Of a stretch of 64,000 bases of DNA, positions 1 to 64,000 are shown in pieces. The stretch lies in assembly GCA_050250895.1 (NCBI GenBank), contig JBFWNU010000001.1, positions 2,788,891-2,852,890 on the forward strand. The letters are read 5' to 3'. Source of the stretch: Vulcanimicrobiota bacterium (GTDB lineage: Bacteria; Vulcanimicrobiota; Xenobia; Xenobiales; JADMJV01). Under the pieces are notes generated by a model, which saw only the letters and a list, made by a program, of their open reading frames with translations, was not told where the DNA came from and made no database searches. The position numbers were made by a program, and so were the translations under genes. Position 1 is the stretch's first letter; each line of letters begins with the position of its first letter.

Positions 1-3000
1 GGCCAGTACGCCAAAGCCGAAGAGCTCTATCGAGCTGCTCTCAAGGAAGCTGAAGGGTTCGGAGAACAGGACACCCGCCTGGCTCGCACTCTTAATGATC
101 TGGGGCTTTTGTGCAACGTCCAGGGACGGGCCGACGAGGCGCGCGAACTGCTCTCCCGAGCGGTGGGTATCTACGAGTCAGGCAGCCCCGAGAACGCAGA
201 TCTGGCCACCAGTCTCAACAATCTGGCCAATTTGCATTGCGATCACGGCGAATATCAGCTGGCCGAGCCCCTGTATCTGCGCTCGCTCGGCATCAAAGAG
301 GCGGCCCTGGGCGAGAACCATCCCGACGTGGCCGTGGCCCTGAACAATCTGGGCGAGTTGTTGGCCAACTGTGGCCGTTTTGACGAAGCCGGCCCGCTCT
401 ATCAAAGGGCTCTGGAAATCCGCGAGAGCCAGCTCGGCGCCGACGATTTCGAGGTGGCCGAGAGCCTCAACAACCTGGCCGCTTTCCATTTTCATCAGGG
501 CGACTACGAGGCGGCGGAACGCGCCGCTCGGCGGGCGCTGGCCATCGACGAAGCGCTGGGCAGCGACCATCCCACCGTGGCTACCGACATCAAGAATCTC
601 GGCGAAATCTTGCGGGCCCAGAATCGCTTTGACGAAGCCATCGTGGCTCTCGAGCGTGGCCTCGAACTGCGCCAGGGGCAGCTGGGCCCAGATCACCCCG
701 AACTGGGCTCGCTACTGCTGAGCCTATCGGACTCGTATCGCGCCCTCGAACGCATCGAGCCAGCGCGAGACTATGCCCAGCGTGCCCTGACCCTGCAAGA
801 AGCCGAACTCGGGTCGGACCATCCGGCCGTGGGCAGGTGCCTGGCCAGTCTGGCCGTGCTGGCCCGGTTGCAAGACGACACCGCCACCGCGCTCTCCCAA
901 GGTCAACGAGCCCTCGAGATTCTCGAGCGGCACCTGGGCCCCGAAGATGCCGAGTTGCTGGGGCCTCTGCTCAGCCTCGGCCAGGCCTTGCATGCCACGC
1001 AGCAAGAGGACCAGGCCCTGGCTCATTTCGAGCGAGCCCTTCAGCTGGTGCGCGCTCACCAACTGACGCCTCCAGGTGAATTGCTCGACGCTCTGGGCGA
1101 GCTGTATGAAAGTCGGGGTGAGACCGACAAGGCTGACGACTTGCTCAGTCATTCGCTCGAGCTGCAGCGCCGTCAACTTCAACCCGACGATCCGGCCTTT
1201 CTCGACGCCGTCTTGCGGCTGGCCGATGTGCACTGGCGCAGGGGTCGCTACGCTGAAGCCAGGCCTCACCTCGAAGAGGCGCTGCGCGGCCTCGAATCGG
1301 CCTACGGCGAACTCGACCCGCGGGTGCTCGAGGTGGTGGCTCAACTGGCCCGCAGCTGCCGGTTGATCGGCCTGGACCACGAGTCCGAGGGCTACTATGC
1401 CCGCTTGCTGCGGGCCGAGGACCTCGAAGATGGGCCCGAACCCCCTCTGCTGCTCGAGGCTCTGGCCAACCTCGGTCGCTTTCATCGTCTTTCGGGCGAG
1501 ATCGACTCCGCTCGCTCGCTGCTGGTGCGTGCCCTCGAAGTGGGCGAGTCGGTGGGCGACGAGGGACGCGCCGTGTTGGCCGAGGCCCTGATCAACCTGG
1601 GCGCCATTCAGGTGGGGGACGCTCAATACGAACAGGCCGAGCCGATGGTTCGGCGCGGTCTGGCCCGGCTTGACCCCGCAGCCGACGAGGCTATCGAGGC
1701 CCGCCTGTTACTGGCCCAGATCGCTCTGGCTCAACAACAGTTCGATGAAGCCGAGACAAACTACCAGCAAGCTCTGGCCGAACTCGAGACAAAACTTGGC
1801 TCGGACCATCCCGACCTGGTGCCGGTGCTTAGCGCGCTGGGTCAACTGCACCACGAGCTCGACGGGCATGCGGAGTCCGAGTCCTATCATCGCCGCGCTC
1901 TGGCGTTGTTGCAGGCGCACGAGCAGGGGCAAACCATCGAGGCCGCCGTCGAACTGAGCCACCTGGCCGATCTCTGCTTCTCGGCCCAACGATTCGACGA
2001 GGCGGAGCGCTTCTACGAGCAGGCTCTCGCGGTGCAGCGAGAAGTGCTGGGCGAGCGCCACCCTGAGCTGGGTCCCAACTTGAACAATCTGGGCCAGCTG
2101 TATTTCGCCCGCGGTGACTACGCTCAGGCCGAGCCGGTCTACTCCCAGGCGTTGACCCTGCTGGAAGAGACGCTGGGAGCGCTCGACCCCGACGTGCTGT
2201 TGGTGCGGCGTAATCTGGCCAACCTCTACCGGTTGCAAGGCGAACTGGACCGGGCCGAGCCGATGCTCATCCGGGTGGTGGCCGACGCCGAGGCTTTGCT
2301 CGGCGGCGAGCATCCTGACCTGGCCATCGACCTCAACAGCCTGGCCGAGCTACATGCTGCTCGGCGCCAGTATGACGAGGCCGAGGCGCTCTATCAACGC
2401 TCCATTCAGATCTCCGAGGCGGCCCTGGGGACCGAGCACACTAACGTGGCGGCCGGCCTCAACAACCTGGCCCTCATGTACATGTCGCTGGAGCGTTACG
2501 CTCAGGCCGAGCCGCTGGCTCGGCGCGCGCTGACGATCTTCCGCACCACTCTGGGCGAGGACCATCCGAATCTGATGACCTGTCTGTCCAACGTGGCCGA
2601 GAATTGCCAGGCCCTGGGTCGCCTCGACGAAGCCGAAAAGCTATATTCTGAGGCGGTCGAGGTGGGTCGGCGCACGCTGGGCAGCGACAGTCCCGAAGTG
2701 GCCGCCGGCCTGTTGACCCTGGCTCACGTTCAGGCTCAGCTCGAACGCCATCAAGACACCCTGGCGACGATTCAAGAGGCGATGACCATCGACGAGGCCA
2801 ACGCCTATCGCTTCGAGTTGCTCTTGTTGCGGGCCGAGTCCGAGCGCGCCCTGGGCCATGAGAGCGCTTCCGAGACGGCCGAAGAAGCTCTGCGCCAGGC
2901 GCGCCAGGTGGACGATCCCGACCCGGCCGCGGTGGCTCAATGTCTGGTGCTGGTGGCGCGTTGTCGTCGTTCTGCCGGGCGCCTCGACGAAGCCTCAGAG

Positions 3001-6000
3001 TGCCTTGACGAAGCGGTCGAGCTGTTGCGCATCGAGAAAGGCGAAGGGGCAGTCGAGCTGGCCGGCCCGCTGAAGGAGTTGGCTGAACTCAGCCGCGAGC
3101 AAGGGCGTCTCGACACGGCCTGGTCGAGCCTTTCCGAAGTGCTGCGCATTCAAGAGGATGGGTTGGGCCCCGAGCATCTCGAGGTGGGCCGCACCATGGC
3201 TGAAATGGCTCGCACCGCCCACCAGCGAGACGATCTCAATCGGGCCGAAAGTCTTTACCGCCGAGCGCTCGAGCTGGGTGGCACCAACCTTGGCGCCGAC
3301 CATCCTGAACTGGCCGCCCTGATGATGGGGCTGGCCGAGCTGTATGAGGCTCAGGGCCGTTTTCTGGCGGCCGAGTCGCTGGTCGGGCGGGCTCTCGAGA
3401 TTCAAAAACGCGCTCATGGCGAAAAGGCGGTCCTGGTCGGGCGCGGATTGGCCGATCTGGCCCGTCTGCAGCAGCGGCAAGAGAAAGTCGACGAGGCTGA
3501 AGAGAGCTATCGCGAGGCACTGGCCATCCTCGGTGAGCATGTCGAGCCGTCGGGCCTGTCGCGAGAGACGCTTCAGTTGGCCCGCATTCTCAATCGAGTG
3601 GGCAAGGTTGCTGAAGCCGAGCCGCTCTTCCAACAAGCCGTCGACTGGCGTCTGGCCGATCCCGCGGCCGACCCGGCCGAGTTGGCCACTGAACTCAGCG
3701 AATTGGCCGAACTCTATCTGCGCCAGGGACGCCACGACGAGGCCGAGCCCTACCTCGTCAAAGCCATCGAGTATCGTGAGCAGAGCGGTCCGCCGCTCAA
3801 GCTGGCTCCGCTGTTGCGCAATCTGGCGGGCATTCTGGTGCGCTCCGAGCGATTTGACCGGGCCGAATCGGCCTATCGTCGAGCCCTCGAGATCCAGGAA
3901 GGGACCATCGGCTCCGACAATCCCGAGGTAGGCTCGACCCTGCACGAGTTGGCCGCTTTGCTGGTGAAAAAGGGCGAAGTGGCTCAGGCCGAGTCGCTGC
4001 ACAACCGTGCTCTGGACATTCGTGAAAAGGCTTGCGGCCCCGAGAGTCTCGAGGTGGCCGACAGCCTCGATCAGATGGCCCAGTTTTATGCCGCTCGCGG
4101 CAAGACCGTCCAGTCTGAGGTCTTGCTCGAGCGGGCCAGCGACATCGTCGAGGCGGTGCTCGGTCCGCAGCACGTCGGGCTGGCTCCCTATCTGGTGCGT
4201 CGGGCCGATCTTTATCTCGAGGCTCGACCGGGCGAGGCTGAACAGCTTTATCTGCGGGCCCTGGCCCTGTGGGATCGCAGTCCCATGGCGGTGGACAAGT
4301 CGCGGCTGGCCCAGGCCAACCGCTCGCTGGCCACGGCGCAGGCCGCCCTGGGCAAAAACGAAGAGGCGCTGGCCACCGGCCTCAAGACCGAGAAGCTCCT
4401 CAAAGCGCTCTTGCCCGAAGGCCATCCCGACCTGATCCAATTGAGCGCCTTTCTGGGTACCCTGCTGCTCGAACTCGATCGGCACTCGATGGCGGAACCG
4501 CGCCTGCTGGCCTGTCTCGAGGCTCGCCGGGTCGAGGTCGGGGAGGACAATCCCCAGCTGGTGCCCGAGCTGGTCGGTCTGGCCAGTTGTTACCTGGCCC
4601 AAAACAAGGTCGAGCCGGCCGCTCCCCTGGTGACTCAGGCTTTGCAGCTGCAGCACGACCAGCCCCGCGAGCCCATTAACCTCAGCCCGCTGTTGCTACA
4701 GCTGGCCGATCAGTATCGCGAGCACAACCGCGAGGGCGAGGCCGAAGAGATTTATCAGAAGGTGCTCACCAGCGCCCGCGAAGTCGACGATGAGCGCACC
4801 GTGGCCCGCTGTCTGGGACCACTAGCCTCTATCTATCTCAAACGCGGCAATCTCCGCGACGCCGCACCCATGTGCGAGCAAGAGGTCACCCTCAAAGAGA
4901 AGCTGCTGGGAGCGCATCACCCCGAGGTCGCTCGCGGCTACTCCAGACTGGCCGAGCTGTATCAAGGTCAGGGCCAGTTGGCCCAGGCCGAAGAGGCTCT
5001 CAAGAAAATGCTGGCCATTCACGAGGCCAACCTGGGCGACCAGCACCCTCAGGTCGCCCAGGCCCTGAGCGAGTTGGCCGAACTGTATCGGCAGCGCGAA
5101 CTCTTGCCCGAATCCGAGACCCTGCACCGGCGAGCCTACGAAATCCGCAAGCGCCATCTGGGCTCGGACCACGCCGACACGGCCGAAAGCCTCCACTCGC
5201 TGGGTTGTCTCTACCAGGCCGAAGGCAAGTTCGACACGGCCGAATCGTTCTTGCAGCGCTCGCTCGAGATCAAGCAGCGCGCCCACAGCGCCGACCACCC
5301 CAAGGTGGCCCGGGTGCTGCACGCCCTGGCCTCGCTCTTTCAAGACCAGAAGCGCTACACCGAGGCCGAGGCCCTGTTCAACCGGGCTCTGACCATGCGC
5401 GAACGGGCGCTGGGCGAGAGCCATCCCGAGGTGGCCGAAAGCCTGGAGGGGCTGGCCGGCCTCTACCAGGCCCAGAAGCTTTACAACCAGGCTGAACCGC
5501 TGCTCGGCAAAGCGCTCGAATCGCTCGAGGTCACGCTGGGGCCCTCTCACCTTTCGGTGGCCGACAGCCTGACCAAGCTGGGTCAGATCTATCTGATCCA
5601 GGGCCAACCCGAGAAGGCCCGCGAGCCTCTTGCCCGGGCACTCGAGATCCGGATCAGCAAGTTGGGCGAATCCAACCGTCTGGTGGCCCAAAGCCTCAAC
5701 TTCATGGGTCGGGTGCGCCGATTGGGTGGCGAACTCGAGCAGGCCTGCGATTGTTACGAGCGAGCCCGGGTCATCTTCGAGCGCGAGTACGGCGCCGATC
5801 ATCCGAACGTGTGCGAGACCCTCGAAGGGCTCGGAGACCTGGCTCTGGCCAGCGGGCAACCCACCGAAGCGGTGGACTATTTCCAGCGCTCGCTCGATAT
5901 TCGCCTGCGTATCTACGGGCCCGACCACGATTTGGTGGCCACCAGCCGCCACAAACTGGGCACCGCCCACCGGGGCTGTAAGAACTTCGACAAAGCCGAA

Positions 6001-7194
6001 TTCGAACTCAAGAAGGCTCTCGAGATCCGGGGCCGGGTGCTGGGACCTGACCACCCCGAGGTGGCCCTCAGCCTGCACTGCCTGGGCGAGTTTTACGCTT
6101 CTCAGGGCAAGTTCGTGGCCGCCGGTGCGCTGTGCGAGCGGGCGCTCGAGATTCAAGAGAAAGTCCACGGGCCCGAGCACGCCGATGTGGCCTCCACCTT
6201 GCTCACGCTGGCTCGTTTCGAGACCGTGCAAAACCAGCACAAGCGAGCCGAGCCGCTGGCTGAGCGCGCCCTGTCGATTCGGGGGGCGGTCTTTGGCGAA
6301 GAGCATCCCGCCTATGCCGAGGCGCTGCATGTGTTGGCCGAGATCTGCCAGGGGCAGCAGCGCTTCGAGCAGGCCGAGCAGTTCTTTGACCGCGCCCTCG
6401 ACATTCGCGAGCGCAAGCTCGGAGGCACCCACCCGGATACCGGTGTGAGCCTGCGCGGTCTGGCCCAACTTTATCAACGTCAGGGCAAGCTGTCGGTGGC
6501 CGAGCGTTTCCACAAACGCACGCTGGCCATTCTCGAGAAGAATCTCGGACCGGACCACCCCGATCTGGCCGACAGTCTTCACAGTCTGGGCCAGCTCTAC
6601 CGGTCGCTGGGCCGCGGCATGGAGGCGGAAACGCTGTTCAAGCGCGCCATGGATTTGCGGGGTCGGGCCCTGGGTCAGGAACACCCCGATGTGGCCGCCA
6701 GTCTCCACAGCCTGGCCGAGGTCTATCAAGACCAGCGCAACTTCCTGGCGGCCAAAGCGCTCTTCTCGAAGGCACTCGAAATTCGCGAAAAGGTATTGCT
6801 TCCGGACCATGCCGCTCTGGTCGAGACGCAGTTGGCCCTGGCCCTGTTGCACAAGACGGCCGAGAATTATGCCGAGGCGGAACCGCTGCTCAAGCGGGTG
6901 CTCGAGGCCAAGTCCAAGCGCCACGGCGACCAGCATCCCGAGGTGGCGGCGGTGCTGCAAGAACTGGCCGACATCCAGGCCGCCAAGGGCCAGGCGACCC
7001 AGGCCGAGGCCATGGTCAAGCGCGCCATCAGCATCTATGAACAAGCATTAGGGCCCGGCCACTTCGACGTGGCCAAGGCCCTATTACAACTGGCGGTGCT
7101 GGTCGAGAGCCAGGGCAACCTCGAGGAAGCCGCCCTCTATCGCAAGCGCGCCGAGACCATCGCCGACAGCAGCGCCCAGCAGATTCGCTCTTAG
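1..7194 (+). CDS. Giant tetratricopeptide-repeat protein (kinesin-light-chain/NPHP3-like 42-aa TPR_10/TPR_12 repeats), 5'-truncated
   Basis: Frame is open from base 1 (GQYAKAEELYRAAL...) to TAG 7194. Dozens of LGxDHPxVAxSLxNLAxLYxxQGxYxxAEPLxxRALxI repeats. No catalytic domain visible. Confidence 0.93.
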   Translation, partial: GQYAKAEELYRAALKEAEGFGEQDTRLARTLNDLGLLCNVQGRADEARELLSRAVGIYESGSPENADLATSLNNLANLHCDHGEYQLAEPLYLRSLGIKEAALGENHPDVAVALNNLGELLANCGRFDEAGPLYQRALEIRESQLGADDFEVAESLNNLAAFHFHQGDYEAAERAARRALAIDEALGSDHPTVATDIKNLGEILRAQNRFDEAIVALERGLELRQGQLGPDHPELGSLLLSLSDSYRALERIEPARDYAQRALTLQEAELGSDHPAVGRCLASLAVLARLQDDTATALSQGQRALEILERHLGPEDAELLGPLLSLGQALHATQQEDQALAHFERALQLVRAHQLTPPGELLDALGELYESRGETDKADDLLSHSLELQRRQLQPDDPAFLDAVLRLADVHWRRGRYAEARPHLEEALRGLESAYGELDPRVLEVVAQLARSCRLIGLDHESEGYYARLLRAEDLEDGPEPPLLLEALANLGRFHRLSGEIDSARSLLVRALEVGESVGDEGRAVLAEALINLGAIQVGDAQYEQAEPMVRRGLARLDPAADEAIEARLLLAQIALAQQQFDEAETNYQQALAELETKLGSDHPDLVPVLSALGQLHHELDGHAESESYHRRALALLQAHEQGQTIEAAVELSHLADLCFSAQRFDEAERFYEQALAVQREVLGERHPELGPNLNNLGQLYFARGDYAQAEPVYSQALTLLEETLGALDPDVLLVRRNLANLYRLQGELDRAEPMLIRVVADAEALLGGEHPDLAIDLNSLAELHAARRQYDEAEALYQRSIQISEAALGTEHTNVAAGLNNLALMYMSLERYAQAEPLARRALTIFRTTLGEDHPNLMTCLSNVAENCQALGRLDEAEKLYSEAVEVGRRTLGSDSPEVAAGLLTLAHVQAQLERHQDTLATIQEAMTIDEANAYRFELLLLRAESERALGHESASETAEEALRQARQVDDPDPAAVAQCLVLVARCRRSAGRLDEASECLDEAVELLRIEKGEGAVELAGPLKELAELSREQGRLDTAWSSLSEVLRIQEDGLGPEHLEVGRTMAEMARTAHQRDDLNRAESLYRRALELGGTNLGADHPELAALMMGLAELYEAQGRFLAAESLVGRALEIQKRAHGEKAVLVGRGLADLARLQQRQEKVDEAEESYREALAILGEHVEPSGLSRETLQLARILNRVGKVAEAEPLFQQAVDWRLADPAADPAELATELSELAELYLRQGRHDEAEPYLVKAIEYREQSGPPLKLAPLLRNLAGILVRSERFDRAESAYRRALEIQEGTIGSDNPEVGSTLHELAALLVKKGEVAQAESLHNRALDIREKACGPESLEVADSLDQMAQFYAARGKTVQSEVLLERASDIVEAVLGPQHVGLAPYLVRRADLYLEARPGEAEQLYLRALALWDRSPMAVDKSRLAQANRSLATAQAALGKNEEALATGLKTEKLLKALLPEGHPDLIQLSAFLGTLLLELDRHSMAEPRLLACLEARRVEVGEDNPQLVPELVGLASCYLAQNKVEPAAPLVTQALQLQHDQPREPINLSPLLLQLADQYREHNREGEAEEIYQKVLTSAREVDDERTVARCLGPLASIYLKRGNLRDAAPMCEQEVTLKEKLLGAHHPEVARGYSRLAELYQGQGQLAQAEEALKKMLAIHEANLGDQHPQVAQALSELAELYRQRELLPESETLHRRAYEIRKRHLGSDHADTAESLHSLGCLYQAEGKFDTAESFLQRSLEIKQRAHSADHPKVARVLHALASLFQDQKRYTEAEALFNRALTMRERALGESHPEVAESLEGLAGLYQAQKLYNQAEPLLGKALESLEVTLGPSHLSVADSLTKLGQIYLIQGQPEKAREPLARALEIRISKLGESNRLVAQSLNFMGRVRRLGGELEQACDCYERARVIFEREYGADHPNVCETLEGLGDLALASGQPTEAVDYFQRSLDIRLRIYGPDHDLVATSRHKLGTAHRGCKNFDKAEFELKKALEIRGRVLGPDHPEVALSLHCLGEFYASQGKFVAAGALCERALEIQEKVHGPEHADVASTLLTLARFETVQNQHKRAEPLAERALSIRGAVFGEEHPAYAEALHVLAEICQGQQRFEQAEQFFDRALDIRERKLGGTHPDTGVSLRGLAQLYQRQGKLSVAERFHKRTLAILEKNLGPDHPDLADSLHSLGQLYRSLGRGMEAETLFKRAMDLRGRALGQEHPDVAASLHSLAEVYQDQRNFLAAKALFSKALEIREKVLLPDHAALVETQLALALLHKTAENYAEAEPLLKRVLEAKSKRHGDQHPEVAAVLQELADIQAAKGQATQAEAMVKRAISIYEQALGPGHFDVAKALLQLAVLVESQGNLEEAALYRKRAETIADSSAQQIRS

Positions 7195-7201
7195 GATGCC
7201 C

Positions 7202-7522
7202 TCAGTCGCGACCGGCCACGGCCTTGAAGAAGGCCATGATGGCGCCGTCTTTCTTGGCCGGGTGGGTTAGTTCTTCGAGTTCGCCAGCGTCTAACCAGAC
7301 GCCGCGACAAGCGGGGCAACGATCCAGCTCCACATCGCCATGGCGCTCGGGAACCAGGGTGGCGTTCTGGCAGCGGGGGCATTTGCGCTCCAGCGACTTT
7401 TTTTTGCGCTCGCGTTCGAGGTCTTCGAGGCGCTCGCGCTCTTGGCGCTCGAAAAACTTGTCCTCTTTGCTGTGGGGACGACGACTGAGTTCTTCCTGAC
7501 TAACCGGTCTTTCTTCGGACAC
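7202..7522 (-). CDS. zf-TFIIB-family zinc-ribbon protein
   Basis: CPRC...VELDRCPACRGVWLDAGELE motif. AGGAGG RBS lies 6 nt before GTG at 7522. Confidence 0.85.
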   Translation of the reverse strand: MSEERPVSQEELSRRPHSKEDKFFERQERERLEDLERERKKKSLERKCPRCQNATLVPERHGDVELDRCPACRGVWLDAGELEELTHPAKKDGAIMAFFKAVAGRD

Positions 7523-7610
7523 GCACAACCTCCTAAAGGAATTCTCGGGTTGTTTTTCCTCATCCACGCCGTTCCTCCTCGGCGGACTGGAAGCAACCTG
7601 TGAGCAATGT

Positions 7611-7624
7611 TTACAAATTTGTAA
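7611..7624. promoter_or_regulatory. Perfect 14-bp palindrome, candidate operator between divergent genes
   Basis: TTACAAATTTGTAA in an AT-rich intergenic patch. Confidence 0.4.
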
Positions 7625-7680
7625 GCTCGAAGGGCTCTTGTTCAAAGCGGATTTCCCATAGTCTGGTCTAGACTCGACCC

Positions 7681-8004
7681 ATGACCAGCTACAATCGCCG
7701 CCACAACGGCCGGATTCACCGGCAACTCACGCTCGAGAGCAACGGCCGTCAGGGACATCTGCTGGACTTGAGCGAGAGCGGGGCCCGCTTGCTGCTCTGC
7801 CAACCCGGACGCTGGGTGGCGCTGACCTTCGAACTCGATGGTCGCCGGGTCGAAGTACAGGCTGAACGCACCTGGATTCGCAGGTTGGGACCGGGCCCCC
7901 AACGGATGGTGGGGGTTCGCTTCGTGGGTCTGTCGGCCGAGGCCCGTGGTGTGCTTCACATGTGGCTGGTGCGCCAACAATACCAGCAGCGCCTGGCCAG
8001 CTAG
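7681..8004 (+). CDS. PilZ-domain (c-di-GMP-binding) protein
   Basis: RxxxR (RHNGR) and DxSxxG (DLSESG) motifs, plus C-terminal VGVRF. Confidence 0.85.
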   Translation: MTSYNRRHNGRIHRQLTLESNGRQGHLLDLSESGARLLLCQPGRWVALTFELDGRRVEVQAERTWIRRLGPGPQRMVGVRFVGLSAEARGVLHMWLVRQQYQQRLAS

Positions 8005-8050
8005 GCCGGTGCCTTGAAGGTCGGGGGGACGGGGGTTCGAAATAGACCCC

Positions 8051-8620
8051 ATGTCCGTGCTGACCGAACTGCAGAAGCGCAAGCTCATCCACATGTTCGA
8101 GTTGCTCGATGTCGATGGCAACGGCTTTCTCGAGTTCGCCGACTTTCAGGCCGTCATCGAGACGCTGGCCGAAGAACGGGGCCTCGAGCCCAATAGTCCC
8201 GGCTATCGTCGGCTCTTCGGCAACAACCGCCGCATCTGGAAGGGTCTGTTCAAGTGCGACCTCAACGGCGACGGACAGATCAGCCTGCCCGAGTGGCTGG
8301 CTTACCACATCGAGGCCATCCTCGCCGACGAACAAGCCGGCATCTCGCCTGCCGGCCTGACCACAGCCATCGACTCCATCGCGCGCTATTTCTACGAGTT
8401 GATGGACATGGACGGCGACGGCCAGGTTCAGCGCGAGGATTATCGCTATTTCTGCGAGGCCCACGGCATTCCCGAGGACACGGTGGAAGAGAGCTTCCAC
8501 CAACTCGATCGCGACGGCAATGGCACCCTATCGCTCGAAGAGGTGGTCACTCTGGTGCGCGAATTCTACACCAGCGACGACCCTTCAGCCCCCGGCAACT
8601 GGTTCTTCGGCGACTTCTAG
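8051..8620 (+). CDS. EF-hand calcium-binding protein (calerythrin/SCP-like)
   Basis: Four EF loops: DVDGNGFLEFAD, DLNGDGQISLPE, DMDGDGQVQRED, DRDGNGTLSLEE. Confidence 0.92.
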   Translation: MSVLTELQKRKLIHMFELLDVDGNGFLEFADFQAVIETLAEERGLEPNSPGYRRLFGNNRRIWKGLFKCDLNGDGQISLPEWLAYHIEAILADEQAGISPAGLTTAIDSIARYFYELMDMDGDGQVQREDYRYFCEAHGIPEDTVEESFHQLDRDGNGTLSLEEVVTLVREFYTSDDPSAPGNWFFGDF

Positions 8621-9004
8621 CGGGGAGCGGCGGCTGACGCCGCCGGGAAAGGAGCCGGCGCTGCGCGCGGAGATCTCGGCCTGCGGCCGACAGGGAGCGG
8701 CGGCTGTGCCGCCGAGAGAGGAGCCGATTCGGCCTGCGGCCGACGGGGAGCGGCGGCTGTGCCGCCGGGAAAGGAGCCGATTCGGCCTGCGGCCGACGGG
8801 GAGCGGCGGCTGTGCCGCCGAGAGAGGAGCCGGCGCTGCGCGCGGAGATCTCGGCCTGCGGCCGACAGGGAGCGGCGGCTGTGCCGCCGGGAAAGGAGCC
8901 GATTCGGCCTGCGGCCGACGGGGAGCGGCGGCTGTGCCGCCGGGAAAGGAGCCGATTCGGCCGGCGGCCGACAGGGAGCGGCGGCTATGCCGCCGAGAAA
9001 GGAG
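8621..9004. repeat. Tandem palindromic (REP/BIME-like) array A
   Basis: Units of 70,53,53,69,53,53 bp plus a partial unit. Each contains the hairpins CGGCGGC-tgt-GCCGCCG and TCGGCC-tgc-GGCCGA, separated by GGAGC boxes. Confidence 0.9.
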
Positions 9005-9032
9005 TCTCTCCGAGGGAGCGGTAGCGACCGAG

Positions 9033-9350
9033 GCTCCTTCTCCCGCCAGCGAAGCGCAGCGCTCCTTCTCCCGGCCCAACGGGCCGCTCCTCTCCGCCAG
9101 CGAAGCGCAGCGCTCCTTCTCCCGGCCCAACGGGCCGCTCCTTCTCCCGCCAGCGAAGCGCAGCGCTCCTTCTCCCGGCCCAACGGGCCGCTCCTCTCCG
9201 CCAGCGAAGCGCAGCGCTCCTTCTCCCGGCCCAACGGGCCGCTCCTCTCCGCAAGCGAAGCGCAGCGCTCCTTCTCCCGGCCCAACGGGCCGCTCCTTCT
9301 CCCGCCAGCGAAGCGCAGCGCTCCTTCTCCCGGCCCAATGGGCCGCTCCT
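9033..9350. repeat. Tandem palindromic array B, with box motifs inverted relative to array A
   Basis: Six 51-53 bp units GCTCCTTCTCCCGCCAGCGAAGCGCAGC-GCTCCTTCTCCCGGCCCAACGGGCC. Confidence 0.9.
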
Positions 9351-9451
9351 TGTTAACTCGGAGTTAACTTTCTTTCAATACCCTGTTTCTTCACATTTCT
9401 TAAAGAATCGGTCAAGATAGACCCTACCAAACGCAGGAGAGAGGTTCGTTC

Positions 9452-9841
9452 ATGGGCGGTGTTGTCAAGGGTGTAAAGAGTGCTCTCAAAGGCGCGGAAG
9501 GCGCTACCAAAGGCTTGCTCAAGAGCGGCCTGGAGATGGCCTCGGGCCGTCCCGACCAAGCGGTCAAGACGCTGGTGACCAGTCAGCACAACGGGGTGAT
9601 GGATACCCTCAAAGGGGGTCACGAGATCGGCAAAGCCGTCGTTCCGGTGGCTGGCGCGGTGGCTGGTGGGTTCTTCGGCGGACCCGTGGGCTCGATGGTC
9701 GGTGGTCAAGCGGGCACCGCCGTGGCTGGCGAAATGGGCAAGATGGACGGGGTCTTCGACGAGATGAAGATCGCCACCAACGACAACGACTTCGGTCGCG
9801 CCAACGGCGACCTGGCTGCCGGTTTCGGGCCCTTCGCCTAG
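9452..9841 (+). CDS. Small glycine-zipper hypothetical protein
   Basis: AGGAGAGAGG RBS. Segment AGAVAGGFFGGPVGSMVGGQAG. Confidence 0.7.
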   Translation: MGGVVKGVKSALKGAEGATKGLLKSGLEMASGRPDQAVKTLVTSQHNGVMDTLKGGHEIGKAVVPVAGAVAGGFFGGPVGSMVGGQAGTAVAGEMGKMDGVFDEMKIATNDNDFGRANGDLAAGFGPFA

Positions 9842-11368
9842 TTGAGCGAACATGACGACTGGGGGGTGTACCTCGTCACCGACGAGGCCCCCGAGGGCTT
9901 GCCCACTACCCTCGTGTTGGAGTGCCTGCTCGAGTTCGGTTCCGTTCCTGATCATCAGCAACTCGATGCGTTGCAGGATGCTTGCGATCGAATGTTCGCC
10001 AGCTACGATGCCGAAGAAGAACTGGCTCCCGCGCTCGAGGAGAAGGTTCAGGGTGTCAACGATGCCCTGGGCGCTTTCCAGGCCGCCCTCGAGCAAGAAG
10101 AAGGGCTCGAGGCCGCCCGCGATGATCTGATCGAGGCCGTCGAAGCCCTGCACTGGGGCCGTCTGGCCAGCGGTCGCAGCCCCTTCGGGGTGATCAACGT
10201 CTATCGCAATCTGTGGGCCCTGCGCGAGCATCCCGAACTGCCCGGCGACGCCTGGACTCAGGCTACCGAGCGCAGTCTCGGCTTCTATGGCGCCGCCCTC
10301 GATGAGCTGGAAGCCAGCGGCAAGCTCGACGATCCCACCGTGGCCCACCGCCACCAGGCCCTGTGCGCGCTGATCGGCGTGCTCGAGGGGGTGGGCCAGC
10401 AGATGCAGGACCCTGAGGAGTTCGTCGAGCCGTTGCGGACGGCGCTGCTCGAGGTCAATTTGGCAGTCAAGGCCTATGGTGAGGGGATGGTGGACGGCCC
10501 GACCGGCTCGCGTCCGATCAATCACGTGCATCTGGCCGCTGTGCGCGTCCGCCGAGGCTTGATGGAGCCCGAGCTACTCGAGCGAGCCATCGAGCCGGTC
10601 CGTACCATCGTGCTCGAGTGGCTAAGCCAGGTCGACCACAGCGAAGGGCCGCATCTTCGCCCCGGGCTCGAGCACCTGGGCCAGGCCCTGACCGAGTTGG
10701 CTCGATTTGCCCGAGAGGGACAAGACGGTCCGGCCGTCGAGGCCGCCCTCGCAGGGCTGGTCGCCCACGGCAACGCTTTCACCGAGGCGTACGCGATCTA
10801 TAAGAAGCATCTCGAGCAGGCCCACACGGTGGTCTGCGTGGCCTGCGGAGCCCGTCACCGACCCGGCGAGCGAGCCTGCAGTTGCGGCGCGGTATTGCCC
10901 CGCTGGAAGCGCGGTGAAGAGAGCGCCGTCAGGATTCTGGCCGGCGAATCCGGCATCGAGGCCGGCGCGGTGGTGACCGCCCCCATGCGCGAGCTGGCCG
11001 ATGCCTGTCAGGCTTTCGAACGGCAAGAGCTGCCGTTAGACGCCTTCAGGGCCCTGCTTGAGAAGCACGCCGAGCAGGCTTCCGGAGCCGAGTTGCGCCT
11101 GGGTCAGCTGCGACTGCCGGAGCTGCCCGCCGAAGCCACGGCGGCCGAGCGGGCCGCTACCAGGCCGGTCGAGGAGTTCGGGCGGCAGTCACTCGATGCC
11201 TTGCTCAGTGGGCTCAATCGTTGTCTGGATGGTCTCCAAGAAATGATGAAGGCCGCCGAGAACGGCGACCCTGTTGGTCTGCGGCAAGGGCTGCAGAGGT
11301 ATGGTGACGGCAGCCAGCTCGTTTGGGAGGCCCGTCAGGCCTACGAGCTGGCCACCGCCGAGGCCTAA
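9842..11368 (+). CDS. Helical hypothetical protein with internal zinc ribbon
   Basis: 508-aa ORF abutting the upstream stop. CVACG...ACSCGAVLP motif. Confidence 0.75.
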   Translation: MSEHDDWGVYLVTDEAPEGLPTTLVLECLLEFGSVPDHQQLDALQDACDRMFASYDAEEELAPALEEKVQGVNDALGAFQAALEQEEGLEAARDDLIEAVEALHWGRLASGRSPFGVINVYRNLWALREHPELPGDAWTQATERSLGFYGAALDELEASGKLDDPTVAHRHQALCALIGVLEGVGQQMQDPEEFVEPLRTALLEVNLAVKAYGEGMVDGPTGSRPINHVHLAAVRVRRGLMEPELLERAIEPVRTIVLEWLSQVDHSEGPHLRPGLEHLGQALTELARFAREGQDGPAVEAALAGLVAHGNAFTEAYAIYKKHLEQAHTVVCVACGARHRPGERACSCGAVLPRWKRGEESAVRILAGESGIEAGAVVTAPMRELADACQAFERQELPLDAFRALLEKHAEQASGAELRLGQLRLPELPAEATAAERAATRPVEEFGRQSLDALLSGLNRCLDGLQEMMKAAENGDPVGLRQGLQRYGDGSQLVWEARQAYELATAEA

Positions 11369-13227
11369 GGCGCCGGAAAGCAGGTTCCCGGAGGAACCGG
11401 CGTCGGCGCGGTGGTGAAGGTGGGGGCCGGGTTATTGTTGCCCAGGTCCTCGAATTGGGCGGATACGCCCGAGAAGACGCTCACCAGCGCGGTCATTCCC
11501 GAGATTTCCAGGCAGTGGGTGGCACTGGTCTGGACTCGCACCGGCACGCTGCTGTTGCGCAGCCGGATGCGCGAAGGCACCGACGGGCTGAGCACGCCCT
11601 GCGGGGTGGCCGCGACCGCGTCGAGAATCCATACCACTTCGGCCGCCGTGGGCGGATTGGTGGTCAGGCGGAAGGGCGGCGCGGTGCCGTTGATGGTCAG
11701 GTTGGAAAGGGTGGTCATCGGCGCCGCCATCCCCACCTGGTTGACGTTGATGACATTGTTGGCGCCGGTGATGTTATTGAAGGTGCAGTTGTCGACGGTA
11801 AAACTGCTGCCGTTGAGGCGCAACGGACCGACGGCGTTGGCGAAGGTACTGTTGTTGATGGTCAGGCCGGTGTCGCCGGCGGCCGTGGCCGTGGTGTTGA
11901 CCCCGATGGTGCCGTCGGCAGACAGATTGGTCAGGGTGCCGGCGATATTGCCCTGGTTCTGCGAGGTGCGCACCGCCTGCACGCTGGAGGTCGCGGTCAC
12001 GTTGCTGGCCGTGAAGTTGAGGCTGGCGTTACCGTTAACGTTGGAGCTGACGGCAGTCATGTTGAGGGCCGTCTCGTAGGTGTTGGGCACGTTGACGGTG
12101 TCGATGGTGGCCATGGCCGCTCCCCCGTTGAACGTGCTCACGGTGATGGCCGTCTGAGCGCCGGTGCCGCCGGTGAAAGTGGCCCGGTTGATGGTCACGT
12201 TGACCGGGCCCATGCCGCGGTTGCCGTCGACGCCCACGGTGATACCGCCGCCGGTGAAGTTGTTGTCGTTAGCCGTGAAGGCGCCGTTGCCGACGGTCGT
12301 TTGCACCAGGAAGTTGTTGGCGTTAGCGCTGGTGAAGGCGTTGTTGTTGACTTGCACGGTGGCCGTGTCGCTGGTCAGGGCCAGGGCCCCGAAATTGGTG
12401 TTTTCGAAGGCGTTGTTGTGGATGTTGATGGTGCCTGGATTGAGGTCGAGCACCGTCAGGGTGTTGCCGGCCGCCTCGAGAAATCGAAAGCCCGCCACCT
12501 CGTTGTCGCCGGCCAGAGTAATGTTGGCCTGGACGGTCGGGGGCGTGCCGGCCGGAACCAGCGTCTGGGCCAGAACACGGTTGGCCGGCGGTTGGGCGGG
12601 CGTTCCGGAAAGCGCAAAACCGACCCCTTCACCGAGCAAGATGACGCCCCGGGCAATATTGATGTTGCCCATCAGGTTGTTGCTGGTGCCGTCGCCCTGG
12701 AACACGAAGATGGTGTCACCGGCGTTGGCCAGGGTGGCGGCGCTGTCGAGGTTGTTGAACGGGTTGGCCTGACTGCCGTCGCCGTTGGTGGCGCGACTGT
12801 TGTCGACGAAGAAGCCGTCACCCCGGATCGTGATCTTGACGATCGTCGTGCTCCGACCGTCATCGTTGACCAGGGTATAAGTGAAGGCGTCGATGCCCGC
12901 GAAGCCGGGGCGAGGTGTGTAGGTGAAGCTGCCGTCGGCATTGAGCACCACCGTAGCGCCGTTGAGGCTGGTGGCATCGAAGCTGTTGATGGTGGCCCCG
13001 TTGAGGGTGTCGTTGGCCAGGACGCCGTTAGCCACAGGCACGGTCAAAACGGCGTTGCCGAGGGCGAGATATTCGTCGAGCACCGCCTGGGGCGGCATCG
13101 CGTTAGGATTGTTGGTCGTTACGACGGTCACGCCACCATTGGTGGTGACCGTTTCGTCGTCGCAGTCGCAGCCGCAAAGTTGCGAAGCTAGAAATACCAG
13201 GATTAATAGTGAAAGACCCCTTTTCAT
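11365..13227 (-). CDS. Surface lipoprotein with Ig/cadherin-like (Big_9-type) domain and Asn/Thr-rich beta-helix
   Basis: Signal peptide with lipobox LCGC. GVLAND...LNADGSFTYTP...DAFTYT. FFVDNS..NGDGSQANPF (DUF1565-like). Confidence 0.8.
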   Translation of the reverse strand: MKRGLSLLILVFLASQLCGCDCDDETVTTNGGVTVVTTNNPNAMPPQAVLDEYLALGNAVLTVPVANGVLANDTLNGATINSFDATSLNGATVVLNADGSFTYTPRPGFAGIDAFTYTLVNDDGRSTTIVKITIRGDGFFVDNSRATNGDGSQANPFNNLDSAATLANAGDTIFVFQGDGTSNNLMGNINIARGVILLGEGVGFALSGTPAQPPANRVLAQTLVPAGTPPTVQANITLAGDNEVAGFRFLEAAGNTLTVLDLNPGTINIHNNAFENTNFGALALTSDTATVQVNNNAFTSANANNFLVQTTVGNGAFTANDNNFTGGGITVGVDGNRGMGPVNVTINRATFTGGTGAQTAITVSTFNGGAAMATIDTVNVPNTYETALNMTAVSSNVNGNASLNFTASNVTATSSVQAVRTSQNQGNIAGTLTNLSADGTIGVNTTATAAGDTGLTINNSTFANAVGPLRLNGSSFTVDNCTFNNITGANNVINVNQVGMAAPMTTLSNLTINGTAPPFRLTTNPPTAAEVVWILDAVAATPQGVLSPSVPSRIRLRNSSVPVRVQTSATHCLEISGMTALVSVFSGVSAQFEDLGNNNPAPTFTTAPTPVPPGTCFPAP

Positions 13228-13252
13228 AGGACCCGGTTCTGGGAGGGGCGAG

Positions 13253-14566
13253 TTAATCCTTCTGCTCGGCAGGGGGCGTGAGCTGACGTTCTTGCTCGAT
13301 CATGGCGGCCAGCCGGTCTTTGACCCGATCAAAATGGATTCGCAAGGAATGGACGTGAGCCCCAAAGGCGGCCGGCATGGTGCCCAGTTCCTGAACGTCG
13401 CGCTCGATCTCATGGAGCTTTTCGAAGAGTTCTCCCGGGAGGAGCTTTTCGAGTCGGGTCTCGAGTTCCTGGATGGCCTTGTAGCGCTTATCGATCTTGC
13501 GCTTCATGGTCCAGCCGTAGACCATCGGCAACAGCCTGCCCAGTGGCGCCAATAGGCCGAGGAAGGGAATCATCAAAACGGCCATACGATCGAGGGCGCT
13601 GGCTACGTGAAAGGGAAGATGGCGATAGAGAAACGAGGTGCCGCGTCGGTAAAAGGTCTTGGCGTCGGCCGATACCGGGTAGCTGCAGAAGTCGGCGGTG
13701 GGAAACTGGTTGGTCTTGCCCAGGATGTCGCCCTGGCCGTGAATCTCGCGGCCGGCCTCGAGCACGACGGCCACCAGGGCCTGGTGAAAGTCCGAGCGGA
13801 CGACCAGCGTGGCCGCCGGCGCAATCAAATGGACGTCCTCGCGGGGCAAATCATCGTGAAGGTCCATGACTCCGGCCGGCAGCACCACCTCAGAAAGAAA
13901 ATGGTGGCGGCGCACATAGGCTTTCGAGCGAGTGAAGTTCATCAGCCGGATATCGGGGCTGGCCAACAGTCGACCGACGGCCGGAATAGTGTGCGAGCCG
14001 ACGATGAAAAGCGCATCGATCTGGCCTGCCATCAGCTGCCTTTCACCCTCTTCGCCGCCGATCGAGACCAGTTCGACCTGGTCGAGCATGCGATTGTCCT
14101 CGAGCAACTGCACTGCGATGGTTCTGGTGCCGCTGCCTTCGGAACCCACCGCCAAGCGCTTGCCCTTCAGCTGAGTGAGCTGAGTGTAGGGACCTTCGCC
14201 GCGAACAAAGACCCACAGCGGCTCGAGGTACACGCTGCCCAGCGAGACCAGCTCGTGTTTGAGATTGGGATCCACGATCCCGCCCTGGATCAGGGCGATG
14301 TCGGCTTTGCCTTCGTCGAGCAGGCGCAGGTTCTCGGTCGAGCCGTGGGTCTCCAGCACCTGGATGTCGACCCCGAGCGGGCCGAGAGTGTTCTGGTATT
14401 CCTGGGCAAATCGGTAGTAGGCGCCCCAGCTCGAGCCGCTGGCGAAACGAAGCTTCATGGGTGGGGGAGGGCCTACAAAATTCCAGGCCCAGATAAAGCC
14501 CAGCATCGAGAGCACGATCCCCGGCCCGTAGATTACCCACAGTTCGCGATTACGGTCTTTTGACAC
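13253..14566 (-). CDS. TAXI-family TRAP solute-binding protein with N- and C-terminal TM segments
   Basis: ASGSSWGAYY, THGSTENLRLL, ADIALIQGG, GKRLAVGSEGSGT. Confidence 0.85.
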   Translation of the reverse strand: MSKDRNRELWVIYGPGIVLSMLGFIWAWNFVGPPPPMKLRFASGSSWGAYYRFAQEYQNTLGPLGVDIQVLETHGSTENLRLLDEGKADIALIQGGIVDPNLKHELVSLGSVYLEPLWVFVRGEGPYTQLTQLKGKRLAVGSEGSGTRTIAVQLLEDNRMLDQVELVSIGGEEGERQLMAGQIDALFIVGSHTIPAVGRLLASPDIRLMNFTRSKAYVRRHHFLSEVVLPAGVMDLHDDLPREDVHLIAPAATLVVRSDFHQALVAVVLEAGREIHGQGDILGKTNQFPTADFCSYPVSADAKTFYRRGTSFLYRHLPFHVASALDRMAVLMIPFLGLLAPLGRLLPMVYGWTMKRKIDKRYKAIQELETRLEKLLPGELFEKLHEIERDVQELGTMPAAFGAHVHSLRIHFDRVKDRLAAMIEQERQLTPPAEQKD

Positions 14567-14593
14567 CCACGGGATGCTTCGACCCGCCCGCCG

Positions 14594-15508
14594 CTAGTGC
14601 CTCCGACGTCCCCGGCGGGTTGCCCCGAGAAGCCCGGCCAGGTCCGCGGCATCGGCCGTCGGGGAGGTTCCAGGAGGCATGGCCAGGGCGTGCTCGGGCT
14701 TGTCGGCGATAATCACGGTCATGGCCCGGCCCAGGCTCAAGGGAACCAGGACCGTCCCGGAGGTCGTCTTCTGCAGGCTGAACTGGTTGCGAAACAGATG
14801 CTCGAGGCGGACCCTGGGGTCCCCCCGGCGCAACAGAACCTTGCCTCGCTGGGACAGGTTGCTGCCCTCGACCCGCGTCGCCTTTCCGTCGCGAAACCAG
14901 ACCATCGTCTCTCCGTAGCGCACGCCCGTGAATTTGGAAGGGGCGGCTCCCTGGCCCTGGAGATGGGCCATAATCTGGGGGCGTTGCAGCAGGTCCATGG
15001 GCTCGGGCTCTTGACCGGTGGCTTGGGCCACTTCCGAGGGGGTCATGCCCAACTCGACCCGGTCGCACGCCATGGCCTCGCCGGGCACGAAAAGCAGGTT
15101 GTGATAGACCACGCCGTCCTGGGTGGGATCGTGTTCGTAATCCCAGAACGAGGCACCGACCCCCAGGGCTACCATGACCGCGATCCAGGCCAGGCAGCCG
15201 AACATGCAACCACCCTGACGCCGACCCGAGGCCGTGAACTGGGCCAAAGTCGGCAAGGCTAGAAAGGCCACGCCCACCAGCCAGAACGAGTCGCTCAGGG
15301 GACCAGAGCGAAACAGCGAGAGGATGAGCAAGACGGCCCAGGTGATAGGGATGCAGGTGGCCAGGCGCCACCAGGCCGAGTTGGGAAGTTTGTCGGCGAA
15401 CTCGCTCACCGGCGGCGCACTCTCGCGCACCGCGAAACGATGCCCGCAATCGCAGCGGGCGACCGCATCGCCATGGAGTTGGCCGCAGGTCGGGCAGAGC
15501 TTGTTCAC
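14594..15508 (-). CDS. Membrane protein with N-terminal zinc ribbon
   Basis: CPTCG...RCDCGHRF followed by three hydrophobic helices. Confidence 0.65.
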   Translation of the reverse strand: MNKLCPTCGQLHGDAVARCDCGHRFAVRESAPPVSEFADKLPNSAWWRLATCIPITWAVLLILSLFRSGPLSDSFWLVGVAFLALPTLAQFTASGRRQGGCMFGCLAWIAVMVALGVGASFWDYEHDPTQDGVVYHNLLFVPGEAMACDRVELGMTPSEVAQATGQEPEPMDLLQRPQIMAHLQGQGAAPSKFTGVRYGETMVWFRDGKATRVEGSNLSQRGKVLLRRGDPRVRLEHLFRNQFSLQKTTSGTVLVPLSLGRAMTVIIADKPEHALAMPPGTSPTADAADLAGLLGATRRGRRRH

Positions 15509-15542
15509 CTTGTCATGTCCTGCGGAGCGGTGGATTTCTCCT

Positions 15543-17876
15543 CTAAAGTCTGGCCTGGGCCAGCCGCAAGCTGTTCGAGACCACGCTCACGCTCGAGAAG
15601 GCCATGGCGGCCGCGGCCAGCATCGGGTGTAAGCCGGTCGTCCAGCCCGGCGCGCCGGCCACCAGGGCTCCCACGCCGGCTGCCAGGGGAATGAGCAGGC
15701 AGTTGTAAGCGAAAGCCCAGAACAGGTTCTGGCGGATGATGCGGGCGCTGGCGCGACTCAACTTGATGGCGCGCACGACGCCAGTCGGATCGTGGCCGGC
15801 CAGGGTGACCTGAGCCGTCTCGATGGCCACATCGGTGCCGCTGCCGATGGCCAACCCCACCTCGGCCGCGGCCAGGGCGGGGGCATCGTTGATGCCATCT
15901 CCAACCACGGCTACCCGGCGACCCAGCCGGCGCAGTTCGGCCACCGTCTCGGCCTTGCCCTCGGGGGTCTGGGCGGCAAAGACCTGGGTTATCCCGACTT
16001 GCCGGGCCACCAGCGCGGCCGAGCCGGCGTTGTCTCCGGTCAACATCACCGACTCGATACCCAGCCTCTCGAGTTCGGCCACGGTCGCAGCGGCCGAGGC
16101 GACCAGTTGATCAGCCACTCCCAGCAGCCCCACCACTTCGCGGTCGCAGGCCACGGCCACTACCGTCAGTCCCTGGTCTTCCATGGCCTGGGCCGAGGCC
16201 AAAAGCTGGCCCTCGAGACCGATCCAACCGGGACGTCCCACCCGCACCGTCTGGCCCTCGAACTGGCCGCTGACCCCCTGACCGGGATAGGTGGTCACCT
16301 CGTCGGCTCGACCCGCTCCCGGGCTGGCCTCGACAATAGCGTGGGCCAGAGGGTGGGTGCTGGCGGCCTCGACGGCGGCGGCTAGAGCCACCACCTGGTC
16401 ACCCCCCACGACTTCGACCACGGCGGGTTTACCCTGAGTGATGGTGCCGGTCTTGTCGAAGGCCACCGTGTCCACCCGAGCCAGGGTCTCGAGTGCCTCG
16501 GCATCGCGAAACAGCAGCCCGACCTGAGCACCGCGGCCGATTCCGGCCACCACCGCGGTGGGAGTAGCCAATCCCAGGGCGCAGGGGCACGCCACCACCA
16601 GCACGGCTACCAGATGAGTCAGAGCGGCCTCGACCCCCACCGACCACCAGGCCATCAGAGTGAGCAGAGCCAACCCCAGCACCACGGGGACGAACACGGC
16701 CGCCACCTGGTCGACCAGCTCTTGCACCGGTGGCCGGCTGCTCTGGGCCTTGCGCACCATCTCGACCAGGCGAGCCAGGGCCGTGGCCTTGCCCACCGCG
16801 GTCACCTTGACCGTCAATTGGCCGTTGCCGTTGATGGTGGCTCCGGTGACGGGGTCGCCCGGGCCTTTCTCGACCGGCACCGGCTCGCCCGTGAGCATGC
16901 TCTCGTCGACCTGGCTGTGGCCGGCCTCGATGACTCCGTCCACGGGAATCTTCTCGCCGGCCAGCACCACGGCTCGATCGCCCACCTTGACCTGTTCGAG
17001 GGCAACTTCGATTTGCTCGTCGCCCCGCTGCAGACGCGCCTTCGGAGGAGCCAGTGCTAACAGGGCCCGAACGGCCTGACCGGTGCGTCGCTTGGCGCGG
17101 TGCTCGAGCAGTTTGCCCAGCAGCACCAGCGTGATGATGACGGCGGCCGTCTCGAAATACAGATGCTTTCCCACCACCGTCACACCGGCCAGAACGGCCA
17201 GGCTGGAGAGATAGGCGGTGGTGGAACCCAGGCTGACCAGCAGGTCCATGTTGGCCGAGCGGTTGCGTAGGGCGGTCACGGCCCCGCGGTGAAAATCCAG
17301 ACCCACCCAGGCCCACACCGGCGTGGCCAGCAGGGCTTGCAGCCAGCCCGGGCCGCTGCCGCTCATGGCCAGCACGAACAGCGGCAGAGTTAGCGCCGCG
17401 CCCACCGTTAGCCTCGCCTTGAGGGTCTGTTCATACTCGGCCAGCGGGTCTTCTTCGGGCTCTTGTTCGACCACCAGTTCCCAGCCGGCCGCGGCCACCG
17501 CCTCGGCCAGTTCCTCGAGCGAGGTCCCGGTCCAGTGGTGGATCCTGGCGCTGGCTTCGGTCAGGTTGATGTCGGCTGACAAAACCCCTGGAAAGCCCTC
17601 GATGGTGGCTTTGGCCCGCTTGACACAGCCAGCGCAATGGAGCCCCTTGAGGGGATATTCTTGCTCGACGGTGGGGACTCCAAAGCCGGCTTCATCGATC
17701 TGCTCGACCAGTTGCCGGCTGCCCAGCCGTTCGGGGTCGAGGGTCACGGTGACCTGGCTTTCGACCAGGTCGACCACGGCCGTATCGATCCCGCTCACGG
17801 CTGACAGTTTGTCTTGAAGGCGGCGCACACAGCCCGCGCAGTGCAAGCCCGAGACGGGCACGACCAGTGTTTTCAC
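15543..17876 (-). CDS. copA: Copper-translocating P1B-type ATPase
   Basis: Two HMA domains (GLHCAGC), [21 protein letters not shown], and the YN and MAFSS Cu+ signatures. Confidence 0.93.
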
Positions 17877-17922
17877 AACACCTTAGACTTCGGCTTTCTA
17901 CGCAGGGTTTCCTTACCAGGAG

Positions 17923-18405
17923 CTAGCGCATAGCCTGTTCGCCGGTGAGGCGGGGCACGACCCAGTGAGCCTGGTCTTGCGACCACAGACCCACGCGGCG
18001 TTCTTTGCCTTTGGCCTGGTAGGCCGAGAGGCGCGAAGAGAACTTGGACTGGTCGAGCACGGCATAGCCGTCGACCAGCAACTGCTTATTGAGGTTCATC
18101 TTTTTGCCCGAGGGGACGGTCACCTTGACCACTGCGGTGCAGCCACCAGCACTGGTCTTGACCACCTCGACGGTGATGGGGCGGTCGGCCAGCACGCGCT
18201 TGCAGTAGGCGCTAAAGCGAGCACGAGCGCTGGGCGGCACGTCGATGCCGGCCAGGTCCACGACCAGGTCGGTCTGATCGGATTGCGAGAGCACCAGTTG
18301 GCCCTCGGGAGTCGTCCCGCTCAAAGTCGCGGAGACGGGAGGTCGAGCCCAGGCGGGCGCCAGTAGAAGGACGATAATGGCGTTGAGTAAGAGCTTTCGG
18401 TTCAC
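17923..18405 (-). CDS. Secreted thermonuclease (SNase)-like protein, possibly degenerate
   Basis: Signal peptide. LAGIDVP, LNKQLLVDGYA and AKGKERRVGLWS match the SNase pattern. Confidence 0.7.
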   Translation of the reverse strand: MNRKLLLNAIIVLLLAPAWARPPVSATLSGTTPEGQLVLSQSDQTDLVVDLAGIDVPPSARARFSAYCKRVLADRPITVEVVKTSAGGCTAVVKVTVPSGKKMNLNKQLLVDGYAVLDQSKFSSRLSAYQAKGKERRVGLWSQDQAHWVVPRLTGEQAMR

Positions 18406-18544
18406 AGCTTCCCAAGCGTATTCCGGGTTTGTTTCAGTCAGATGAACGAAGTGTTACCGTCGCGTCAAGGCTGGGGCCAGGATCACGTTATTGTGTGGTT
18501 TTGACAATAAGTGATCCGAAAGTTGTTCATTCAATCGGTGGGAA

Positions 18545-18563
18545 ATGTTAATGTTTGTAACAT
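18545..18563. promoter_or_regulatory. Inverted-repeat operator candidate ATGTTA-N7-TAACAT
   Basis: Seen in an AT-rich intergenic region. Related ATGTT-N8-AACAT at 18601-18618. Confidence 0.4.
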
Positions 18564-18632
18564 GGCGGCAATATTCGCCTCTGGCGGTGGAGGGGTTGGG
18601 ATGTTACTCTTACAACATCAAAACCGAATAAT

Positions 18633-18706
18633 AAAGCCGCCGAGACTGGCCCCTTAAGCGTTGTGGACCCTCCTGCATACATCCTCAACTAAGTCTCGGC
18701 GGCTTT
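18633..18706. other. 15-bp perfect inverted repeat with 44-nt loop (terminator or sRNA candidate)
   Basis: AAAGCCGCCGAGACT (18633-18647) and AGTCTCGGCGGCTTT (18692-18706), followed by T-tracts. Confidence 0.55.
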
Positions 18707-19420
18707 TCCCTTTTTTCGGGGCTTGAGCTGACCGTAGCTGTAGCGTACCTGTTTGAGCATGCCCATGAGGAAGCGAATCTCCCACTCTTCGAGCCGGGCC
18801 CGGGCGGCGATATCGGCCAGTTTGGTCATCTCCTCGGCCAGGCTGGCCTGATGGTGCGGATAGCCACACTCCTGTACGAAGTGGGCCACCTCTTCGAGCA
18901 TCCGCGCTCGGATCTCGGGACGGGCCAGGCGCGGAGAGGCGCTCAGGGTGTCGGGCTGGCGGTGCAGTTCATAGAGGGTGGCAGTCACGGCGTGGGCCAG
19001 GTTCATGGAGCCGTTGGTAGGGTGAGTCGGGATCGAGACCAGCCGGCTGCACAGGTCCAAAGCCGGGTTCGATAGGCCACTCTCTTCATTGCCGAACATC
19101 AAACCCAGGCGGGCCGGCAAGAACGAAGGCAGCTCGTGCTCCACAAAAGCCGGTAGCGAGCTGAGGCGATGGCGACGCTTGCCTTCGCGACGGGTCAGGC
19201 CCAAAACCAGGGTCAACCCCTCGATCGATTCTTCGAGGGTGTCCACCGTGCGCGCTGCGGCCAGGATGGCCTCGCCGTGCACGGCCCACTTGCGCGCCTC
19301 GTCGTCGACTTCGGCGTGCGGGGCCACCAGCACCAGTTCTTTGAGCCCGAAGGTGTTCATCGAGCGGGCCACGGCTCCGATATTGACCGGGCCCATAGGA
19401 TTGACCAGGATGACCCTCAG
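18689..19420 (-). CDS. trmJ: TrmJ/LasT-family SPOUT tRNA methyltransferase
   Basis: RVILVNPMGPVNIGAVARSM, MFGNEESGLSN, SMNLAHAV. Start probably CTG at 19420. Confidence 0.85.
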   Translation of the reverse strand: MRVILVNPMGPVNIGAVARSMNTFGLKELVLVAPHAEVDDEARKWAVHGEAILAAARTVDTLEESIEGLTLVLGLTRREGKRRHRLSSLPAFVEHELPSFLPARLGLMFGNEESGLSNPALDLCSRLVSIPTHPTNGSMNLAHAVTATLYELHRQPDTLSASPRLARPEIRARMLEEVAHFVQECGYPHHQASLAEEMTKLADIAARARLEEWEIRFLMGMLKQVRYSYGQLKPRKKGKAAET

Positions 19421-19827
19421 AGAGAATCGTCCTTCGGCGCGTCTTCGGGTTCGCTCTCGGCCTCGGGCTCGGTCGAGTAGGTGGGCGGGGGCGGGGCGCT
19501 CGAAACCGGCCGGGCGCCGCTGCGGGGCAGAATATCCTCGACACTGGTCCGCAGATGGTCTTTCACCTTGCGGGCCTCTTCCATTCGTTCCTCGAGTTCT
19601 TGATTGATGTCGCGGATCTCGCGCACCCGGTCCGTCAACGAATCGGGGTCGAAGCGGTCCATCTCGAACATCACGAAGACGCGATGACCCAGGTCGAGGA
19701 TGCACTCGTCGCGTCGATGCTCGAGTTGCTTGATCTTCGACGAGAGCTTCTGCACCTCGACGGCCTCGTTGGCGCGGCTCTTGAGAAACTCGAGGCCCTT
19801 TTTGGCCTTGTCCTGGAATTGGTCCAT
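19417..19827 (-). CDS. Coiled-coil hypothetical protein
   Basis: GGGAGGA RBS before ATG 19827. Heptad-rich, with a Pro/acidic tail. Confidence 0.75.
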   Translation of the reverse strand: MDQFQDKAKKGLEFLKSRANEAVEVQKLSSKIKQLEHRRDECILDLGHRVFVMFEMDRFDPDSLTDRVREIRDINQELEERMEEARKVKDHLRTSVEDILPRSGARPVSSAPPPPTYSTEPEAESEPEDAPKDDSL

Positions 19828-19883
19828 GGAAGTCCTCCCGGCTGCGGGTTTCTCTCTACCTGTCATCGAATACCTTCCCTTCA

Positions 19884-20345
19884 ATGTCCGAGTTTGTCGA
19901 CCAGATTTGTGAAGATGCCGAGTCTACCCGCCGTCTGGGCGAGCAGCTGGCCGGCCGCCTTTATGCGGGGGCCGTGCTGGCCTTGAAAGGGCCGTTAGGC
20001 GCCGGTAAGACGACCTTCACCCAGGGCCTGGTGCGGGGATTGGGCGGCCACGATTCGGTCACCAGCCCAACCTTCGTACTGATGCATATCTACGAGCAGG
20101 GCCGCTTGCCCGTCTTTCATTTTGACGCCTATCGCCTGGAGGGGCCCGAGCAGCTCGAAGAGATCGGGGCGGAAGAATACTTCTGGGGTGACGGGGTAAG
20201 CGTGGTGGAATGGGCCGAGCGGGCCGACCGCTTGCTGCCACCCGACCATCTCGAGATCGATTTCGAGCTGCTGCCGCAGGGGCGGCGGGCCCGGCTGCGC
20301 CCCTTCGGAAACCGCTCGCGAGAACTTTTGGAGAGCTTTCGATGA
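19884..20345 (+). CDS. tsaE: t6A biosynthesis ATPase TsaE
   Basis: GPLGAGKTTF, VTSPTF, HFDAYRL, VVEWAE. Confidence 0.95.
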   Translation: MSEFVDQICEDAESTRRLGEQLAGRLYAGAVLALKGPLGAGKTTFTQGLVRGLGGHDSVTSPTFVLMHIYEQGRLPVFHFDAYRLEGPEQLEEIGAEEYFWGDGVSVVEWAERADRLLPPDHLEIDFELLPQGRRARLRPFGNRSRELLESFR

Positions 20346-21007
20346 ACACCATTCTGGCCATGGACACCACCGGCGATACGTTCACGGTGGCGGTCTGGCG
20401 CGAGCATTGCCTGGCCGAAGTGCGGGGCTTGCGGCCGCGTACCCATCTGCGCCAGTTGGTGCCCAGTCTGATGCACGCGTGTGCGGTGGCCGGCTTGACC
20501 CTCAAAGACGTGACCCGGCTGGCCGTCACGGTCGGGCCGGGCTCGTTTACCGGGGTGCGCCTCGGCATTTTGACGGCGCGCACGCTGGGTCAGACCCTCG
20601 ACCTGCCCATCGTGCCGGTCAAGACCCTCGAAGCCCTGGCTCTCAACGGCCGGGCCGGTGGTTTGGTGCTGGCCGCCAACGATGCCCGCAAAGAGGAGAT
20701 CTATTCGGCCGTCTATCGTCTTGAAGAGGGGCCGGTCGAACTGGTGGGGGCGGCGGCCCGGCGCCTGCCCGAGGTCCTCGAGTTGATTCGGGCCCATCCC
20801 GGGGTGGCGGTGGTGGGTAACGCCTGGCAGCGCTATCATCGTGAACTTGGCCAGGCCACCGGGGGGCCGGTGGCTCCCCGCCGCGATTGGTCGGTGCGGG
20901 GCGAGGCGGTGGCCTGGCTGGGTCAACGCGACGATGACCGGGCCGTTTCGTGGCTCGAGCTGGCGCCCGACTATTTGCGCGCCCCTGATGTGCAGGTGGC
21001 CCGGTGA
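20342..21007 (+). CDS. tsaB: t6A biosynthesis protein TsaB
   Basis: ILAMDTT, GPGSFTGVRLG, DARKEEIY. ATGA overlap with tsaE. Confidence 0.95.
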   Translation: MNTILAMDTTGDTFTVAVWREHCLAEVRGLRPRTHLRQLVPSLMHACAVAGLTLKDVTRLAVTVGPGSFTGVRLGILTARTLGQTLDLPIVPVKTLEALALNGRAGGLVLAANDARKEEIYSAVYRLEEGPVELVGAAARRLPEVLELIRAHPGVAVVGNAWQRYHRELGQATGGPVAPRRDWSVRGEAVAWLGQRDDDRAVSWLELAPDYLRAPDVQVAR

Positions 21008-21516
21008 CGGTCGAGGCCATGCGCGTCGAAGACATCGAGCAGGTGCGGGCCATCGAACTGGCCTCGTTCGAGACCACCTGGTCGCCCGAGGCTTTCACCA
21101 CCGAGCTGCGGCACAATCAGGCCGCCCACTACCTGGTGCTGCGCGAGCACGGCCAGGTGCGAGGCTATTGCGGCATCTGGCTGGTGGCCGACGAGGCTCA
21201 CGTCACCTCGATTGCCATCGCTCCCGATTGCCGCGGGCGCGGTCAGGGCAAGTTGCTGATGCTGCGCATGCTCGAACTGGCCCGCGGTCTGGGGGCCCAC
21301 TGGGTGACCCTCGAGGTGCGCGCCGATAACCATGCCGCTCTGTCCATGTATCGCAAGTTCGGCTTCGCCCGGGTGGCTGTTCGCAAGGCCTATTATCAAC
21401 AGAAGATCGACGCCGTGGTGATGTGGGCGGGCAACCTGCATTCCCAGAGCTACACCCGCCGGCTGACCGACATCGAAAGGAGCCTCCAAGCTGTCACATC
21501 TGATTCTTGCCATTGA
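21004..21516 (+). CDS. rimI: RimI N-acetyltransferase
   Basis: IELASF..WS, EAHVTSIAI, LEVRADNHAA..Y.KFGF..V..RKAYY. Confidence 0.93.
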   Translation: MTVEAMRVEDIEQVRAIELASFETTWSPEAFTTELRHNQAAHYLVLREHGQVRGYCGIWLVADEAHVTSIAIAPDCRGRGQGKLLMLRMLELARGLGAHWVTLEVRADNHAALSMYRKFGFARVAVRKAYYQQKIDAVVMWAGNLHSQSYTRRLTDIERSLQAVTSDSCH

Positions 21517-22492
21517 GACCTCTTGCGACGAGACCTCGGTGGCCGTGCTCGAAGACGGCCAGCGCATCCGGTCCAATCTGATCACCTCCCAAACCGATGT
21601 CCATCGGCGCTACGGTGGAGTGGTGCCCGAGCTAGCCAGCCGCAAACATCTCGAAGCTCTCAACCCCATGCTGCAGATGGCTATGGAAGAGGCCGGGGTG
21701 AGCTATTGCGACCTCGACGTGGTGGCCGTGACCCACGGTCCGGGTCTGATCGGAGCCGTGCTGGTGGGGGTGGCCGTGGCCAAGACCCTGGCCGCCTGCC
21801 TGGGTCTGCCCCTACTCGGAGTCAACCATCTCGAGGGGCATCTCTATAGCCCCTTTCTCGAAAACCCTGAGCTGGAGTACCCGTTGCTGGCCCTGCTGGT
21901 CTCGGGCGGCCACACCCAACTGGTGCATCTGCCCTGTGCCGGGCGCTATCAGGTGATGGGCGCCACTCGCGACGACGCCGCGGGCGAGGCTTTCGACAAG
22001 GTAGCCAAGCTGCTCGAACTAGGCTATCCGGGCGGACCGGTGGTCGACAAGCTGGCCACCCAGGGCAACGCCAAGGCGGTCGCCTTTCCCCGGCCGATGC
22101 TCGATAACGGCTACGAATTTTCGTTCTCGGGACTCAAGACGGCGGTGCGCAACCAGGTCGAGCGCGAGCCGCTCGCGGTCGAAGACTTGTGCGCGTCGTT
22201 TCAGGCTGCCGTGGTCGAAGTGCTGGTGACCAAGATGGAGCGGGCCGCCGACGAGTTGGGGGTCGAGAACGTCGTGGTGGCCGGAGGAGTGGCCTGCAAT
22301 TCAGGCCTGCGCCGCGCCCTCGAAGAGATGTGCCTGCGCCGGGGCTTTCGCCTGGCCATCCCTTCGCCCCGCTTGTGTACCGACAACGCCGCCATGATCG
22401 CTCGAGCCGGTTGGGAACTCTATCGGCTGGGGGTTCGTTCACCGCTCGACCTGGACGCTTATGCCTCGATGCCGCTGAAGGACCGCATATGA
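21491..22492 (+). CDS. tsaD: t6A transferase TsaD
   Basis: ILAIETSCDETSVAV, GGVVPELASRKH, HLEGH, SGGHT, DDAAGEAFDK, TDNAAMIA. Start inferred at CTG 21491. Confidence 0.95.
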   Translation: MSHLILAIETSCDETSVAVLEDGQRIRSNLITSQTDVHRRYGGVVPELASRKHLEALNPMLQMAMEEAGVSYCDLDVVAVTHGPGLIGAVLVGVAVAKTLAACLGLPLLGVNHLEGHLYSPFLENPELEYPLLALLVSGGHTQLVHLPCAGRYQVMGATRDDAAGEAFDKVAKLLELGYPGGPVVDKLATQGNAKAVAFPRPMLDNGYEFSFSGLKTAVRNQVEREPLAVEDLCASFQAAVVEVLVTKMERAADELGVENVVVAGGVACNSGLRRALEEMCLRRGFRLAIPSPRLCTDNAAMIARAGWELYRLGVRSPLDLDAYASMPLKDRI

Positions 22493-22974
22493 GCGACGAA
22501 GACCTCGACAAGAAGCGATTTCGGCGCGGCTGCCTGGGAGCCTTGCTGCTGATCGGCCTGGTCGTCGGGTTGGCCTTGAAGTTGCACGCCAGCAAGAAGG
22601 AGGCCGCTGCCCGCCTGCAGGAGAGCCTCTTTGGCCCCTACTGGGCGGCCATCGGTCAGCAGGATTATGCGGCCGCGCGGACCTTTACCACCGAGTCGTT
22701 TCAGGCTCGCTATCCAGCTGAGGATTATGCCAAGAGCTATCAGGTGATGGAAGGCAAATACGGAAAGATGCACGATCCCGAGCTGCGCGATTTGACTCCG
22801 ATGCACGTGCCGGGTCAGTCGGGGGACCGGGTGGGGGTCAGGGCCAGAATTCACTTTGGGGAAAAGCGGATGATCCTCGTTGGCTATGAGGTCGTGCGGG
22901 AACACCATGAGGATGCTTGGAAAATAGAGCTTTGTCGCACTCCCGATCGCGAAGCCGCACCCGGGCCATGGTGA
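22489..22974 (+). CDS. Membrane-anchored hypothetical protein
   Basis: ATGA overlap with tsaD. N-terminal TM GCLGALLLIGLVVGLAL. Confidence 0.7.
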   Translation: MSDEDLDKKRFRRGCLGALLLIGLVVGLALKLHASKKEAAARLQESLFGPYWAAIGQQDYAAARTFTTESFQARYPAEDYAKSYQVMEGKYGKMHDPELRDLTPMHVPGQSGDRVGVRARIHFGEKRMILVGYEVVREHHEDAWKIELCRTPDREAAPGPW

Positions 22975-23031
22975 CTTGATCTCCAATTCCGATTTTCATA
23001 TAATGGAATTATTGGCTTGGAGGTGTTGTAA

Positions 23032-23481
23032 ATGCCGATTCCCCCTTTGGTTGTAGCTGGTGGTATGGCCTTGATCGGGGTGCTTGCTCTGGCCGATCAG
23101 ACCATCCGCCGGACCCAGCCGGGCCCGACCCGCTCCCATATCGACAAAGTCGACCCGGCCGTGGCCTGCCCGGCGTGCGAGCGCGGGATGCGCAAAGTCA
23201 CCTTTCACGGGGTCGAGATCGACGAGTGTCCGTTCTGCGCTGGCCAGTGGTTCGATGTCGGCGAGATCGAGACGATTAGCCAGATGGACCCCATCCCGAA
23301 GCGCTTTCTCAATGTCCTGGCCATCGATGGCGAGATCACGCGTCTGCCCGGCGAACGGGGTTGCCCCCGTTGCCAGCAAGAGCTACAGGCGGTCGAACTG
23401 CGTGGCCAGATGGTCGATGTCTGCACGACCTGCCAGGGGGTCTGGCTCGACCGCGGCGAGCTGAAAAGCGTCGTCAAATAG
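23032..23481 (+). CDS. Tandem zf-TFIIB zinc-ribbon protein
   Basis: Two CPxC...(I/V)DxCxxCxGxW(F/L)DxGE modules. GGAGG RBS. Confidence 0.88.
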   Translation: MPIPPLVVAGGMALIGVLALADQTIRRTQPGPTRSHIDKVDPAVACPACERGMRKVTFHGVEIDECPFCAGQWFDVGEIETISQMDPIPKRFLNVLAIDGEITRLPGERGCPRCQQELQAVELRGQMVDVCTTCQGVWLDRGELKSVVK

Positions 23482-23558
23482 GCTCGCTGCGCTCGCCGGG
23501 GAGCGCCGACTGCGCCAGTCGACAGGATCTGAGCGGTCGGTCGCCAAGCTTCAATGGG

Positions 23559-24146
23559 ATGAATATCGAGGCTTTGCGCAAGCTTTCTCAGGACTCTCGG
23601 GCCGGTTTGAAAGGCGAGCAGTCTAAACTGGTCTGTCAGGTGATCGACGAGCGAGAGCAGCGGGCCAATCAGGCCCTGGCTACCCGGGTCAAGAAGGCCG
23701 TTCAAGAACTCGACAATCGGCTCGAGCAAGCGGCGGCACGCGGCGAGAACGAGGCCGTCTTGCTGCGGGTGGCCTATGCCCTTTATGACTTGCGGGACGC
23801 CGTGCGCGACAAACTGGGACGCATCGGCCCCGAACTCAAAAATAACTTTCCTCACCTGGCTCGCAACGGTCCCCTCGGGTTTCGCGAGATCGACGACTTG
23901 CTCAAAGAACTCGACATCCGCGACGGCATGAAGCGCGATGCGGTGCCCTGGCTCGAAGGCTTTCTCAAGGACTGGAAGAATCACCACCAGCGCAAAGGGC
24001 TCAGACGTTTGATGGGTAAGAAGCTGGCCGTGCCCGAGACCCTCGAGCCGTTACTCGAGGCCTGTCGTGGGCGCGAACTCGAGCCCGAGGTGCGCGAGTT
24101 CAAGGCGTTCGAGGATTCGGGCCTGGAGGTGGTGGTGAAGTGGTGA
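23559..24146 (+). CDS. Hypothetical protein
   Basis: ORF with host-like codon usage starting MNIEALRK. Confidence 0.65.
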   Translation: MNIEALRKLSQDSRAGLKGEQSKLVCQVIDEREQRANQALATRVKKAVQELDNRLEQAAARGENEAVLLRVAYALYDLRDAVRDKLGRIGPELKNNFPHLARNGPLGFREIDDLLKELDIRDGMKRDAVPWLEGFLKDWKNHHQRKGLRRLMGKKLAVPETLEPLLEACRGRELEPEVREFKAFEDSGLEVVVKW

Positions 24147-24634
24147 GATATCTGTTGTTGGCTCTCGTGCTGGTGACGCCTTGCTGGGGTGACACCGTGG
24201 AGGTCTTGGGCTTTCGTTTCGAAACGCCGCTCCAGCTGAGCGAACCGACCGAACTCGCGTCGAGCACCCGCAGCTTTCAGTTTCCCGCCGACAAACCTTA
24301 TAAAGAGGCGGAGTTCGAAGTGGTGGTCCACCTGATCAGCGCCAACGAGGTCAAAGCCATGGAAGGCCTCGACCCCGTCGAGGTGGCCGTCACGAACTTT
24401 CTGGGCGTCACCGGTGAGCCGACCCAGGTCAACAAGGCCCTCTTCATGGGCAAGACGGCCGCCGACCGGGTCTATGAGTCGAGTATCCCCAGGAAATGCC
24501 GAGTGCACGTATTGTCGAGCGCTCTGCTCGACGGAGGCCGGGTGATGTTGGCCTTTCGCGTCTTTGACGACCAGCGCTTTGGCGATTTCTTTCGCGAAGT
24601 AAAGAGCAGCTTCGCCCCTCTACCCAAAGAATAG
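24140..24634 (+). CDS. Secreted hypothetical protein
   Basis: Signal peptide RYLLLALVLVTPCWG. Confidence 0.7.
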   Translation: MVRYLLLALVLVTPCWGDTVEVLGFRFETPLQLSEPTELASSTRSFQFPADKPYKEAEFEVVVHLISANEVKAMEGLDPVEVAVTNFLGVTGEPTQVNKALFMGKTAADRVYESSIPRKCRVHVLSSALLDGGRVMLAFRVFDDQRFGDFFREVKSSFAPLPKE

Positions 24635-24682
24635 CAGTCCATCAGGCAGGGCTGTCGAGGCTGCCACCAGAAGTTTTCGCCT

Positions 24683-25753
24683 ATGCTTGAGGGCCTTGAA
24701 CGCATGGTTGGCGGCGAAATCCGCGAGGTCGCCAAACTGGCCGGCTTACCCGAGTCGACCCCTGAGGACGCGGTCATTCATCAGGCCCTGGCCTGGCTTG
24801 CTTACGTGGTCGGGCAAAGCGATTTGCGCCACGAGTCGATCGAGCGTGGTGTGCTCGAGTGGCTGGCCACCCGCTGGGGCATCGAGTTCAAAGAAAGCAC
24901 CTACAACGACGATATCGAGCGCAATCTGCGCCTGGAAATGTCCCGCCGGGCCGTGGTGTCTCTCTCGCCGGTGTGGAGGATCGCCTGTGCCCTGCTGGCG
25001 GCCGAGCGCTCACGCGTCAGCGAAGAGAAGATGGATATGCTGATGCGGGCCGCCAGTCTGGCCATCCCCTCCGTCTCGGTGGTGGCCGAGAAACGACGCG
25101 AGTGGGAAGACCTGATGGTCATTTGGGGAGACTCAGACCCCCGGCCAGAACTCGAGGCGGACTGCCAGACTTTGGCCGCCCGACCGCAACTGGCCGCCCA
25201 CGCCCTGGATCTCGGGTTGGTGGTGGCCATGGTCGACGGCCGCCTCTCTCCCAGCGAAGAGAACCTGGCTCGCGACCTGGGCACCTCGATGGGCGTGGGC
25301 GAAGACATGGTGCGGGCTCGCGCAGCCGACCTCAATCAGATCTTCTGGAGCCATCAGAATCGACGCTCGGCGGCCACTCCCAACGCCCGCAATCTGCCTT
25401 TGAAAGCCGCCTGGGACACCCTCGAAAGTTCGGGCTGCCTGAGCGCTCTGGTGGGCGCGGTCGGCAAAGACCTCGGCGAAGCCGAGGGCGGCGGGGATGC
25501 CGGTTCGGTGGTTCACCTTTTGCACTACAGCATCGTCAAGCAGCATCTGCGGCTGGTCGAGGCCAGCGAGCGCGCCGAACTTGAACTCGAGCGACTCAAG
25601 GCCGAGCGTTCGCGGGCCGAGAAGCCCAAGGCCGAAGCCCCACCACCACCGCCGCCTCCGCCCGACTCGGCAGCCACGGCCTTCAAGCCTCTGGTCGAAC
25701 TCGACATGGTCAAGAATAAACCCGGCGAGAGACGCTCGATCAAGCTCGACTGA
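24683..25753 (+). CDS. TerB-like domain protein
   Basis: VVAMVDGRLSPSEENLARDLGTSMGV resembles the TerB helix motif. Confidence 0.65.
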   Translation: MLEGLERMVGGEIREVAKLAGLPESTPEDAVIHQALAWLAYVVGQSDLRHESIERGVLEWLATRWGIEFKESTYNDDIERNLRLEMSRRAVVSLSPVWRIACALLAAERSRVSEEKMDMLMRAASLAIPSVSVVAEKRREWEDLMVIWGDSDPRPELEADCQTLAARPQLAAHALDLGLVVAMVDGRLSPSEENLARDLGTSMGVGEDMVRARAADLNQIFWSHQNRRSAATPNARNLPLKAAWDTLESSGCLSALVGAVGKDLGEAEGGGDAGSVVHLLHYSIVKQHLRLVEASERAELELERLKAERSRAEKPKAEAPPPPPPPPDSAATAFKPLVELDMVKNKPGERRSIKLD

Positions 25754-26442
25754 TGCCACGTCCCTGGACCGTTCTCGAGACCGTCGACACCGCTGACGGA
25801 CCGCTGGAGTTGCGCCAGCGCGACACTAGCGACTTCATGATCACCATCGACGGTCGGGTGCTCATGAACAGTCTGGCTAATCGCTCCGAGGTGGCCCTTG
25901 GGCAAGCCGTTGCCCCGGTGGCACACCGGGCCCGGCCTCGGGTGCTGGTCGGCGGGCTCGGCATGGGTTACACCCTCAAAGCGGTCCTCGATACTTTGCC
26001 TGCCAAGGCCGAGGTGGTGGTGGTCGAACTCAACCCGGTGGTCGAGAAGTGGTGCCGCGGTCCGCTGGCCCACCTCACCGACAACGCCCTGTCGGACCCG
26101 CGGGTCCGGTTGGTGCTCGACGATGTGGCCAATTTCATGGCTCAGGCTCCCGCTCGGGCCTATGACGCCATCCTGCTGGACCTGCACGAGGGCCCCAACC
26201 AGAAAGGTCGGGGCGATCCGTTCTGGGGCATCGCCCCCGATCTGGCCCGCCACGCCCTCAAGCCGAGCGGCCTGTTGGCGGTGTGGTCTGAAGAAGGCGG
26301 TCAGGCCTTTCAGAAAAACCTCAAGAACGCGGGCTTTGGCGTTGAACTCCAGCGGCTGGGCAAAGGGGGCAGGCGGCACGCCGTCTATCTCGCCCGGCCC
26401 GAACGACCCGGGCCGCGCCCCTCAAAACGCCGCCGCTCTTGA
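25753..26442 (+). CDS. Spermidine-synthase-like SAM-binding protein
   Basis: VLVGGLGMGYTL, VVVEL, YDAILLD..GP. Confidence 0.85.
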   Translation: MPRPWTVLETVDTADGPLELRQRDTSDFMITIDGRVLMNSLANRSEVALGQAVAPVAHRARPRVLVGGLGMGYTLKAVLDTLPAKAEVVVVELNPVVEKWCRGPLAHLTDNALSDPRVRLVLDDVANFMAQAPARAYDAILLDLHEGPNQKGRGDPFWGIAPDLARHALKPSGLLAVWSEEGGQAFQKNLKNAGFGVELQRLGKGGRRHAVYLARPERPGPRPSKRRRS

Positions 26443-26500
26443 CGATTTCTTCACACAACCCGGCTAAGCTTGGTCCTTAGAAACCTGACAAGGAGCTGCC

Positions 26501-26905
26501 ATGGGTTTATTGGCTGAGTTCAAAGAGTTCGCCCTCAAGGGCAACGTGGTGGATATGGCCGTGGGTATCGTGATCGGTGCCGGCTTTGGCAAGGTCGTCT
26601 CGACTTTTGTCGAGAACGTCGTTACCCCGCCGCTGGGTCTGGCCATCGGGGGCGTCAACTTCAATCAGCTGGGCATCGTGCTCAAGCAAGCCGTGGGAGA
26701 AGCTCCGGCTGTGGTGCTAAAATACGGGGTCTTTCTGCAGGCAGTCTTCGATTTCGTCATCGTTGCCGCCGCCATGTTCGCCGTGGTCAAGGCCATGAAT
26801 TCACTCAAGCGCAAAGAGGAGGCCGCCCCCGCAGCGCCTCCCGAACCCTCGGCCGAAGAGAAGCTGCTGATCGAGATTCGCGACCTGCTGGCCGCCAGGA
26901 GCTGA
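26501..26905 (+). CDS. mscL: Large-conductance mechanosensitive channel
   Basis: [28 protein letters not shown]...LLIEIRDLL. Confidence 0.97.
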
Positions 26906-26963
26906 TATTTCAGCACTCGTTGAGGCCCGCGCCGTAGTTTGCTAGGTGGAGAGGTATCCACCA

Positions 26964-27626
26964 ATGCAAGTCTCATCCCAGCGGACCGCCGTCGCGGCGG
27001 CCGGTTCTGATATTGCCCGCTGTCTCACCCGCAGCCGGCGGGCCCCCAGCCTGGCCGCTTTAAGCGACTATCCCGAATTGGGCTCGATGGTGCGCCACGA
27101 GCAGGCGCGCTACGGCCAGCAACGCCTGAGCAACGACGAAATCGCCGTGACCGATCTGGTCAAGGTGCTGAGCCTGGCCGCCCACGACAAACTTCAGGCT
27201 CGCGACCACGCCGCAGCCAGATTGCACTCGCTCGAATCCAATCTGGCCGCCTGCGCGCGGCGCCGAGGCTGGACCGGTTGGCTGGCCGCCGCCGGTAGTC
27301 TGGCTCTAGGAGCCGGCTGCTTGGGCGCAGGGTCCCCAGCCGTCACGGCCGGCATTGTCGGTCTGGGGCTAGCCGGGGCCAATCACCTCTCGGTCGCCTC
27401 GAGTCTCAGCCGACTCGAGCCCGAGGTGGCCGGCTATCGGACCTTCTCGGCCAACCTGGCCGAACAGTCCCAGAACCTGGAACAGTTGGTCAGTGAACTC
27501 AAGGCCGCCGGCAGTCGCTGGCAGGTTACCGAACTCGCTCCTGGTTCGGAGCGGCCGGTCGGCGATCTCGAGGCGCTGCCCGAATCGGTGAGGATCGGGG
27601 ACTTCTCTATCTCGGTCGAGGGTTAG
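26964..27626 (+). CDS. Hypothetical protein with coiled coil and central hydrophobic hairpin
   Basis: GGAGAGG RBS before ATG 26964. Two Gly/Ala-rich hydrophobic helices. Confidence 0.65.
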   Translation: MQVSSQRTAVAAAGSDIARCLTRSRRAPSLAALSDYPELGSMVRHEQARYGQQRLSNDEIAVTDLVKVLSLAAHDKLQARDHAAARLHSLESNLAACARRRGWTGWLAAAGSLALGAGCLGAGSPAVTAGIVGLGLAGANHLSVASSLSRLEPEVAGYRTFSANLAEQSQNLEQLVSELKAAGSRWQVTELAPGSERPVGDLEALPESVRIGDFSISVEG

Positions 27627-27629
27627 GGA

Positions 27630-28244
27630 CTACTCGCCGCCGCCGCCGTCGCCCCCGCCGCCATCACCACCGCCGTCGCCGCCCCCGCAACCGCCACCAT
27701 CGCCGCCCCCGCCCCCGCCATCGCCACCGCCGTCGCCGCCGCAGCCGCCAGCGTCTCCGCCACACGAGCCGGCATCGCCGCAGCTACCGGCGTCGGCTCC
27801 GCAGGCCCCAGCATCCGAACTGCTGTCATTGCCGCAAGCGTCGGCCGAGGCCTCGCCACAAGCATCGGCAGACGCTTCCCCGCAGGCATCGGCCGAGGCT
27901 TCACCGCAGGCGTCAGCCGAAGCCTCACCACAGGACGCTTCGGCTCCGCAGGCCTCGCCTCCGCCGCCTTCGCTGCCGTTTACCGACGCCTGGCCACAGG
28001 CCTGGGCCCCGAGAAAGCCCAGCATGCCGCTGGCCGAAAGGCTGGCCTCGGCACAACCGTTGAAGCCCGCCTGGCCACCGTTGCCAAACCCCGCATAACT
28101 CGAGGTGCAGGTGTTGCCGTTGACCATCGACGAGATGGTCGAAAGCTGGGCTAACAGGACGCCCATCTGCGAGGTGTTCAGGCAGGGTTGGGCGGCCGGC
28201 AGACCCTGTAGACAAAATTGGGCTTGAAAAGAGATTGTAGCCAT
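27630..28244 (-). CDS. Cys/Gly/Ala/Asp-rich repeat protein (candidate RiPP precursor or metal-binding protein)
   Basis: GGAGG RBS. 4x CGEASADA with synonymous codon variation. 16 Cys, no Lys/Arg/His. Confidence 0.75.
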   Translation of the reverse strand: MATISFQAQFCLQGLPAAQPCLNTSQMGVLLAQLSTISSMVNGNTCTSSYAGFGNGGQAGFNGCAEASLSASGMLGFLGAQACGQASVNGSEGGGGEACGAEASCGEASADACGEASADACGEASADACGEASADACGNDSSSDAGACGADAGSCGDAGSCGGDAGGCGGDGGGDGGGGGGDGGGCGGGDGGGDGGGGDGGGGE

Positions 28245-28429
28245 CAGAGAACCTCCAGGTTGATTTGAGCCCAGTCTAGGGTCTTGCAATGGCGGAAAGC
28301 TTGGAAAAACGAAACTTTGTTATGAACGATCTGTAACAAGATATCCGATGGGATGCCCGGGGGGTATCCCCACGGATAAGCACCACGTTTTTCGGAGGTT
28401 CTCCACTTCGACTTCGCAAATCTCTCCGG

Positions 28430-28837
28430 GTGGAGTTTGCTCGAGCCGTGCGGGGCAGCTTGTTGATCGAGATCCTCATCGGTCTGGCTGTCTTTGCCGG
28501 GGGGGTCTTGCTGGCTTTGAGCGTCTTTCCCACCAGTGGTCGCGCCCTCGAGCAGTCCGAGAACCGCACCCTGGCTATCAACCTGGCCCGTCGTGTGCTC
28601 GAGAGCCAGCGGGCGCTCACCTTTGATGGTGTTGCCCTGGGCCTGCAAGCAGACCAGACCGTCAAGCTGACCGGGGTGTCCAAGGGGGCCACTACCAACC
28701 AGGAATTCATCTACGCTGTCGATGTCACCGAGCCAACCCCCGGTCGAAAGCTTAAGAGCGTGCGAGTCGAGGTGCGCTGGCGGCATGGCAGCGCCGCCCG
28801 CAAGGTCGAACTGCAGACCTACATGGCGCCCTTATGA
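28430..28837 (+). CDS. Type IV minor pilin/pseudopilin (PilV-like)
   Basis: RG-SLLIE prepilin-type site followed by a hydrophobic helix. Confidence 0.8.
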   Translation: MEFARAVRGSLLIEILIGLAVFAGGVLLALSVFPTSGRALEQSENRTLAINLARRVLESQRALTFDGVALGLQADQTVKLTGVSKGATTNQEFIYAVDVTEPTPGRKLKSVRVEVRWRHGSAARKVELQTYMAPL

Positions 28838-29427
28838 GACATTCCCGAGGCTTTAGCCTGATCGAAGCCTTCCTGGCGCTCTTTCTGCTGATGGTCCTGT
28901 TGAGCGGTCTTTACGCCGTGATGCTCAGTGGACTCGACAGCATCCGCCAGGCCAGGGCCTTCGCGGCCGCCCAGCAGCAGGCGTTGCAGGGTATGGCGAG
29001 CGTTCTGACCGAGTTCTCGAATAGCACTCCGGCTTCGGTGACCCTGGCTCCCGAGCACGTCATCTTCCTTTCGCCCGAACCTCCTCTGCCCACCGGAGGC
29101 GCCTTCGTCTTCTCCCCGGCGGGAAAGCTGATGTGGCAAAAGTGGGTCTGCTTCTACCGCGATGGCGCTGCCAAGCAACTGGTGCGAGCCGAAATCCCCC
29201 TGTCGGCAGCGATCGACGAAGCGGTGCCGTCGCCTCCGGTGCCGAGCCTGGCCGACTTTCAGGCGGCCGCCCAGCGCCAGACGGTGGCTCGCAACATCTC
29301 GGCCGCCAGCTTTGCCAACGAGGCCTTTCCCGATTGCTTTCTGGTGCGCATTGAAGCGGCCGAACAGGTTACTTCTGAACAGATTACCGAGGTTCACCTC
29401 GAGAGCACCGTGAGGATGGTGAATTAG
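28834..29427 (+). CDS. Type IV minor pilin/pseudopilin (PilW/GspJ-like)
   Basis: RG-FSLIE prepilin peptidase motif. Confidence 0.85.
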   Translation: MRHSRGFSLIEAFLALFLLMVLLSGLYAVMLSGLDSIRQARAFAAAQQQALQGMASVLTEFSNSTPASVTLAPEHVIFLSPEPPLPTGGAFVFSPAGKLMWQKWVCFYRDGAAKQLVRAEIPLSAAIDEAVPSPPVPSLADFQAAAQRQTVARNISAASFANEAFPDCFLVRIEAAEQVTSEQITEVHLESTVRMVN

Positions 29428-30623
29428 TGAAACGTCGTGGTGTTGCGCTGGTGGTAGTGATGTCGGTGCTGGCCCTGGTCTTGATGATCGGCGTGGCCGC
29501 CACCACCCTCAGCAGTTCGCAGCTGACCATCTCGGATTCGTTGGTGAATAGTCAGCAGGCGCTCTACGCGGCCGAAGCGGGCCTGGCCGACGGATTGGTG
29601 GCGCTGACCGAAGATGTCGACTTCGACGGCTATCCCGACCCCGTCAAGCTGAGCGGTGGGACAGCTTCTTACACGGTCCAGGTCTTCGACAACCGCGACG
29701 GCAGTCTGGCCGGACCTCTCCCCAACGGCATCGACGTGCCTGCCGGGCTGGTCTACGTTTTGGCCACCGGGTTCGCCGACAATGGGGTCGAGCGTCGTAT
29801 GGGCGGGCTGATCCGGCTCTCGGCCAGCGAAGCGCTCCAGGGCGCCGTGGCCGACCAGTTCAGTCTCAGTCTCGGGTCCTACATCGACTCCTACGACTCA
29901 TCCGCCGGTCCCTACAACCCTTCTGACCCCACCAACAAAACCGGGGGCGACATCGCCATCAATAGCGATTCGGGCTACGCCAATCTGTCGGGCAATTCCC
30001 ACATCTACGGAACCGTCTATCTTCACCCGGCCCTCACTCCCAGTGCCATTAGCACCTTGGACACCAGTACTTACCTCGATGACGATCGTCTGGAGGCCGC
30101 CTTGCCGGATGAGCCGGTGATCTTTCCTACCATGACCGGGCCGCGTCCCAACGTGCTTCTGCTGGCCGGCTTCACCAAGGTTCTGGCGCCTGGCCCTTAC
30201 AATTCGGTCACCCTCGGATTAGGCTCGACCCTGGTGCTACAAAAGGGCGACTACGTCTTTCGCGATCTGGACATGCTGCTCAACGCTCAGATCTTCATCG
30301 CCGAAGGACCGGTCAACATTTACATCCAGAACAGTTTCACCACGGTGGCCGCCGGCCTGGTCAACACCACCGGGATTCCTTCGCAGCTCAATATTCACTA
30401 TCGCTCGGCCGGCAACGTCACCATCGCCGGAGGCAGTTCGGCCTATTTCACCATGGACGGTCGATTAGCCAACATCACCGTGTTGGGCGGGGATGCCTAC
30501 GGCCAGATCCTGGCCAAAAAGGTGACCCTGAGCGCCTCCCGTTTTCACTTCGACCGGGCTCTGGGTGGGGCGGGCAGCACGAGCGGCAGCACCGTCGAGG
30601 TGCTGGGGAGACAACGCTTCTAG
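29427..30623 (+). CDS. PilX-like minor pilin
   Basis: RRG-VALVV (no Glu5), QALYAAEAGL. Confidence 0.8.
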   Translation: MKRRGVALVVVMSVLALVLMIGVAATTLSSSQLTISDSLVNSQQALYAAEAGLADGLVALTEDVDFDGYPDPVKLSGGTASYTVQVFDNRDGSLAGPLPNGIDVPAGLVYVLATGFADNGVERRMGGLIRLSASEALQGAVADQFSLSLGSYIDSYDSSAGPYNPSDPTNKTGGDIAINSDSGYANLSGNSHIYGTVYLHPALTPSAISTLDTSTYLDDDRLEAALPDEPVIFPTMTGPRPNVLLLAGFTKVLAPGPYNSVTLGLGSTLVLQKGDYVFRDLDMLLNAQIFIAEGPVNIYIQNSFTTVAAGLVNTTGIPSQLNIHYRSAGNVTIAGGSSAYFTMDGRLANITVLGGDAYGQILAKKVTLSASRFHFDRALGGAGSTSGSTVEVLGRQRF

Positions 30624-31837
30624 TGGAGATGTATCGATTCAAAGCCAAGGATGCCGAGGGCGAGGAGGTCATCGGCACCATCCGCGCCCACACCGAGAAG
30701 GCGGCCGCCAAGAAGCTGCGCAACACCTACTCTGCCCTGATCTCGCTCGAGGTGGTCGACGAGTCGACCATGCTCGAGCACCTGCCGCGGGTGCGCTATC
30801 AAGACCTCTCGGTGGCCACCCGCCAGATCGGGGTCTGCATCCGCGCGGGCATTCCCGTCCATAACGCGTTCCGTTTCGTCATGCAGGGGGCCGAGAGCCC
30901 GGGCCTACGGTTGGTGCTGGCCAGTGTGCTCGAGCGCATCGAGGCCGGCATGACCATCTCCAAGAGTTTGGCGGTTCACAAGCGGACCTTCAGTCCGACC
31001 TATGTGGCCCTGGTCAAAGCCGGCGAGACCTCGGGCAAGCTGGGCGAGTCCTTCGATCGCCTGGCCGACCTGACCGAGCGCAGCATTCGCCTCCAGAAAC
31101 AGGTCACTTCCTCTTTGACCTACCCGGCCATCGTCTGTATGTTCGCCCTGAGCATGGCCGCGATGTTCGTCTATTTCATTTTGCCGATGATGCTGCCGAT
31201 GTTCACCCAGCTCAAGGTCGAATTGCCACTGCCCACCAGGATACTGCTCTGGATCGGCTGGGTGGCCAGCCAGCCGTTGCTCATGCTGCCGGCGGTGGTG
31301 GGCGCGGTGCTCGCCATCGTGGCCGTCGTTCGGGCCGTGCGCAAGGCCGACGCCAACCCCGCCTTTCGCCGCTGGCTCGACACCAGGGCTCTGAAGCTGC
31401 CCGTGTTCGGCTTGCTCCTCGAAAGGGCCGTCTGGACCCGCATGCTATTCACTCTGGCTACCCTACTCGACGCTGGCATTACCATGGAGCCGGCCATGGC
31501 CGTGACCGAGGCGGTGGCCGGCAACTGCGTGGTGGCTGACAAGCTCAAAGCTGCCCGCGACCAGATGGTCGAGGGCGCTGGCGTCTTCGATGCTCTCTCG
31601 GCTCACGAGGTATTCGACAAGACCATCCTGCAGATGATCCATGTGGGCGAGGAGTCGGGTCAAATCGACGACATGATGGCACGCATCGCGTCCCTCTACG
31701 AAGAAGACGTGGCCCATCGCCTCGAGGGCCTGACCGCCATGCTCGAGCCCTTGCTCATGGGTGTGATGGGGCTGGCCGTGGGCTTTCTCACCCTGGCTTC
31801 GTTTTTGCCTATGGCCAGCCTGCTCAAAGACTTCTAA
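30623..31837 (+). CDS. pilC: Type II secretion/T4P inner-membrane platform protein (GspF/PilC)
   Basis: KAGETSGKL, SLTYP, GEESGQIDDMM, LEP, in two T2SSF repeats. Confidence 0.9.
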   Translation: MEMYRFKAKDAEGEEVIGTIRAHTEKAAAKKLRNTYSALISLEVVDESTMLEHLPRVRYQDLSVATRQIGVCIRAGIPVHNAFRFVMQGAESPGLRLVLASVLERIEAGMTISKSLAVHKRTFSPTYVALVKAGETSGKLGESFDRLADLTERSIRLQKQVTSSLTYPAIVCMFALSMAAMFVYFILPMMLPMFTQLKVELPLPTRILLWIGWVASQPLLMLPAVVGAVLAIVAVVRAVRKADANPAFRRWLDTRALKLPVFGLLLERAVWTRMLFTLATLLDAGITMEPAMAVTEAVAGNCVVADKLKAARDQMVEGAGVFDALSAHEVFDKTILQMIHVGEESGQIDDMMARIASLYEEDVAHRLEGLTAMLEPLLMGVMGLAVGFLTLASFLPMASLLKDF

Positions 31838-31851
31838 GCCGCCGCCACAAA

Positions 31852-31883
31852 AAGAAGAGCCCCACCGCAGCGGGGCTCTTCTT
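31852..31883. terminator. Bidirectional intrinsic terminator
   Basis: AAGAAGAGCCCC-N8-GGGGCTCTTCTT between convergent pilC and pckG. Confidence 0.8.
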
Positions 31884-31889
31884 AGACGT

Positions 31890-33731
31890 TTACCAGCAGG
31901 GAGTGGGCTCCCAGCGTTCGGGAGTGCGCCACAGGCGGCTGACCTGCAGCTCGCGCTCCCACAGCAAGTCGGGCGGCAGCTTGTCGCGCAGCTTGAGGAA
32001 GAGCTCTTCATGGCTGAGAGTCTCGGCCAGCCACGAGTCCTTGTCGATGGACATCAACAGGTTGTAGTGCTCGCGCTCGAAGTCGAGGCCTGTCCAATCG
32101 ATGTCGTCATAGAGCGGAATCCAGCCGATGGGGCTCTCGACGGCGTGACCGCGGCCGCGGATGCGGTCAAAGATCCAGCGCAAAATGCGCATGTTCTCGC
32201 CGTACCCCGGCCAGGCGAACTTGCCCCGGGCATCCTTGAGGAACCAGTTCACCCGGAAGATGCGGGGCGGGTCGGGCAGATGGCGGCCGACGTTGAGCCA
32301 GTGGTTGAAGTAGTCGCCCATGTGGTAGCCGCAAAACGGCAACATGGCCATCGGGTCGCGGCGCAGTTCGCCCACCTTGCCGGCCGCGGCGGCGGTCTTC
32401 TCGGAGCCCATCGTGGCTCCCAGATAGACGCCGTGCGACCAGGACAGGGCCTGGAAAATCATCGGCATATCCTGGCTCACCCGGCCGCCGAAAATGATGG
32501 CCGAGATGGGCACGCCGTTGGGGTTCTCCCAGTCGGGGTCGACCGAAGGGCACTGCGAGGCCGGGGCGGTGAAGCGAGCATTGGCGTGGGCGGCCGGGCG
32601 TCCGCAACTGGGAGTCCAATCCTGGCCCAGCCAGTCGGTCAGCTTGGCCGGAGGCTCGTCGGTCATGCCCTCCCACCAGACGTCCCCTTCGGGAGTCAGG
32701 GCCAGGTTGGTGAAGATGCAGTTCGCCTTGAGAGTGGCCATGGCGTTGGGATTGGTCTTCTCTGAGGTGCCCGGAGCCACTCCGAAGAACCCGTACTCGG
32801 GATTGATGGCATAAAGCTTGCCGTCCTTGCCTGGCTTGATCCAGGCGATATCGTCGCCCACGGTGGTGATTTTCCAGCCGTCGAAAGCGGTCGGGGGGAT
32901 CAACATGGCGAAGTTGGTCTTGCCGCAAGCACTGGGAAACGCCGCCACCACATAGTTCTTCTCGCCTTGAGGCGACTCGATTCCCAGGATCAGCATGTGC
33001 TCAGCCAGCCAGCCCTGGTCGCGGGCCATGCACGAGGCGATGCGCAGAGCGAAGCACTTTTTGCCGAGCAGAGCGTTGCCGCCATAGCCACTGCCATACG
33101 ACCAGATGGAGCGCTCTTCAGGAAAGTGGACAATATACTTGTTGTCGGGGTTACAGGGCCAGGCTACATCCTTCTGGCCGCTAGCTAGAGGCGAGCCGAC
33201 CGAGTGCAGGCAGGGCACGAAGTCCGCGTTGCCGAGGACTTCCCAGACCGCTTGTCCCATGCGGGTCATGATGCGGGTGTTGACCACCACGTAAGGCGAG
33301 TCGGTCAACTGCACGCCGATCTGGGCGATGGGCGAGCCCAGCGGGCCCATGCTGAAGGGCACCACATACATGGTGCGACCCCGCATGGAGCCGTCGAAGA
33401 ATCCGGTGAGCTTGGCCTTCATCTCGCGGGGTTCGGACCAATTGTTCATCGGGCCGGCGTCGTCTTGGCGGCGGCTGCAGATGAAGGTCTGGTGCTCGAC
33501 CCGGGCTACGTCGCGGGGGTCGGACCGGCACAGATAGCTATTAGGGCGAAGCTCTTCGTTGAGGCGGATAAAGGTGCCGGCCTCGACCATCTCCTGGCAC
33601 AGGCGGTCGTATTCTTCCTGACTGCCGTCGCACCAGTAAACGGCCGACGGCTTGCACAGAACGCGCATCTCCTCGACCCAGTCGAGCACGGCTTGATTGG
33701 TGGTTTTAGCTTTTTCAGTAGCGGTTGGCAA
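31890..33731 (-). CDS. pckG: Phosphoenolpyruvate carboxykinase (GTP)
   Basis: [48 protein letters not shown]. Confidence 0.97.
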
Positions 33732-33843
33732 GATGTTCCTCCATAGAACGGCGAAGTTTTTATCAGTCTATCCATTCCCGCTCGGCGAGCGAATGATACA
33801 GATCATCAGAAATAATTGCCGGCAGATTGCCGACCCACTCCCC

Positions 33844-34188
33844 ATGAGAAGTTTCTTGCTGTTGGTCTTGCTGGCCCTGCCAGCGTCCGCGGACCCCATC
33901 GACCAGCTGGTGACCCGCCTTTCGCAAACCCACGGCCTTTGGATTAACGGGCCATTCCCCGCCTTGTCGTTGGGGTCCGAAGCCACTTGCCAGCAGGTCC
34001 TCGACGAGATGTTCACTCGCATTTCTTTTGACCCGGGCCGGGTGGAGCGCTTCCAGGTGGACGAGCAACGGAACGTGACCATCGATGGCCTCGACTACGT
34101 CGCGGTCAAGCTGACCACGAACCTGGGCCAAAAGATCGTCCTCCTGCGCTACGAGTCCGGATCGGGGTGGTGGACAAGGGTCTACTGA
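33844..34188 (+). CDS. Small secreted hypothetical protein
   Basis: Signal peptide MRSFLLLVLLALPASA. Confidence 0.65.
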   Translation: MRSFLLLVLLALPASADPIDQLVTRLSQTHGLWINGPFPALSLGSEATCQQVLDEMFTRISFDPGRVERFQVDEQRNVTIDGLDYVAVKLTTNLGQKIVLLRYESGSGWWTRVY

Positions 34189-34210
34189 GCTCGCAATCGA
34201 ACGAACTCTC

Positions 34211-35319
34211 ATGAAGCTTGTGACCTTTGGCCATTCCCTCGATTCCCCGTGCCAACCTCAGGGCACCGACCTCGACTCTCCCCAAACGCTGGTGTTGGTC
34301 TTTGGCGCCCCGGAATTTCGCGCTCAGCCCGAGGCGTTGGTCACTCTACGCGCTCGGTTTCCCCAGTCGGTGCTGGTGGGCTGCTCGTCTTCCGGCGAGA
34401 TCCTGGGCGAGGAGATCCACGACAAGAGCCTGGCGGTGGCCGTGGCCCACTTCGAAAAGAGCACCCTTCGGTCTGCTTCGACCACGGTCGACGGCGATAG
34501 CCGCAAAGCTGCCCGCGAGCTGGCCGAGCAACTCAAAGGACCCGGCCTCAAGGGAGTGCTGGTGCTCTCGGACGGCCTCAACGTGTCGGGCTCGGAACTC
34601 TCTCGCGGCTTCAACGAGGTGTTGGACGGGGTGGTCGTGACCGGCGGACTGGCCGGCGACGGCGACCGTTTCGCCTCGACCTGGGTGCTGGAGGGAAGCC
34701 AGCCCTCGAGCGGCCGCATCGTCGCGGTGGGCTTCTACGGAACCGACATGCTGGTGGGCTATGGCTCGCGCGGAGGCTGGGACGAGTTTGGTCTCGAACG
34801 CCAGGTGACCCGGGCCAAAGGCAGCGTGCTTTACGAGCTTGACGGCAAGAAGGCGCTGGCTCTCTACAAAGAATACCTGGGCGAATTGGCCAGCGAGTTG
34901 CCCGCCTCGGGCCTGCTCTTTCCCCTCTCCTTGCGCCGCGATGTCCACGACCAGCAGCGCTTCGTGCGGACCATTCTGGCCGTCGACGAAAAGGCCCAGT
35001 CGATGACCTTCGCCGGAGAGATTCCCGAGGGGTATCTGGCCCAACTGATGCACGCCAACTTCGACCGCCTCATTGACGGAGCCGGCGAGGCGGCCAATCT
35101 GGCCCGCGGTGGCCAGTTGGCCATCGCCATCAGCTGCGTGGGACGGCGCCTGGTGCTCGGTCAGCGGGCCGAGGAAGAGGTCGAGACGGCCTTCGAATCG
35201 CTGCCCGAGGGCACCCAGCAGGTCGGCTTCTATTCCTACGGAGAGCTCTCGCCGCAGTCGGACGGAAAGTGCGCGCTGCACAATCAGACAATGACCATGA
35301 CGACTCTGGGAGAACGTTG

Positions 35320-35320
<1 letters not shown>
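34211..35320 (+). CDS. FIST-domain sensor (NosP-like)
   Basis: GCSSSGEI, GGLAGD, SCVGR, GFYSYGE, LHNQTMT. Confidence 0.92.
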
Positions 35321-37434
<2,114 letters not shown>

Positions 37435-37496
37435 CCGCCTGGCCTTTGGCTGGCTTGACCTGGCTCTTGGCGGGCTGGCGGGTCGAGGCGGGCGGG

Positions 37497-37547
37497 CGGC
37501 CTGGTGGGCGGCGGGCACACAACCACTCCGGGTCGTTGTCTGGCTGA
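37497..37547. repeat. Single degenerate copy of the array C repeat
   Basis: GGCCTGGTGGGCGGCGGGCACACAACCACTCCGGGTCGTTGTC matches the 38.4-38.9 kb units in the same orientation. Confidence 0.85.
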
Positions 37548-37574
37548 GGGGCTAGCCAGGGCGGGGATGCAGGA

Positions 37575-37599
37575 AGGTGGGGGGACGGGCCCCCCACCT
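37575..37599. terminator. GC hairpin between convergent genes
   Basis: AGGTGGGGGG-acggg-CCCCCCACCT. Confidence 0.5.
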
Positions 37600-37619
37600 C
37601 CTCGCTCGCGGATACCGGT

Positions 37620-38240
37620 CTACCTGGTCGGCTTAGTGTCGAGTCCGAAGGGCTTGATGCCTCCGCCATCGCTGTCGCTGTCGGACGGATAGCGCAGGGT
37701 GGCGATGGGCCCGCCCGGCTTCACGCCGCCCGGTCCGCCGGGTTTGAGACCTCCGCCATCGCTGTCGCTATCGGACGGATAGCGCAGGGTGGCAATCCCG
37801 GTGCCGGGAGGCTGGCTGCCCGGGTTGCCAGGCTTGATTCCCCCCGGCCCGCCCGGCTTAATCCCCCCGCCGTCGCTGTCGCTGTCTGACGGATAGCGCA
37901 AAGTGGCGATGCCAGCGCCCGGAGGCTTTGGGCCACCGGGCTTGCCGGGCTTTGAGCCGCCATCGCTGTCACTGTCGGACGGGTAGCGCAAGGTGGCGAT
38001 ACCCGCTCCGCCAGGCTTGGAGCCAGACTGCCCTTCCAGGAAGTTATTGAAGAACGGGTTGGCGCTCTTGGCTTCGCCGGCCTTGCCGCCCAGTGAGTCC
38101 CACTTGGAGCCAAGCAGCTGATTGGCTGCTCGCGTCTGCAGTCCGTCCGGCTTTTTGGCGGTTGACTGAGCGGCCGGCGCCGCCTTCTTCGGCAGCTGGA
38201 TATTGTTATTGGTTTTGACTTTGTGGCTGGTGTTGATCAT
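37620..38240 (-). CDS. Multi-core microviridin/marinostatin-family (graspetide) precursor peptide
   Basis: Leader motif NPFFNNFLEGQ (cf. PFFARFL). Four identical IATLRYPSDSDSDGG cores (cf. marinostatin FATMRYPSDSDE, microviridin TxKYPSD). AAGGAG RBS. Confidence 0.9.
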   Translation of the reverse strand: MINTSHKVKTNNNIQLPKKAAPAAQSTAKKPDGLQTRAANQLLGSKWDSLGGKAGEAKSANPFFNNFLEGQSGSKPGGAGIATLRYPSDSDSDGGSKPGKPGGPKPPGAGIATLRYPSDSDSDGGGIKPGGPGGIKPGNPGSQPPGTGIATLRYPSDSDSDGGGLKPGGPGGVKPGGPIATLRYPSDSDSDGGGIKPFGLDTKPTR

Positions 38241-38408
38241 TGGTTCTCCTTCACACTTGCCTTCAGTCTAGGGTGGCTCGCTCTCGCTGGGTTTTGCCGA
38301 ATTGTTTCCGGTGTTGCCGTCTTGTAACAGCCTTGCGTCGGCTTGCGTCGCCGGGCAGTGACGAGGGAGTGTCGCTCCAAGCAGATTTAAAGGCTGGCTC
38401 GGCGGTGG

Positions 38409-38908
38409 GGCTGGCCTGGTGGGCTTGGCGGGCGGGCAGACAACCACCCCGGGTCGTTGTAAACAACCACTCCGGGTCGTTGTCCGGGCTGGCTCGACGG
38501 GCGGCGGGCAGGCAACCACCCCGGGTCGTTGTAAACAACCACTCCGGGTCGTTGTCCGGGCTGGCTCGACGAGCGGCGGGCAGACAACCACCCCGGGTCG
38601 TTGTAAACAACCACTCCGGGTCGTTGTCCGGGCTGGCCTGGTGGGCTTGGCGGGCAGACAACCACCCCGGGTCGTTGTAAACAACCACTCCGGGTCGTTG
38701 TCCGGGCTGGCCTGGTGGGCTTGGCGGGCAGACAACCACCCCGGGTCGTTGTAAACAACCACTCCGGGTCGTTGTCCGGGCTGGCCCGACGGGCGGCGGG
38801 CAGACAACCACCCCGGGTCGTTGTCCGGACTGGCCCGACGAGCGGCGGGCAGACAACCACCCCGGGTCGTTGTAAACAACCGCCTCGGGTCGTTGTCCGG
38901 GCTGGCCC
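38409..38908. repeat. Tandem palindromic array C
   Basis: Seven units spaced 72,72,74,74,72,49 bp. Thirteen ACAACCAC(C/T)CCGGGTCGTTGT-type hairpins, paired via AA, with short variable GC linkers. Confidence 0.92.
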
Positions 38909-39015
38909 GGTGGGTGGGGTTGGTCAGGCCGCGTTAATATTCTTGGAACATCGCGGAAATGTCCGGGCAACAGACTGGCAACGGCTGGGCAAAGCCAGTG
39001 GTTCAGGATAAGAGC

Positions 39016-39786
39016 ATGTTCCAACCACTCTTTCCCCACATCCTCAGAAAGCGCCGGCTAGCCCACAAGCTTCGGCAGAATGAACTGGCCAGACTGTGCG
39101 GTATTCCAGCCAAGAAGATGACCATGTTCGAGCGGGGCCTGCGCGTGCCGTCAGCCGATGAACTGGCCAGGCTCGAATGGGAGCTGGGCTCGTTCTACGG
39201 CTGCTCGTTTCGCCCTCCGCGCTATCAAGAGACCCTGCGCAACCAGGCCAGCCGTCTTTGCCAAACGCCCGAACCGTTCTTTCCTCCCAAGGACCGGTCG
39301 AACGCCGTCCGCTACCGGGCCGCTCTCCATCGCTATCCCGAGCTGGTGGCGAAGTTGACGCAGCGTATCCGAGCCCGGCCGGATTTCGAACTGGTCAACT
39401 ACTTCAGCGAGGCGATTGCCAGCGGCTCGGCCGAGGAGTGCTTGTATCTGATGCATCTGCTCGCCCAGGGCGGGCAGCCTGGCTTGCTCGTGCCAACCAA
39501 TCTGGGCTGGCTTCCTCACCCGGTGGTCGACCCCGACACGAGAGAGTGGGTCAGCCACCGGCCCCTGCCGTTGGTGGTCGTCGGGCAATCGTATTACTTT
39601 CTCCAGGTGTCTTTCGCCACGCCGGTCCTCTACTCGGTCGACGTGCTGCGGTGGGACGGCCGCTGGACCGTCGTCGAGATTGATGGCGAGGGGCACCGGG
39701 GCAAGGGGGACGAAGAGAAAGAGGCAGCGGTGAAGCTGCCCTTTGAGCGGATCAAGACGGCCGAGCTGCTGCGGCTGGTTCAGTAG
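39016..39786 (+). CDS. XRE-type HTH fused to a DUF559/Vsr-like PD-(D/E)xK nuclease domain
   Basis: N-terminal LRKRR...LRQNELARLCGI..KKMTMFERGLRVPS. C-terminal Q...YSVDVL...VVEIDGEGH. Confidence 0.72.
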   Translation: MFQPLFPHILRKRRLAHKLRQNELARLCGIPAKKMTMFERGLRVPSADELARLEWELGSFYGCSFRPPRYQETLRNQASRLCQTPEPFFPPKDRSNAVRYRAALHRYPELVAKLTQRIRARPDFELVNYFSEAIASGSAEECLYLMHLLAQGGQPGLLVPTNLGWLPHPVVDPDTREWVSHRPLPLVVVGQSYYFLQVSFATPVLYSVDVLRWDGRWTVVEIDGEGHRGKGDEEKEAAVKLPFERIKTAELLRLVQ

Positions 39787-40196
39787 TCGAAGACCTTGTC
39801 GGCCTCCAGGATCATCTTGGCCATACTATCGGCATCGAGGAACTGGGCTCCCTCGCGCAGGTTCTCGGAGGTGATGCCGGCGGCGTCGGCGCAGTGGGGG
39901 CAGACCAGAGTCTTGCCACCGCTCTTGGCGTAGTTGTCATAGAGAGCGTCGAGGGGAGTCGAGCCGCCCCACTGCAGGTCGAGGGGCTGGCGTTTGTCGA
40001 CCAGACGCACGCCCTCGCGGTCGACGAAGAGAACGACGTCGAGGCCGTTCTGGGCTCCGACGGTCGCGATCTTGAGAGCCATCGAGGCGGCGTGCAGGTC
40101 GTCTGTGCAGTGGCTCAGATGCACCAGCAACGTCTCGGCCGAGGCCGACAAGGACAGAGTGAGGGCGAGCAGGCTCGCCAGCAAAAGTTTCTTCAT
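39780..40196 (-). CDS. Exported DsrE-family protein
   Basis: Signal peptide. VVLFVDREGV, LVCPHC, ADKVFDY. Confidence 0.82.
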   Translation of the reverse strand: MKKLLLASLLALTLSLSASAETLLVHLSHCTDDLHAASMALKIATVGAQNGLDVVLFVDREGVRLVDKRQPLDLQWGGSTPLDALYDNYAKSGGKTLVCPHCADAAGITSENLREGAQFLDADSMAKMILEADKVFDY

Positions 40197-40258
40197 GGCG
40201 GCATTCTAGGGCAGCCGGTCAGGACTGCCTATGACCGCGATCAGTTACAGGAGGACAC

Positions 40259-40879
40259 GTGAGCAAGTTCAAATATCCGAAGGTGCGACCTACATTCCAG
40301 GCTCCCGGGGCCACCGAGCCGGCCGTCGAGATGTTCGAGCGCTTCCTGGCCGAAGGAGGCCCTTTCCGCGATGGCGAGTCGATTCAGCTGAGCTGGATGT
40401 GGCTGCAAGTGGCTCAGCAGGGCGATGGCCTGGTCATCCTCGCGCCCAGGTTGGGGAGCATGCCGATGGAGTTTCATGACGATTGCTCGCGGGCGCTGGT
40501 GCTCAACCTGACGCAGCGTTACATTTGTGACAGCTTTGGGGTGAGCCCGAGCCCGTGCAATGCCCGTCAGGCCGCTCTGGTCGTCAAGGACCTGGACCGC
40601 TGCCAGAAGGTCTTCATGAATCGCCTCGGGCCCGAAGAGGCGAGCGACTCCGGCTGGTATTTCGACAGTCCCGAAAGCCAGCTAGATGCCAACGACCCGG
40701 ACAGCCTGGAATATCTCAGTTTGTGGGAGTTGGCCGGACGCTACCCCCTGGCGCTGGACTTCTTTTTGCTGCCCACCGATTGGCAGGTCGCCTTACAGGC
40801 CGCTCCGACCGTGTTGCAGAGCTTCAAGCCGGTTGCGGCCCGCCCGAACTCCTACTACGCTCTGCGTTACCCGGGCTGA
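40259..40879 (+). CDS. Imm33/DUF2185-like immunity protein
   Basis: GESIQLSW, DSGWYF, FFLLP.DW. AGGAGG RBS. Confidence 0.6.
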   Translation: MSKFKYPKVRPTFQAPGATEPAVEMFERFLAEGGPFRDGESIQLSWMWLQVAQQGDGLVILAPRLGSMPMEFHDDCSRALVLNLTQRYICDSFGVSPSPCNARQAALVVKDLDRCQKVFMNRLGPEEASDSGWYFDSPESQLDANDPDSLEYLSLWELAGRYPLALDFFLLPTDWQVALQAAPTVLQSFKPVAARPNSYYALRYPG

Positions 40880-43800
40880 ACACGCCGGCCCGGGCCAACA
40901 GTTCGCCGGCTTTGGCCTCATGCTCGGCGGCCTTGGAACCCTCCCCATAGTAGCGAGTCAGCGCCTGGTGGCAATGGGCTTGCTGGAGGGGATTGTCGAC
41001 GGCCTGCAGGGCGTCGAGAGCCTCGAGCAAGATCACCAGGGCCTGGTCGCGCTGGCCGATGCGCTCGAGTAGCTCGCCGCGACAACGCAGCACGATGGCC
41101 TGATAAATGGGATGGCTCGACACTTCTTTGCGGATGCGGTCCAGGCGGGCCAGGCCGGCCGGGTCCGCCAGTAGCGGCAGGCAGCACGCCTCGAGCAAGA
41201 GCGATTCGATCAGGAAGTAGTCGAAGTGGCGACGACGGCAATCGCGAGCCGCCTCCTGGCTGTGAGCCCGAGCGGCGGCGGGATTGTCGAGGGCTAGCTG
41301 ATGCCAGCCGCGGGCCAGGGTCACCACCACGCTCACCAGGGGCAGCTTGAGGCGCTCCTCCCACTCTTCGGCCTCGGCCAGAAAGCGCCGCGAGAACGCG
41401 AGGTCGCCCTGGCGGGCCGAAATGGCCGTCAGCTCCACGCTGGTCAGGGCCAGCGAGATCTTGTTGCCGGTGCGCAGAGCGTAGTTGCGTCCGGCCTCGG
41501 CGTGGCGGCGCGAGGCGGCCAGGTCGCCCAGGTCGCGATAGACCAACTGCACGATGGAGTGATGTAGCGACATGCCGTGGATGTCACCCACCCGGTCGGC
41601 CACTTCCAGGCTGTAGAGCAGCACTCGCAGGGCATTCGCCGTGTCACCCACCGTGGTCATCAGATAGCCGCACTCGCGCAACAGCGAGGCCTTTTCGAGG
41701 CTATCCGACTGGGTCTCGCGCACCACCGCCGCCAGCTTGCGCAGGCGGGCCCGGGCGGTGGGCAGCGAGATGCGCGACAGCAGCGTGAGGGAGTAAGCCT
41801 CCAGCAAGCCCGCCTCGTAGTAGGCCGGATTCTCGCTGGCCTGGCGTCCGGCGTAGAGCTTCTGGCGCAGGCTGATCTCGAGGGTGTCGAGCAGCCAGCC
41901 GCGCGGACCCAGAAAGAACAACACCCGGGCCAGCCGGTCCAGGCAACGCCGCACCTCTTCGTTGCCCCGGCTGAGCAGCAGCCGCAGGGGAGTCGACAGG
42001 GTGGCCACCAGGCCGTCCGAGGGCAGGCGGGTGCCGAAGGTGGACAGAGCCGAGCGATAGTGGGCTCGGGCCTGGCGCAGGTCGCCCATCCGCTCGCAGC
42101 AGACTCCCAGCTTGCGCTGCAGGCGGCCGCGACCGGCCCGGTCGGCCGAAGAGAGCAGCTCTTGGTAGATGGGCAGGGCCTCTTGCGAGTGGCCGCTGCC
42201 GTCGAGGGCGTCGGCCAGCTTCTCGGACAGGGCGGGCGAGGGAGCCAGCTGACTACAGGCCCGATAGGCCTCGGCCGCCTGGGCATAACCGAAGGTGGCC
42301 ATGGCCGCGTCACCGGCTTTGAGCAGCTGCTCGGCTGCCAGCTGGTTCTGACCACTGGCCTGATAGTGGTGAGCCAGGCGCAAAGCCGGACCCCCTAACC
42401 TGGCCAGTGCAGCCGCCGCCCGGGCGTGCAGGTCGGTCAGCTGCTGACCTTCGAGCAACACCTCGAGCACCGGCTGATTGGCGAAGCTATACACGCCATG
42501 CTCGCGCTCTTGGAGCACCTTGCGGGCGCACAACCGCTCCAGGCTCTCGAGCAACTGCTCGCCGGCCAACTCGCAGGCCGCCATCAGCAACTCGAAGCCG
42601 AACTCGCTGCCCAGCACCGCCGCCTGGCGAGCGATGGCCACATCGACCGCGTCCAGGTCGGCCAGGCGCCGCTCCACCGCCTCGCGCACCGAGCCCGGTA
42701 GCTTGCTGCCGCCGTCGGAAGGTCGGGCCATCACCTGGGTCTCGAGGCGCCAGGCTCCGTCCACCAGGCGCAGCTTCTCTTCGGCCACGAACGTCTTGAG
42801 AATCTCGCTCAAGAACAGCGGGTTGCCTCCGGTCTCGGCAAACAGCCGCCGGCCCGCCTCGGGAGCAAGCTCGGCAAAGCCCAGCATCGAGCGCACCATG
42901 GCCACCGACTGGCCCTCGTCGAGCGGCTCGAGGCGCACCACCGGTTGCCCGGCCAGCTCAGCCGGAGCCCGCTCGCAACTGGCCACCACCGCCACCTGGC
43001 TCTCGGCCCGGGCCAGATAGACCAGAAACTCGAGGCTGGCCGGATCGAGCAACTCGAGGTCGTCGACCACCAGCACCAGCCCCTCTTCACCGGCCAGCCG
43101 GCCCAGCAGGCGCACCATGCCTTCGAACAGGCGAAAGCGCAGGGCCGGATCGCCGGCCTGGGCGGGTTGTTCGGAGAGCTCGGGCAAGAGCAGCGACAAA
43201 GGCTTGCGAAAGGCCTCAAGACTCGGGTCCAGCCCCGACCCCACCGCCCGCCGCAGCCAGGGCAGCCAGGCTCCGAACACCTCCGAGCCGGGCTCGACCC
43301 ACAGCACGGGACGCCCCGGCCGGCGCAGATCGTCGGCCGCCTCTTGCAGAAAGCGGGTCTTGCCCACGCCGCTGGCCGCCTCGACCAGCACCATCCGCTG
43401 GCCGGCCAGTCGCCCCAGCTCGGCCTCGCGCCCCACCAGCCGCGGAGTCAGCAGCTGCTCGGGAGCCCGCGACACCTCGGCTCCGCCTCGCCCGAACAGG
43501 TCGTTCCACTCGGCCAGCAGCTCGCCGGCGCTCTGGAACCGGTCGGCCGGCTCCTTCTCGAGCAACTTCTCGATGAGCCGGGCCAGCCGCTCGGGCACCC
43601 AGTCGGCAAGCTCGCGCACGGGCCTGGGCGGGTCGTGCAAAATCGCGCACAACACGGCCACCAGCTCTTCCTGGTCAAAGGGCAGCTGGCCGGTGGTCAG
43701 TTCATACAGCATCACACCCAGGCTGTAGAGGTCGGCGCGAAAGTCCACCTCTTGCCCGCCCACCAGCTCGGGAGCCATATAGTGCACCGTGCCCACGATC

Positions 43801-44300
43801 ACCGAGGGGTCGGTCATCAAAGTGGTCGCCTCGGCCCGCCGGGCCAGGCCAAAATCCAGCAAGCGCGGCTGCCCGTCGGGTTGCACCAGCACGTTTTCGG
43901 GCTTGAGGTCGCGATGCAAGACTCCGTGGCGATGGATGTACAACACGCCCTCGAGCAAGCGAGCGAACAGCTCGCTCAGCCGCTCGAGCCACCCCTCGCC
44001 GGGCGGCCCCAGGTAGGCCCGCATCGAGCTGCCCTGGACCAGCTCGAGGGTGTAATACGGCTGCTCGTCGACCTCGCCCAGCTCGAAGACCGGCACCAGG
44101 CTGGGGTGGGAGAGCCCCGAGGCCACCCGAAACTCGCGCCGAAAGCGCAGACGGTCGTGGAGCGTGATGGCCACCGCCGGACGCAGCAGCTTCAGGGCCA
44201 CCTCGTCGTCGCCCCTGGCCACTCGATAGACGCGCCCCATTCCCCCCTGGCCGAGAAACTCGAGCACCCGGTGGCCGTCGATCTCTTTGGGATGCACCAT
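40824..44300 (-). CDS. Ser/Thr protein kinase-AAA(STAND-like) ATPase-TPR protein
   Basis: LGQGGMGRVY, VALK, HRDLKPEN, DFG, APE. LVGREAEL, ASGVGKTR, LVVDDLE, TGGNPLF. Confidence 0.92.
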   Translation of the reverse strand: MVHPKEIDGHRVLEFLGQGGMGRVYRVARGDDEVALKLLRPAVAITLHDRLRFRREFRVASGLSHPSLVPVFELGEVDEQPYYTLELVQGSSMRAYLGPPGEGWLERLSELFARLLEGVLYIHRHGVLHRDLKPENVLVQPDGQPRLLDFGLARRAEATTLMTDPSVIVGTVHYMAPELVGGQEVDFRADLYSLGVMLYELTTGQLPFDQEELVAVLCAILHDPPRPVRELADWVPERLARLIEKLLEKEPADRFQSAGELLAEWNDLFGRGGAEVSRAPEQLLTPRLVGREAELGRLAGQRMVLVEAASGVGKTRFLQEAADDLRRPGRPVLWVEPGSEVFGAWLPWLRRAVGSGLDPSLEAFRKPLSLLLPELSEQPAQAGDPALRFRLFEGMVRLLGRLAGEEGLVLVVDDLELLDPASLEFLVYLARAESQVAVVASCERAPAELAGQPVVRLEPLDEGQSVAMVRSMLGFAELAPEAGRRLFAETGGNPLFLSEILKTFVAEEKLRLVDGAWRLETQVMARPSDGGSKLPGSVREAVERRLADLDAVDVAIARQAAVLGSEFGFELLMAACELAGEQLLESLERLCARKVLQEREHGVYSFANQPVLEVLLEGQQLTDLHARAAAALARLGGPALRLAHHYQASGQNQLAAEQLLKAGDAAMATFGYAQAAEAYRACSQLAPSPALSEKLADALDGSGHSQEALPIYQELLSSADRAGRGRLQRKLGVCCERMGDLRQARAHYRSALSTFGTRLPSDGLVATLSTPLRLLLSRGNEEVRRCLDRLARVLFFLGPRGWLLDTLEISLRQKLYAGRQASENPAYYEAGLLEAYSLTLLSRISLPTARARLRKLAAVVRETQSDSLEKASLLRECGYLMTTVGDTANALRVLLYSLEVADRVGDIHGMSLHHSIVQLVYRDLGDLAASRRHAEAGRNYALRTGNKISLALTSVELTAISARQGDLAFSRRFLAEAEEWEERLKLPLVSVVVTLARGWHQLALDNPAAARAHSQEAARDCRRRHFDYFLIESLLLEACCLPLLADPAGLARLDRIRKEVSSHPIYQAIVLRCRGELLERIGQRDQALVILLEALDALQAVDNPLQQAHCHQALTRYYGEGSKAAEHEAKAGELLARAGVFSPGNAERSRSSGGPQPA

Positions 44301-44324
44301 CCCCCCGGCTTCCACCTGGCTTGT

Positions 44325-44798
44325 TTAGCCCTTGGTGGGGCCGAGTCCTCGGCGGTGGCGCACGAGATAGGCCTGCAGCGCCGTGGCGAAGGCGTGGACG
44401 TCTTTTTTCGTGAACGGCGGCGGCCCCCCGCCGGTGATGAGCTCGGCGCCGCGCAGCTCGTCGAGCAGGTTGCGGGTGGCCAGTCTGGCCTTGACGTTAT
44501 CCTCGGTGTACAGCGTCCCACGTGGGTCGAGCGCCGTGGCGCCGCAGTCGACCACCCGCCCAGCCAGAGGGATGTCGGCGGTCACCACCAGGTCACCGGG
44601 GGTCACCTGCTCGACGATCCAGTCATCGGCCACGTTGAACCCGTCCTCCACCACCACGCTCGACAGCAATGGACTGTCGGGGTGCTTGAGCGGCACGTTG
44701 GCCACCAGCACCAGCGGCACTCCCTCGCGCTGGGCGGCCTTGAACAGGATCTCTTTGACCTTCACCGGCATCGCGTCGGCGTCTACCCAGATGCGCAT
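44325..44798 (-). CDS. YaiI/YqxD (DUF188) family protein
   Basis: IWVDADAMPV, ADDWIV, VVTADIPLA. Confidence 0.92.
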   Translation of the reverse strand: MRIWVDADAMPVKVKEILFKAAQREGVPLVLVANVPLKHPDSPLLSSVVVEDGFNVADDWIVEQVTPGDLVVTADIPLAGRVVDCGATALDPRGTLYTEDNVKARLATRNLLDELRGAELITGGGPPPFTKKDVHAFATALQAYLVRHRRGLGPTKG

Positions 44799-44844
44799 CC
44801 CTGTGCCTTCGGGAAGCCGCAGCGGCCGGCCTTCGAGCGATGGG

Positions 44845-45234
44845 TCAATCCCAGACTCGCAGAACGCCATAGAGGTCAAAGACCTTGTCACGGCTCAGCA
44901 GCGTGAGGCCCTCCAGTGCCTGAACGGCTAGAAGGCGATCAAAAGGGTCGCGGTGATGAAGCGGTAGCGATTCCACCGCGAGAACCTGTCCTAGCGTGAT
45001 AGGATGTGCATCGATCCCGTTTTGCCGGAGTTGGGTGGGGATGAACGCGGCAGCCGACGTTGGCAGCGAGAGCTTTCCGAGGCTAGACTTGATAGCCATC
45101 TCCCAGGACGACACGTCGCTTAGCAAGAGTTGGTTGTCGGGATCCAGGAAGATAGTCTTCACCCGTGTGGTGAGACGCGGGTCGTCGTCAAGGAGCCACA
45201 GAAAGGTATGGGTGTCGAGGAGGTAGACACTCAC
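44845..45234 (-). CDS. vapC: VapC PIN-domain toxin
   Basis: LLDTHTFLW, SSWEMAIK, HRDPFDRLL. Confidence 0.93.
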   Translation of the reverse strand: MSVYLLDTHTFLWLLDDDPRLTTRVKTIFLDPDNQLLLSDVSSWEMAIKSSLGKLSLPTSAAAFIPTQLRQNGIDAHPITLGQVLAVESLPLHHRDPFDRLLAVQALEGLTLLSRDKVFDLYGVLRVWD

Positions 45235-45455
45235 TGATACTCGTCGAAGTCGGACAGTGGTTCGTCGAAGTCGTCGGTCATCACGATCAGACCTTTGGCG
45301 CTACCCAGTTTGCGCTTTCGCGGGGCGGCCTCGAGTCGAACGAGCTTCGCGATCGGAACCTTTCCCCGAGTAATGATGATTTCATAGCCGGCCTCGACTT
45401 CTTTGAGCAAACTGGATAGGTGGGTCTTGGCGTCGTAGATGCTGACCATCTTCAT
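45231..45455 (-). CDS. Phd/YefM-family antitoxin
   Basis: SIYDAKTHLSSLL..VEAG.EIIITRGKVPIAKL. GTGA overlap with vapC. Confidence 0.93.
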   Translation of the reverse strand: MKMVSIYDAKTHLSSLLKEVEAGYEIIITRGKVPIAKLVRLEAAPRKRKLGSAKGLIVMTDDFDEPLSDFDEYQ

Positions 45456-45461
45456 GGCTCC

Positions 45462-45492
45462 ATTTTAGCTTGACCAAGATGGTTGGTCAAGC
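45462..45492 (-). promoter_or_regulatory. Sigma70 promoter of the TA operon overlapped by an operator palindrome
   Basis: TTGACC-N17-TAAAAT ending 6 nt before ATG. GCTTGACCAA-N5-TTGGTCAAGC inverted repeat. Confidence 0.8.
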
Positions 45493-45588
45493 CGTTTGCT
45501 CGTTCCTGTGAGGGCACCAGGGTGCAGCCGGTTGCATCGGGAAGGTGCTACTGGCATTGATGATGCGTTGGGGTTTGCTTGAGCGGAG

Positions 45589-46674
45589 TTACTCTTTGAG
45601 CTTCGCCAACAAGTTGACGACCTTGCTTCTTGATTTCGCCCTCTTCTTGAGCAATTCGCCTTCTTCGTTGGTCCACAGCCACTGCCAGAAAGAGCGAAAC
45701 GCGCGGTCGGTGCAATACGTGTCTCGACAGTTGGCAAGAAACACCATCTGAATCTTGTGGACGCGGTCCACCACGTAGAGTCCGAAACCCGGCGTCACCA
45801 CGATCAGGTCGTCCAGGCCCACAACTGACTTGGCCTGTTGCTCGGTAATGTTCCGGAAGCAAGCCACTAGATGAACGGGGCCGTGATGTTCCGATAGCTG
45901 AGGTGCCAATTCGGTGTCGCGGAGGAAGGGACGCCCCAGCATACTCCTGGCCTGAGCAATCGTCATCCGATCGGGGATGGCATGGCACTCGAATAGTAAA
46001 GTGTCGTGACGGAGGAGTTCCCGACCCTGAAGCGAGAGCTTCGTGCAGCCCTGGTTCTCGAGGTTTCGGCGGAGGCTTGCGAGCAAACGGGAATGCCGAG
46101 CATTGTAATCCAGTTGGCACCACTCCAGCGCCTGTCCGGTGGCGTGCTTTCCGTTTCCCGCGCTCGCACCGAGCGCGGTCAGTTCGATAACAGCTTTGAG
46201 GACCTGCTCTTTTGCCTTCTCAACGATTGCCTCAACTGTAGAGGCGCCGTTGTAGTTGACTCGGTTCTTCATGTAGGCCTGGAAAGCACCGTCGAGTTTC
46301 TTGGAAATTGTCCGGTCAAATGGAATCTGGACCACTCTGACCTTGGTTCCCTGGCTTTCGACGACCTCTGCCACCTCAGCATAGCAAATTCCGAGTCCGT
46401 GTTCGCGTCCACCACCCGCGTGCCCATTGTAAAGCACGAGCAAAATATGGGCCTTACGAGCCTCGCGCAGGCAGGTCTCCCAAGCCGATTGATGGTTGCC
46501 CAGGGGCTCACTCTCATGGCGGAAGACACGGAAGAGTTGGAAGCCAAAGACCTCAGAGTCTTCCAGTTCACTCTGGATCCTGGACCGGATTTTGGGCATG
46601 TCGATCTTCTCGCCCTGCTCAGTGGTGTAAGCGTCGCATCGGCTCGAAATCATGACTCGAACGATGTCAGGCAT
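45589..46674 (-). CDS. DUF4062/TIR-like domain protein with uncharacterised C-terminal domain
   Basis: RVMISS, SAWETCLREARKAHILLVLY.G..G, GICYAE. Confidence 0.7.
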   Translation of the reverse strand: MPDIVRVMISSRCDAYTTEQGEKIDMPKIRSRIQSELEDSEVFGFQLFRVFRHESEPLGNHQSAWETCLREARKAHILLVLYNGHAGGGREHGLGICYAEVAEVVESQGTKVRVVQIPFDRTISKKLDGAFQAYMKNRVNYNGASTVEAIVEKAKEQVLKAVIELTALGASAGNGKHATGQALEWCQLDYNARHSRLLASLRRNLENQGCTKLSLQGRELLRHDTLLFECHAIPDRMTIAQARSMLGRPFLRDTELAPQLSEHHGPVHLVACFRNITEQQAKSVVGLDDLIVVTPGFGLYVVDRVHKIQMVFLANCRDTYCTDRAFRSFWQWLWTNEEGELLKKRAKSRSKVVNLLAKLKE

Positions 46675-46686
46675 AGGGAGCGGCTT

Positions 46687-46893
46687 TCACAACACGGTCG
46701 ATGGAACAACGTGACACCTACTCTTCTGGCACTGGCGCAAGTGGGTGTCCCGGAGTTTCTCCAGGAGTGGGACCACCTCGCCGATGAGTTGGTAGCGTAG
46801 TTCCTCTTGCTTGGTCCAACCGACCCCACTTATGGTGAGTTGGCCCCGCTCGCTTGTGAGTCGCTCGGCCAGGGCGTCAATAAGATCTCGCAT
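46687..46893 (-). CDS. Small hypothetical protein
   Basis: GGGAGGG before ATG 46893. Ends 12 nt upstream of the DUF4062 gene. Confidence 0.4.
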   Translation of the reverse strand: MRDLIDALAERLTSERGQLTISGVGWTKQEELRYQLIGEVVPLLEKLRDTHLRQCQKSRCHVVPSTVL

Positions 46894-47059
46894 AACCCTC
46901 CCACGGAATGATGGTGTGAGGGCTTCCACGCGACTGGGTTAGTTCCTTTGAGCCGTTGCAGTAAAGAGTGCGCCAACTGGGTTGGACAACCGGGAGGCAA
47001 AAGTGAGGTTGGCAGCCAAGTAGGCCGAACCTCAATTTAACCAGGAGTGTAGCCCGCCA

Positions 47060-48823
47060 GTGCTTCCAAAGGAATGGGTCGAAGAACTCGTCTATGGCAA
47101 GAGAGCGAATCATCGTTTCACCCAGGACACGCCAATACTCCCGGATGTGTGGTTCGAGTACGCCCAGAATGGAGGACGGCGTACTTCTTTGCTCTTGACG
47201 CCTCACTATGAAACCTCGCCGGGCTTCCTGGCCGCCCAACTTGACGTGGGGAATCCGGCGCAGATGGTCGCCCACAACCAGACGGTGGTCGTGGCGGATT
47301 TGACCTATCTCGAGATGCTGCGGCAAGCCTTGCCTCTCTCTGTTTGGTGGAAGAACGAGGTCGGTCCACTCGTCGACGGCACGACGGTATCGGACAGGTT
47401 GCGCCAGTTGGCCCGCTTGGATCCGCCGCGTCTCGCGGAACTACTGGACGGGAGCGACAAGGTTCGAGAAGAACTCGGGCTACCACGAGGACTGGTCTTG
47501 ATGCTCCGAGTGGGTGGGATTCTGGCGCGGGCGCTGGAGAAGCCCCCATCATCAAGCTATGAATGGCTGGAACTGCGGCATAGTCCTGAGGTCGTGCATT
47601 GCCTAGCAGACTTGTATGCCGGTCTGAAGGTCGAGGCCCCGGGAACTCTCTGGCTGGTGCAACGCAACCGGCCCGCCCAAGCATGTAGCAGTGCCTCTTG
47701 TCAGACTATCAAAGCAGATGCGGCTCGCTCACTGTTCAGCATCAGTTGTAGCAAGATCAACTGGGCTATTGTCGATAGTGGGGTTGACGCCCGCCATCCT
47801 GCCTTTCGCAGGCGCGACGCCAAAGGCGAGTTGGCCCCATTGGGTGACGCCTGGCAAGGGCAGTCACGGGTGGTGAGGACCTACGATTTCACGAGGCTGC
47901 GAGCACTTGTTCAAGGTGCCGCCGGTGCGCTCGAAGGGGCAAGGCGACTGCACACCTTCACATCGCGCCTCATTGAGGGTGCAGATGTTGATTGGAAGGG
48001 TCTGTCGGCGGGCCTCGAAATCCCGCACGACCAGCATTATCTACCGCCGACGAGCCCCCACGGAACGCACGTGGCAGGCATACTGGGGGCGGACCTGCGG
48101 GACGAGGATGCCGTGGCCATCGGTGTTTGCCCGGATGTTGAGCTTTTCGACTTGCGTGTCCTGAACGGTGAGGGACAAGGAGATGAGTTCTCGGTGATGG
48201 CGGCTCTACAGTTCGTCAGATATCTCAATTCGAAGAGTGAGAGAATGGTCGTTCACGGTGTGAACTTGAGTCTGTCGTTGTTTCACAACGTCCGCAACTA
48301 CGCTTGCGGGAGGACCCCTATTTGCGAGGAGTGTGAGAGGCTCGTCGGGTCCGGAGTGGCCACCGTTGCTGCCGCCGGGAATCAGGGTTATCAGGGCTTT
48401 GAGACTAAGAACGGGCTTCTGGAGGGCTATCAGGATATCAGCATCACTGACCCCGGAAACGCCGACGGTGTCATCACAGTGGGTTCTACGCACTATGGTC
48501 GGCCTCATACCTACGGCGTGAGCTACTTCTCCAGCCGAGGCCCGACCGGTGATGGGCGGTGTAAACCGGATCTGGTTGCGCCTGGTGAGAAGATCCAGGC
48601 GCCCATTCCTGGGGGCGGCTTGGATTCGATGGACGGTACCAGCATGGCCGCGCCACACGTGAGCGGCGCCTGTGCGCTCCTCATGGCCAGGCACGGCGAG
48701 TTCGTGGGTCAGCCGCAGCGAATCAAGAAGGTCTTGTGTCAGTCAGCAACCGATCTAGGTCGGGACCGCTATTTTCAGGGCGCGGGCATGTTGGATGTCT
48801 TGCGCGCCCTCCAATGTGTCTGA
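47060..48823 (+). CDS. Cytoplasmic S8 (subtilisin-family) serine protease
   Basis: Triad motifs IVDSGVD, HGTHVAG, GTSMAAPHVSG and oxyanion AAGN. No signal peptide. Confidence 0.93.
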   Translation: MLPKEWVEELVYGKRANHRFTQDTPILPDVWFEYAQNGGRRTSLLLTPHYETSPGFLAAQLDVGNPAQMVAHNQTVVVADLTYLEMLRQALPLSVWWKNEVGPLVDGTTVSDRLRQLARLDPPRLAELLDGSDKVREELGLPRGLVLMLRVGGILARALEKPPSSSYEWLELRHSPEVVHCLADLYAGLKVEAPGTLWLVQRNRPAQACSSASCQTIKADAARSLFSISCSKINWAIVDSGVDARHPAFRRRDAKGELAPLGDAWQGQSRVVRTYDFTRLRALVQGAAGALEGARRLHTFTSRLIEGADVDWKGLSAGLEIPHDQHYLPPTSPHGTHVAGILGADLRDEDAVAIGVCPDVELFDLRVLNGEGQGDEFSVMAALQFVRYLNSKSERMVVHGVNLSLSLFHNVRNYACGRTPICEECERLVGSGVATVAAAGNQGYQGFETKNGLLEGYQDISITDPGNADGVITVGSTHYGRPHTYGVSYFSSRGPTGDGRCKPDLVAPGEKIQAPIPGGGLDSMDGTSMAAPHVSGACALLMARHGEFVGQPQRIKKVLCQSATDLGRDRYFQGAGMLDVLRALQCV

Positions 48824-48836
48824 AAGGAGCAATCTC

Positions 48837-49967
48837 ATGTTTACTTTGGAAGCTCTCGAGGCCAAAGAAGGCGATTGTTTGATTTTGCATTACGGAGATG
48901 CCGCCAATCCCCGCCGAATTTTGATTGACGGAGGACCGAGAGGTGCCTATCGTCAGGTACTGCGCAAGCGTCTGGTGGAACTTCGCGGTGTTCACGGCCC
49001 CCTCCAGTTGGAGATGGTTATGGTGAGCCATATCGACGCGGATCATATTACGGGCATCCTCGATCTGTTCAATGAGCTCGCCGAACAACGAGAGCAGGGT
49101 GATGAGCCATTGGTAGACATCGTGACCCTCTGGTTTAACAGCTTTGACGACATCCTGGGAAGCGAGGGCGATGAACTGCTCGCGCGTTTTCAGGCCGCAG
49201 CAAATACCGCTGCTGCTGGTGAGGCTCTGTCCCCCGACTCGCCTGTCTCTCAAGCCGGCGCACTCATTTTGGCGGGGGTAGGCCAGGGGCGTCGGTTGAG
49301 AGGTCTGGCAGCTGCTCTGGGCACCCAGACCAACGCAGGCTTCGAGCAGTTGGTGATGGCCGCAGCAGCCCCGGCCGAGGTTCGGCCGCTGGATCTCGGC
49401 GACGGTTTGAAGTTCACCGTCCTCGGCCCTGCGGCTGCCCAATTGGCCGCTCTTCGTCGGGAATGGGATGCGGAGCTGGCGAAGATGAAGAAGGCCTCGC
49501 GCGAGGAGGCTGCTGCTATCGGCGCCGCGTTTCTTGACGAGAGCGCCGCCAATCTCTCCAGCACCGTGGTCCTGGCCGAGCGCGGGGGCAAGCGCATGCT
49601 GCTAACGGGTGATGCCCGTGGGGACTTTGTGCTCGATGGGCTCCGCAATGCGGGCTTGCTCGAGAACGGAGAGATTCACCTTGACTTGCTAAAAGTGCCT
49701 CATCATGGTAGCGACCGCAACGTGACGTTGGACTTCTTCGAGCGGATCACGGCGGACCACTATGTTATCTCGGCTAATGGCAAGTATGACAACCCGGACC
49801 ACTCCATGCTAGAGATGTTGCGAGAAGCTCGGAAGGGGCAGCACTACACGGTCTACTTCACCAATGAGGTGACTCAGGTGACACGGTTCATGGCCCACGG
49901 TGCTGAAGATGGTTTTGATACCGTGGTCCGTGACCGCGACGCCCTGAGCCTCTCCGTAGCCCTCTAA
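48837..49967 (+). CDS. Metallo-beta-lactamase-fold hydrolase (ComEC/Avs1a-like)
   Basis: GDCLIL, LIDGGP, SHIDADHITG, LLTGDA, KVPHHGS. AAGGAG RBS. Confidence 0.9.
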   Translation: MFTLEALEAKEGDCLILHYGDAANPRRILIDGGPRGAYRQVLRKRLVELRGVHGPLQLEMVMVSHIDADHITGILDLFNELAEQREQGDEPLVDIVTLWFNSFDDILGSEGDELLARFQAAANTAAAGEALSPDSPVSQAGALILAGVGQGRRLRGLAAALGTQTNAGFEQLVMAAAAPAEVRPLDLGDGLKFTVLGPAAAQLAALRREWDAELAKMKKASREEAAAIGAAFLDESAANLSSTVVLAERGGKRMLLTGDARGDFVLDGLRNAGLLENGEIHLDLLKVPHHGSDRNVTLDFFERITADHYVISANGKYDNPDHSMLEMLREARKGQHYTVYFTNEVTQVTRFMAHGAEDGFDTVVRDRDALSLSVAL

Positions 49968-50072
49968 CTAAGGACGCGTACACCCTCGGCTCGGCGACAT
50001 CGGCGAGTTGGCTGGTCGCCGCCGCTCGGGGCCCCTGATGACCAATGTGATGGCTTGAAGCGTCTTGAACCC

Positions 50073-52460
50073 CTATCGGAACGAGCGCTGGCGGCTAGCG
50101 GTCCTGCGCTTGGCCTCATCGAGCCAAGCGTTTACGGAAGCGGGCCACAGCTTGATTTTCGTTTCTCCGTCATCACCGCCGGTGGGGTCCGGACAATAGG
50201 CTACCAGGCAGCCTTTGGCAAACCCGATGACGGGCTCGAAGCCATAGTAATGCCATTCCAATTGAGCCAGAGGACGGCCTTCTGAGGTCAGCAACTCCAT
50301 GTTCAGGTCGCAGCCACCAAAACTTTGGATGCCGGCGCTCCTCGTGACAGCAAGCACTCGACGACCATCCTCAGAGCATCTGAACGCTCCTTCAGCGAGC
50401 CCATCTCGCCCGTCGGTTTGCGTCTTGGCCACCGCAATTTGGAACAAGGGCCCAAACGGACGACCATCGCGAGCTACCACCTGCCAACTCCGCGCCACGG
50501 GCTCGACCCGGAAATTCGTCATCGGCTTGAGCCCTTTCTCCCAGGTGAGGTTCTCCAGCGGCGGCCCAGAAAGCGGTTGACACGAATCGAGATCCCAGAC
50601 TTCAGCCTGACCTTCCCTGGTCGAGAAAATCTGGAGGTAACGACCGTCGGCCGAGAAACGGGGTCGCCTTTTTGATTCCAATTCAACCCCGCCGACAAAG
50701 TCACGGACACCTACCTTGTAAGCAAAGCCATCGCGACTCCCGACAAATGCCATCGAGTCAGCGGCAACACCGTCCACCGCCAAAATCTCCACTCGCGAGA
50801 GCAACCATTCGTGGATCCGGGGTTCTCGGTAAGACGGGCCCTCGTACCAGACCAGATGGCCGTCGTCGCTGCCAAAGAGCGGGCCCGGGCTGCTGCATAT
50901 ATCGTAGCAACCCCAATTGCCCACAGGCCGCGATGTCTTTTCAATCCATCCGTCATCGCCCTTCCGGAAGCACCTTACGGTAGCCCCCCTCATGGGATAC
51001 AACCAGGAACTCCTTGCGAGCCATAGCTCGTCCCCGAGGGCCTCCAGAGCCTGAATGGGTGTCCCTGCGTAGCTAAACTCCTCCTGCTTGTGCCAGACCT
51101 TCCCGCCAACTTCCGCCATGAACACCTCCCCCATGTGATTGCCTGCCCACCACTGGTTGCCAACGCTGGCAATGGCGGTGACCGCCTCTCCACGGGAAAG
51201 CTCGGTCGAGACTGTGGGCTCGAGCCTCCCACCGCTCCAGTAGTGGACCTCTACGTGCCCATCGGCGAGTCCTACAGCGACCGTTTCTCCCTGAGCCGCG
51301 ATGGCCGTGACTGGTGAGTTGAGAGACAGCACTTCCTTCCAGGTCGTGCCGTCCTTCCCCACGAAGACCTTGCCATTGGCGGCCCCCATCAGCACAGTCC
51401 CATCCGCCCATGCGAAACGACACGACCGAAATTCGACCGCCTGTAGCGGTTTCTCTTCACGAAGTTCAAGTTCCAGGACCACCTTGGGGGTCGAGTGGCC
51501 GGCATTATCCCATCGCCACACCCTCCCGTCCTGACAGCCCATCAGGACAAAGTCTCCCTTGGGACTACACGAGACCGAACAGACCGGACTCTGAAGGTTG
51601 TATTTTTCTTCGACAGGAGCCGCCTGGAGGGCTTCGACAAGTGAGGCTTTTGTTGCTTGGTACTCGGCTGGAAACAGACGTTCCATCCCCGGACGTTGAA
51701 ATTCTTCGGTGAGGGTAACGGCCAGCTTTAGCCCCTGACTGGGATCCACCTTCAATGATTGACTTATCGCCAACAACTGCCCTCGAAGTCGCGAAACATA
51801 GGAGCCGTGAGCGAAGAACAGCGCGACCCCTAGAAGCGAAGTAAAGATTGTCAATAGGGCGGTCCCCGCAACCCACCGGGTGCGCTTGTGCTCTCGAACG
51901 TCTTCGCTGACCAGTTCCTTGAGTTCCATTCCACGGATTGGAGCAGAGAGGCGGGCCGCCGCCTGCAAGAACTCTGGGTTTCTAAGACTCAACGTACCGG
52001 GGCTAGACCTCGCCCAGCCGAGATCCACCCACAAAGGCTCCTCCTGGTAAGCCTTCCGCAGAGCCGCTGGTAATGCGTCGGTCAATCCCCAATCGAAGTC
52101 TTGGTCGCCCCACGCGAAGGTGCCGTCCGAGCGGACGAGCAGCAAATTTTCAACCCTGCCCATATCTTGAACCCAATACTTGACCTCTTCGCCGACCCAC
52201 TTCGAGGCAGCCGAGGTCGGGCAACCCAAAAGAATCAGGTATCGGCTGGACTCAAGGGCTGCCTGAATCGACTTCCACGCGCCCGGTGTTGCGGCCAAAT
52301 CCGTCTCGTCACGAAAGATCCGAACACTACGCAGCCGATACCAGGGTTTTGCAAGACCCTCGAGGGCTTTCTGCAGGTGGATGGCCAATAAGCGATCGGC
52401 GGCGTGGCTGTAAGAAATAAACGCGTCGAAACGTTCTATGGAAGAGCTCGATTTACTCAT
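50073..52460 (-). CDS. TIR-transmembrane-WD40/beta-propeller protein
   Basis: FDAFISYSH, IFRDETDL, SKWVGEEV. TM WVAGTALLTIFTSLLGVALFF. Repeats such as GCQDGRVWRWD. Confidence 0.85.
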   Translation of the reverse strand: MSKSSSSIERFDAFISYSHAADRLLAIHLQKALEGLAKPWYRLRSVRIFRDETDLAATPGAWKSIQAALESSRYLILLGCPTSAASKWVGEEVKYWVQDMGRVENLLLVRSDGTFAWGDQDFDWGLTDALPAALRKAYQEEPLWVDLGWARSSPGTLSLRNPEFLQAAARLSAPIRGMELKELVSEDVREHKRTRWVAGTALLTIFTSLLGVALFFAHGSYVSRLRGQLLAISQSLKVDPSQGLKLAVTLTEEFQRPGMERLFPAEYQATKASLVEALQAAPVEEKYNLQSPVCSVSCSPKGDFVLMGCQDGRVWRWDNAGHSTPKVVLELELREEKPLQAVEFRSCRFAWADGTVLMGAANGKVFVGKDGTTWKEVLSLNSPVTAIAAQGETVAVGLADGHVEVHYWSGGRLEPTVSTELSRGEAVTAIASVGNQWWAGNHMGEVFMAEVGGKVWHKQEEFSYAGTPIQALEALGDELWLARSSWLYPMRGATVRCFRKGDDGWIEKTSRPVGNWGCYDICSSPGPLFGSDDGHLVWYEGPSYREPRIHEWLLSRVEILAVDGVAADSMAFVGSRDGFAYKVGVRDFVGGVELESKRRPRFSADGRYLQIFSTREGQAEVWDLDSCQPLSGPPLENLTWEKGLKPMTNFRVEPVARSWQVVARDGRPFGPLFQIAVAKTQTDGRDGLAEGAFRCSEDGRRVLAVTRSAGIQSFGGCDLNMELLTSEGRPLAQLEWHYYGFEPVIGFAKGCLVAYCPDPTGGDDGETKIKLWPASVNAWLDEAKRRTASRQRSFR

Positions 52461-52470
52461 TGCAAAAGGC

Positions 52471-54570
52471 CTACTTTCTGGCCAAGTCAAAGGGCGGGCT
52501 AGTAATCACATCGAAGCCGACCCCCGCCTGCAGGGCCAGGTTGTGGCTGGGCTTGTTCACCAGCAGGGCTCGGAGACCAGTGAAGCGGACTCTTCCATCC
52601 GGAAGCAGCGAAACGTCGACAGAGTTGACCCGATCCCTGAGCGGTTGGGTTAAGTGAACCATGCCGAGGCTAACCGAGGGCTCCAGGTCGAAAACGTCCT
52701 CATCGCCAACGACCACGACCTGGTTGTTGGCCGCCTCACCGCGCTCAACAATGGCAAGGCTGAACTTGCCTTCACCGTGAACCAACCCCAGTCGTGGCTC
52801 TTTCAACGCTAGAGGTTGGTAGTGATAGACCAGGATGTGGCGCAGGTCCCTTCCGTCCGTCCCATCGTTGTTCTTATCCAACCTTATTCGCTCCTGGTCC
52901 TCTGGCCGAACCTGGAGGAGGACGATTCCTGATGGGTCCACTCGAGCGTCCAACTCCAGTAGTTCAAACTCGTGCTTGTGTTCCAGCTCAAACAACCATT
53001 TGAAGAGCCTGAGGCCGGTCGATACCAATCCCAGTGCGCCGATGCCAGCGGGGCCAAGCAGTCCGGCCACCAATCCTGGTAAAGCCGACCGGGCGCCTTC
53101 CGCTATGAACTGCGGGAGCCTCCCTCTCTTGAGTTCGGCGTGGAGTCTTATCAACTCGCCAGTGAGTTCCAGCGGAGTCTTGCCGTCAAAGTTTGCGCCC
53201 AATTGCTGCAGGGCCAACTGACCCAAACCTCGCCCCAAATCGAGCGGCGCCACCCCAGCCGTCGCGGCCGTCACACCGCTGACCACCTCGAGGAGTCGGC
53301 GAAGGGTTTGGCGGTTGTGGAACTCACTGACGGTGCCCTCACCCGCCCTGAGCAACTTGCCGGCACTCTTGTCTTCCAAAGGGATGAGGAAGAGAGAAAA
53401 CGCAACCCCACCGAAAGTTGGCTTTCTGAGAGTCGGCCCATCATTGTGCACTACTCGCAGGAAAAAATTGCTATTCTCGAAGAAGTCCTGTTTCTTCTTG
53501 CCGGGGTCGAACATGGTCACTACGAATGTCCAGTCGCGGCCCTGATCCGAATCGAAGACCGAAGGCAGACCGAGGGCCTCGAGACCCTGACCTGATAAAT
53601 CAACTGAGAACTCATAGTTCGCGGACAAGAGTCGCGGCATCAAAGGCAGCGGGTTTGCTCTGCCCCCGTGATGCAAGTTTAGCCTCAGCGGATAAACCGT
53701 CGGAACGGGCCCGACGGGCCTGGTTTCGTCCCCTCCATCGTCGAACAGTTGGCGGCCGAGACTCGTGAGTTCCACGATTTCCGCTAGAGGAAGGAGCGGA
53801 TCGATGGAACCTTGCCGGACGCCACGAACGAACCCGCTGTCTTTGAGAGCATTTACGGCCGACATGACATCGTGAGAACGGTCGGCTACGGTCATTGCGC
53901 CCAGAGCCAGGTCTTGGACTAGCCGGAGACGTTCACGCGCCTCCGCCTGGGCATCCGCTAGAACGATGTTGAGCAAATCTAGTCCACGTCTCGTCAAGTT
54001 CTGGACCTCAGCCTCCATTTCGGAGGTGAGGTTGACAAATCCGGCACGAGCAAGCCGCAAAAGACTGTTCTTGACGTCGATTTCCAGCTTACCCGTTCGG
54101 CCCAAGAGCAGGTCTGCCAGAACTACAAGGTCCCGGAGTTGCAAGTCTTGCGTAACGGAGGTAAATGCCTCTGGCAACAGGCTGGACGGGATGCTCGAAA
54201 GGGCCGCGACGAGCAGTTGTTGGAGCTCATCGATGGCGAAGAGTTGGAGCTCGTCCAAGTCTGGCAGTTCCACTACGGGGTCGTCTAGGGCAACAGGAAG
54301 CAGCGTGGCCAGACCCTCGCGGCGCCGGGACAACGCAAGTTCCCAAAGAGGCTTGAACCAGTCTCCTTGTACGTCCGTCAGGCCATCGCTCAAAAGCGGG
54401 ACGAGTATGGCGCAGCCTCGGACCAAGTCCACCGCATCCAACAGAGGCGGTGAAACCACGCTCACTACCGCAAAAGGAATCAGCGCTTTGAATTGCTCTT
54501 CGAGTGAAAGGACAACGTCTATGGCAGCATCGCTAGCCAGTATGCCAACCTTTAACAAATGAACCCCCAT
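52471..54570 (-). CDS. Hypothetical multidomain protein (degenerate TIR-like N-terminus, two winged-helix-like segments, hydrophobic hairpin)
   Basis: AILVPLLS...ELAL.RR....LLPVAL. LARAGFV...LTRRG and LKDSGFV...LTSLG. Confidence 0.6.
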   Translation of the reverse strand: MGVHLLKVGILASDAAIDVVLSLEEQFKALIPFAVVSVVSPPLLDAVDLVRGCAILVPLLSDGLTDVQGDWFKPLWELALSRRREGLATLLPVALDDPVVELPDLDELQLFAIDELQQLLVAALSSIPSSLLPEAFTSVTQDLQLRDLVVLADLLLGRTGKLEIDVKNSLLRLARAGFVNLTSEMEAEVQNLTRRGLDLLNIVLADAQAEARERLRLVQDLALGAMTVADRSHDVMSAVNALKDSGFVRGVRQGSIDPLLPLAEIVELTSLGRQLFDDGGDETRPVGPVPTVYPLRLNLHHGGRANPLPLMPRLLSANYEFSVDLSGQGLEALGLPSVFDSDQGRDWTFVVTMFDPGKKKQDFFENSNFFLRVVHNDGPTLRKPTFGGVAFSLFLIPLEDKSAGKLLRAGEGTVSEFHNRQTLRRLLEVVSGVTAATAGVAPLDLGRGLGQLALQQLGANFDGKTPLELTGELIRLHAELKRGRLPQFIAEGARSALPGLVAGLLGPAGIGALGLVSTGLRLFKWLFELEHKHEFELLELDARVDPSGIVLLQVRPEDQERIRLDKNNDGTDGRDLRHILVYHYQPLALKEPRLGLVHGEGKFSLAIVERGEAANNQVVVVGDEDVFDLEPSVSLGMVHLTQPLRDRVNSVDVSLLPDGRVRFTGLRALLVNKPSHNLALQAGVGFDVITSPPFDLARK

Positions 54571-54766
54571 AGAGCTGTTTGATAGGTCGAAGGTCCCACC
54601 CTAAGGCAGGAGTGGCCTCTTCTACTCGAGCCTTTCACTCGATGGTTGGCCCGTCCTTCTGCCCGACCGCGGAGCCGACCTTATGCGGAGGTCGGCAGAA
54701 TGGCGTGAAGGATGAGGTCTCGTCGGCCGGATTCGCAGGGGTCGTGCCCTGATCTTGCAAGGCTTG

Positions 54767-54806
54767 TCTCTCAGGAGCGCTCTCTCTCAGGAGCGCTCTC
54801 TCTCAG
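54767..54806. repeat. 16-bp tandem direct repeat in a divergent intergenic region
   Basis: TCTCTCAGGAGCGCTC x2 plus a partial copy. Confidence 0.7.
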
Positions 54807-54908
54807 TCGGGGACGCAGGCTCAGGCGGCTTTGGGTCGAATCGCTTTGCGATTCGAACCCAGCGAGGGCAATTCGCCATCAAATGAAGCAGGACGGAGTT
54901 TGCAGTTC

Positions 54909-56423
54909 ATGGGTCGTGAGCGCGAAGAATATATTACCTTCTTAAGCTACGCTTGGAATGATGACCGGGACTGGACGACCCATTTCGGCAATCTACTTGA
55001 AAGTATCCTTCAACAGTTCTCTGGTCAAAAGATGATGAAGATCTTTCGTGACCTAAAGTTGCGTTCGGATAAGATTCTATCGGAGGGGATACGGGAGGCT
55101 CTTGATTGTTCATCAAGCCTTACGTGCGTGATGTCCCCATCTTATCTCAAGTCCCAGTGGTGTCAAAATGAATTAAGCTATTTTCAGGAGTATCATCCGA
55201 CCCGCCCAATATTCCTCGTGACAGCAATTCCTGTGGAGGGCATCGATGGCCGTCTTCACCATCCTTTTTGGAACTATGTCCAGGAGCGAGGCCGATACAA
55301 GAGAATCAAGCCGACGGACGACGAGTTTCACGAGATTGTGGAGTACTTGGGGCAGGATATCCTAGAAGCCCTCGGTTTGTTCGAACCCCCCGGCGGCGCG
55401 CCGAAGTCCCACACCGCCGTGTCCCTCCTGGCGGAAGAGGATCGGACCAGATTGGCCTCTGGGCCACTGCCTACTGCATCGGAGAAGGGGATGCACCTTG
55501 AGGTCGCCGGACCCCATGACCTTCAACAGGTTGTTCTCTACAACTTCAACAGGAAAGCCCAAGCCTATTTTCGGTCGTTGCTTGCGCCCGCGCCAATGCA
55601 GTCACAGAACGCGCTGGAACTTCTTCGTATGATAGAGAAGTATTGCGAGGATGAAGTATTGGCCTACGGGTCTAGGTGGCTTGACGTAGGCTGTGGAACG
55701 GGTCTCGTGCTAGCGTTGATGCGAGACTGCCAAACAGCCCCTCCTCTCAACGATATCGTCACCCTCGGGTTAGACTATTCTTCTGAAATGATCAGGCTGT
55801 CAAAAGAGGTCGCTGCATACAATGATGTAGTCCAACTTGACGTCGTGGAGATGGACGCCGAGAAGTTGGGTCAACCGTTCGATTGCGTGGTGGCGAACAA
55901 CGTATTCCATTGGCTCTTGGATCTGGAAAAGATTCGGCGGGCCATGAAGAACTGTGCCTCGTGCCTGAGGCACGGCGGGATCTTGGCGGCCAGTATCGCG
56001 GGCCGTGGAACGGGGAAAGCCTTCTTCCAGGTATACCGGGAGACGATGGCCGAACTTCTTGACGGGGCAACGATGGCGAACTGGAAGTCACACATCGACA
56101 ATCCCATCGGGCTTCAAGCTTTGAGTGAAATCGTGGATCTCGCCCTTCCCAACGACTTCACTGTTGTTGAAGCTCGTCTAAGATATGAGCCTGTAGTCTA
56201 CAAAAACCCTGAAATGTATGTTGAGGCAGCTCGGGCCTACGGGGAATTTGTCTTCACTGCGCCATTTCTGGGACTGAACGGGGACGCCCTGGTTGATCAG
56301 TTCTGGCGTCGTCTCAAAGAGAAGTTTCGGCAACTCTGGGAGCAGTCACCTGCCGCAGAGCGGTTAGGTGGTAGATACCTACACGATCAGTACATGATCT
56401 ACGTTCTATATCGAAAGAGATGA
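54909..56423 (+). CDS. TIR domain fused to class I SAM-dependent methyltransferase
   Basis: FLSYA, IFRD, MSPSYLKSQWCQNEL. WLDVGCGTG, GLDYSSEMI, FDCVVANNVFHW. Confidence 0.88.
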   Translation: MGREREEYITFLSYAWNDDRDWTTHFGNLLESILQQFSGQKMMKIFRDLKLRSDKILSEGIREALDCSSSLTCVMSPSYLKSQWCQNELSYFQEYHPTRPIFLVTAIPVEGIDGRLHHPFWNYVQERGRYKRIKPTDDEFHEIVEYLGQDILEALGLFEPPGGAPKSHTAVSLLAEEDRTRLASGPLPTASEKGMHLEVAGPHDLQQVVLYNFNRKAQAYFRSLLAPAPMQSQNALELLRMIEKYCEDEVLAYGSRWLDVGCGTGLVLALMRDCQTAPPLNDIVTLGLDYSSEMIRLSKEVAAYNDVVQLDVVEMDAEKLGQPFDCVVANNVFHWLLDLEKIRRAMKNCASCLRHGGILAASIAGRGTGKAFFQVYRETMAELLDGATMANWKSHIDNPIGLQALSEIVDLALPNDFTVVEARLRYEPVVYKNPEMYVEAARAYGEFVFTAPFLGLNGDALVDQFWRRLKEKFRQLWEQSPAAERLGGRYLHDQYMIYVLYRKR

Positions 56424-56519
56424 CGAAGGTTGGCTGAACGCGGGAGCCGAGACAGACGCCACGAGGTCTACATAACCGTCTCGCGATGACATTCAAGCTC
56501 TAAGAGAGAACCAAGCTTC

Positions 56520-57746
56520 ATGCACACAGCTCAAGACCTGGACCAACTCCCAGGAATCCTTCTCGCTCAGCCCTGCATTCGGGATGGCCTCAACGAGCCA
56601 TACTCTCCCAATCACACTTCTGGGCAGACAACCACCCAGCACGTTGCCACGCAGATGGAAATGCTCACCAGGCTCCGACACGGAGACTATGCGGCGTTGC
56701 AGGCGATGGTGGCGAACCCCAACGGCGCCTTAACCGTGTCCGCGGAGGAGTTGAAGGATGTTCTCGCGCCTATGGCTGAGCAATTTGGCTCCTCAGAGTG
56801 GATGGTCCTCACGCTTGTCGTAGCCTATCACGACCTGGGCAAGATGGAGGCTGCTTGGGCCAACGAGCACGGTCTTGACACCACTGGGGTAGAGTGGTTG
56901 GCTCACGACTATGACAGTAAAGGCCTGCTGGTGGCCAATCCCGGACTCTTGACTCCCTACTCGCTCGACGAAAAGGAGCGAGAAGCCGTTCTGGAGCTTT
57001 GTCGTCTCCATTCGGTCCCCGGCCAGTTCTTTTTCGGAGAAGGCAGTTTGGCCGCCTACGAGGGGCTGCGGCATCAGCACCCTTTCGGGATGACGATGGG
57101 GCGGACTCACGGTTTGCTCGACGTGATGTCGGCTCTAAATCATGGGTTCGTCAGACCGATCCTGGAATCGCACCGCGACCTAGGAGAGCTCGTGGCCAAG
57201 GCTCAGTCTTCAGGAAGGCCTCTGGACGATGTCTTTCGAGATGCCTCGGAAGAACAGTTCGAGAAGGAAGTCGATAGCGGGGCGCCCGTGGGTGCTGTTA
57301 GTTGGCGGCGCCTTCGTCGTCTGCTCGGCAAGAGATTTTCTCCCGAGAATCTCAATGAGGCGTTGACTGCCGTCCCTGCAGAGTTTGTTACTCTGTTCGA
57401 CCTGGTGTCTGATGGCGACCATACCTGGTATGGCACCTACATCGCCAACGCCTTCGGCAGCGGTCTGTTGGCCGCTTTGGATGGGACGTCCGAGGCGGCC
57501 GGAGCGGTCGGGCTGCTGGTCAAGGCAATCGCTTGTGCGGGTCGACGAATGGAACATCGGAAGGAGTGGACCGTGAGTGCGCTAGAGCCGTCGCTTCAGG
57601 TGAAGGAAGGACGAGATGGCGCTCTGGCAGTCCTGCGAAGTCTGGCTCCAGCCGAGACCCTGGAACAAGCCTATCAGCTTCTAGATGCTGGGCCCCTGCG
57701 CTATAAAGTGGGCGATTCGGGAGTGGAGTTTTCGTGGCAGGCGTGA
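56520..57746 (+). CDS. HD-superfamily phosphohydrolase-like protein
   Basis: QHV...AYHDLGK...AHD...RLHS...LLDVMS spacing is typical of the HD fold. Confidence 0.7.
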   Translation: MHTAQDLDQLPGILLAQPCIRDGLNEPYSPNHTSGQTTTQHVATQMEMLTRLRHGDYAALQAMVANPNGALTVSAEELKDVLAPMAEQFGSSEWMVLTLVVAYHDLGKMEAAWANEHGLDTTGVEWLAHDYDSKGLLVANPGLLTPYSLDEKEREAVLELCRLHSVPGQFFFGEGSLAAYEGLRHQHPFGMTMGRTHGLLDVMSALNHGFVRPILESHRDLGELVAKAQSSGRPLDDVFRDASEEQFEKEVDSGAPVGAVSWRRLRRLLGKRFSPENLNEALTAVPAEFVTLFDLVSDGDHTWYGTYIANAFGSGLLAALDGTSEAAGAVGLLVKAIACAGRRMEHRKEWTVSALEPSLQVKEGRDGALAVLRSLAPAETLEQAYQLLDAGPLRYKVGDSGVEFSWQA

Positions 57747-57873
57747 ATTACGCTTCTTCTCTCTGGACGTCGCCAACAGGCCCGGTGACGATAGCTTGTC
57801 TGCAGACCGATTGCACTCACTGAAGGATCCCGATGTAATGCAACGAAGCGGGTCGTCACTATGAGGGGGTCGA

Positions 57874-58455
57874 GTGGTAACTTTCACCAAACGCAGCTTT
57901 CGGTTGAATCTAAGTTTTGCTCAATTCGGGGGTGAGATCGACCAGGAGGATCGCCAGTGCGCCTGGGAGTTCTACTGTGAACTCACGACTCGGGTTGGTG
58001 TCCGGGGTAGATTGGACGGATCGGGCAGCGATGTCTTCACCGGCGAGATTTTGGTTGAAAGTCTCGAGTCGCTATGTACGTTCTTCCAGACGTCCCGCAT
58101 CATTATGAAGAAATACCCGGTTGGACGGGTTGCCGCCGGGGAGGCCAACCTTGGATTTGCCATTGCTCAGTTGCTCGAGTTCGTCGTCCGGCCATTCCTC
58201 GAGAAGTGGCAAGCGACCTATCGGTACTGGTGGACTGTTCATCAGGACGGCCGCAGAAACCCATTCGCCCTACAAGCAGAGTTCCCCAAGTTCGAAGAGT
58301 TGACGAAAGACTGGGTCGCCGTCCGCAAGTTTTGCCGGTCCGCTGCGCACGAACTGGCCAAAGCCTATCATCTCATCGACCTGCTGGACCTGGCACCCGA
58401 CGAGGCCCGTCAGCAACAGGTGAACGAGACGGCCGCTGTTTGCAGGCTGATTTAG
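57874..58455 (+). CDS. Helical hypothetical protein
   Basis: AWEFYCELTTRV, SL.TFF...R.IMKKYP, VVRPFLEKWQ. First gene of the TIR-SLOG operon. Confidence 0.75.
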   Translation: MVTFTKRSFRLNLSFAQFGGEIDQEDRQCAWEFYCELTTRVGVRGRLDGSGSDVFTGEILVESLESLCTFFQTSRIIMKKYPVGRVAAGEANLGFAIAQLLEFVVRPFLEKWQATYRYWWTVHQDGRRNPFALQAEFPKFEELTKDWVAVRKFCRSAAHELAKAYHLIDLLDLAPDEARQQQVNETAAVCRLI

Positions 58456-58466
58456 CGGAGGACTAT

Positions 58467-59744
58467 TTGCTTAAGACGACAGTAGATACTAGGGCACCGT
58501 TTTGCCTCTATGTGGTCTGGCACCCTGAATGCACCGATGGGAAATACCTGGCCCGCCAAGTCTTTGATTGGTTTCACGCCCCGAGCGGCGAACTCCATCG
58601 GTCGGGCTTGGGAATTCCGGTATATTACCGCACTTCCAAGCAGGGGCCACCGCGTCCGCTAGAGGCGGACGAGGCCCAGCACAACGTCGTAGTCGCTCTT
58701 GTGGATCACAATCTGGTCGCGGACGCGGGTTGGCGTGGCTTCCTCGCGGGGTGTCGCCACAAGAATACGACGATCTTTCCGGTCCCGCTTCATCGCTCAG
58801 CCTATCAGCTAAGTTCCGTCAACGCTCTCAACTTTCTTCGCGTGGACGGTCGAAAAGATGGAGAAGAAGACCCTCAGCAACGACAGGAACGCCGTGGTCA
58901 ACGATTGCGCCGGCAACTGACCGAAGTCTGTGCCCGGTTGCTTCAGAAGTCGCTGCACGGAAAGACCGACGAAACCAGAGCTAATCTCGAGACGATTCTT
59001 GAGAAGATACAAGACGAGGTGGATTGCCTCGAGTTGCGCAAGTACCTCGCACCGGTCTTCCGTGACGAAGCGGGGGAACCCGTCACCATCTTTCTCAGCC
59101 ATGCCAAGGCTGATGGCACCGATGTCACCGAGAAGTTGCGAATGCATGTCCAGACCTACGGCCAGTTGCGCTCTTTCTACGATGAGAGTGACCTGCCTAT
59201 CGGCTACCAGTTCGGGAACAAGTTGGAGGAGGCCGTGAAAGAAGGTGGCGCTATGATTTCAGTGGTGACCGATGCCTATGCCAGCCGACCTTGGTGCCGG
59301 GCTGAGTTGGCTTGGGCGCGGCGTCCACGACTGGAGGAGGGTAGCCTAAGTCATTGGAAGGTGACGCCCACCCTGGTTGTGACAGCAATGAGCGGTGGCC
59401 TGACCAGGACCATACCCGAAATAGGGAATCTTCCTTCCATCCACTGGGTGCCAGGACGCGAACAGTACATATTGGATTTGCTCCTTCTGGAGGTGCTGCT
59501 GGCAAGTTATCATCGCCTGAACGCGCAGAGCATTGTTCATCGTTCCGGGCGCCATGTAATTAGCTGGGTGCCCGACCCGATCTCGGTCATGGAACTGGCC
59601 GCGACCTGCCGCGCTGAAGGGCTTGAGCTAAACGAACTGGTTTACCCGGGTCACGGTATCTCGGCGGCCGAACGGGAGGCCATCAAGCGCATCGTGCCAG
59701 GAACGCTCACTTTGAGGACCTATGAGGAGGCCTGGCAAGAATGA
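58467..59744 (+). CDS. TIR-domain protein (extra N-terminal TIR-like domain plus catalytic-type TIR)
   Basis: GGAGGA RBS before TTG 58467. IFLSHAKADG, FYDESDL, AYASRPWCRAEL. Confidence 0.87.
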   Translation: MLKTTVDTRAPFCLYVVWHPECTDGKYLARQVFDWFHAPSGELHRSGLGIPVYYRTSKQGPPRPLEADEAQHNVVVALVDHNLVADAGWRGFLAGCRHKNTTIFPVPLHRSAYQLSSVNALNFLRVDGRKDGEEDPQQRQERRGQRLRRQLTEVCARLLQKSLHGKTDETRANLETILEKIQDEVDCLELRKYLAPVFRDEAGEPVTIFLSHAKADGTDVTEKLRMHVQTYGQLRSFYDESDLPIGYQFGNKLEEAVKEGGAMISVVTDAYASRPWCRAELAWARRPRLEEGSLSHWKVTPTLVVTAMSGGLTRTIPEIGNLPSIHWVPGREQYILDLLLLEVLLASYHRLNAQSIVHRSGRHVISWVPDPISVMELAATCRAEGLELNELVYPGHGISAAEREAIKRIVPGTLTLRTYEEAWQE

Positions 59745-60712
59745 GCAGGAAGCTTGTCGCTCTCTCGTTCGGCGATAGCCCTGACCTGGCGGAATTGGGC
59801 TATGATGCCGAGCATCTCGATGTGGTCGCCATGCGCATCGCCAGGTTTCTCTTGCGTCGTGGTTATGACATCGCATACGGCGGGGTCTTCCGTTCTCAAA
59901 GCTTTCTAGACACATTGCTCGAACTTGTTCGTGCCGAGACGGCCCATCAGCAGGAAGAGGCGCAGGCCGAGGGACGGCAGTGGTCTGAATCTGAGCCACG
60001 ACTATTTAGCTATCAGGCCTGGCCCTATTATGATGCTATCACCACAGAAGTCATAGCCGATACTCTCGGTTTCATTCGCTACGTCAAGGTCCATCCCGTC
60101 GACGGAGAAGGCATCGACCATCGCACTCGGGCCCGTCACTTTTTGGATCCCCCAGACGGCAACATTCCCAAAGGCGCGGCTTTGATGGCAGCGGCGCTCA
60201 CCCGGATGCGCAGGGCCATGACCGCGCCAGCAGTTGACATCGACGGGGGTGACGTCTCCGCCCCCAGCGCCCGCATTGTGCTAGGCGGAGCCGTCGAGAA
60301 TTGGGCCGGAATTTTGCCCGGCATAGCAGAAGAGATTCTCTGGACTGCCCGAGCCGGGCAACCCGTCTACATCTTGGGGGCTTTCGGAGGCTCAGCAAAG
60401 GTTGTCGCAGACTATCTGCGCGACGGTGAGAATTTACCCAAAGTCCTGACCCTTGAGCATCATCGCTCCAACGCCAAAATGGCCAGGGTCATCGAGGGTT
60501 TCCCCGCCATCGGCTTCGAGGCTGTTTATCCCGAAGAGGGGTTCCGGGAACTCCAAAGGTTTCTCGCGGAAGCATGCGGGAACTTTAGCCTGCTCAATCC
60601 GCTCGGTGAAGAGAACCGCGAGCTAATGACAAGTCACAATGTCATCAATATCCTTCGTATACTCAAAACTCAGTTTCCCGATCTTCGGGGGCAGCACTCG
60701 ACCCCCAGTTGA
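59741..60712 (+). CDS. SLOG-superfamily protein (LD_cluster2-like)
   Basis: ALSFGDSPDL..LG....HL, IAYGG, ALTRMRRAM, ARIVLGG, PGIAEE, PVYILGAFGGSA. ATGA overlap with the TIR gene. Confidence 0.82.
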   Translation: MSRKLVALSFGDSPDLAELGYDAEHLDVVAMRIARFLLRRGYDIAYGGVFRSQSFLDTLLELVRAETAHQQEEAQAEGRQWSESEPRLFSYQAWPYYDAITTEVIADTLGFIRYVKVHPVDGEGIDHRTRARHFLDPPDGNIPKGAALMAAALTRMRRAMTAPAVDIDGGDVSAPSARIVLGGAVENWAGILPGIAEEILWTARAGQPVYILGAFGGSAKVVADYLRDGENLPKVLTLEHHRSNAKMARVIEGFPAIGFEAVYPEEGFRELQRFLAEACGNFSLLNPLGEENRELMTSHNVINILRILKTQFPDLRGQHSTPS

Positions 60713-60757
60713 CGTTGGTGCCGCTCGTTTTGCCGGGTGAGAGAGAGTCTCGGGTCT

Positions 60758-63700
60758 TCATCTTGCGGCGCCCCGAATCCAACCGACGACAGCGTTATTG
60801 AGCTTGACCAGTCTGATGACGACCGGGTCTTGAGCAGAGAATTTTCGCCTGCGAACCTTGATGCAGAACTCCAGCAATTCCAGCAGAGAACGGAACTGGA
60901 AGGGGGAACTTCCACGTTGCCAGGACGCCTCAAATCCGGCCAGGACGCGACCTAGCTCTTCTTCTGGTGCTCCGTCGCAGACCCAGCGCATGAAGAGTCG
61001 GCGAGCCGCCTTCATGTGCTCGAAGAACGTGGATCCACTTGCCTCTAGCGCGGGAAGAACCAATTCGGGCGCAGCCGCGGGCCAAGCCTGACACATCCTG
61101 GCCAGGAAGAGATAGTCCAGCAGATAATCATCGTCGCGGGCCAATTCAACAGCCGCCTGATAGCCGGCTCGCATCTCCTCGAGAAGGGCGTCACTGGTCT
61201 TATCGCCTGCTTCGCGCAGCATCGCCAACATCGCCCCTCCACCAATGCGAGAATGCGCCTTGGCATTGGGACAGATCGCAACCATGCCCTTTCTGTCGTC
61301 CAAGATTTCTTGAATGCTGCGAGGCGTCGGTTCGCTCTGCTCTGCTCTAAACCAGAGAAGCATCTCAAGGCGCAGCAAAATGGACAAATCGTCCATAGTG
61401 ATCAACGACGACTCTTTAGCCTTGTGGAACAGGTCAAAGGCCGAGACGAGAGCACTGTCGGCCGGTAGGGCTGCTTGCCCGATTTCGCTCAAGCCAAATA
61501 GTGGATGGATTAATTGGCTGTAGGCTCTTGCCAGGGCAAGCAAGACATCGGGCCTGCCAGAGCCCCGTTCCTCGCCCAGCCAGGTCGGTTTGGCCGCACG
61601 ACGAAGCGACTCGAGTTCCTTGAGAAGACCCGAATAGTCGTCCAGTTGGCAAACCTCGGCTCGTTGGCTGAGATTTTCGAGGTCACGGACAAATTCTCGG
61701 GGGCTGACGTAAGGATCGGTCTCTCTGGACTGCGCGTATCCAGGATCCGAGGACCACCGGTACTCAGGATCGCCGTAACACTGGTAGGCGCCCCAGGAAT
61801 TGAACTGGCTGTACTCGTTCCAGGTGGCTTGACGGGCGTGCAAAACGGCTCGGCCGAAAGTCTCCCCTTTGCTCATCTCTTGGTAGAAAGTGCGGGCGAA
61901 TAGCTCGGCGGAGTTGTCCTCCACGGCCCAACCGGCCGCGATAACCGCACGAGCGCCCGCGCGGATTATCGCCGTCGCCAGATTGGCCGCCAACTCGTTT
62001 GACCTTTGCTCATAGCGTTCAATTCGGCCCAGGTGGCAGCAGTTGATAAATACCAACTCAGGACAGGGGTTGAGTTGTGATACCGTGGCCGGGGTCAACA
62101 GCATGTCAGGGCCGATCACCATGCCCGCTTCGGGCTTCTCGCCAGAATTGTCGTACACGCCGTGACCCGCCAGATGCAGCACTCGATAGGGACGAGACAG
62201 CAGTGCGGTACCCACCGTCACTCCGTCAGGCCGCGGAAGGTGCGTTACCTGGAACTTGCCCGCCGACAAGGTCTGTGCGACCGCGCGGGCTTCGTCTTGC
62301 GCGGCCTTTAGCTCGGCGAGCTTGCTGACGGGATCTCCGACAACGAGCGCAGTGAAGAGGTCGGTAGGGCGTGCTTGATCGCGAAACTCTGAGCTGGCAA
62401 GTTGGCGAATCATTTCGGACCGAACCGATACTGGACGTGAATCTCGGTCCTCACCGCCATCGACCAATAGCTCCCAGGGAAATCGCGCCGCAGCTTCGTC
62501 TAGCAGCAAGATGACCTTTTCTTCGGAATCGCCCACTTCTTTCAGGCGATATGGCATCAATAGTTGGTAAAGTGCCCGAGAGAGGTCCGGGTTCCACTGC
62601 GGAACTGTCGAGGCCTGCCGCAGCATGCCGTCTACAAGTTGGCGATCATAGGGAAGCGGCATCACTTCGCTGCGGGCGAGACTGGTAAGGAGCGTGTGAC
62701 GCAGCTGGCCTGTCTCTTCCTCTGTGATTTGCAGGCGCTGCCACTTCGACATCCCGCGCTGAAAACTGGCTCGTGACAAACGTCCAGAGACCGTCCGGAC
62801 CTCACCAGAGAACTCGAACATGCCACCCAGCTTCTCGCCCTGGCAGAGCTGGCGAGCAACGTGAGCGGCAGCGATGGCGCGGTCCTCGTAGAGTTCGATG
62901 AACTCGATATGCCTCAGGTCGTCGCTGGCCCCCGCAGAAGCCAACACCTGCTTCGCCTCCAGGACACCATTAAGAATGCAACTGATGCTCCCTTCCAACC
63001 CGATTCCGCCCTCCATCGAACCAATGGCCACGAAGGAAAGTCCGCCACCAACGGTCGTTGCTCGACCCTCTAGCAGAAACTCCACCACGGCCTGGCGGAC
63101 GGTTTTTACTAACTGGGTTTGCTTGAGTGCGCCAAACTGGCCGAGGCCAATCAAGATGCCACCTTTGAAGGCTCCGGTACCGTCTGGGTCTGGCAGCAGA
63201 TAACGTCGGGATGATTCCAGCCGCCATGGGTATACTCCGCAGGCTCGTTCCAGGGATAGATGACCCCCTAACTTGTAATCGAGCGCCCGCTCCGAGCCTT
63301 CAATGGGTTGCTTGTGGTAACAGCCCAGCGCGACGGGAAAAGCGGCATAACCGAGATCGCCGTGCGTGACGCCGACGCGAACACGGGTGTCCGGTTGTTG
63401 GTCGAGGGGTGCCACATCCTGAGCCCCGAGCACGGCCGCCTCGAGTTCGCGTTGGGTAAGGAAGGTCAGGGGGACATCGTCGTATTCCAACTCGGGTCCA
63501 GAGCGAAGTCGACGGGCTGGAGGCTGGGTAGGCTCGACGCCACGGCCTTGGGTCCAGCCATCATTTAAGAGCTGGAGATAGCCCTCGAAAGCAGGTCGGT
63601 GGGAAGGTAGATTGCCGTGCGAAGCTTCAGCATAGAACATCGGCACGCCAGGCAGTTTTCCGCGAGCCCAGGGCACCGTACCGTCGCCCTCCGCCGTCAC

Positions 63701-64000
63701 CTGGAAATCAATTGTGGGACCGAACAGGAAACGGTCTCTGATGTACCAACCCACGGGAGTGTTGGAGCCCACTCCAGCAACGTAGACCATCCTCTCGGGA
63801 TCCACCCCGGCTTCGAGCTCCTTCCAAGCATTGGCGACGGCGTTTAAACGGGTCGCCGTGATACGTTTGAATTTGCAGCCAAATTCCTGGTCTAGTTGGT
63901 CGAAGAAGCCGCTCCAACCATTGGCTGACCAGACGCCGAGGGATTGATGGGTGTCGTAAGGCAATAGCTGGATCACGCCATCAAAGGAGTGAATAACACG
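60758..64000 (-). CDS. Lipase/LCAT-like hydrolase-(macro-like)-CHAT caspase-family protease-helical domain protein, 5'-truncated
   Basis: Frame is open to the window edge. GDGTVP...SHGNL. VGVTHGDL. CHAT dyad LHLAGHG and FINCCH, AAGWAVED, WGAYQCYGDP. Confidence 0.88.
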   Translation of the reverse strand, partial: RVIHSFDGVIQLLPYDTHQSLGVWSANGWSGFFDQLDQEFGCKFKRITATRLNAVANAWKELEAGVDPERMVYVAGVGSNTPVGWYIRDRFLFGPTIDFQVTAEGDGTVPWARGKLPGVPMFYAEASHGNLPSHRPAFEGYLQLLNDGWTQGRGVEPTQPPARRLRSGPELEYDDVPLTFLTQRELEAAVLGAQDVAPLDQQPDTRVRVGVTHGDLGYAAFPVALGCYHKQPIEGSERALDYKLGGHLSLERACGVYPWRLESSRRYLLPDPDGTGAFKGGILIGLGQFGALKQTQLVKTVRQAVVEFLLEGRATTVGGGLSFVAIGSMEGGIGLEGSISCILNGVLEAKQVLASAGASDDLRHIEFIELYEDRAIAAAHVARQLCQGEKLGGMFEFSGEVRTVSGRLSRASFQRGMSKWQRLQITEEETGQLRHTLLTSLARSEVMPLPYDRQLVDGMLRQASTVPQWNPDLSRALYQLLMPYRLKEVGDSEEKVILLLDEAAARFPWELLVDGGEDRDSRPVSVRSEMIRQLASSEFRDQARPTDLFTALVVGDPVSKLAELKAAQDEARAVAQTLSAGKFQVTHLPRPDGVTVGTALLSRPYRVLHLAGHGVYDNSGEKPEAGMVIGPDMLLTPATVSQLNPCPELVFINCCHLGRIERYEQRSNELAANLATAIIRAGARAVIAAGWAVEDNSAELFARTFYQEMSKGETFGRAVLHARQATWNEYSQFNSWGAYQCYGDPEYRWSSDPGYAQSRETDPYVSPREFVRDLENLSQRAEVCQLDDYSGLLKELESLRRAAKPTWLGEERGSGRPDVLLALARAYSQLIHPLFGLSEIGQAALPADSALVSAFDLFHKAKESSLITMDDLSILLRLEMLLWFRAEQSEPTPRSIQEILDDRKGMVAICPNAKAHSRIGGGAMLAMLREAGDKTSDALLEEMRAGYQAAVELARDDDYLLDYLFLARMCQAWPAAAPELVLPALEASGSTFFEHMKAARRLFMRWVCDGAPEEELGRVLAGFEASWQRGSSPFQFRSLLELLEFCIKVRRRKFSAQDPVVIRLVKLNNAVVGWIRGAAR

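Follow-up and report, generated by a model that had tools for sequence, protein, structure and literature searches.

Background

The closest described systems are the microviridins and marinostatin. Marinostatin has the lactone architecture in common with the microviridins and lacks the lactam (PMC13039773), and its P1 residue is Met (PMC9623506). The role of PFFARFL as a leader motif has been described in the known systems (PMC8939145, PMC7823629). Class II precursors carry up to five cores (PMC13039773 and PMC7823629, summarising Ahmed et al. 2017), and the class II clusters contain double-glycine motifs and a C39-peptidase transporter (PMC13039773, PMC7823629). The absence of MdnB is common, and marinostatin-like peptides without the amide bond are expected (PMC7823629). 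Regarding the ligases, AMdnC handles three cores distributively, and a leader peptide is able to activate the ligase when supplied in trans (PMC5934393). Multi-core precursors, the loss of the lactam ligase and the action of the leader in trans are already published. For marinostatin, the sequence and the ring assignments used in this work are those generally known or those given in a preliminary description of the locus, which was made from the DNA sequence.

Here we analysed one window, that is, the whole stretch of 64,000 nucleotides (C1:2788891-2852890) taken from an assembly of 9.50 Mb in 17 contigs, which is 99.6% complete by marker genes with an estimated contamination of 3.7%. Its source belongs to an uncultivated lineage with large genomes, and the records of the nearest named relatives of this lineage are titled Candidatus Eremiobacterota/Xenobia. 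Our preferred reading, to which we give a probability of roughly 0.7, is that one gene of the window is a functional class II (multi-core) graspetide precursor of the microviridin/marinostatin branch and that its bicyclic, marinostatin-type product is matured in trans.

The precursor gene and its four cores

The preliminary description had reported a 206-aa ORF with the motif NPFFNNFLEGQ and four identical IATLRYPSDSDSDGG cores, and we found this ORF at exactly 37620..38240 on the minus strand. The features of the gene are the following:

37620..38240, minus strand: precursor gene, 206 aa, with a long leader, 4 cores, 3 linkers and a 13-aa tail (ORF; NF033738, PF12559)
38246..38250, minus strand: Shine-Dalgarno-like AGGAG, 5 nt before the ATG start codon (read from the sequence)
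38091..38129, minus strand: upstream leader helix AANQLLGSKWDSL (residues 38-50), with a Trp that is invariant in the clade (putative helix and putative ligase contact)
38037..38057, minus strand: PFFNNFL at residues 62-68, the leader motif for recognition by the ligase; its P, F, F and L do not vary among 8 clade leaders
37956..38000, minus strand: core 1, IATLRYPSDSDSDGG (residues 81-95)
37866..37910, minus strand: core 2, peptide identical to core 1 (residues 111-125), 6 synonymous differences from core 1
37752..37796, minus strand: core 3, peptide identical to core 1 (residues 149-163)
37662..37706, minus strand: core 4, peptide identical to core 1 (residues 179-193), 2 synonymous differences from core 3
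37573..37601, minus strand: GC-rich 12-bp hairpin about 20 nt past the stop codon, without a U tract; a possible transcript end at most (fold)

The leader region comprises 80 residues, with NPFFNNFLEGQ at residues 61-71. The linkers are rich in Pro, Gly and Lys and differ in both length (15, 23 and 15 aa) and sequence. Regarding the hairpin behind the stop codon, its folding energy was -37.6 kcal/mol over 81 nt, with a z-score of only -1.41, which is not exceptional. A search for sequencing runs over window positions 37300-39000 listed none.

The four 45-nt core copies vary at 9 sites, namely 8 third codon positions and the first position of one Leu codon (TTG/CTG), and any two copies differ at 2 to 7 sites. 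All 9 differences are synonymous. One core can undergo 135 different single-base changes, of which only 33 are synonymous, and the probability of finding 9 out of 9 by chance is about 3e-6, a rough figure that assumes equal rates and independent sites. Gene conversion would also wipe out the synonymous differences; therefore, the pattern points to purifying selection on the cores at the peptide level, in agreement with what had been proposed from the synonymous variation.

Family membership and predicted product

We searched the ORF against the models of the microviridin/marinostatin precursor family, as had been suggested for this gene. Both models gave scores above their curated cut-offs: NF033738 of NCBIfam ('microviridin/marinostatin family tricyclic proteinase inhibitor') reached 57.7 bits over 4 stretches (cut-off 26), and PF12559 of Pfam (Inhibitor_I10) reached 38.2 bits (cut-off 21). 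By these profile matches the window ORF is confirmed as a member of the family (graspetide group 1). Furthermore, the PFFARFL-type leader motif is present as PFFNNFL, and the family skeleton T-x-(K)-x-P-S-D-x-(D/E)-(D/E) is matched four times by T-L-R-Y-P-S-D-S-D, with acceptors and donors in register. Class II is defined by one leader with at least two tandem cores, and here one leader precedes four.

The position of the lactam-forming Lys is occupied by Arg in all four window cores, which is the marinostatin condition. Actually, none of the 16 cores encoded by the three precursors of this genome has the lactam Lys, since all of them have R or A at that position. By register with the family skeleton, the predicted ester partners would be Thr3-Asp9 and Ser8-Asp11 (numbered on IATLRYPSDSD, with Ile as residue 1), and the additional Ser-Asp beyond the second acceptor has no predicted partner. 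The Leu of the core aligns with the P1 Met of marinostatin, which would make the peptide a Leu-P1 inhibitor. The Leu-P1 bicyclic marinostatin analogue predicted earlier is supported by the family spacing of Thr, Ser and both Asp, by the Arg in place of Lys and by a genome with one ligase of the MvdD/MdnC type and none of the MvdC/MdnB type. A two-ester product without lactam is likewise supported, as it fits the sequence and the ligases encoded in the genome.

The preferred reading would work as follows. The leader, through the PFFNNFL helix and the preceding clade-conserved L..LG..W helix, would recruit and activate an ATP-grasp ligase of the MvdD/MdnC type, which would be supplied in trans from G000:C13:33060-34052 of the same genome. 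This enzyme would move distributively over the four cores and form two omega-ester rings in each, whereas no lactam would be formed, with Arg in place of Lys and with no MvdC/MdnB-type ligase in the genome. The product would be four copies of a bicyclic, marinostatin-like inhibitor with Leu at P1, probably directed against serine proteases of the subtilisin, chymotrypsin or elastase type. The same ligase would also serve the two paralogous precursors, with 5 and 7 cores. What we infer in this scheme is the ring pattern, the maturation in trans, how the cores are freed and exported, and which proteases are targeted.

Ligases and paralogues in the genome

The Pfam scan of the window covered 48 ORFs (28 + 20), and none of them contained an ATP-grasp, ABC or C39 domain, which bears out the earlier statement that no ATP-grasp ligase lies in these 64 kb. 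Furthermore, none of the genome-wide ligase matches (TIGR04184, PF21068, TIGR04185, TIGR04187) was on contig C1. Searching the whole genome for MvdC/MvdD-type ligases and for paralogous precursors, as had been proposed, yielded an MvdD/MdnC-type ligase on C13 beside one paralogue, and two paralogues altogether. The preliminary description had named the complete lack of a graspetide-type ATP-grasp ligase in the genome as evidence against its reading, and the ligase on C13 is such an enzyme. The word orphan thus suits the locus, with no ligase in the window or on C1, and does not suit the genome. Whether a precursor lies beside its ATP-grasp ligase is a property of the cluster rather than of the peptide family; therefore, the window precursor is still a family member, although the cognate-type ligase is on C13.

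The MvdD model TIGR04184 matched the genome at two places, C13:33072-34028 (393 bits) and C2:878733-879623 (107 bits), both below the equivalog cut-off of 475 bits. By its sequence the C13 ligase is related to MvdD, and it does not qualify as a certified equivalog (393 against 475 bits). Its gene is also the sole match in the genome to PF21068, the pre-ATP-grasp domain of MvdD. The enzyme (330 aa) scored 393.6 bits on the MvdD model against 249.5 bits on the MvdC model. Regarding solved structures, its best relatives were 5ig9_A (293.9 bits, E 1e-86), CdnC 7mgv (244.7 bits), 5ig8 (212.5 bits) and AMdnB 7m4s (178.5 bits); we take 5ig9 to be the ester-forming MdnC with bound leader and 5ig8 the lactam-forming MdnB. 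The models TIGR04185 (MvdC) and TIGR04187 found nothing in the genome outside the C13 and C2 loci. TIGR04185 returned only the C13 ORF, with a lower score than TIGR04184 did, and the distant C2 pair, and we found no lactam ligase of the MvdC/MdnB type in this genome. As the genome is 99.6% complete, it is unlikely that such a gene was overlooked. With one ester-type ligase, no lactam-type ligase and no lactam Lys in 16 cores, a bicyclic marinostatin-type product matured in trans is therefore the best reading. We assume that C13, a separate 94-kb contig, comes from the same cell as the window.

The NF033738 search and a six-frame motif scan agreed on exactly three precursors in the genome. The five-core paralogue is a 214-aa gene on C13, about 730 bp from the ligase and on the opposite strand, with a 223-aa ORF without known function between them. 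This ORF, a 467-aa ORF, also without known function, and an EamA transporter adjoin the ligase; we rejected all three as conserved cluster members, because neither the other precursor loci nor the ligase loci retrieved from relatives had counterparts of them. The seven-core paralogue is a 283-aa frame at about 3.003-3.004 Mb of C1 (L003 1126-1977, minus strand), 177 kb from the window, with no ligase nearby. It scored 68.7 bits on NF033738, and its cores read IA(V/T)TQAYPSDSDHD and IATMAYPSDSD(T/H)D.

The leader layout is common to the three precursors and to those of relatives: a helix of the type L..L(G)..W, a short spacer and PFFxxFLE(G/D)Q. In the numbering of the aligned fragment, W18, P33, F34, F35, L39 and Q42 were invariant in all 8 leaders. 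We modelled the complex of the C13 ligase (alignment of 8) with residues 30-95 of the window precursor (alignment of 8). The score was 0.62 (0.62, 0.59 and 0.64 in three runs) against 0.01 for the best of 3 controls. In the calibration, 58 of 80 solved complexes and 2 of 110 mismatched pairs came up to the mark, and these counts hold only roughly here, given our own alignments. The runs had at least 44% of the contacts in common, with a partner pLDDT of at least 54. The PFFNNFLEGQ stretch was placed in contact with ligase residues 151-205, the lowest-error contacts being those of PFFNNFL with residues 167-205, and the upstream helix (fragment residues 4-17) was also put on the ligase. The model supports a binding of the window leader to the C13 ligase. 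However, a ligase-leader complex of this family is already solved, and therefore the pass of the model shows likeness to the solved complex rather than binding of this particular pair.

Precursors in related genomes

Among 41 genomes of the same class, our own included, NF033738 had matches in 9 and TIGR04184 in 19 (E <= 0.001). The same-genus genome G001 (98% complete, 640 contigs) encodes ligases and has no NF033738 match; thus, the precursor gene is not conserved even within the genus. The multi-core precursors of relatives had from 2 to 20 core motifs per frame. The window precursor, with four cores, is within the published 'up to five', whereas the paralogue with 7 cores and the relatives with 14-20 go beyond it. 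In one locus (L011, G022:C143:11723-13499) the frame 76-1656 encodes 527 aa with one leader and 20 [YF]PSD cores; behind it, where the contig ends, a ligase begins.

Regarding the ligases of the relatives, many of them have Lys-type cores beside tandem ligase pairs, and others have Arg/Ala-type cores beside a single ligase, as in G013:C59 and G020:C84; the G013:C59 ligase is 65% identical to the C13 enzyme. There are also precursor loci without a ligase, on contigs with no ATP-grasp match in the search of these genomes: G016:C22, G020:C114, G024:C107 and G006:C181. The first three look syntenic by their ORF layout, and in G006:C181 the precursor is convergent with a hybrid histidine kinase, as it is in the window. 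For one relative locus (L040), the scan covered 8 of its 16 ORFs.

A word-indexed search of 5.8 billion proteins retained 4 proteins (the query itself included) among 631 candidates. With HMMER, run in full over 1.84 billion cluster representatives, 39 proteins were obtained at E <= 0.001, 10 of them at <= 1e-10. Each of the 39 has at least 2 core-like motifs, with a maximum of 14, and the exact core TLRYPSDSDSD is absent from all of them except the query. A PFF-type motif was present in 32 of the 39; it begins at residue 35 or later in 20 of these 32, and in 9 of the 32 a Trp lies 6-22 residues before it. The extension of about 60 aa before the leader motif had been called unusual, and this view did not hold: with such positions of PFF and with a helix conserved in the clade, a long N-terminal extension is, in the sequences compared, a common trait of the multi-core relatives. 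The window precursor is therefore not very unusual among its relatives, where multiple cores, long extensions and ligase-less loci all recur.

A scan with a single protein for related loci returned 3 loci, all of a different, two-core type. The two-core precursors (L036-L038, and L044 4891-5268, minus strand) have an N-terminus that resembles a twin-arginine signal or a membrane anchor (..RRRFL..GGALVAAATLA), directly before PFFxxxLE, and they have the conserved C-terminal tail KPF(W/F)SLFSA in common. The neighbours of the L044 precursor are a sulfatase gene and a radical SAM/SPASM gene, and a hybrid histidine kinase gene runs convergently to it.

The titled records with related precursors were only MAGs labelled Candidatus Eremiobacteraeota, Candidatus Xenobia and Burkholderiales. 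The precursor of the record titled 'uncultured Burkholderiales' (L038) is nearly the same as those of Ca. Eremiobacteraeota and Ca. Xenobia, and this label may be wrong. In the literature searched we found no paper with both 'Eremiobacter' and 'microviridin', and similar precursors may be present in the supplementary tables of PMC8939145 or in Ahmed et al. 2017. The main text of PMC9259500, on large-genome marine Eremiobacterota, contains none of the words 'microviridin', 'ATP-grasp' and 'graspetide'.

Processing of the product

The preferred reading supposes that the cores are released. Instead, the modified precursor could stay uncut and work as a single polyvalent inhibitor whose four bicyclic heads are carried by flexible Pro/Gly/Lys linkers. 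The machinery at hand would suit such a product, because none of the three precursor loci has a C39-ABC exporter or peptidase. Actually, no C39-ABC exporter was found in the genome, and its only C39-like match is a stand-alone 226-aa ORF on C7 beside an M29 aminopeptidase. The linkers, Pro/Gly-rich and variable in length, point in the same direction, and so do the up to 20 cores per frame in relatives. The four-repeat graspetide plesiocin is also active as a multi-repeat molecule. However, Gly-Gly motifs follow every core of the window precursor and are also found inside its linkers, and in class II such motifs are read as cleavage sites (PMC13039773, PMC7823629). Marinostatin is a free 12-mer (PMC9623506), and cores can be released by unspecific proteases (PMC7823629). 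Weighing these points, we consider it unlikely that the product remains uncut.

Genomic surroundings

The neighbourhood of the precursor gene includes the following features:

35269-37434: hybrid histidine kinase, downstream of the precursor and convergent with it (Pfam scan)
38431-38909: REP-like palindromic array of 480 bp, directly upstream of the precursor (72-nt period, 5.4 copies, 95% matches)
38959-39786: divergent HTH_31 protein, upstream of the precursor beyond the REP-like array (Pfam scan)
47060-48823: S8 subtilase, 9 kb from the precursor (Pfam scan)

The REP-like array is built of 23-nt palindromic units (ACAACCACCCCGGGTCGTTGT), and one further unit lies downstream of the precursor at about 37515-37545. 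With a loose pattern, 26 such units were found genome-wide, 20 of them on C1. The best matches of the flanking histidine kinase and HTH genes in relatives are only 44-57% identical, and no orthologous locus could be aligned in relatives by means of these two genes. We dropped the S8 subtilase as a target or partner of the precursor, because no link between them was seen. Other parts of the window encode a 2361-aa protein made almost entirely of TPR repeats (109-7194, 38 TPR_12 stretches) and a defence-like run at 50073-63976, with TIR-WD40 (50073-52490), TIR-methyltransferase (54831-56423), TIR (58074-59744), SLOG cluster 2 (59741-60712) and CHAT protease (60758-63976) genes. Past about 45.5 kb few ORFs of the window pass the GC3 filter, which may mean a lower GC3.

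A gene between repeats and far from its ligase could be a decaying or silent stray copy, duplicated away from the ligase and no longer matured. REP-like repeat arrays do flank it, no ligase is encoded for at least 1.1 Mb along C1, the gene was not found in G001, and the promoter and terminator scans of the locus detected no sigma-70-like promoter and no canonical terminator. Nevertheless, the reading frame is intact behind a good Shine-Dalgarno site, none of the 9 substitutions among the cores alters the peptide, and the leader retains every residue that is invariant in the clade and is placed on the C13 ligase by the complex model. Furthermore, the genome has a second paralogue without a ligase, and three relatives have syntenic loci without one. 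We therefore judge a stray copy to be very improbable.

That the precursor is matured not by the C13 enzyme but by the ATP-grasp pair at C2:878.7-880.3 kb, which holds the only other RiPP-type ATP-grasp matches in the genome, is hardly credible, since the C2 enzyme shares only 26% identity with the C13 ligase and has no PF21068 match, and since the C2 enzymes adjoin an unrelated Lys/Glu-rich repeat ORF of their own without a PFF leader and make up a separate system.

The C2 genes form a second, different candidate graspetide locus (G000:C2, about 878.7-881.9 kb, L002). Its two ATP-grasp ORFs encode 336 and 289 aa, the first of them with 149.6 bits on TIGR04187, and they are downstream of a 321-aa open frame with repeats of about 32 aa (..EKQTFKAENEKLGDKSYNEKAIQNDKLL..). 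These repeats are reminiscent of the (KxxE)n lactam motifs that PMC12848669 describes.

Implications for genome mining

The window gene adds to the microviridin/marinostatin family a predicted Leu-P1 protease inhibitor that lacks the lactam and is repeated four times. It is also a clear case, by prediction, of one ligase with several unlinked multi-core substrates. Genome mining based on clusters would overlook precursors that are not linked to a ligase.

A broader idea, which we offer as speculation and to which we would give little weight at present, is that a whole regulon of scattered genes for polyprotein precursors depends on one ester ligase, with 3 genes and 16 cores in this genome and up to 20 cores per gene in relatives. 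The clade-specific second helix of the leader (L..LG..W), located some 12 residues ahead of PFF, would then be an added docking element that enables this service to multiple substrates in trans, and the products might be uncut polyvalent protease traps.

Comparison with known systems

The class I precursors MdnA/MvdE of microviridins J/K resemble the window precursor in the leader motif, the TxxYPSD skeleton and the family HMMs. However, they have a single core, a tricyclic product with a Lys-Glu lactam, two ligases and the PFF motif near the N-terminus.

The multicore omega-ester RiPP chryseoviridin (CdnA/CdnC, Chryseobacterium) is like the window precursor in its several cores, and among the solved structures related to the C13 ligase CdnC (7mgv) ranks second. 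Its core motifs and ring patterns differ from those of the window, and it is a Bacteroidota system with linked genes.

Among the class II systems, AMdnA/AMdnC of Anabaena sp. PCC 7120 has, like the window precursor, one leader with several tandem cores, and AMdnC is an MdnC-type ligase that forms two lactones per core in a distributive way, with a leader able to act in trans (PMC5934393). Nevertheless, AMdnA has three non-identical, Lys-containing cores and is clustered with its ligases, whereas the window precursor has four identical Arg-type cores and an unlinked single ligase.

The last comparison is with marinostatin of Alteromonas sp., a bicyclic 12-residue inhibitor of subtilisin and chymotrypsin. 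The window core reads ATLRYPSDSD, and its Thr, Ser and both Asp have the same spacing as in marinostatin. Both have a hydrophobic P1 residue followed by Arg, and both lack Lys and thus the lactam. A PFFARFL-type leader has also been reported for marinostatin (PMC7823629). The P1 residue is Leu in the window core and Met in marinostatin, and the window core continues as Ser-Asp-Gly-Gly where marinostatin has its terminal Glu. Unlike marinostatin, the window precursor has four cores, a 61-residue extension before PFF and a locus without a ligase.

Follow-up and report, generated by a model that had tools for sequence, protein, structure and literature searches.

Our analysis of the window, the whole 64,000-nucleotide stretch of DNA to which the lines above belong, supports a reading whereby a gene for a fusion of a TIR domain with a methyltransferase (TIR-MTase) and the HD-domain gene downstream of it are independent modules stacked in an acquired island of conflict genes, rather than a dedicated two-gene system; we put the probability of this reading at about 60%. 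The earlier note had joined the two genes into one module and had named a lack of co-occurrence of their homologues elsewhere among the outcomes that would speak against it. Examined from the HD side, no such co-occurrence was found, and this part of the proposal is not supported. Eight independent loci with an HD homologue all lack a TIR or MTase neighbour, neither domain was found by Pfam among 33 neighbour proteins in the HD loci, and a BLASTP comparison of the ORFs of at least 70 aa from ten loci with the island matched the HD gene alone, plus a CHAT gene in the metagenome contig L005. A TIR-MTase homologue is present in none of the four HD-holding genomes, a search in which the L005 contig was not taken as a whole, and G001, a genome of the same genus, has the HD gene and lacks the MTase. 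Of 401 genomes of the phylum, that of the window itself (G000) among them, one has the MTase half and three have the HD gene. This negative pairing result removes a tempting two-gene system and shifts the focus to the TIR-MTase alone and to a possible link between the HD and CHAT proteins.

Table 1 Features of the TIR-MTase region, in coordinates of the window
Feature	Position	Strand	Details and basis
Divergent operon: 699-aa protein of no family, then 805-aa TIR + beta-propeller (WD40-like) protein	50073..54570	-	ORFs, Pfam
16-nt tandem direct repeat	54767..54802	.	two full copies and the start of a third; repeat search
TIR-MTase fusion gene	54909..56423	+	504 aa; intact ORF, Pfam TIR_2 and Methyltransf_12/11/25 above cutoffs
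TIR domain of TIR-MTase	54909..55250	+	about residues 1-112; alignment of homologues and RUN1 TIR
BioC/Tam-like class I SAM-dependent small-molecule methyltransferase with cap domain	55458..56423	+	residues 184-504; AF2 model, Foldseek, VIA
HD protein gene	56520..57746	+	408 aa, intact ORF
HD-superfamily phosphohydrolase domain	56520..57209	+	residues 1-230; alignment, model, VIA, weak Pfam in relatives, hhalign
C-terminal helical and small beta domain of HD protein	57210..57746	+	residues 231-408, family-specific; model secondary structure
193-aa ORF, no family	57874..58455	+	11 nt upstream of TIR gene; Pfam/PADLOC/NCBIfam
TIR-like + TIR protein	58467..59744	+	425 aa; TIR_2 E 3e-12; first gene of conserved TIR+SLOG pair
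SLOG cluster-2 protein	59741..60712	+	323 aa; PF18163 E 3.7e-40; overlaps TIR gene stop by 4 nt
DUF7379-lipase-CHAT protein	60758..64000	-	C-terminal 1080 aa of about 1825 aa; CHAT E 4.2e-35; continues past window

The TIR-MTase ORF is identical to the database gene call (P0020, 504 aa), and seven cluster representatives share its architecture, the window protein counted in and the other six being P0021, P0026, P0027 and P0031-P0033. In the TIR half, residues 11-98 match the Pfam model TIR_2 with 37.4 bits (cutoff 28, E 4.1e-9), and the second model of the pair PF13676/PF01582, TIR, scores 27.4 against a gathering score of 21.3. Residues S13, Y14, D18, D48, Y79, C85, E88 and G111 are invariant in the alignment of all seven homologues. 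E88, which lies within the motif WCQNEL, falls on the column of the catalytic Glu of the RUN1 TIR, the position that is Ala in the mutant PDB entry 7s2z, and the assignment in the earlier note of a TIR domain with a catalytic-type WCxxE is thereby borne out. An insertion of about 47 aa that follows the TIR domain is confined to the window protein in this alignment. The 16-nt direct repeat about 110 nt upstream of the start is a possible operator. On plasmids, tblastn gave no match to the TIR-MTase, and an alignment-based pattern scan of viral contigs found no relatives.

Evidence for the MTase half comes from both sequence and a predicted structure. Residues 258-359 match Methyltransf_12 with 63.7 bits (cutoff 30, E 2.8e-17), and the motifs LDVGCGTG (SAM motif I) and NNVFHW are unchanged across the seven homologues, including the motif I residues D259, G261, G263 and G265 by which a class I MTase is recognized. 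The AF2 model of this half (pLDDT 92.6) retrieves 3ccf in Foldseek (E 5.8e-16), and with VIA it matches TmtA (Z 21.9, 260 aligned residues, rmsd 3.7), 3ccf (Z 21.5) and Tam (Z 20.9); its best full-length structural matches are small-molecule MTases only, JHAMT and BioC also among them. The motifs and the model together agree with the small-molecule, Tam-like MTase that had been proposed. Scores for individual NCBIfam families fall short of membership: BioC (TIGR02072) reaches 64.4 bits against an equivalog cutoff of 184.95, and the two Tam models reach 26.2 against 297 (NF002463) and 23.8 against 320 (NF010703). BioC is also the best model for all eight free-standing relatives scanned, at 85-103 bits and likewise under 184.95.

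Most members of this MTase family are free-standing proteins of about 285 aa, and its homologues carry generic methyltransferase names in the database sources. Among 12 of the closest representatives, 11 of which exceed 350 aa, six combine TIR_2 with the MTase, two carry a sigma-54 AAA+ domain with it, and four have unassigned N-terminal extensions. The MTase-half residues Q48, D76, G78, G80, D106, N147, H151, W152 and Y307 are invariant across 52 family members. Because the family-specific pocket residues are alike in TIR-fused, sigma-54-AAA+-fused and free-standing MTases, the MTase half is most likely catalytically active, and its substrate would not be one peculiar to the products of TIR domains.

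By sequence, the HD protein is divergent. Neither Pfam nor NCBIfam matches it at E <= 0.01, and Pfam HD (PF01966) gives no match to it even at E <= 5; among its relatives, Pfam HD is found weakly in 6 of 18 (best E 3e-4) and Cas3_HD weakly in 11 of 18 (best E 0.0058). The motif HDLGK (H104, D105) is present, and H41, H104-D105, H129-D130, D132, H164, D201 and H218 are invariant in all 18 homologues, so that the metal-binding H...HD...D residues of the superfamily (H41, H104-D105, D201) are all in place. With the model (pLDDT 88.3), VIA gave 50 rows over residues 1-230, most of them HD-fold proteins (Z 6.7-9.7), including GppA/PPX (Z 8.3-9.7), SAMHD1 (8.3-8.4) and YhaM (8.4), together with PDEs, PgpH, HD-GYP, Cas3-HD and small alarmone hydrolases. 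The top row, 3wfo_A, has Z 14, a value that helical models may reach by chance. Foldseek gave a best E of 0.021, with no PDB match at E <= 0.001, and hhalign paired HDLGK with HDIGK in an HD-GYP protein at a low probability of 10%. The nearest Atlas cluster is annotated as 'putative HD domain-containing protein' (score 0.95). We conclude with moderate confidence, from the model and its matches, that residues 1-230 adopt a divergent HD-superfamily fold, and the call of an HD-type hydrolase in the earlier note therefore stands.

Residues 231-408 are scarcely covered by the rows of the fold searches. The family is marked by an extra conserved AHDxDS motif and by this C-terminal domain of about 180 aa, and some homologues are extended at the N terminus by about 100 aa of low complexity. 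Weak Atlas leads pointed to DUF6829 (scores 0.93 and 0.80); this domain is absent from Pfam scans of the 18 members at E <= 5, and we keep it as a lead only. A search of longer sequences found no fused forms at 924-2635 aa, which is weak evidence; tblastn gave no match to the HD gene on plasmids, and no relatives were found on viral contigs by an alignment-based pattern scan. The family ranges over bacteria and DPANN archaea.

The two genes lie within a region of low GC3, with values of 0.60-0.68 for genes at 45-64 kb against 0.80-0.86 for the PEPCK, T2SSF, FIST and kinase genes. The island holds at least four TIR genes, the fourth of them outside the window, and the best reading is that it was acquired horizontally, with conflict genes stacked in it. 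In the divergent operon upstream of the TIR-MTase, the 699-aa and 805-aa genes overlap by 20 nt. Downstream, the co-directional TIR-SLOG operon that had been described earlier is confirmed as a 425-aa TIR gene, whose start is better set at the TTG at 58467, which is preceded by GGAGG, and an overlapping SLOG cluster-2 gene. A homologous TIR+SLOG pair is adjacent in the genomes G357 and G117, around which no homologue of the TIR-MTase, the HD protein, the 193-aa ORF or the CHAT protein was found. Pfam finds no recognised effector domain on the SLOG protein, and no PADLOC model matched it.

Of the neighbours of the HD gene, only the CHAT gene, whose product carries DUF7379 and LCAT in its N-terminal part (in L020), is found beside it again at another locus. 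In L005, a CHAT protein with 40% identity to that of the window over 1096 columns adjoins the closest HD homologue (46% identity), with neither TIR nor SLOG alongside and with no homologue of the 193-aa ORF found downstream of the HD gene. Otherwise, this CHAT protein was found in 1 of 61 relatives, which is G000 itself, and in none of the four HD-holding genomes. As the sole recurrent neighbour, the CHAT protein is more likely than the TIR-MTase to be a partner of the HD protein, if a partner exists, and a functional link between the two is possible from these two loci.

PADLOC and NCBIfam scans of eight island proteins found no characterised system, in agreement with the earlier remark that no characterised defence system with this architecture is known. 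Matches to mad2, ThsB, Cas3b and PDC-S66 were weak or partial, and these memberships were rejected. For MADS, the mad2 match is confined to the MTase core (positions 266-401 of the 492 in the profile; 57 bits), and no other mad model matched any of the eight proteins. For Thoeris (ThsA + ThsB), the PADLOC ThsB matches have E 0.0027-0.0074 with a best score of 15 bits, the ThsA models matched none of the eight, and the NCBIfam model ThcB4 on the neighbouring TIR protein scores 21.4 bits against a cutoff of 220.

How the TIR-MTase and HD genes relate to each other and to their neighbours can be read in other ways. If they were one module, the TIR would make an NAD+-derived product, the MTase would methylate it or sense SAM, and the HD protein would be the effector or the eraser. 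Their arrangement is consistent with such a module, as they are co-directional and separated by a 96-nt spacer with no terminator-like site, although terminator and promoter counts in the region are not above those of shuffled sequence; in this genome they may be co-transcribed, and the active-site residues of both enzymes are intact. Moreover, in the archaeal lineage L003/L010 an HD homologue is followed, 2 nt on, by a nucleoside 2-deoxyribosyltransferase-like gene. This fold (DRHyd) is evolutionary kin of TIR and SLOG according to PMC7159879, making some functional tie between the HD family and TIR-fold enzymes possible. The missing TIR and MTase neighbours at the eight HD loci and the missing TIR-MTase in the four HD-holding genomes nevertheless speak against a shared module, as do the pocket residues common to TIR-less free-standing and AAA+-fused MTases, which argue against a substrate specific to the TIR product, and the slight GC3 gap between the genes (0.60 versus 0.65). 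We consider a single TIR-MTase and HD module quite unlikely, although, as the co-occurrence counts were taken from the HD side, a pairing confined to a particular lineage is possible.

A wider system is also conceivable, in which the TIR-MTase would be an extra ThsB-like sensor feeding the TIR+SLOG pair, with the HD protein, the CHAT protein or both acting downstream or as erasers. In Thoeris, ThsA senses its ligand through a SLOG domain, and more than one TIR gene may be present at a locus; in the window, five co-directional genes span 54909-60712, the SLOG gene among them, and HD and CHAT are linked in L005. The pieces nonetheless occur separately, since the TIR+SLOG pairs of G357 and G117 and the HD and CHAT genes of L005 are each found without the others, no effector domain is recognised on the SLOG protein, and all Thoeris models score under cutoff, so that such an extended system appears unlikely. 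At the other extreme, the fusion might have nothing to do with immunity, the MTase being metabolic or regulatory, the TIR a mere oligomerisation or adaptor domain, and the placement in the island incidental. That most of the MTase family is free-standing, that some members are fused to sigma-54-type AAA+ regulators, and that the homologues bear generic names would fit this idea, whereas the catalytic-type Glu and the other TIR core residues invariant in all seven fusions, the setting of the gene in an island of low GC3 that also holds CHAT and WD40 genes and three or more further TIR genes, and the rare, patchy distribution (1 of 401 phylum genomes) make it very unlikely. We therefore favor the stacking of independent modules.

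TIR enzymes are central to the immunity of bacteria, plants and animals. To our knowledge, every newly characterised TIR architecture has so far led to a new NAD+-derived signal or effector logic. In the TIR-MTase, the TIR half, with its catalytic Glu kept, would cleave NAD+, resulting in depletion or in an ADP-ribose-derived signal, while the MTase half would provide a second output or serve as a ligand-binding module that controls the TIR. The HD protein would be a divergent metal-dependent phosphohydrolase acting on a nucleotide-like phosphoester, and we infer, in addition, a role in defence. It is tempting to speculate, though improbable on present grounds, that the TIR-MTase represents a new class of single-polypeptide immune enzyme in which the cleavage of NAD+ by the TIR is coupled with the methylation of some small molecule from SAM. 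Its product might then be a methylated ADP-ribose-derived messenger; alternatively, the enzyme might methylate the released nicotinamide or a carboxylate metabolite and so block NAD+ salvage or lipid synthesis, and reading or erasing the signal might fall to the adjoining HD hydrolase and CHAT protease. Such SAM-plus-NAD+ chemistry, to which the recurrent fusion of an intact TIR with an intact small-molecule MTase points, is undescribed for TIRs in the papers searched, and it is testable with one purified protein. Two small uncharacterised families are defined here, one of BioC-like MTases with TIR or AAA+ fusions and one of divergent HD proteins.

Like Thoeris ThsB-type and other bacterial defence TIRs, the TIR-MTase has an N-terminal TIR with a conserved catalytic-type Glu and a variable domain fused C-terminally, and its gene lies in a TIR-rich island next to a SLOG-domain gene. 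Unlike in Thoeris, it carries a complete SAM methyltransferase at its C terminus, and ThsA (SIR2-SLOG or Macro) is missing. The island also resembles the nucleotide-centric TIR/DRHyd/SLOG conflict systems that Burroughs et al. 2015 predicted, as presented in the main text of PMC7159879, in that, in a bacterium with a large genome, a TIR gene adjoins a SLOG gene and CHAT and WD40-type genes are close by. That main text contains neither 'methyltransferase' nor 'methylase', although the supplementary architecture tables of this or similar surveys could list the fusion, and none of 'methyltransferase', 'methylase' and 'methylat' is found in the main text of PMC9503650. A search of the literature, mostly at the level of titles and abstract openings, likewise found no description of a TIR-methyltransferase fusion, which apparently is a rare, recurrent and undescribed architecture. 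The HD protein shares, over residues 1-230 of its model, an all-helical fold and the H...HD...H...H...D pattern with the C-terminal domain of PPX/GppA, SAMHD1/dGTPases, YhaM, PgpH/HD-GYP and small alarmone hydrolases, yet it has no significant Pfam or NCBIfam match and Foldseek E values of at least 0.02, and its AHDxDS motif and large C-terminal domain set its family apart from these phosphohydrolases. Finally, the MTase half has the class I Rossmann fold and cap in common with BioC/Tam, the fungal thiol MTases TmtA/GtmA and JHAMT (structural matches at Z 19.4-21.9). BioC is its best match among sequence models, albeit far below the equivalog cutoff, and, unlike BioC and Tam, the family of the window MTase has its own conserved NNVFHW, NPIGLQ, YEP and HDQ motifs and also occurs in fusions with TIR or sigma-54 AAA+ domains.

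Our results favor a model whereby the TIR-methyltransferase fusion (TIR-MTase) and the HD protein encoded downstream of it are independent modules stacked in one island, a reading to which we assign a probability of about 0.6. The gene arrangement described in the earlier note is borne out by the ORF list: the two ORFs are intact, co-directional, separated by a 96-nt spacer, and positioned exactly as tabulated here, and the TIR-SLOG operon placed further downstream is also present. Composition breaks sharply at ~45 kb, with GC3 of ~0.80-0.86 upstream (genes for PEPCK, T2SSF, FIST, and a Ser/Thr kinase) and 0.60-0.68 from there to the window end; the TIR-MTase gene, at 0.60, is the lowest of the island genes. 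A subtilase gene and a metallo-beta-lactamase-fold gene lie at the island's left end, and the 40-64 kb region holds no tRNA genes. Past the window, the island continues with peptidoglycan hydrolases (CHAP-GH108, chitinase-M15, NlpC/P60) and then a ThsB-type TIR gene, which brings the TIR-bearing genes of this low-GC island to at least four. Two repeats within the 340-bp divergent intergenic region 5' of TIR-MTase are possible operator sites. The plasmid and viral collections searched contained no relatives of TIR-MTase or of the HD gene.

Features of the island and its genome flank (L020, the flank beyond the window end)
Feature	Position	Strand	Details
TIR-MTase gene	54909-56423	+	intact ORF, 504 aa from ATG; database gene call P0020 gives the same 504 aa
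HD gene	56520-57746	+	intact ORF, 408 aa
ORF without family	downstream of HD gene, before TIR-like+TIR gene		193 aa
TIR-like+TIR gene	start placed at TTG 58467		425 aa; start preceded by GGAGG
SLOG cluster-2 gene			overlaps TIR-like+TIR gene by 4 nt; PF18163, E 3.7e-40
CHAT gene	60758-64000, running off the window; N-terminal part L020:1-3123	-	~1825 aa including genome flank
Divergent operon	50073-54570	-	699-aa protein without detectable family, then 805-aa TIR + WD40-like beta-propeller protein; genes overlap by 20 nt
Tandem direct repeat, 16 nt	54767-54802		two full copies and a partial third; upstream of TIR-MTase
Inverted repeat, 12 nt, 3-nt loop	54833-54859		upstream of TIR-MTase
ThsB-type TIR gene	L020:11553-12323		256 aa; ~11.5 kb past window end, after the peptidoglycan hydrolases

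Seen from the HD side, the TIR-MTase and HD genes do not belong together. Pattern scans recovered the HD family at four loci in species-representative genomes and eight in metagenomes, and merging of evident duplicates (L003=L010, L004=L009=L012, L005=L006) left eight independent loci, of which six retain ~10 kb of sequence to one or both sides. Among 33 proteins encoded near HD genes, Pfam detected neither a TIR nor a methyltransferase, and when all stop-to-stop ORFs of at least 70 aa from 10 loci were compared with the island by BLASTP, the HD gene was the sole match except at L005. None of the four HD-holding genomes, two of them 97-98% complete, has a TIR-MTase match at E <= 1e-5. Across 401 phylum genomes sampled, the MTase half occurs in one, the window's own, and the HD family in three, again counting that genome; a same-genus genome lacks the MTase but carries an HD gene (44% identity) whose neighbours encode a Crp regulator and a GAF-HD-GYP protein. 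The proposal of the earlier note that the two proteins form one signalling or defence module, which called for their homologues to co-occur in other genomes, is therefore unsupported from the HD side, and we regard it as improbable. An extended Thoeris-like cluster is likewise unlikely: G357 and G117, two further genomes of this phylum, carry adjacent homologues of the TIR-like+TIR and SLOG cluster-2 genes (L025:6912-9349; L026:7177-9197; 23-25% identity over 430 columns for TIR-like+TIR and 29-30% for SLOG), but the genes around them include no homologue of the 193-aa ORF or of anything else in the island. The TIR+SLOG pair of the window (58467-60712) is thus a separable module. A role outside immunity is, in our judgment, the most remote of the alternatives to independent, stacked modules.

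The HD gene may have a different partner. Of the HD homologues with context, the one at L005 is the closest (46% identity), and a divergently oriented gene 170 bp from it encodes a 1833-aa DUF7379-lipase-CHAT protein (L005:4329-9830). The giant CHAT protein of the window, assembled from window and genome flank, has the same order of DUF7379, LCAT-like lipase, and CHAT; the L005 protein is 40% identical to its window part over 1096 columns and 42% identical to its N-terminal part beyond the window. Because two rare genes adjoin in two distant genomes in different orientations, these data suggest an HD-CHAT link (n=2). Among 61 relatives, this CHAT protein was found only in the window's own genome (E <= 1e-20), none of the four HD-holding genomes has it, and the long-form HD homologues lack a CHAT neighbour; some HD homologues bear a low-complexity N-terminal extension of ~100 aa. 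Other neighbours at HD loci are of many kinds (an NB-ARC-TPR protein; Crp and HD-GYP; PilZ and a purine/cytosine permease; MetRS; an ORF6N protein). At L003/L010, the HD stop is followed 2 nt downstream by a nucleoside 2-deoxyribosyltransferase-like gene, which hints that the HD family acts on nucleotide-type substrates; TIR and SLOG are described as evolutionary relatives of the deoxyribonucleotide hydrolase (DRHyd) fold (PMC7159879).

Both halves of TIR-MTase have intact catalytic or cofactor motifs that are conserved across the fusion family. Pfam matches TIR_2 at residues 11-98 (37.4 bits; cutoff 28) and Methyltransf_12/11/25/23/31 at residues 248-365 (up to 63.7 bits). Plant RUN1 TIR aligns to the TIR half (E 5.9e-6) with 'WCQNEL' on 'WCLDEL', and the E88 column is exactly where the PDB row of the RUN1 Glu-to-Ala mutant differs, in keeping with the catalytic-type WCxxE read from the sequence in the earlier note. 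In a seven-member TIR-MTase alignment, S13, Y14, D18, D48, Y79, C85, E88, and G111 of the TIR and D259, G261, G263, G265, 'ANNVFHW', 'NPIGLQ', 'YEP', and 'HDQ' of the MTase are invariant, and a ~47-aa insertion after the TIR core is private to the window protein, whose TIR half is too divergent from that of its relative P0021 for BLASTP alignment. The MTase half is modeled confidently (AlphaFold, pLDDT 92.6, pTM 0.90), and the top structural matches, effectively tied, are all cap-domain methyltransferases of the small-molecule kind: Anabaena 3ccf (Foldseek E 5.8e-16), TmtA (Z 21.9, 260 aligned residues, rmsd 3.7), 4VPMT2, Tam (Z 20.9), JHAMT, BioC, and SAMT. The earlier description of the MTase as small-molecule-type and Tam-like was correct. 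BioC is the best named sequence family for TIR-MTase (64.4 bits; cutoff 184.95) and for all eight free-standing relatives scanned (85-103 bits); the BioC score always falls under the cutoff, and membership in BioC or Tam was rejected.

Exhaustive HMMER comparison of TIR-MTase with 1.84 billion cluster representatives gave 737 matches at E <= 0.001, 69 at <= 1e-10, and 16 at <= 1e-30, query included, and all strong matches were to the MTase half. Pfam scans of 12 matches (the 11 top matches >350 aa plus P0021) found TIR_2+MTase in six (P0021, P0026, P0027, P0031, P0032, P0033), a sigma-54-interaction-type AAA+ fused to the same BioC-like MTase in two (P0028, P0029; 905-931 aa), and an N-terminal extension without Pfam match in four; ~40 more among the matches listed are free-standing proteins of ~285 aa. 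The MTase-half residues Q48, D76, G78, G80, D106, N147, H151, W152, and Y307 do not vary across an alignment of 52 family members drawn from every architecture. In P0028 and P0029 the MTase replaces the usual DNA-binding domain beside the AAA+ domain, suggesting that it is a regulated output domain.

The HD protein is accepted as an HD-superfamily member with an intact metal-ligand set, and membership in any named HD family is not. Neither Pfam nor NCBIfam matched it, and PADLOC gave no meaningful match. A word-seeded search yielded 19 homologous proteins (18 plus the window's own; 35-49% identity), all unnamed or 'hypothetical'. Members of the HD family also turn up in DPANN-type archaeal MAGs (L003:9857-11715, L010; records titled Woesearchaeota). 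Invariant are H41, H104-D105 (HDLGK), H129-D130-x-D132, H164 (LHSxPGQxFFGEG), D201, and H218. The 408-aa reading is right, because the public 324-aa gene call P0001, which spans 79% of the query, would lose N-terminal sequence that all homologues conserve, and with it H41, the first His of the metal-ligand set. Per-member Pfam scans (E <= 5) matched Cas3_HD in 11/18 members and HD in 6/18 (best E 3e-4), and hhalign aligned HDLGK, with low probability, to HDIGK in an HD-GYP protein. The confident model (pLDDT 88.3, pTM 0.87) drew no Foldseek match at E <= 0.001; the weak rows were phosphodiesterases, SAMHD1, and a CCA-adding enzyme. In an exhaustive VIA structure search of 48,161 chains, residues 1-230 matched HD-fold proteins (3wfo_A, Z 14.0, 183 aligned residues; GppA/PPX, 8.3-9.7; SAMHD1, 8.3-8.4; also YhaM, PhnZ/TmpB, PgpH, HD-GYP, Cas3-HD, YqeK, and small alarmone hydrolases), values of Z that helical models can reach by chance. 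Residues 231-408 carry no assignment. The nearest ESM-Atlas cluster is a 'putative HD domain-containing protein' (score 0.95); ESM-Atlas features also point weakly to eukaryotic (fungal, haptophyte) DUF6829 (0.93 for the whole protein, 0.80 for residues 228-408), which HMMER did not confirm.

We suggest that the TIR domain cleaves NAD+ and that the MTase, probably a small-molecule enzyme of the carboxyl-O type, is active. Its substrate is presumably not a TIR-specific product because the invariant residues recur in relatives that stand alone or are fused to AAA+; the MTase pocket is common to TIR fusions and non-TIR relatives. In the fusion, the MTase could serve as a second output or as a ligand-binding regulator. 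The HD protein would hydrolyse a nucleotide-like phosphoester; any partner it has is more likely the CHAT giant.

Full-text searches turned up no paper describing a TIR-methyltransferase fusion, and supplementary architecture tables may yet list one. The terms 'methyltransferase' and 'methylase' are absent from the main text of PMC7159879, as are these and 'methylat' from that of PMC9503650. A single paper among those searched, on the Kongming dITP system, combines 'Thoeris', 'TIR', and 'SAM-dependent methyltransferase', and its relevant passages bring up an MTase solely as something occasionally encoded beside KomBC (bioRxiv 10.1101/2024.12.20.629578). Among TIR conflict proteins, the TIR-MTase fusion is an uncharacterised variant, both rare and recurrent, that merits direct biochemical test.
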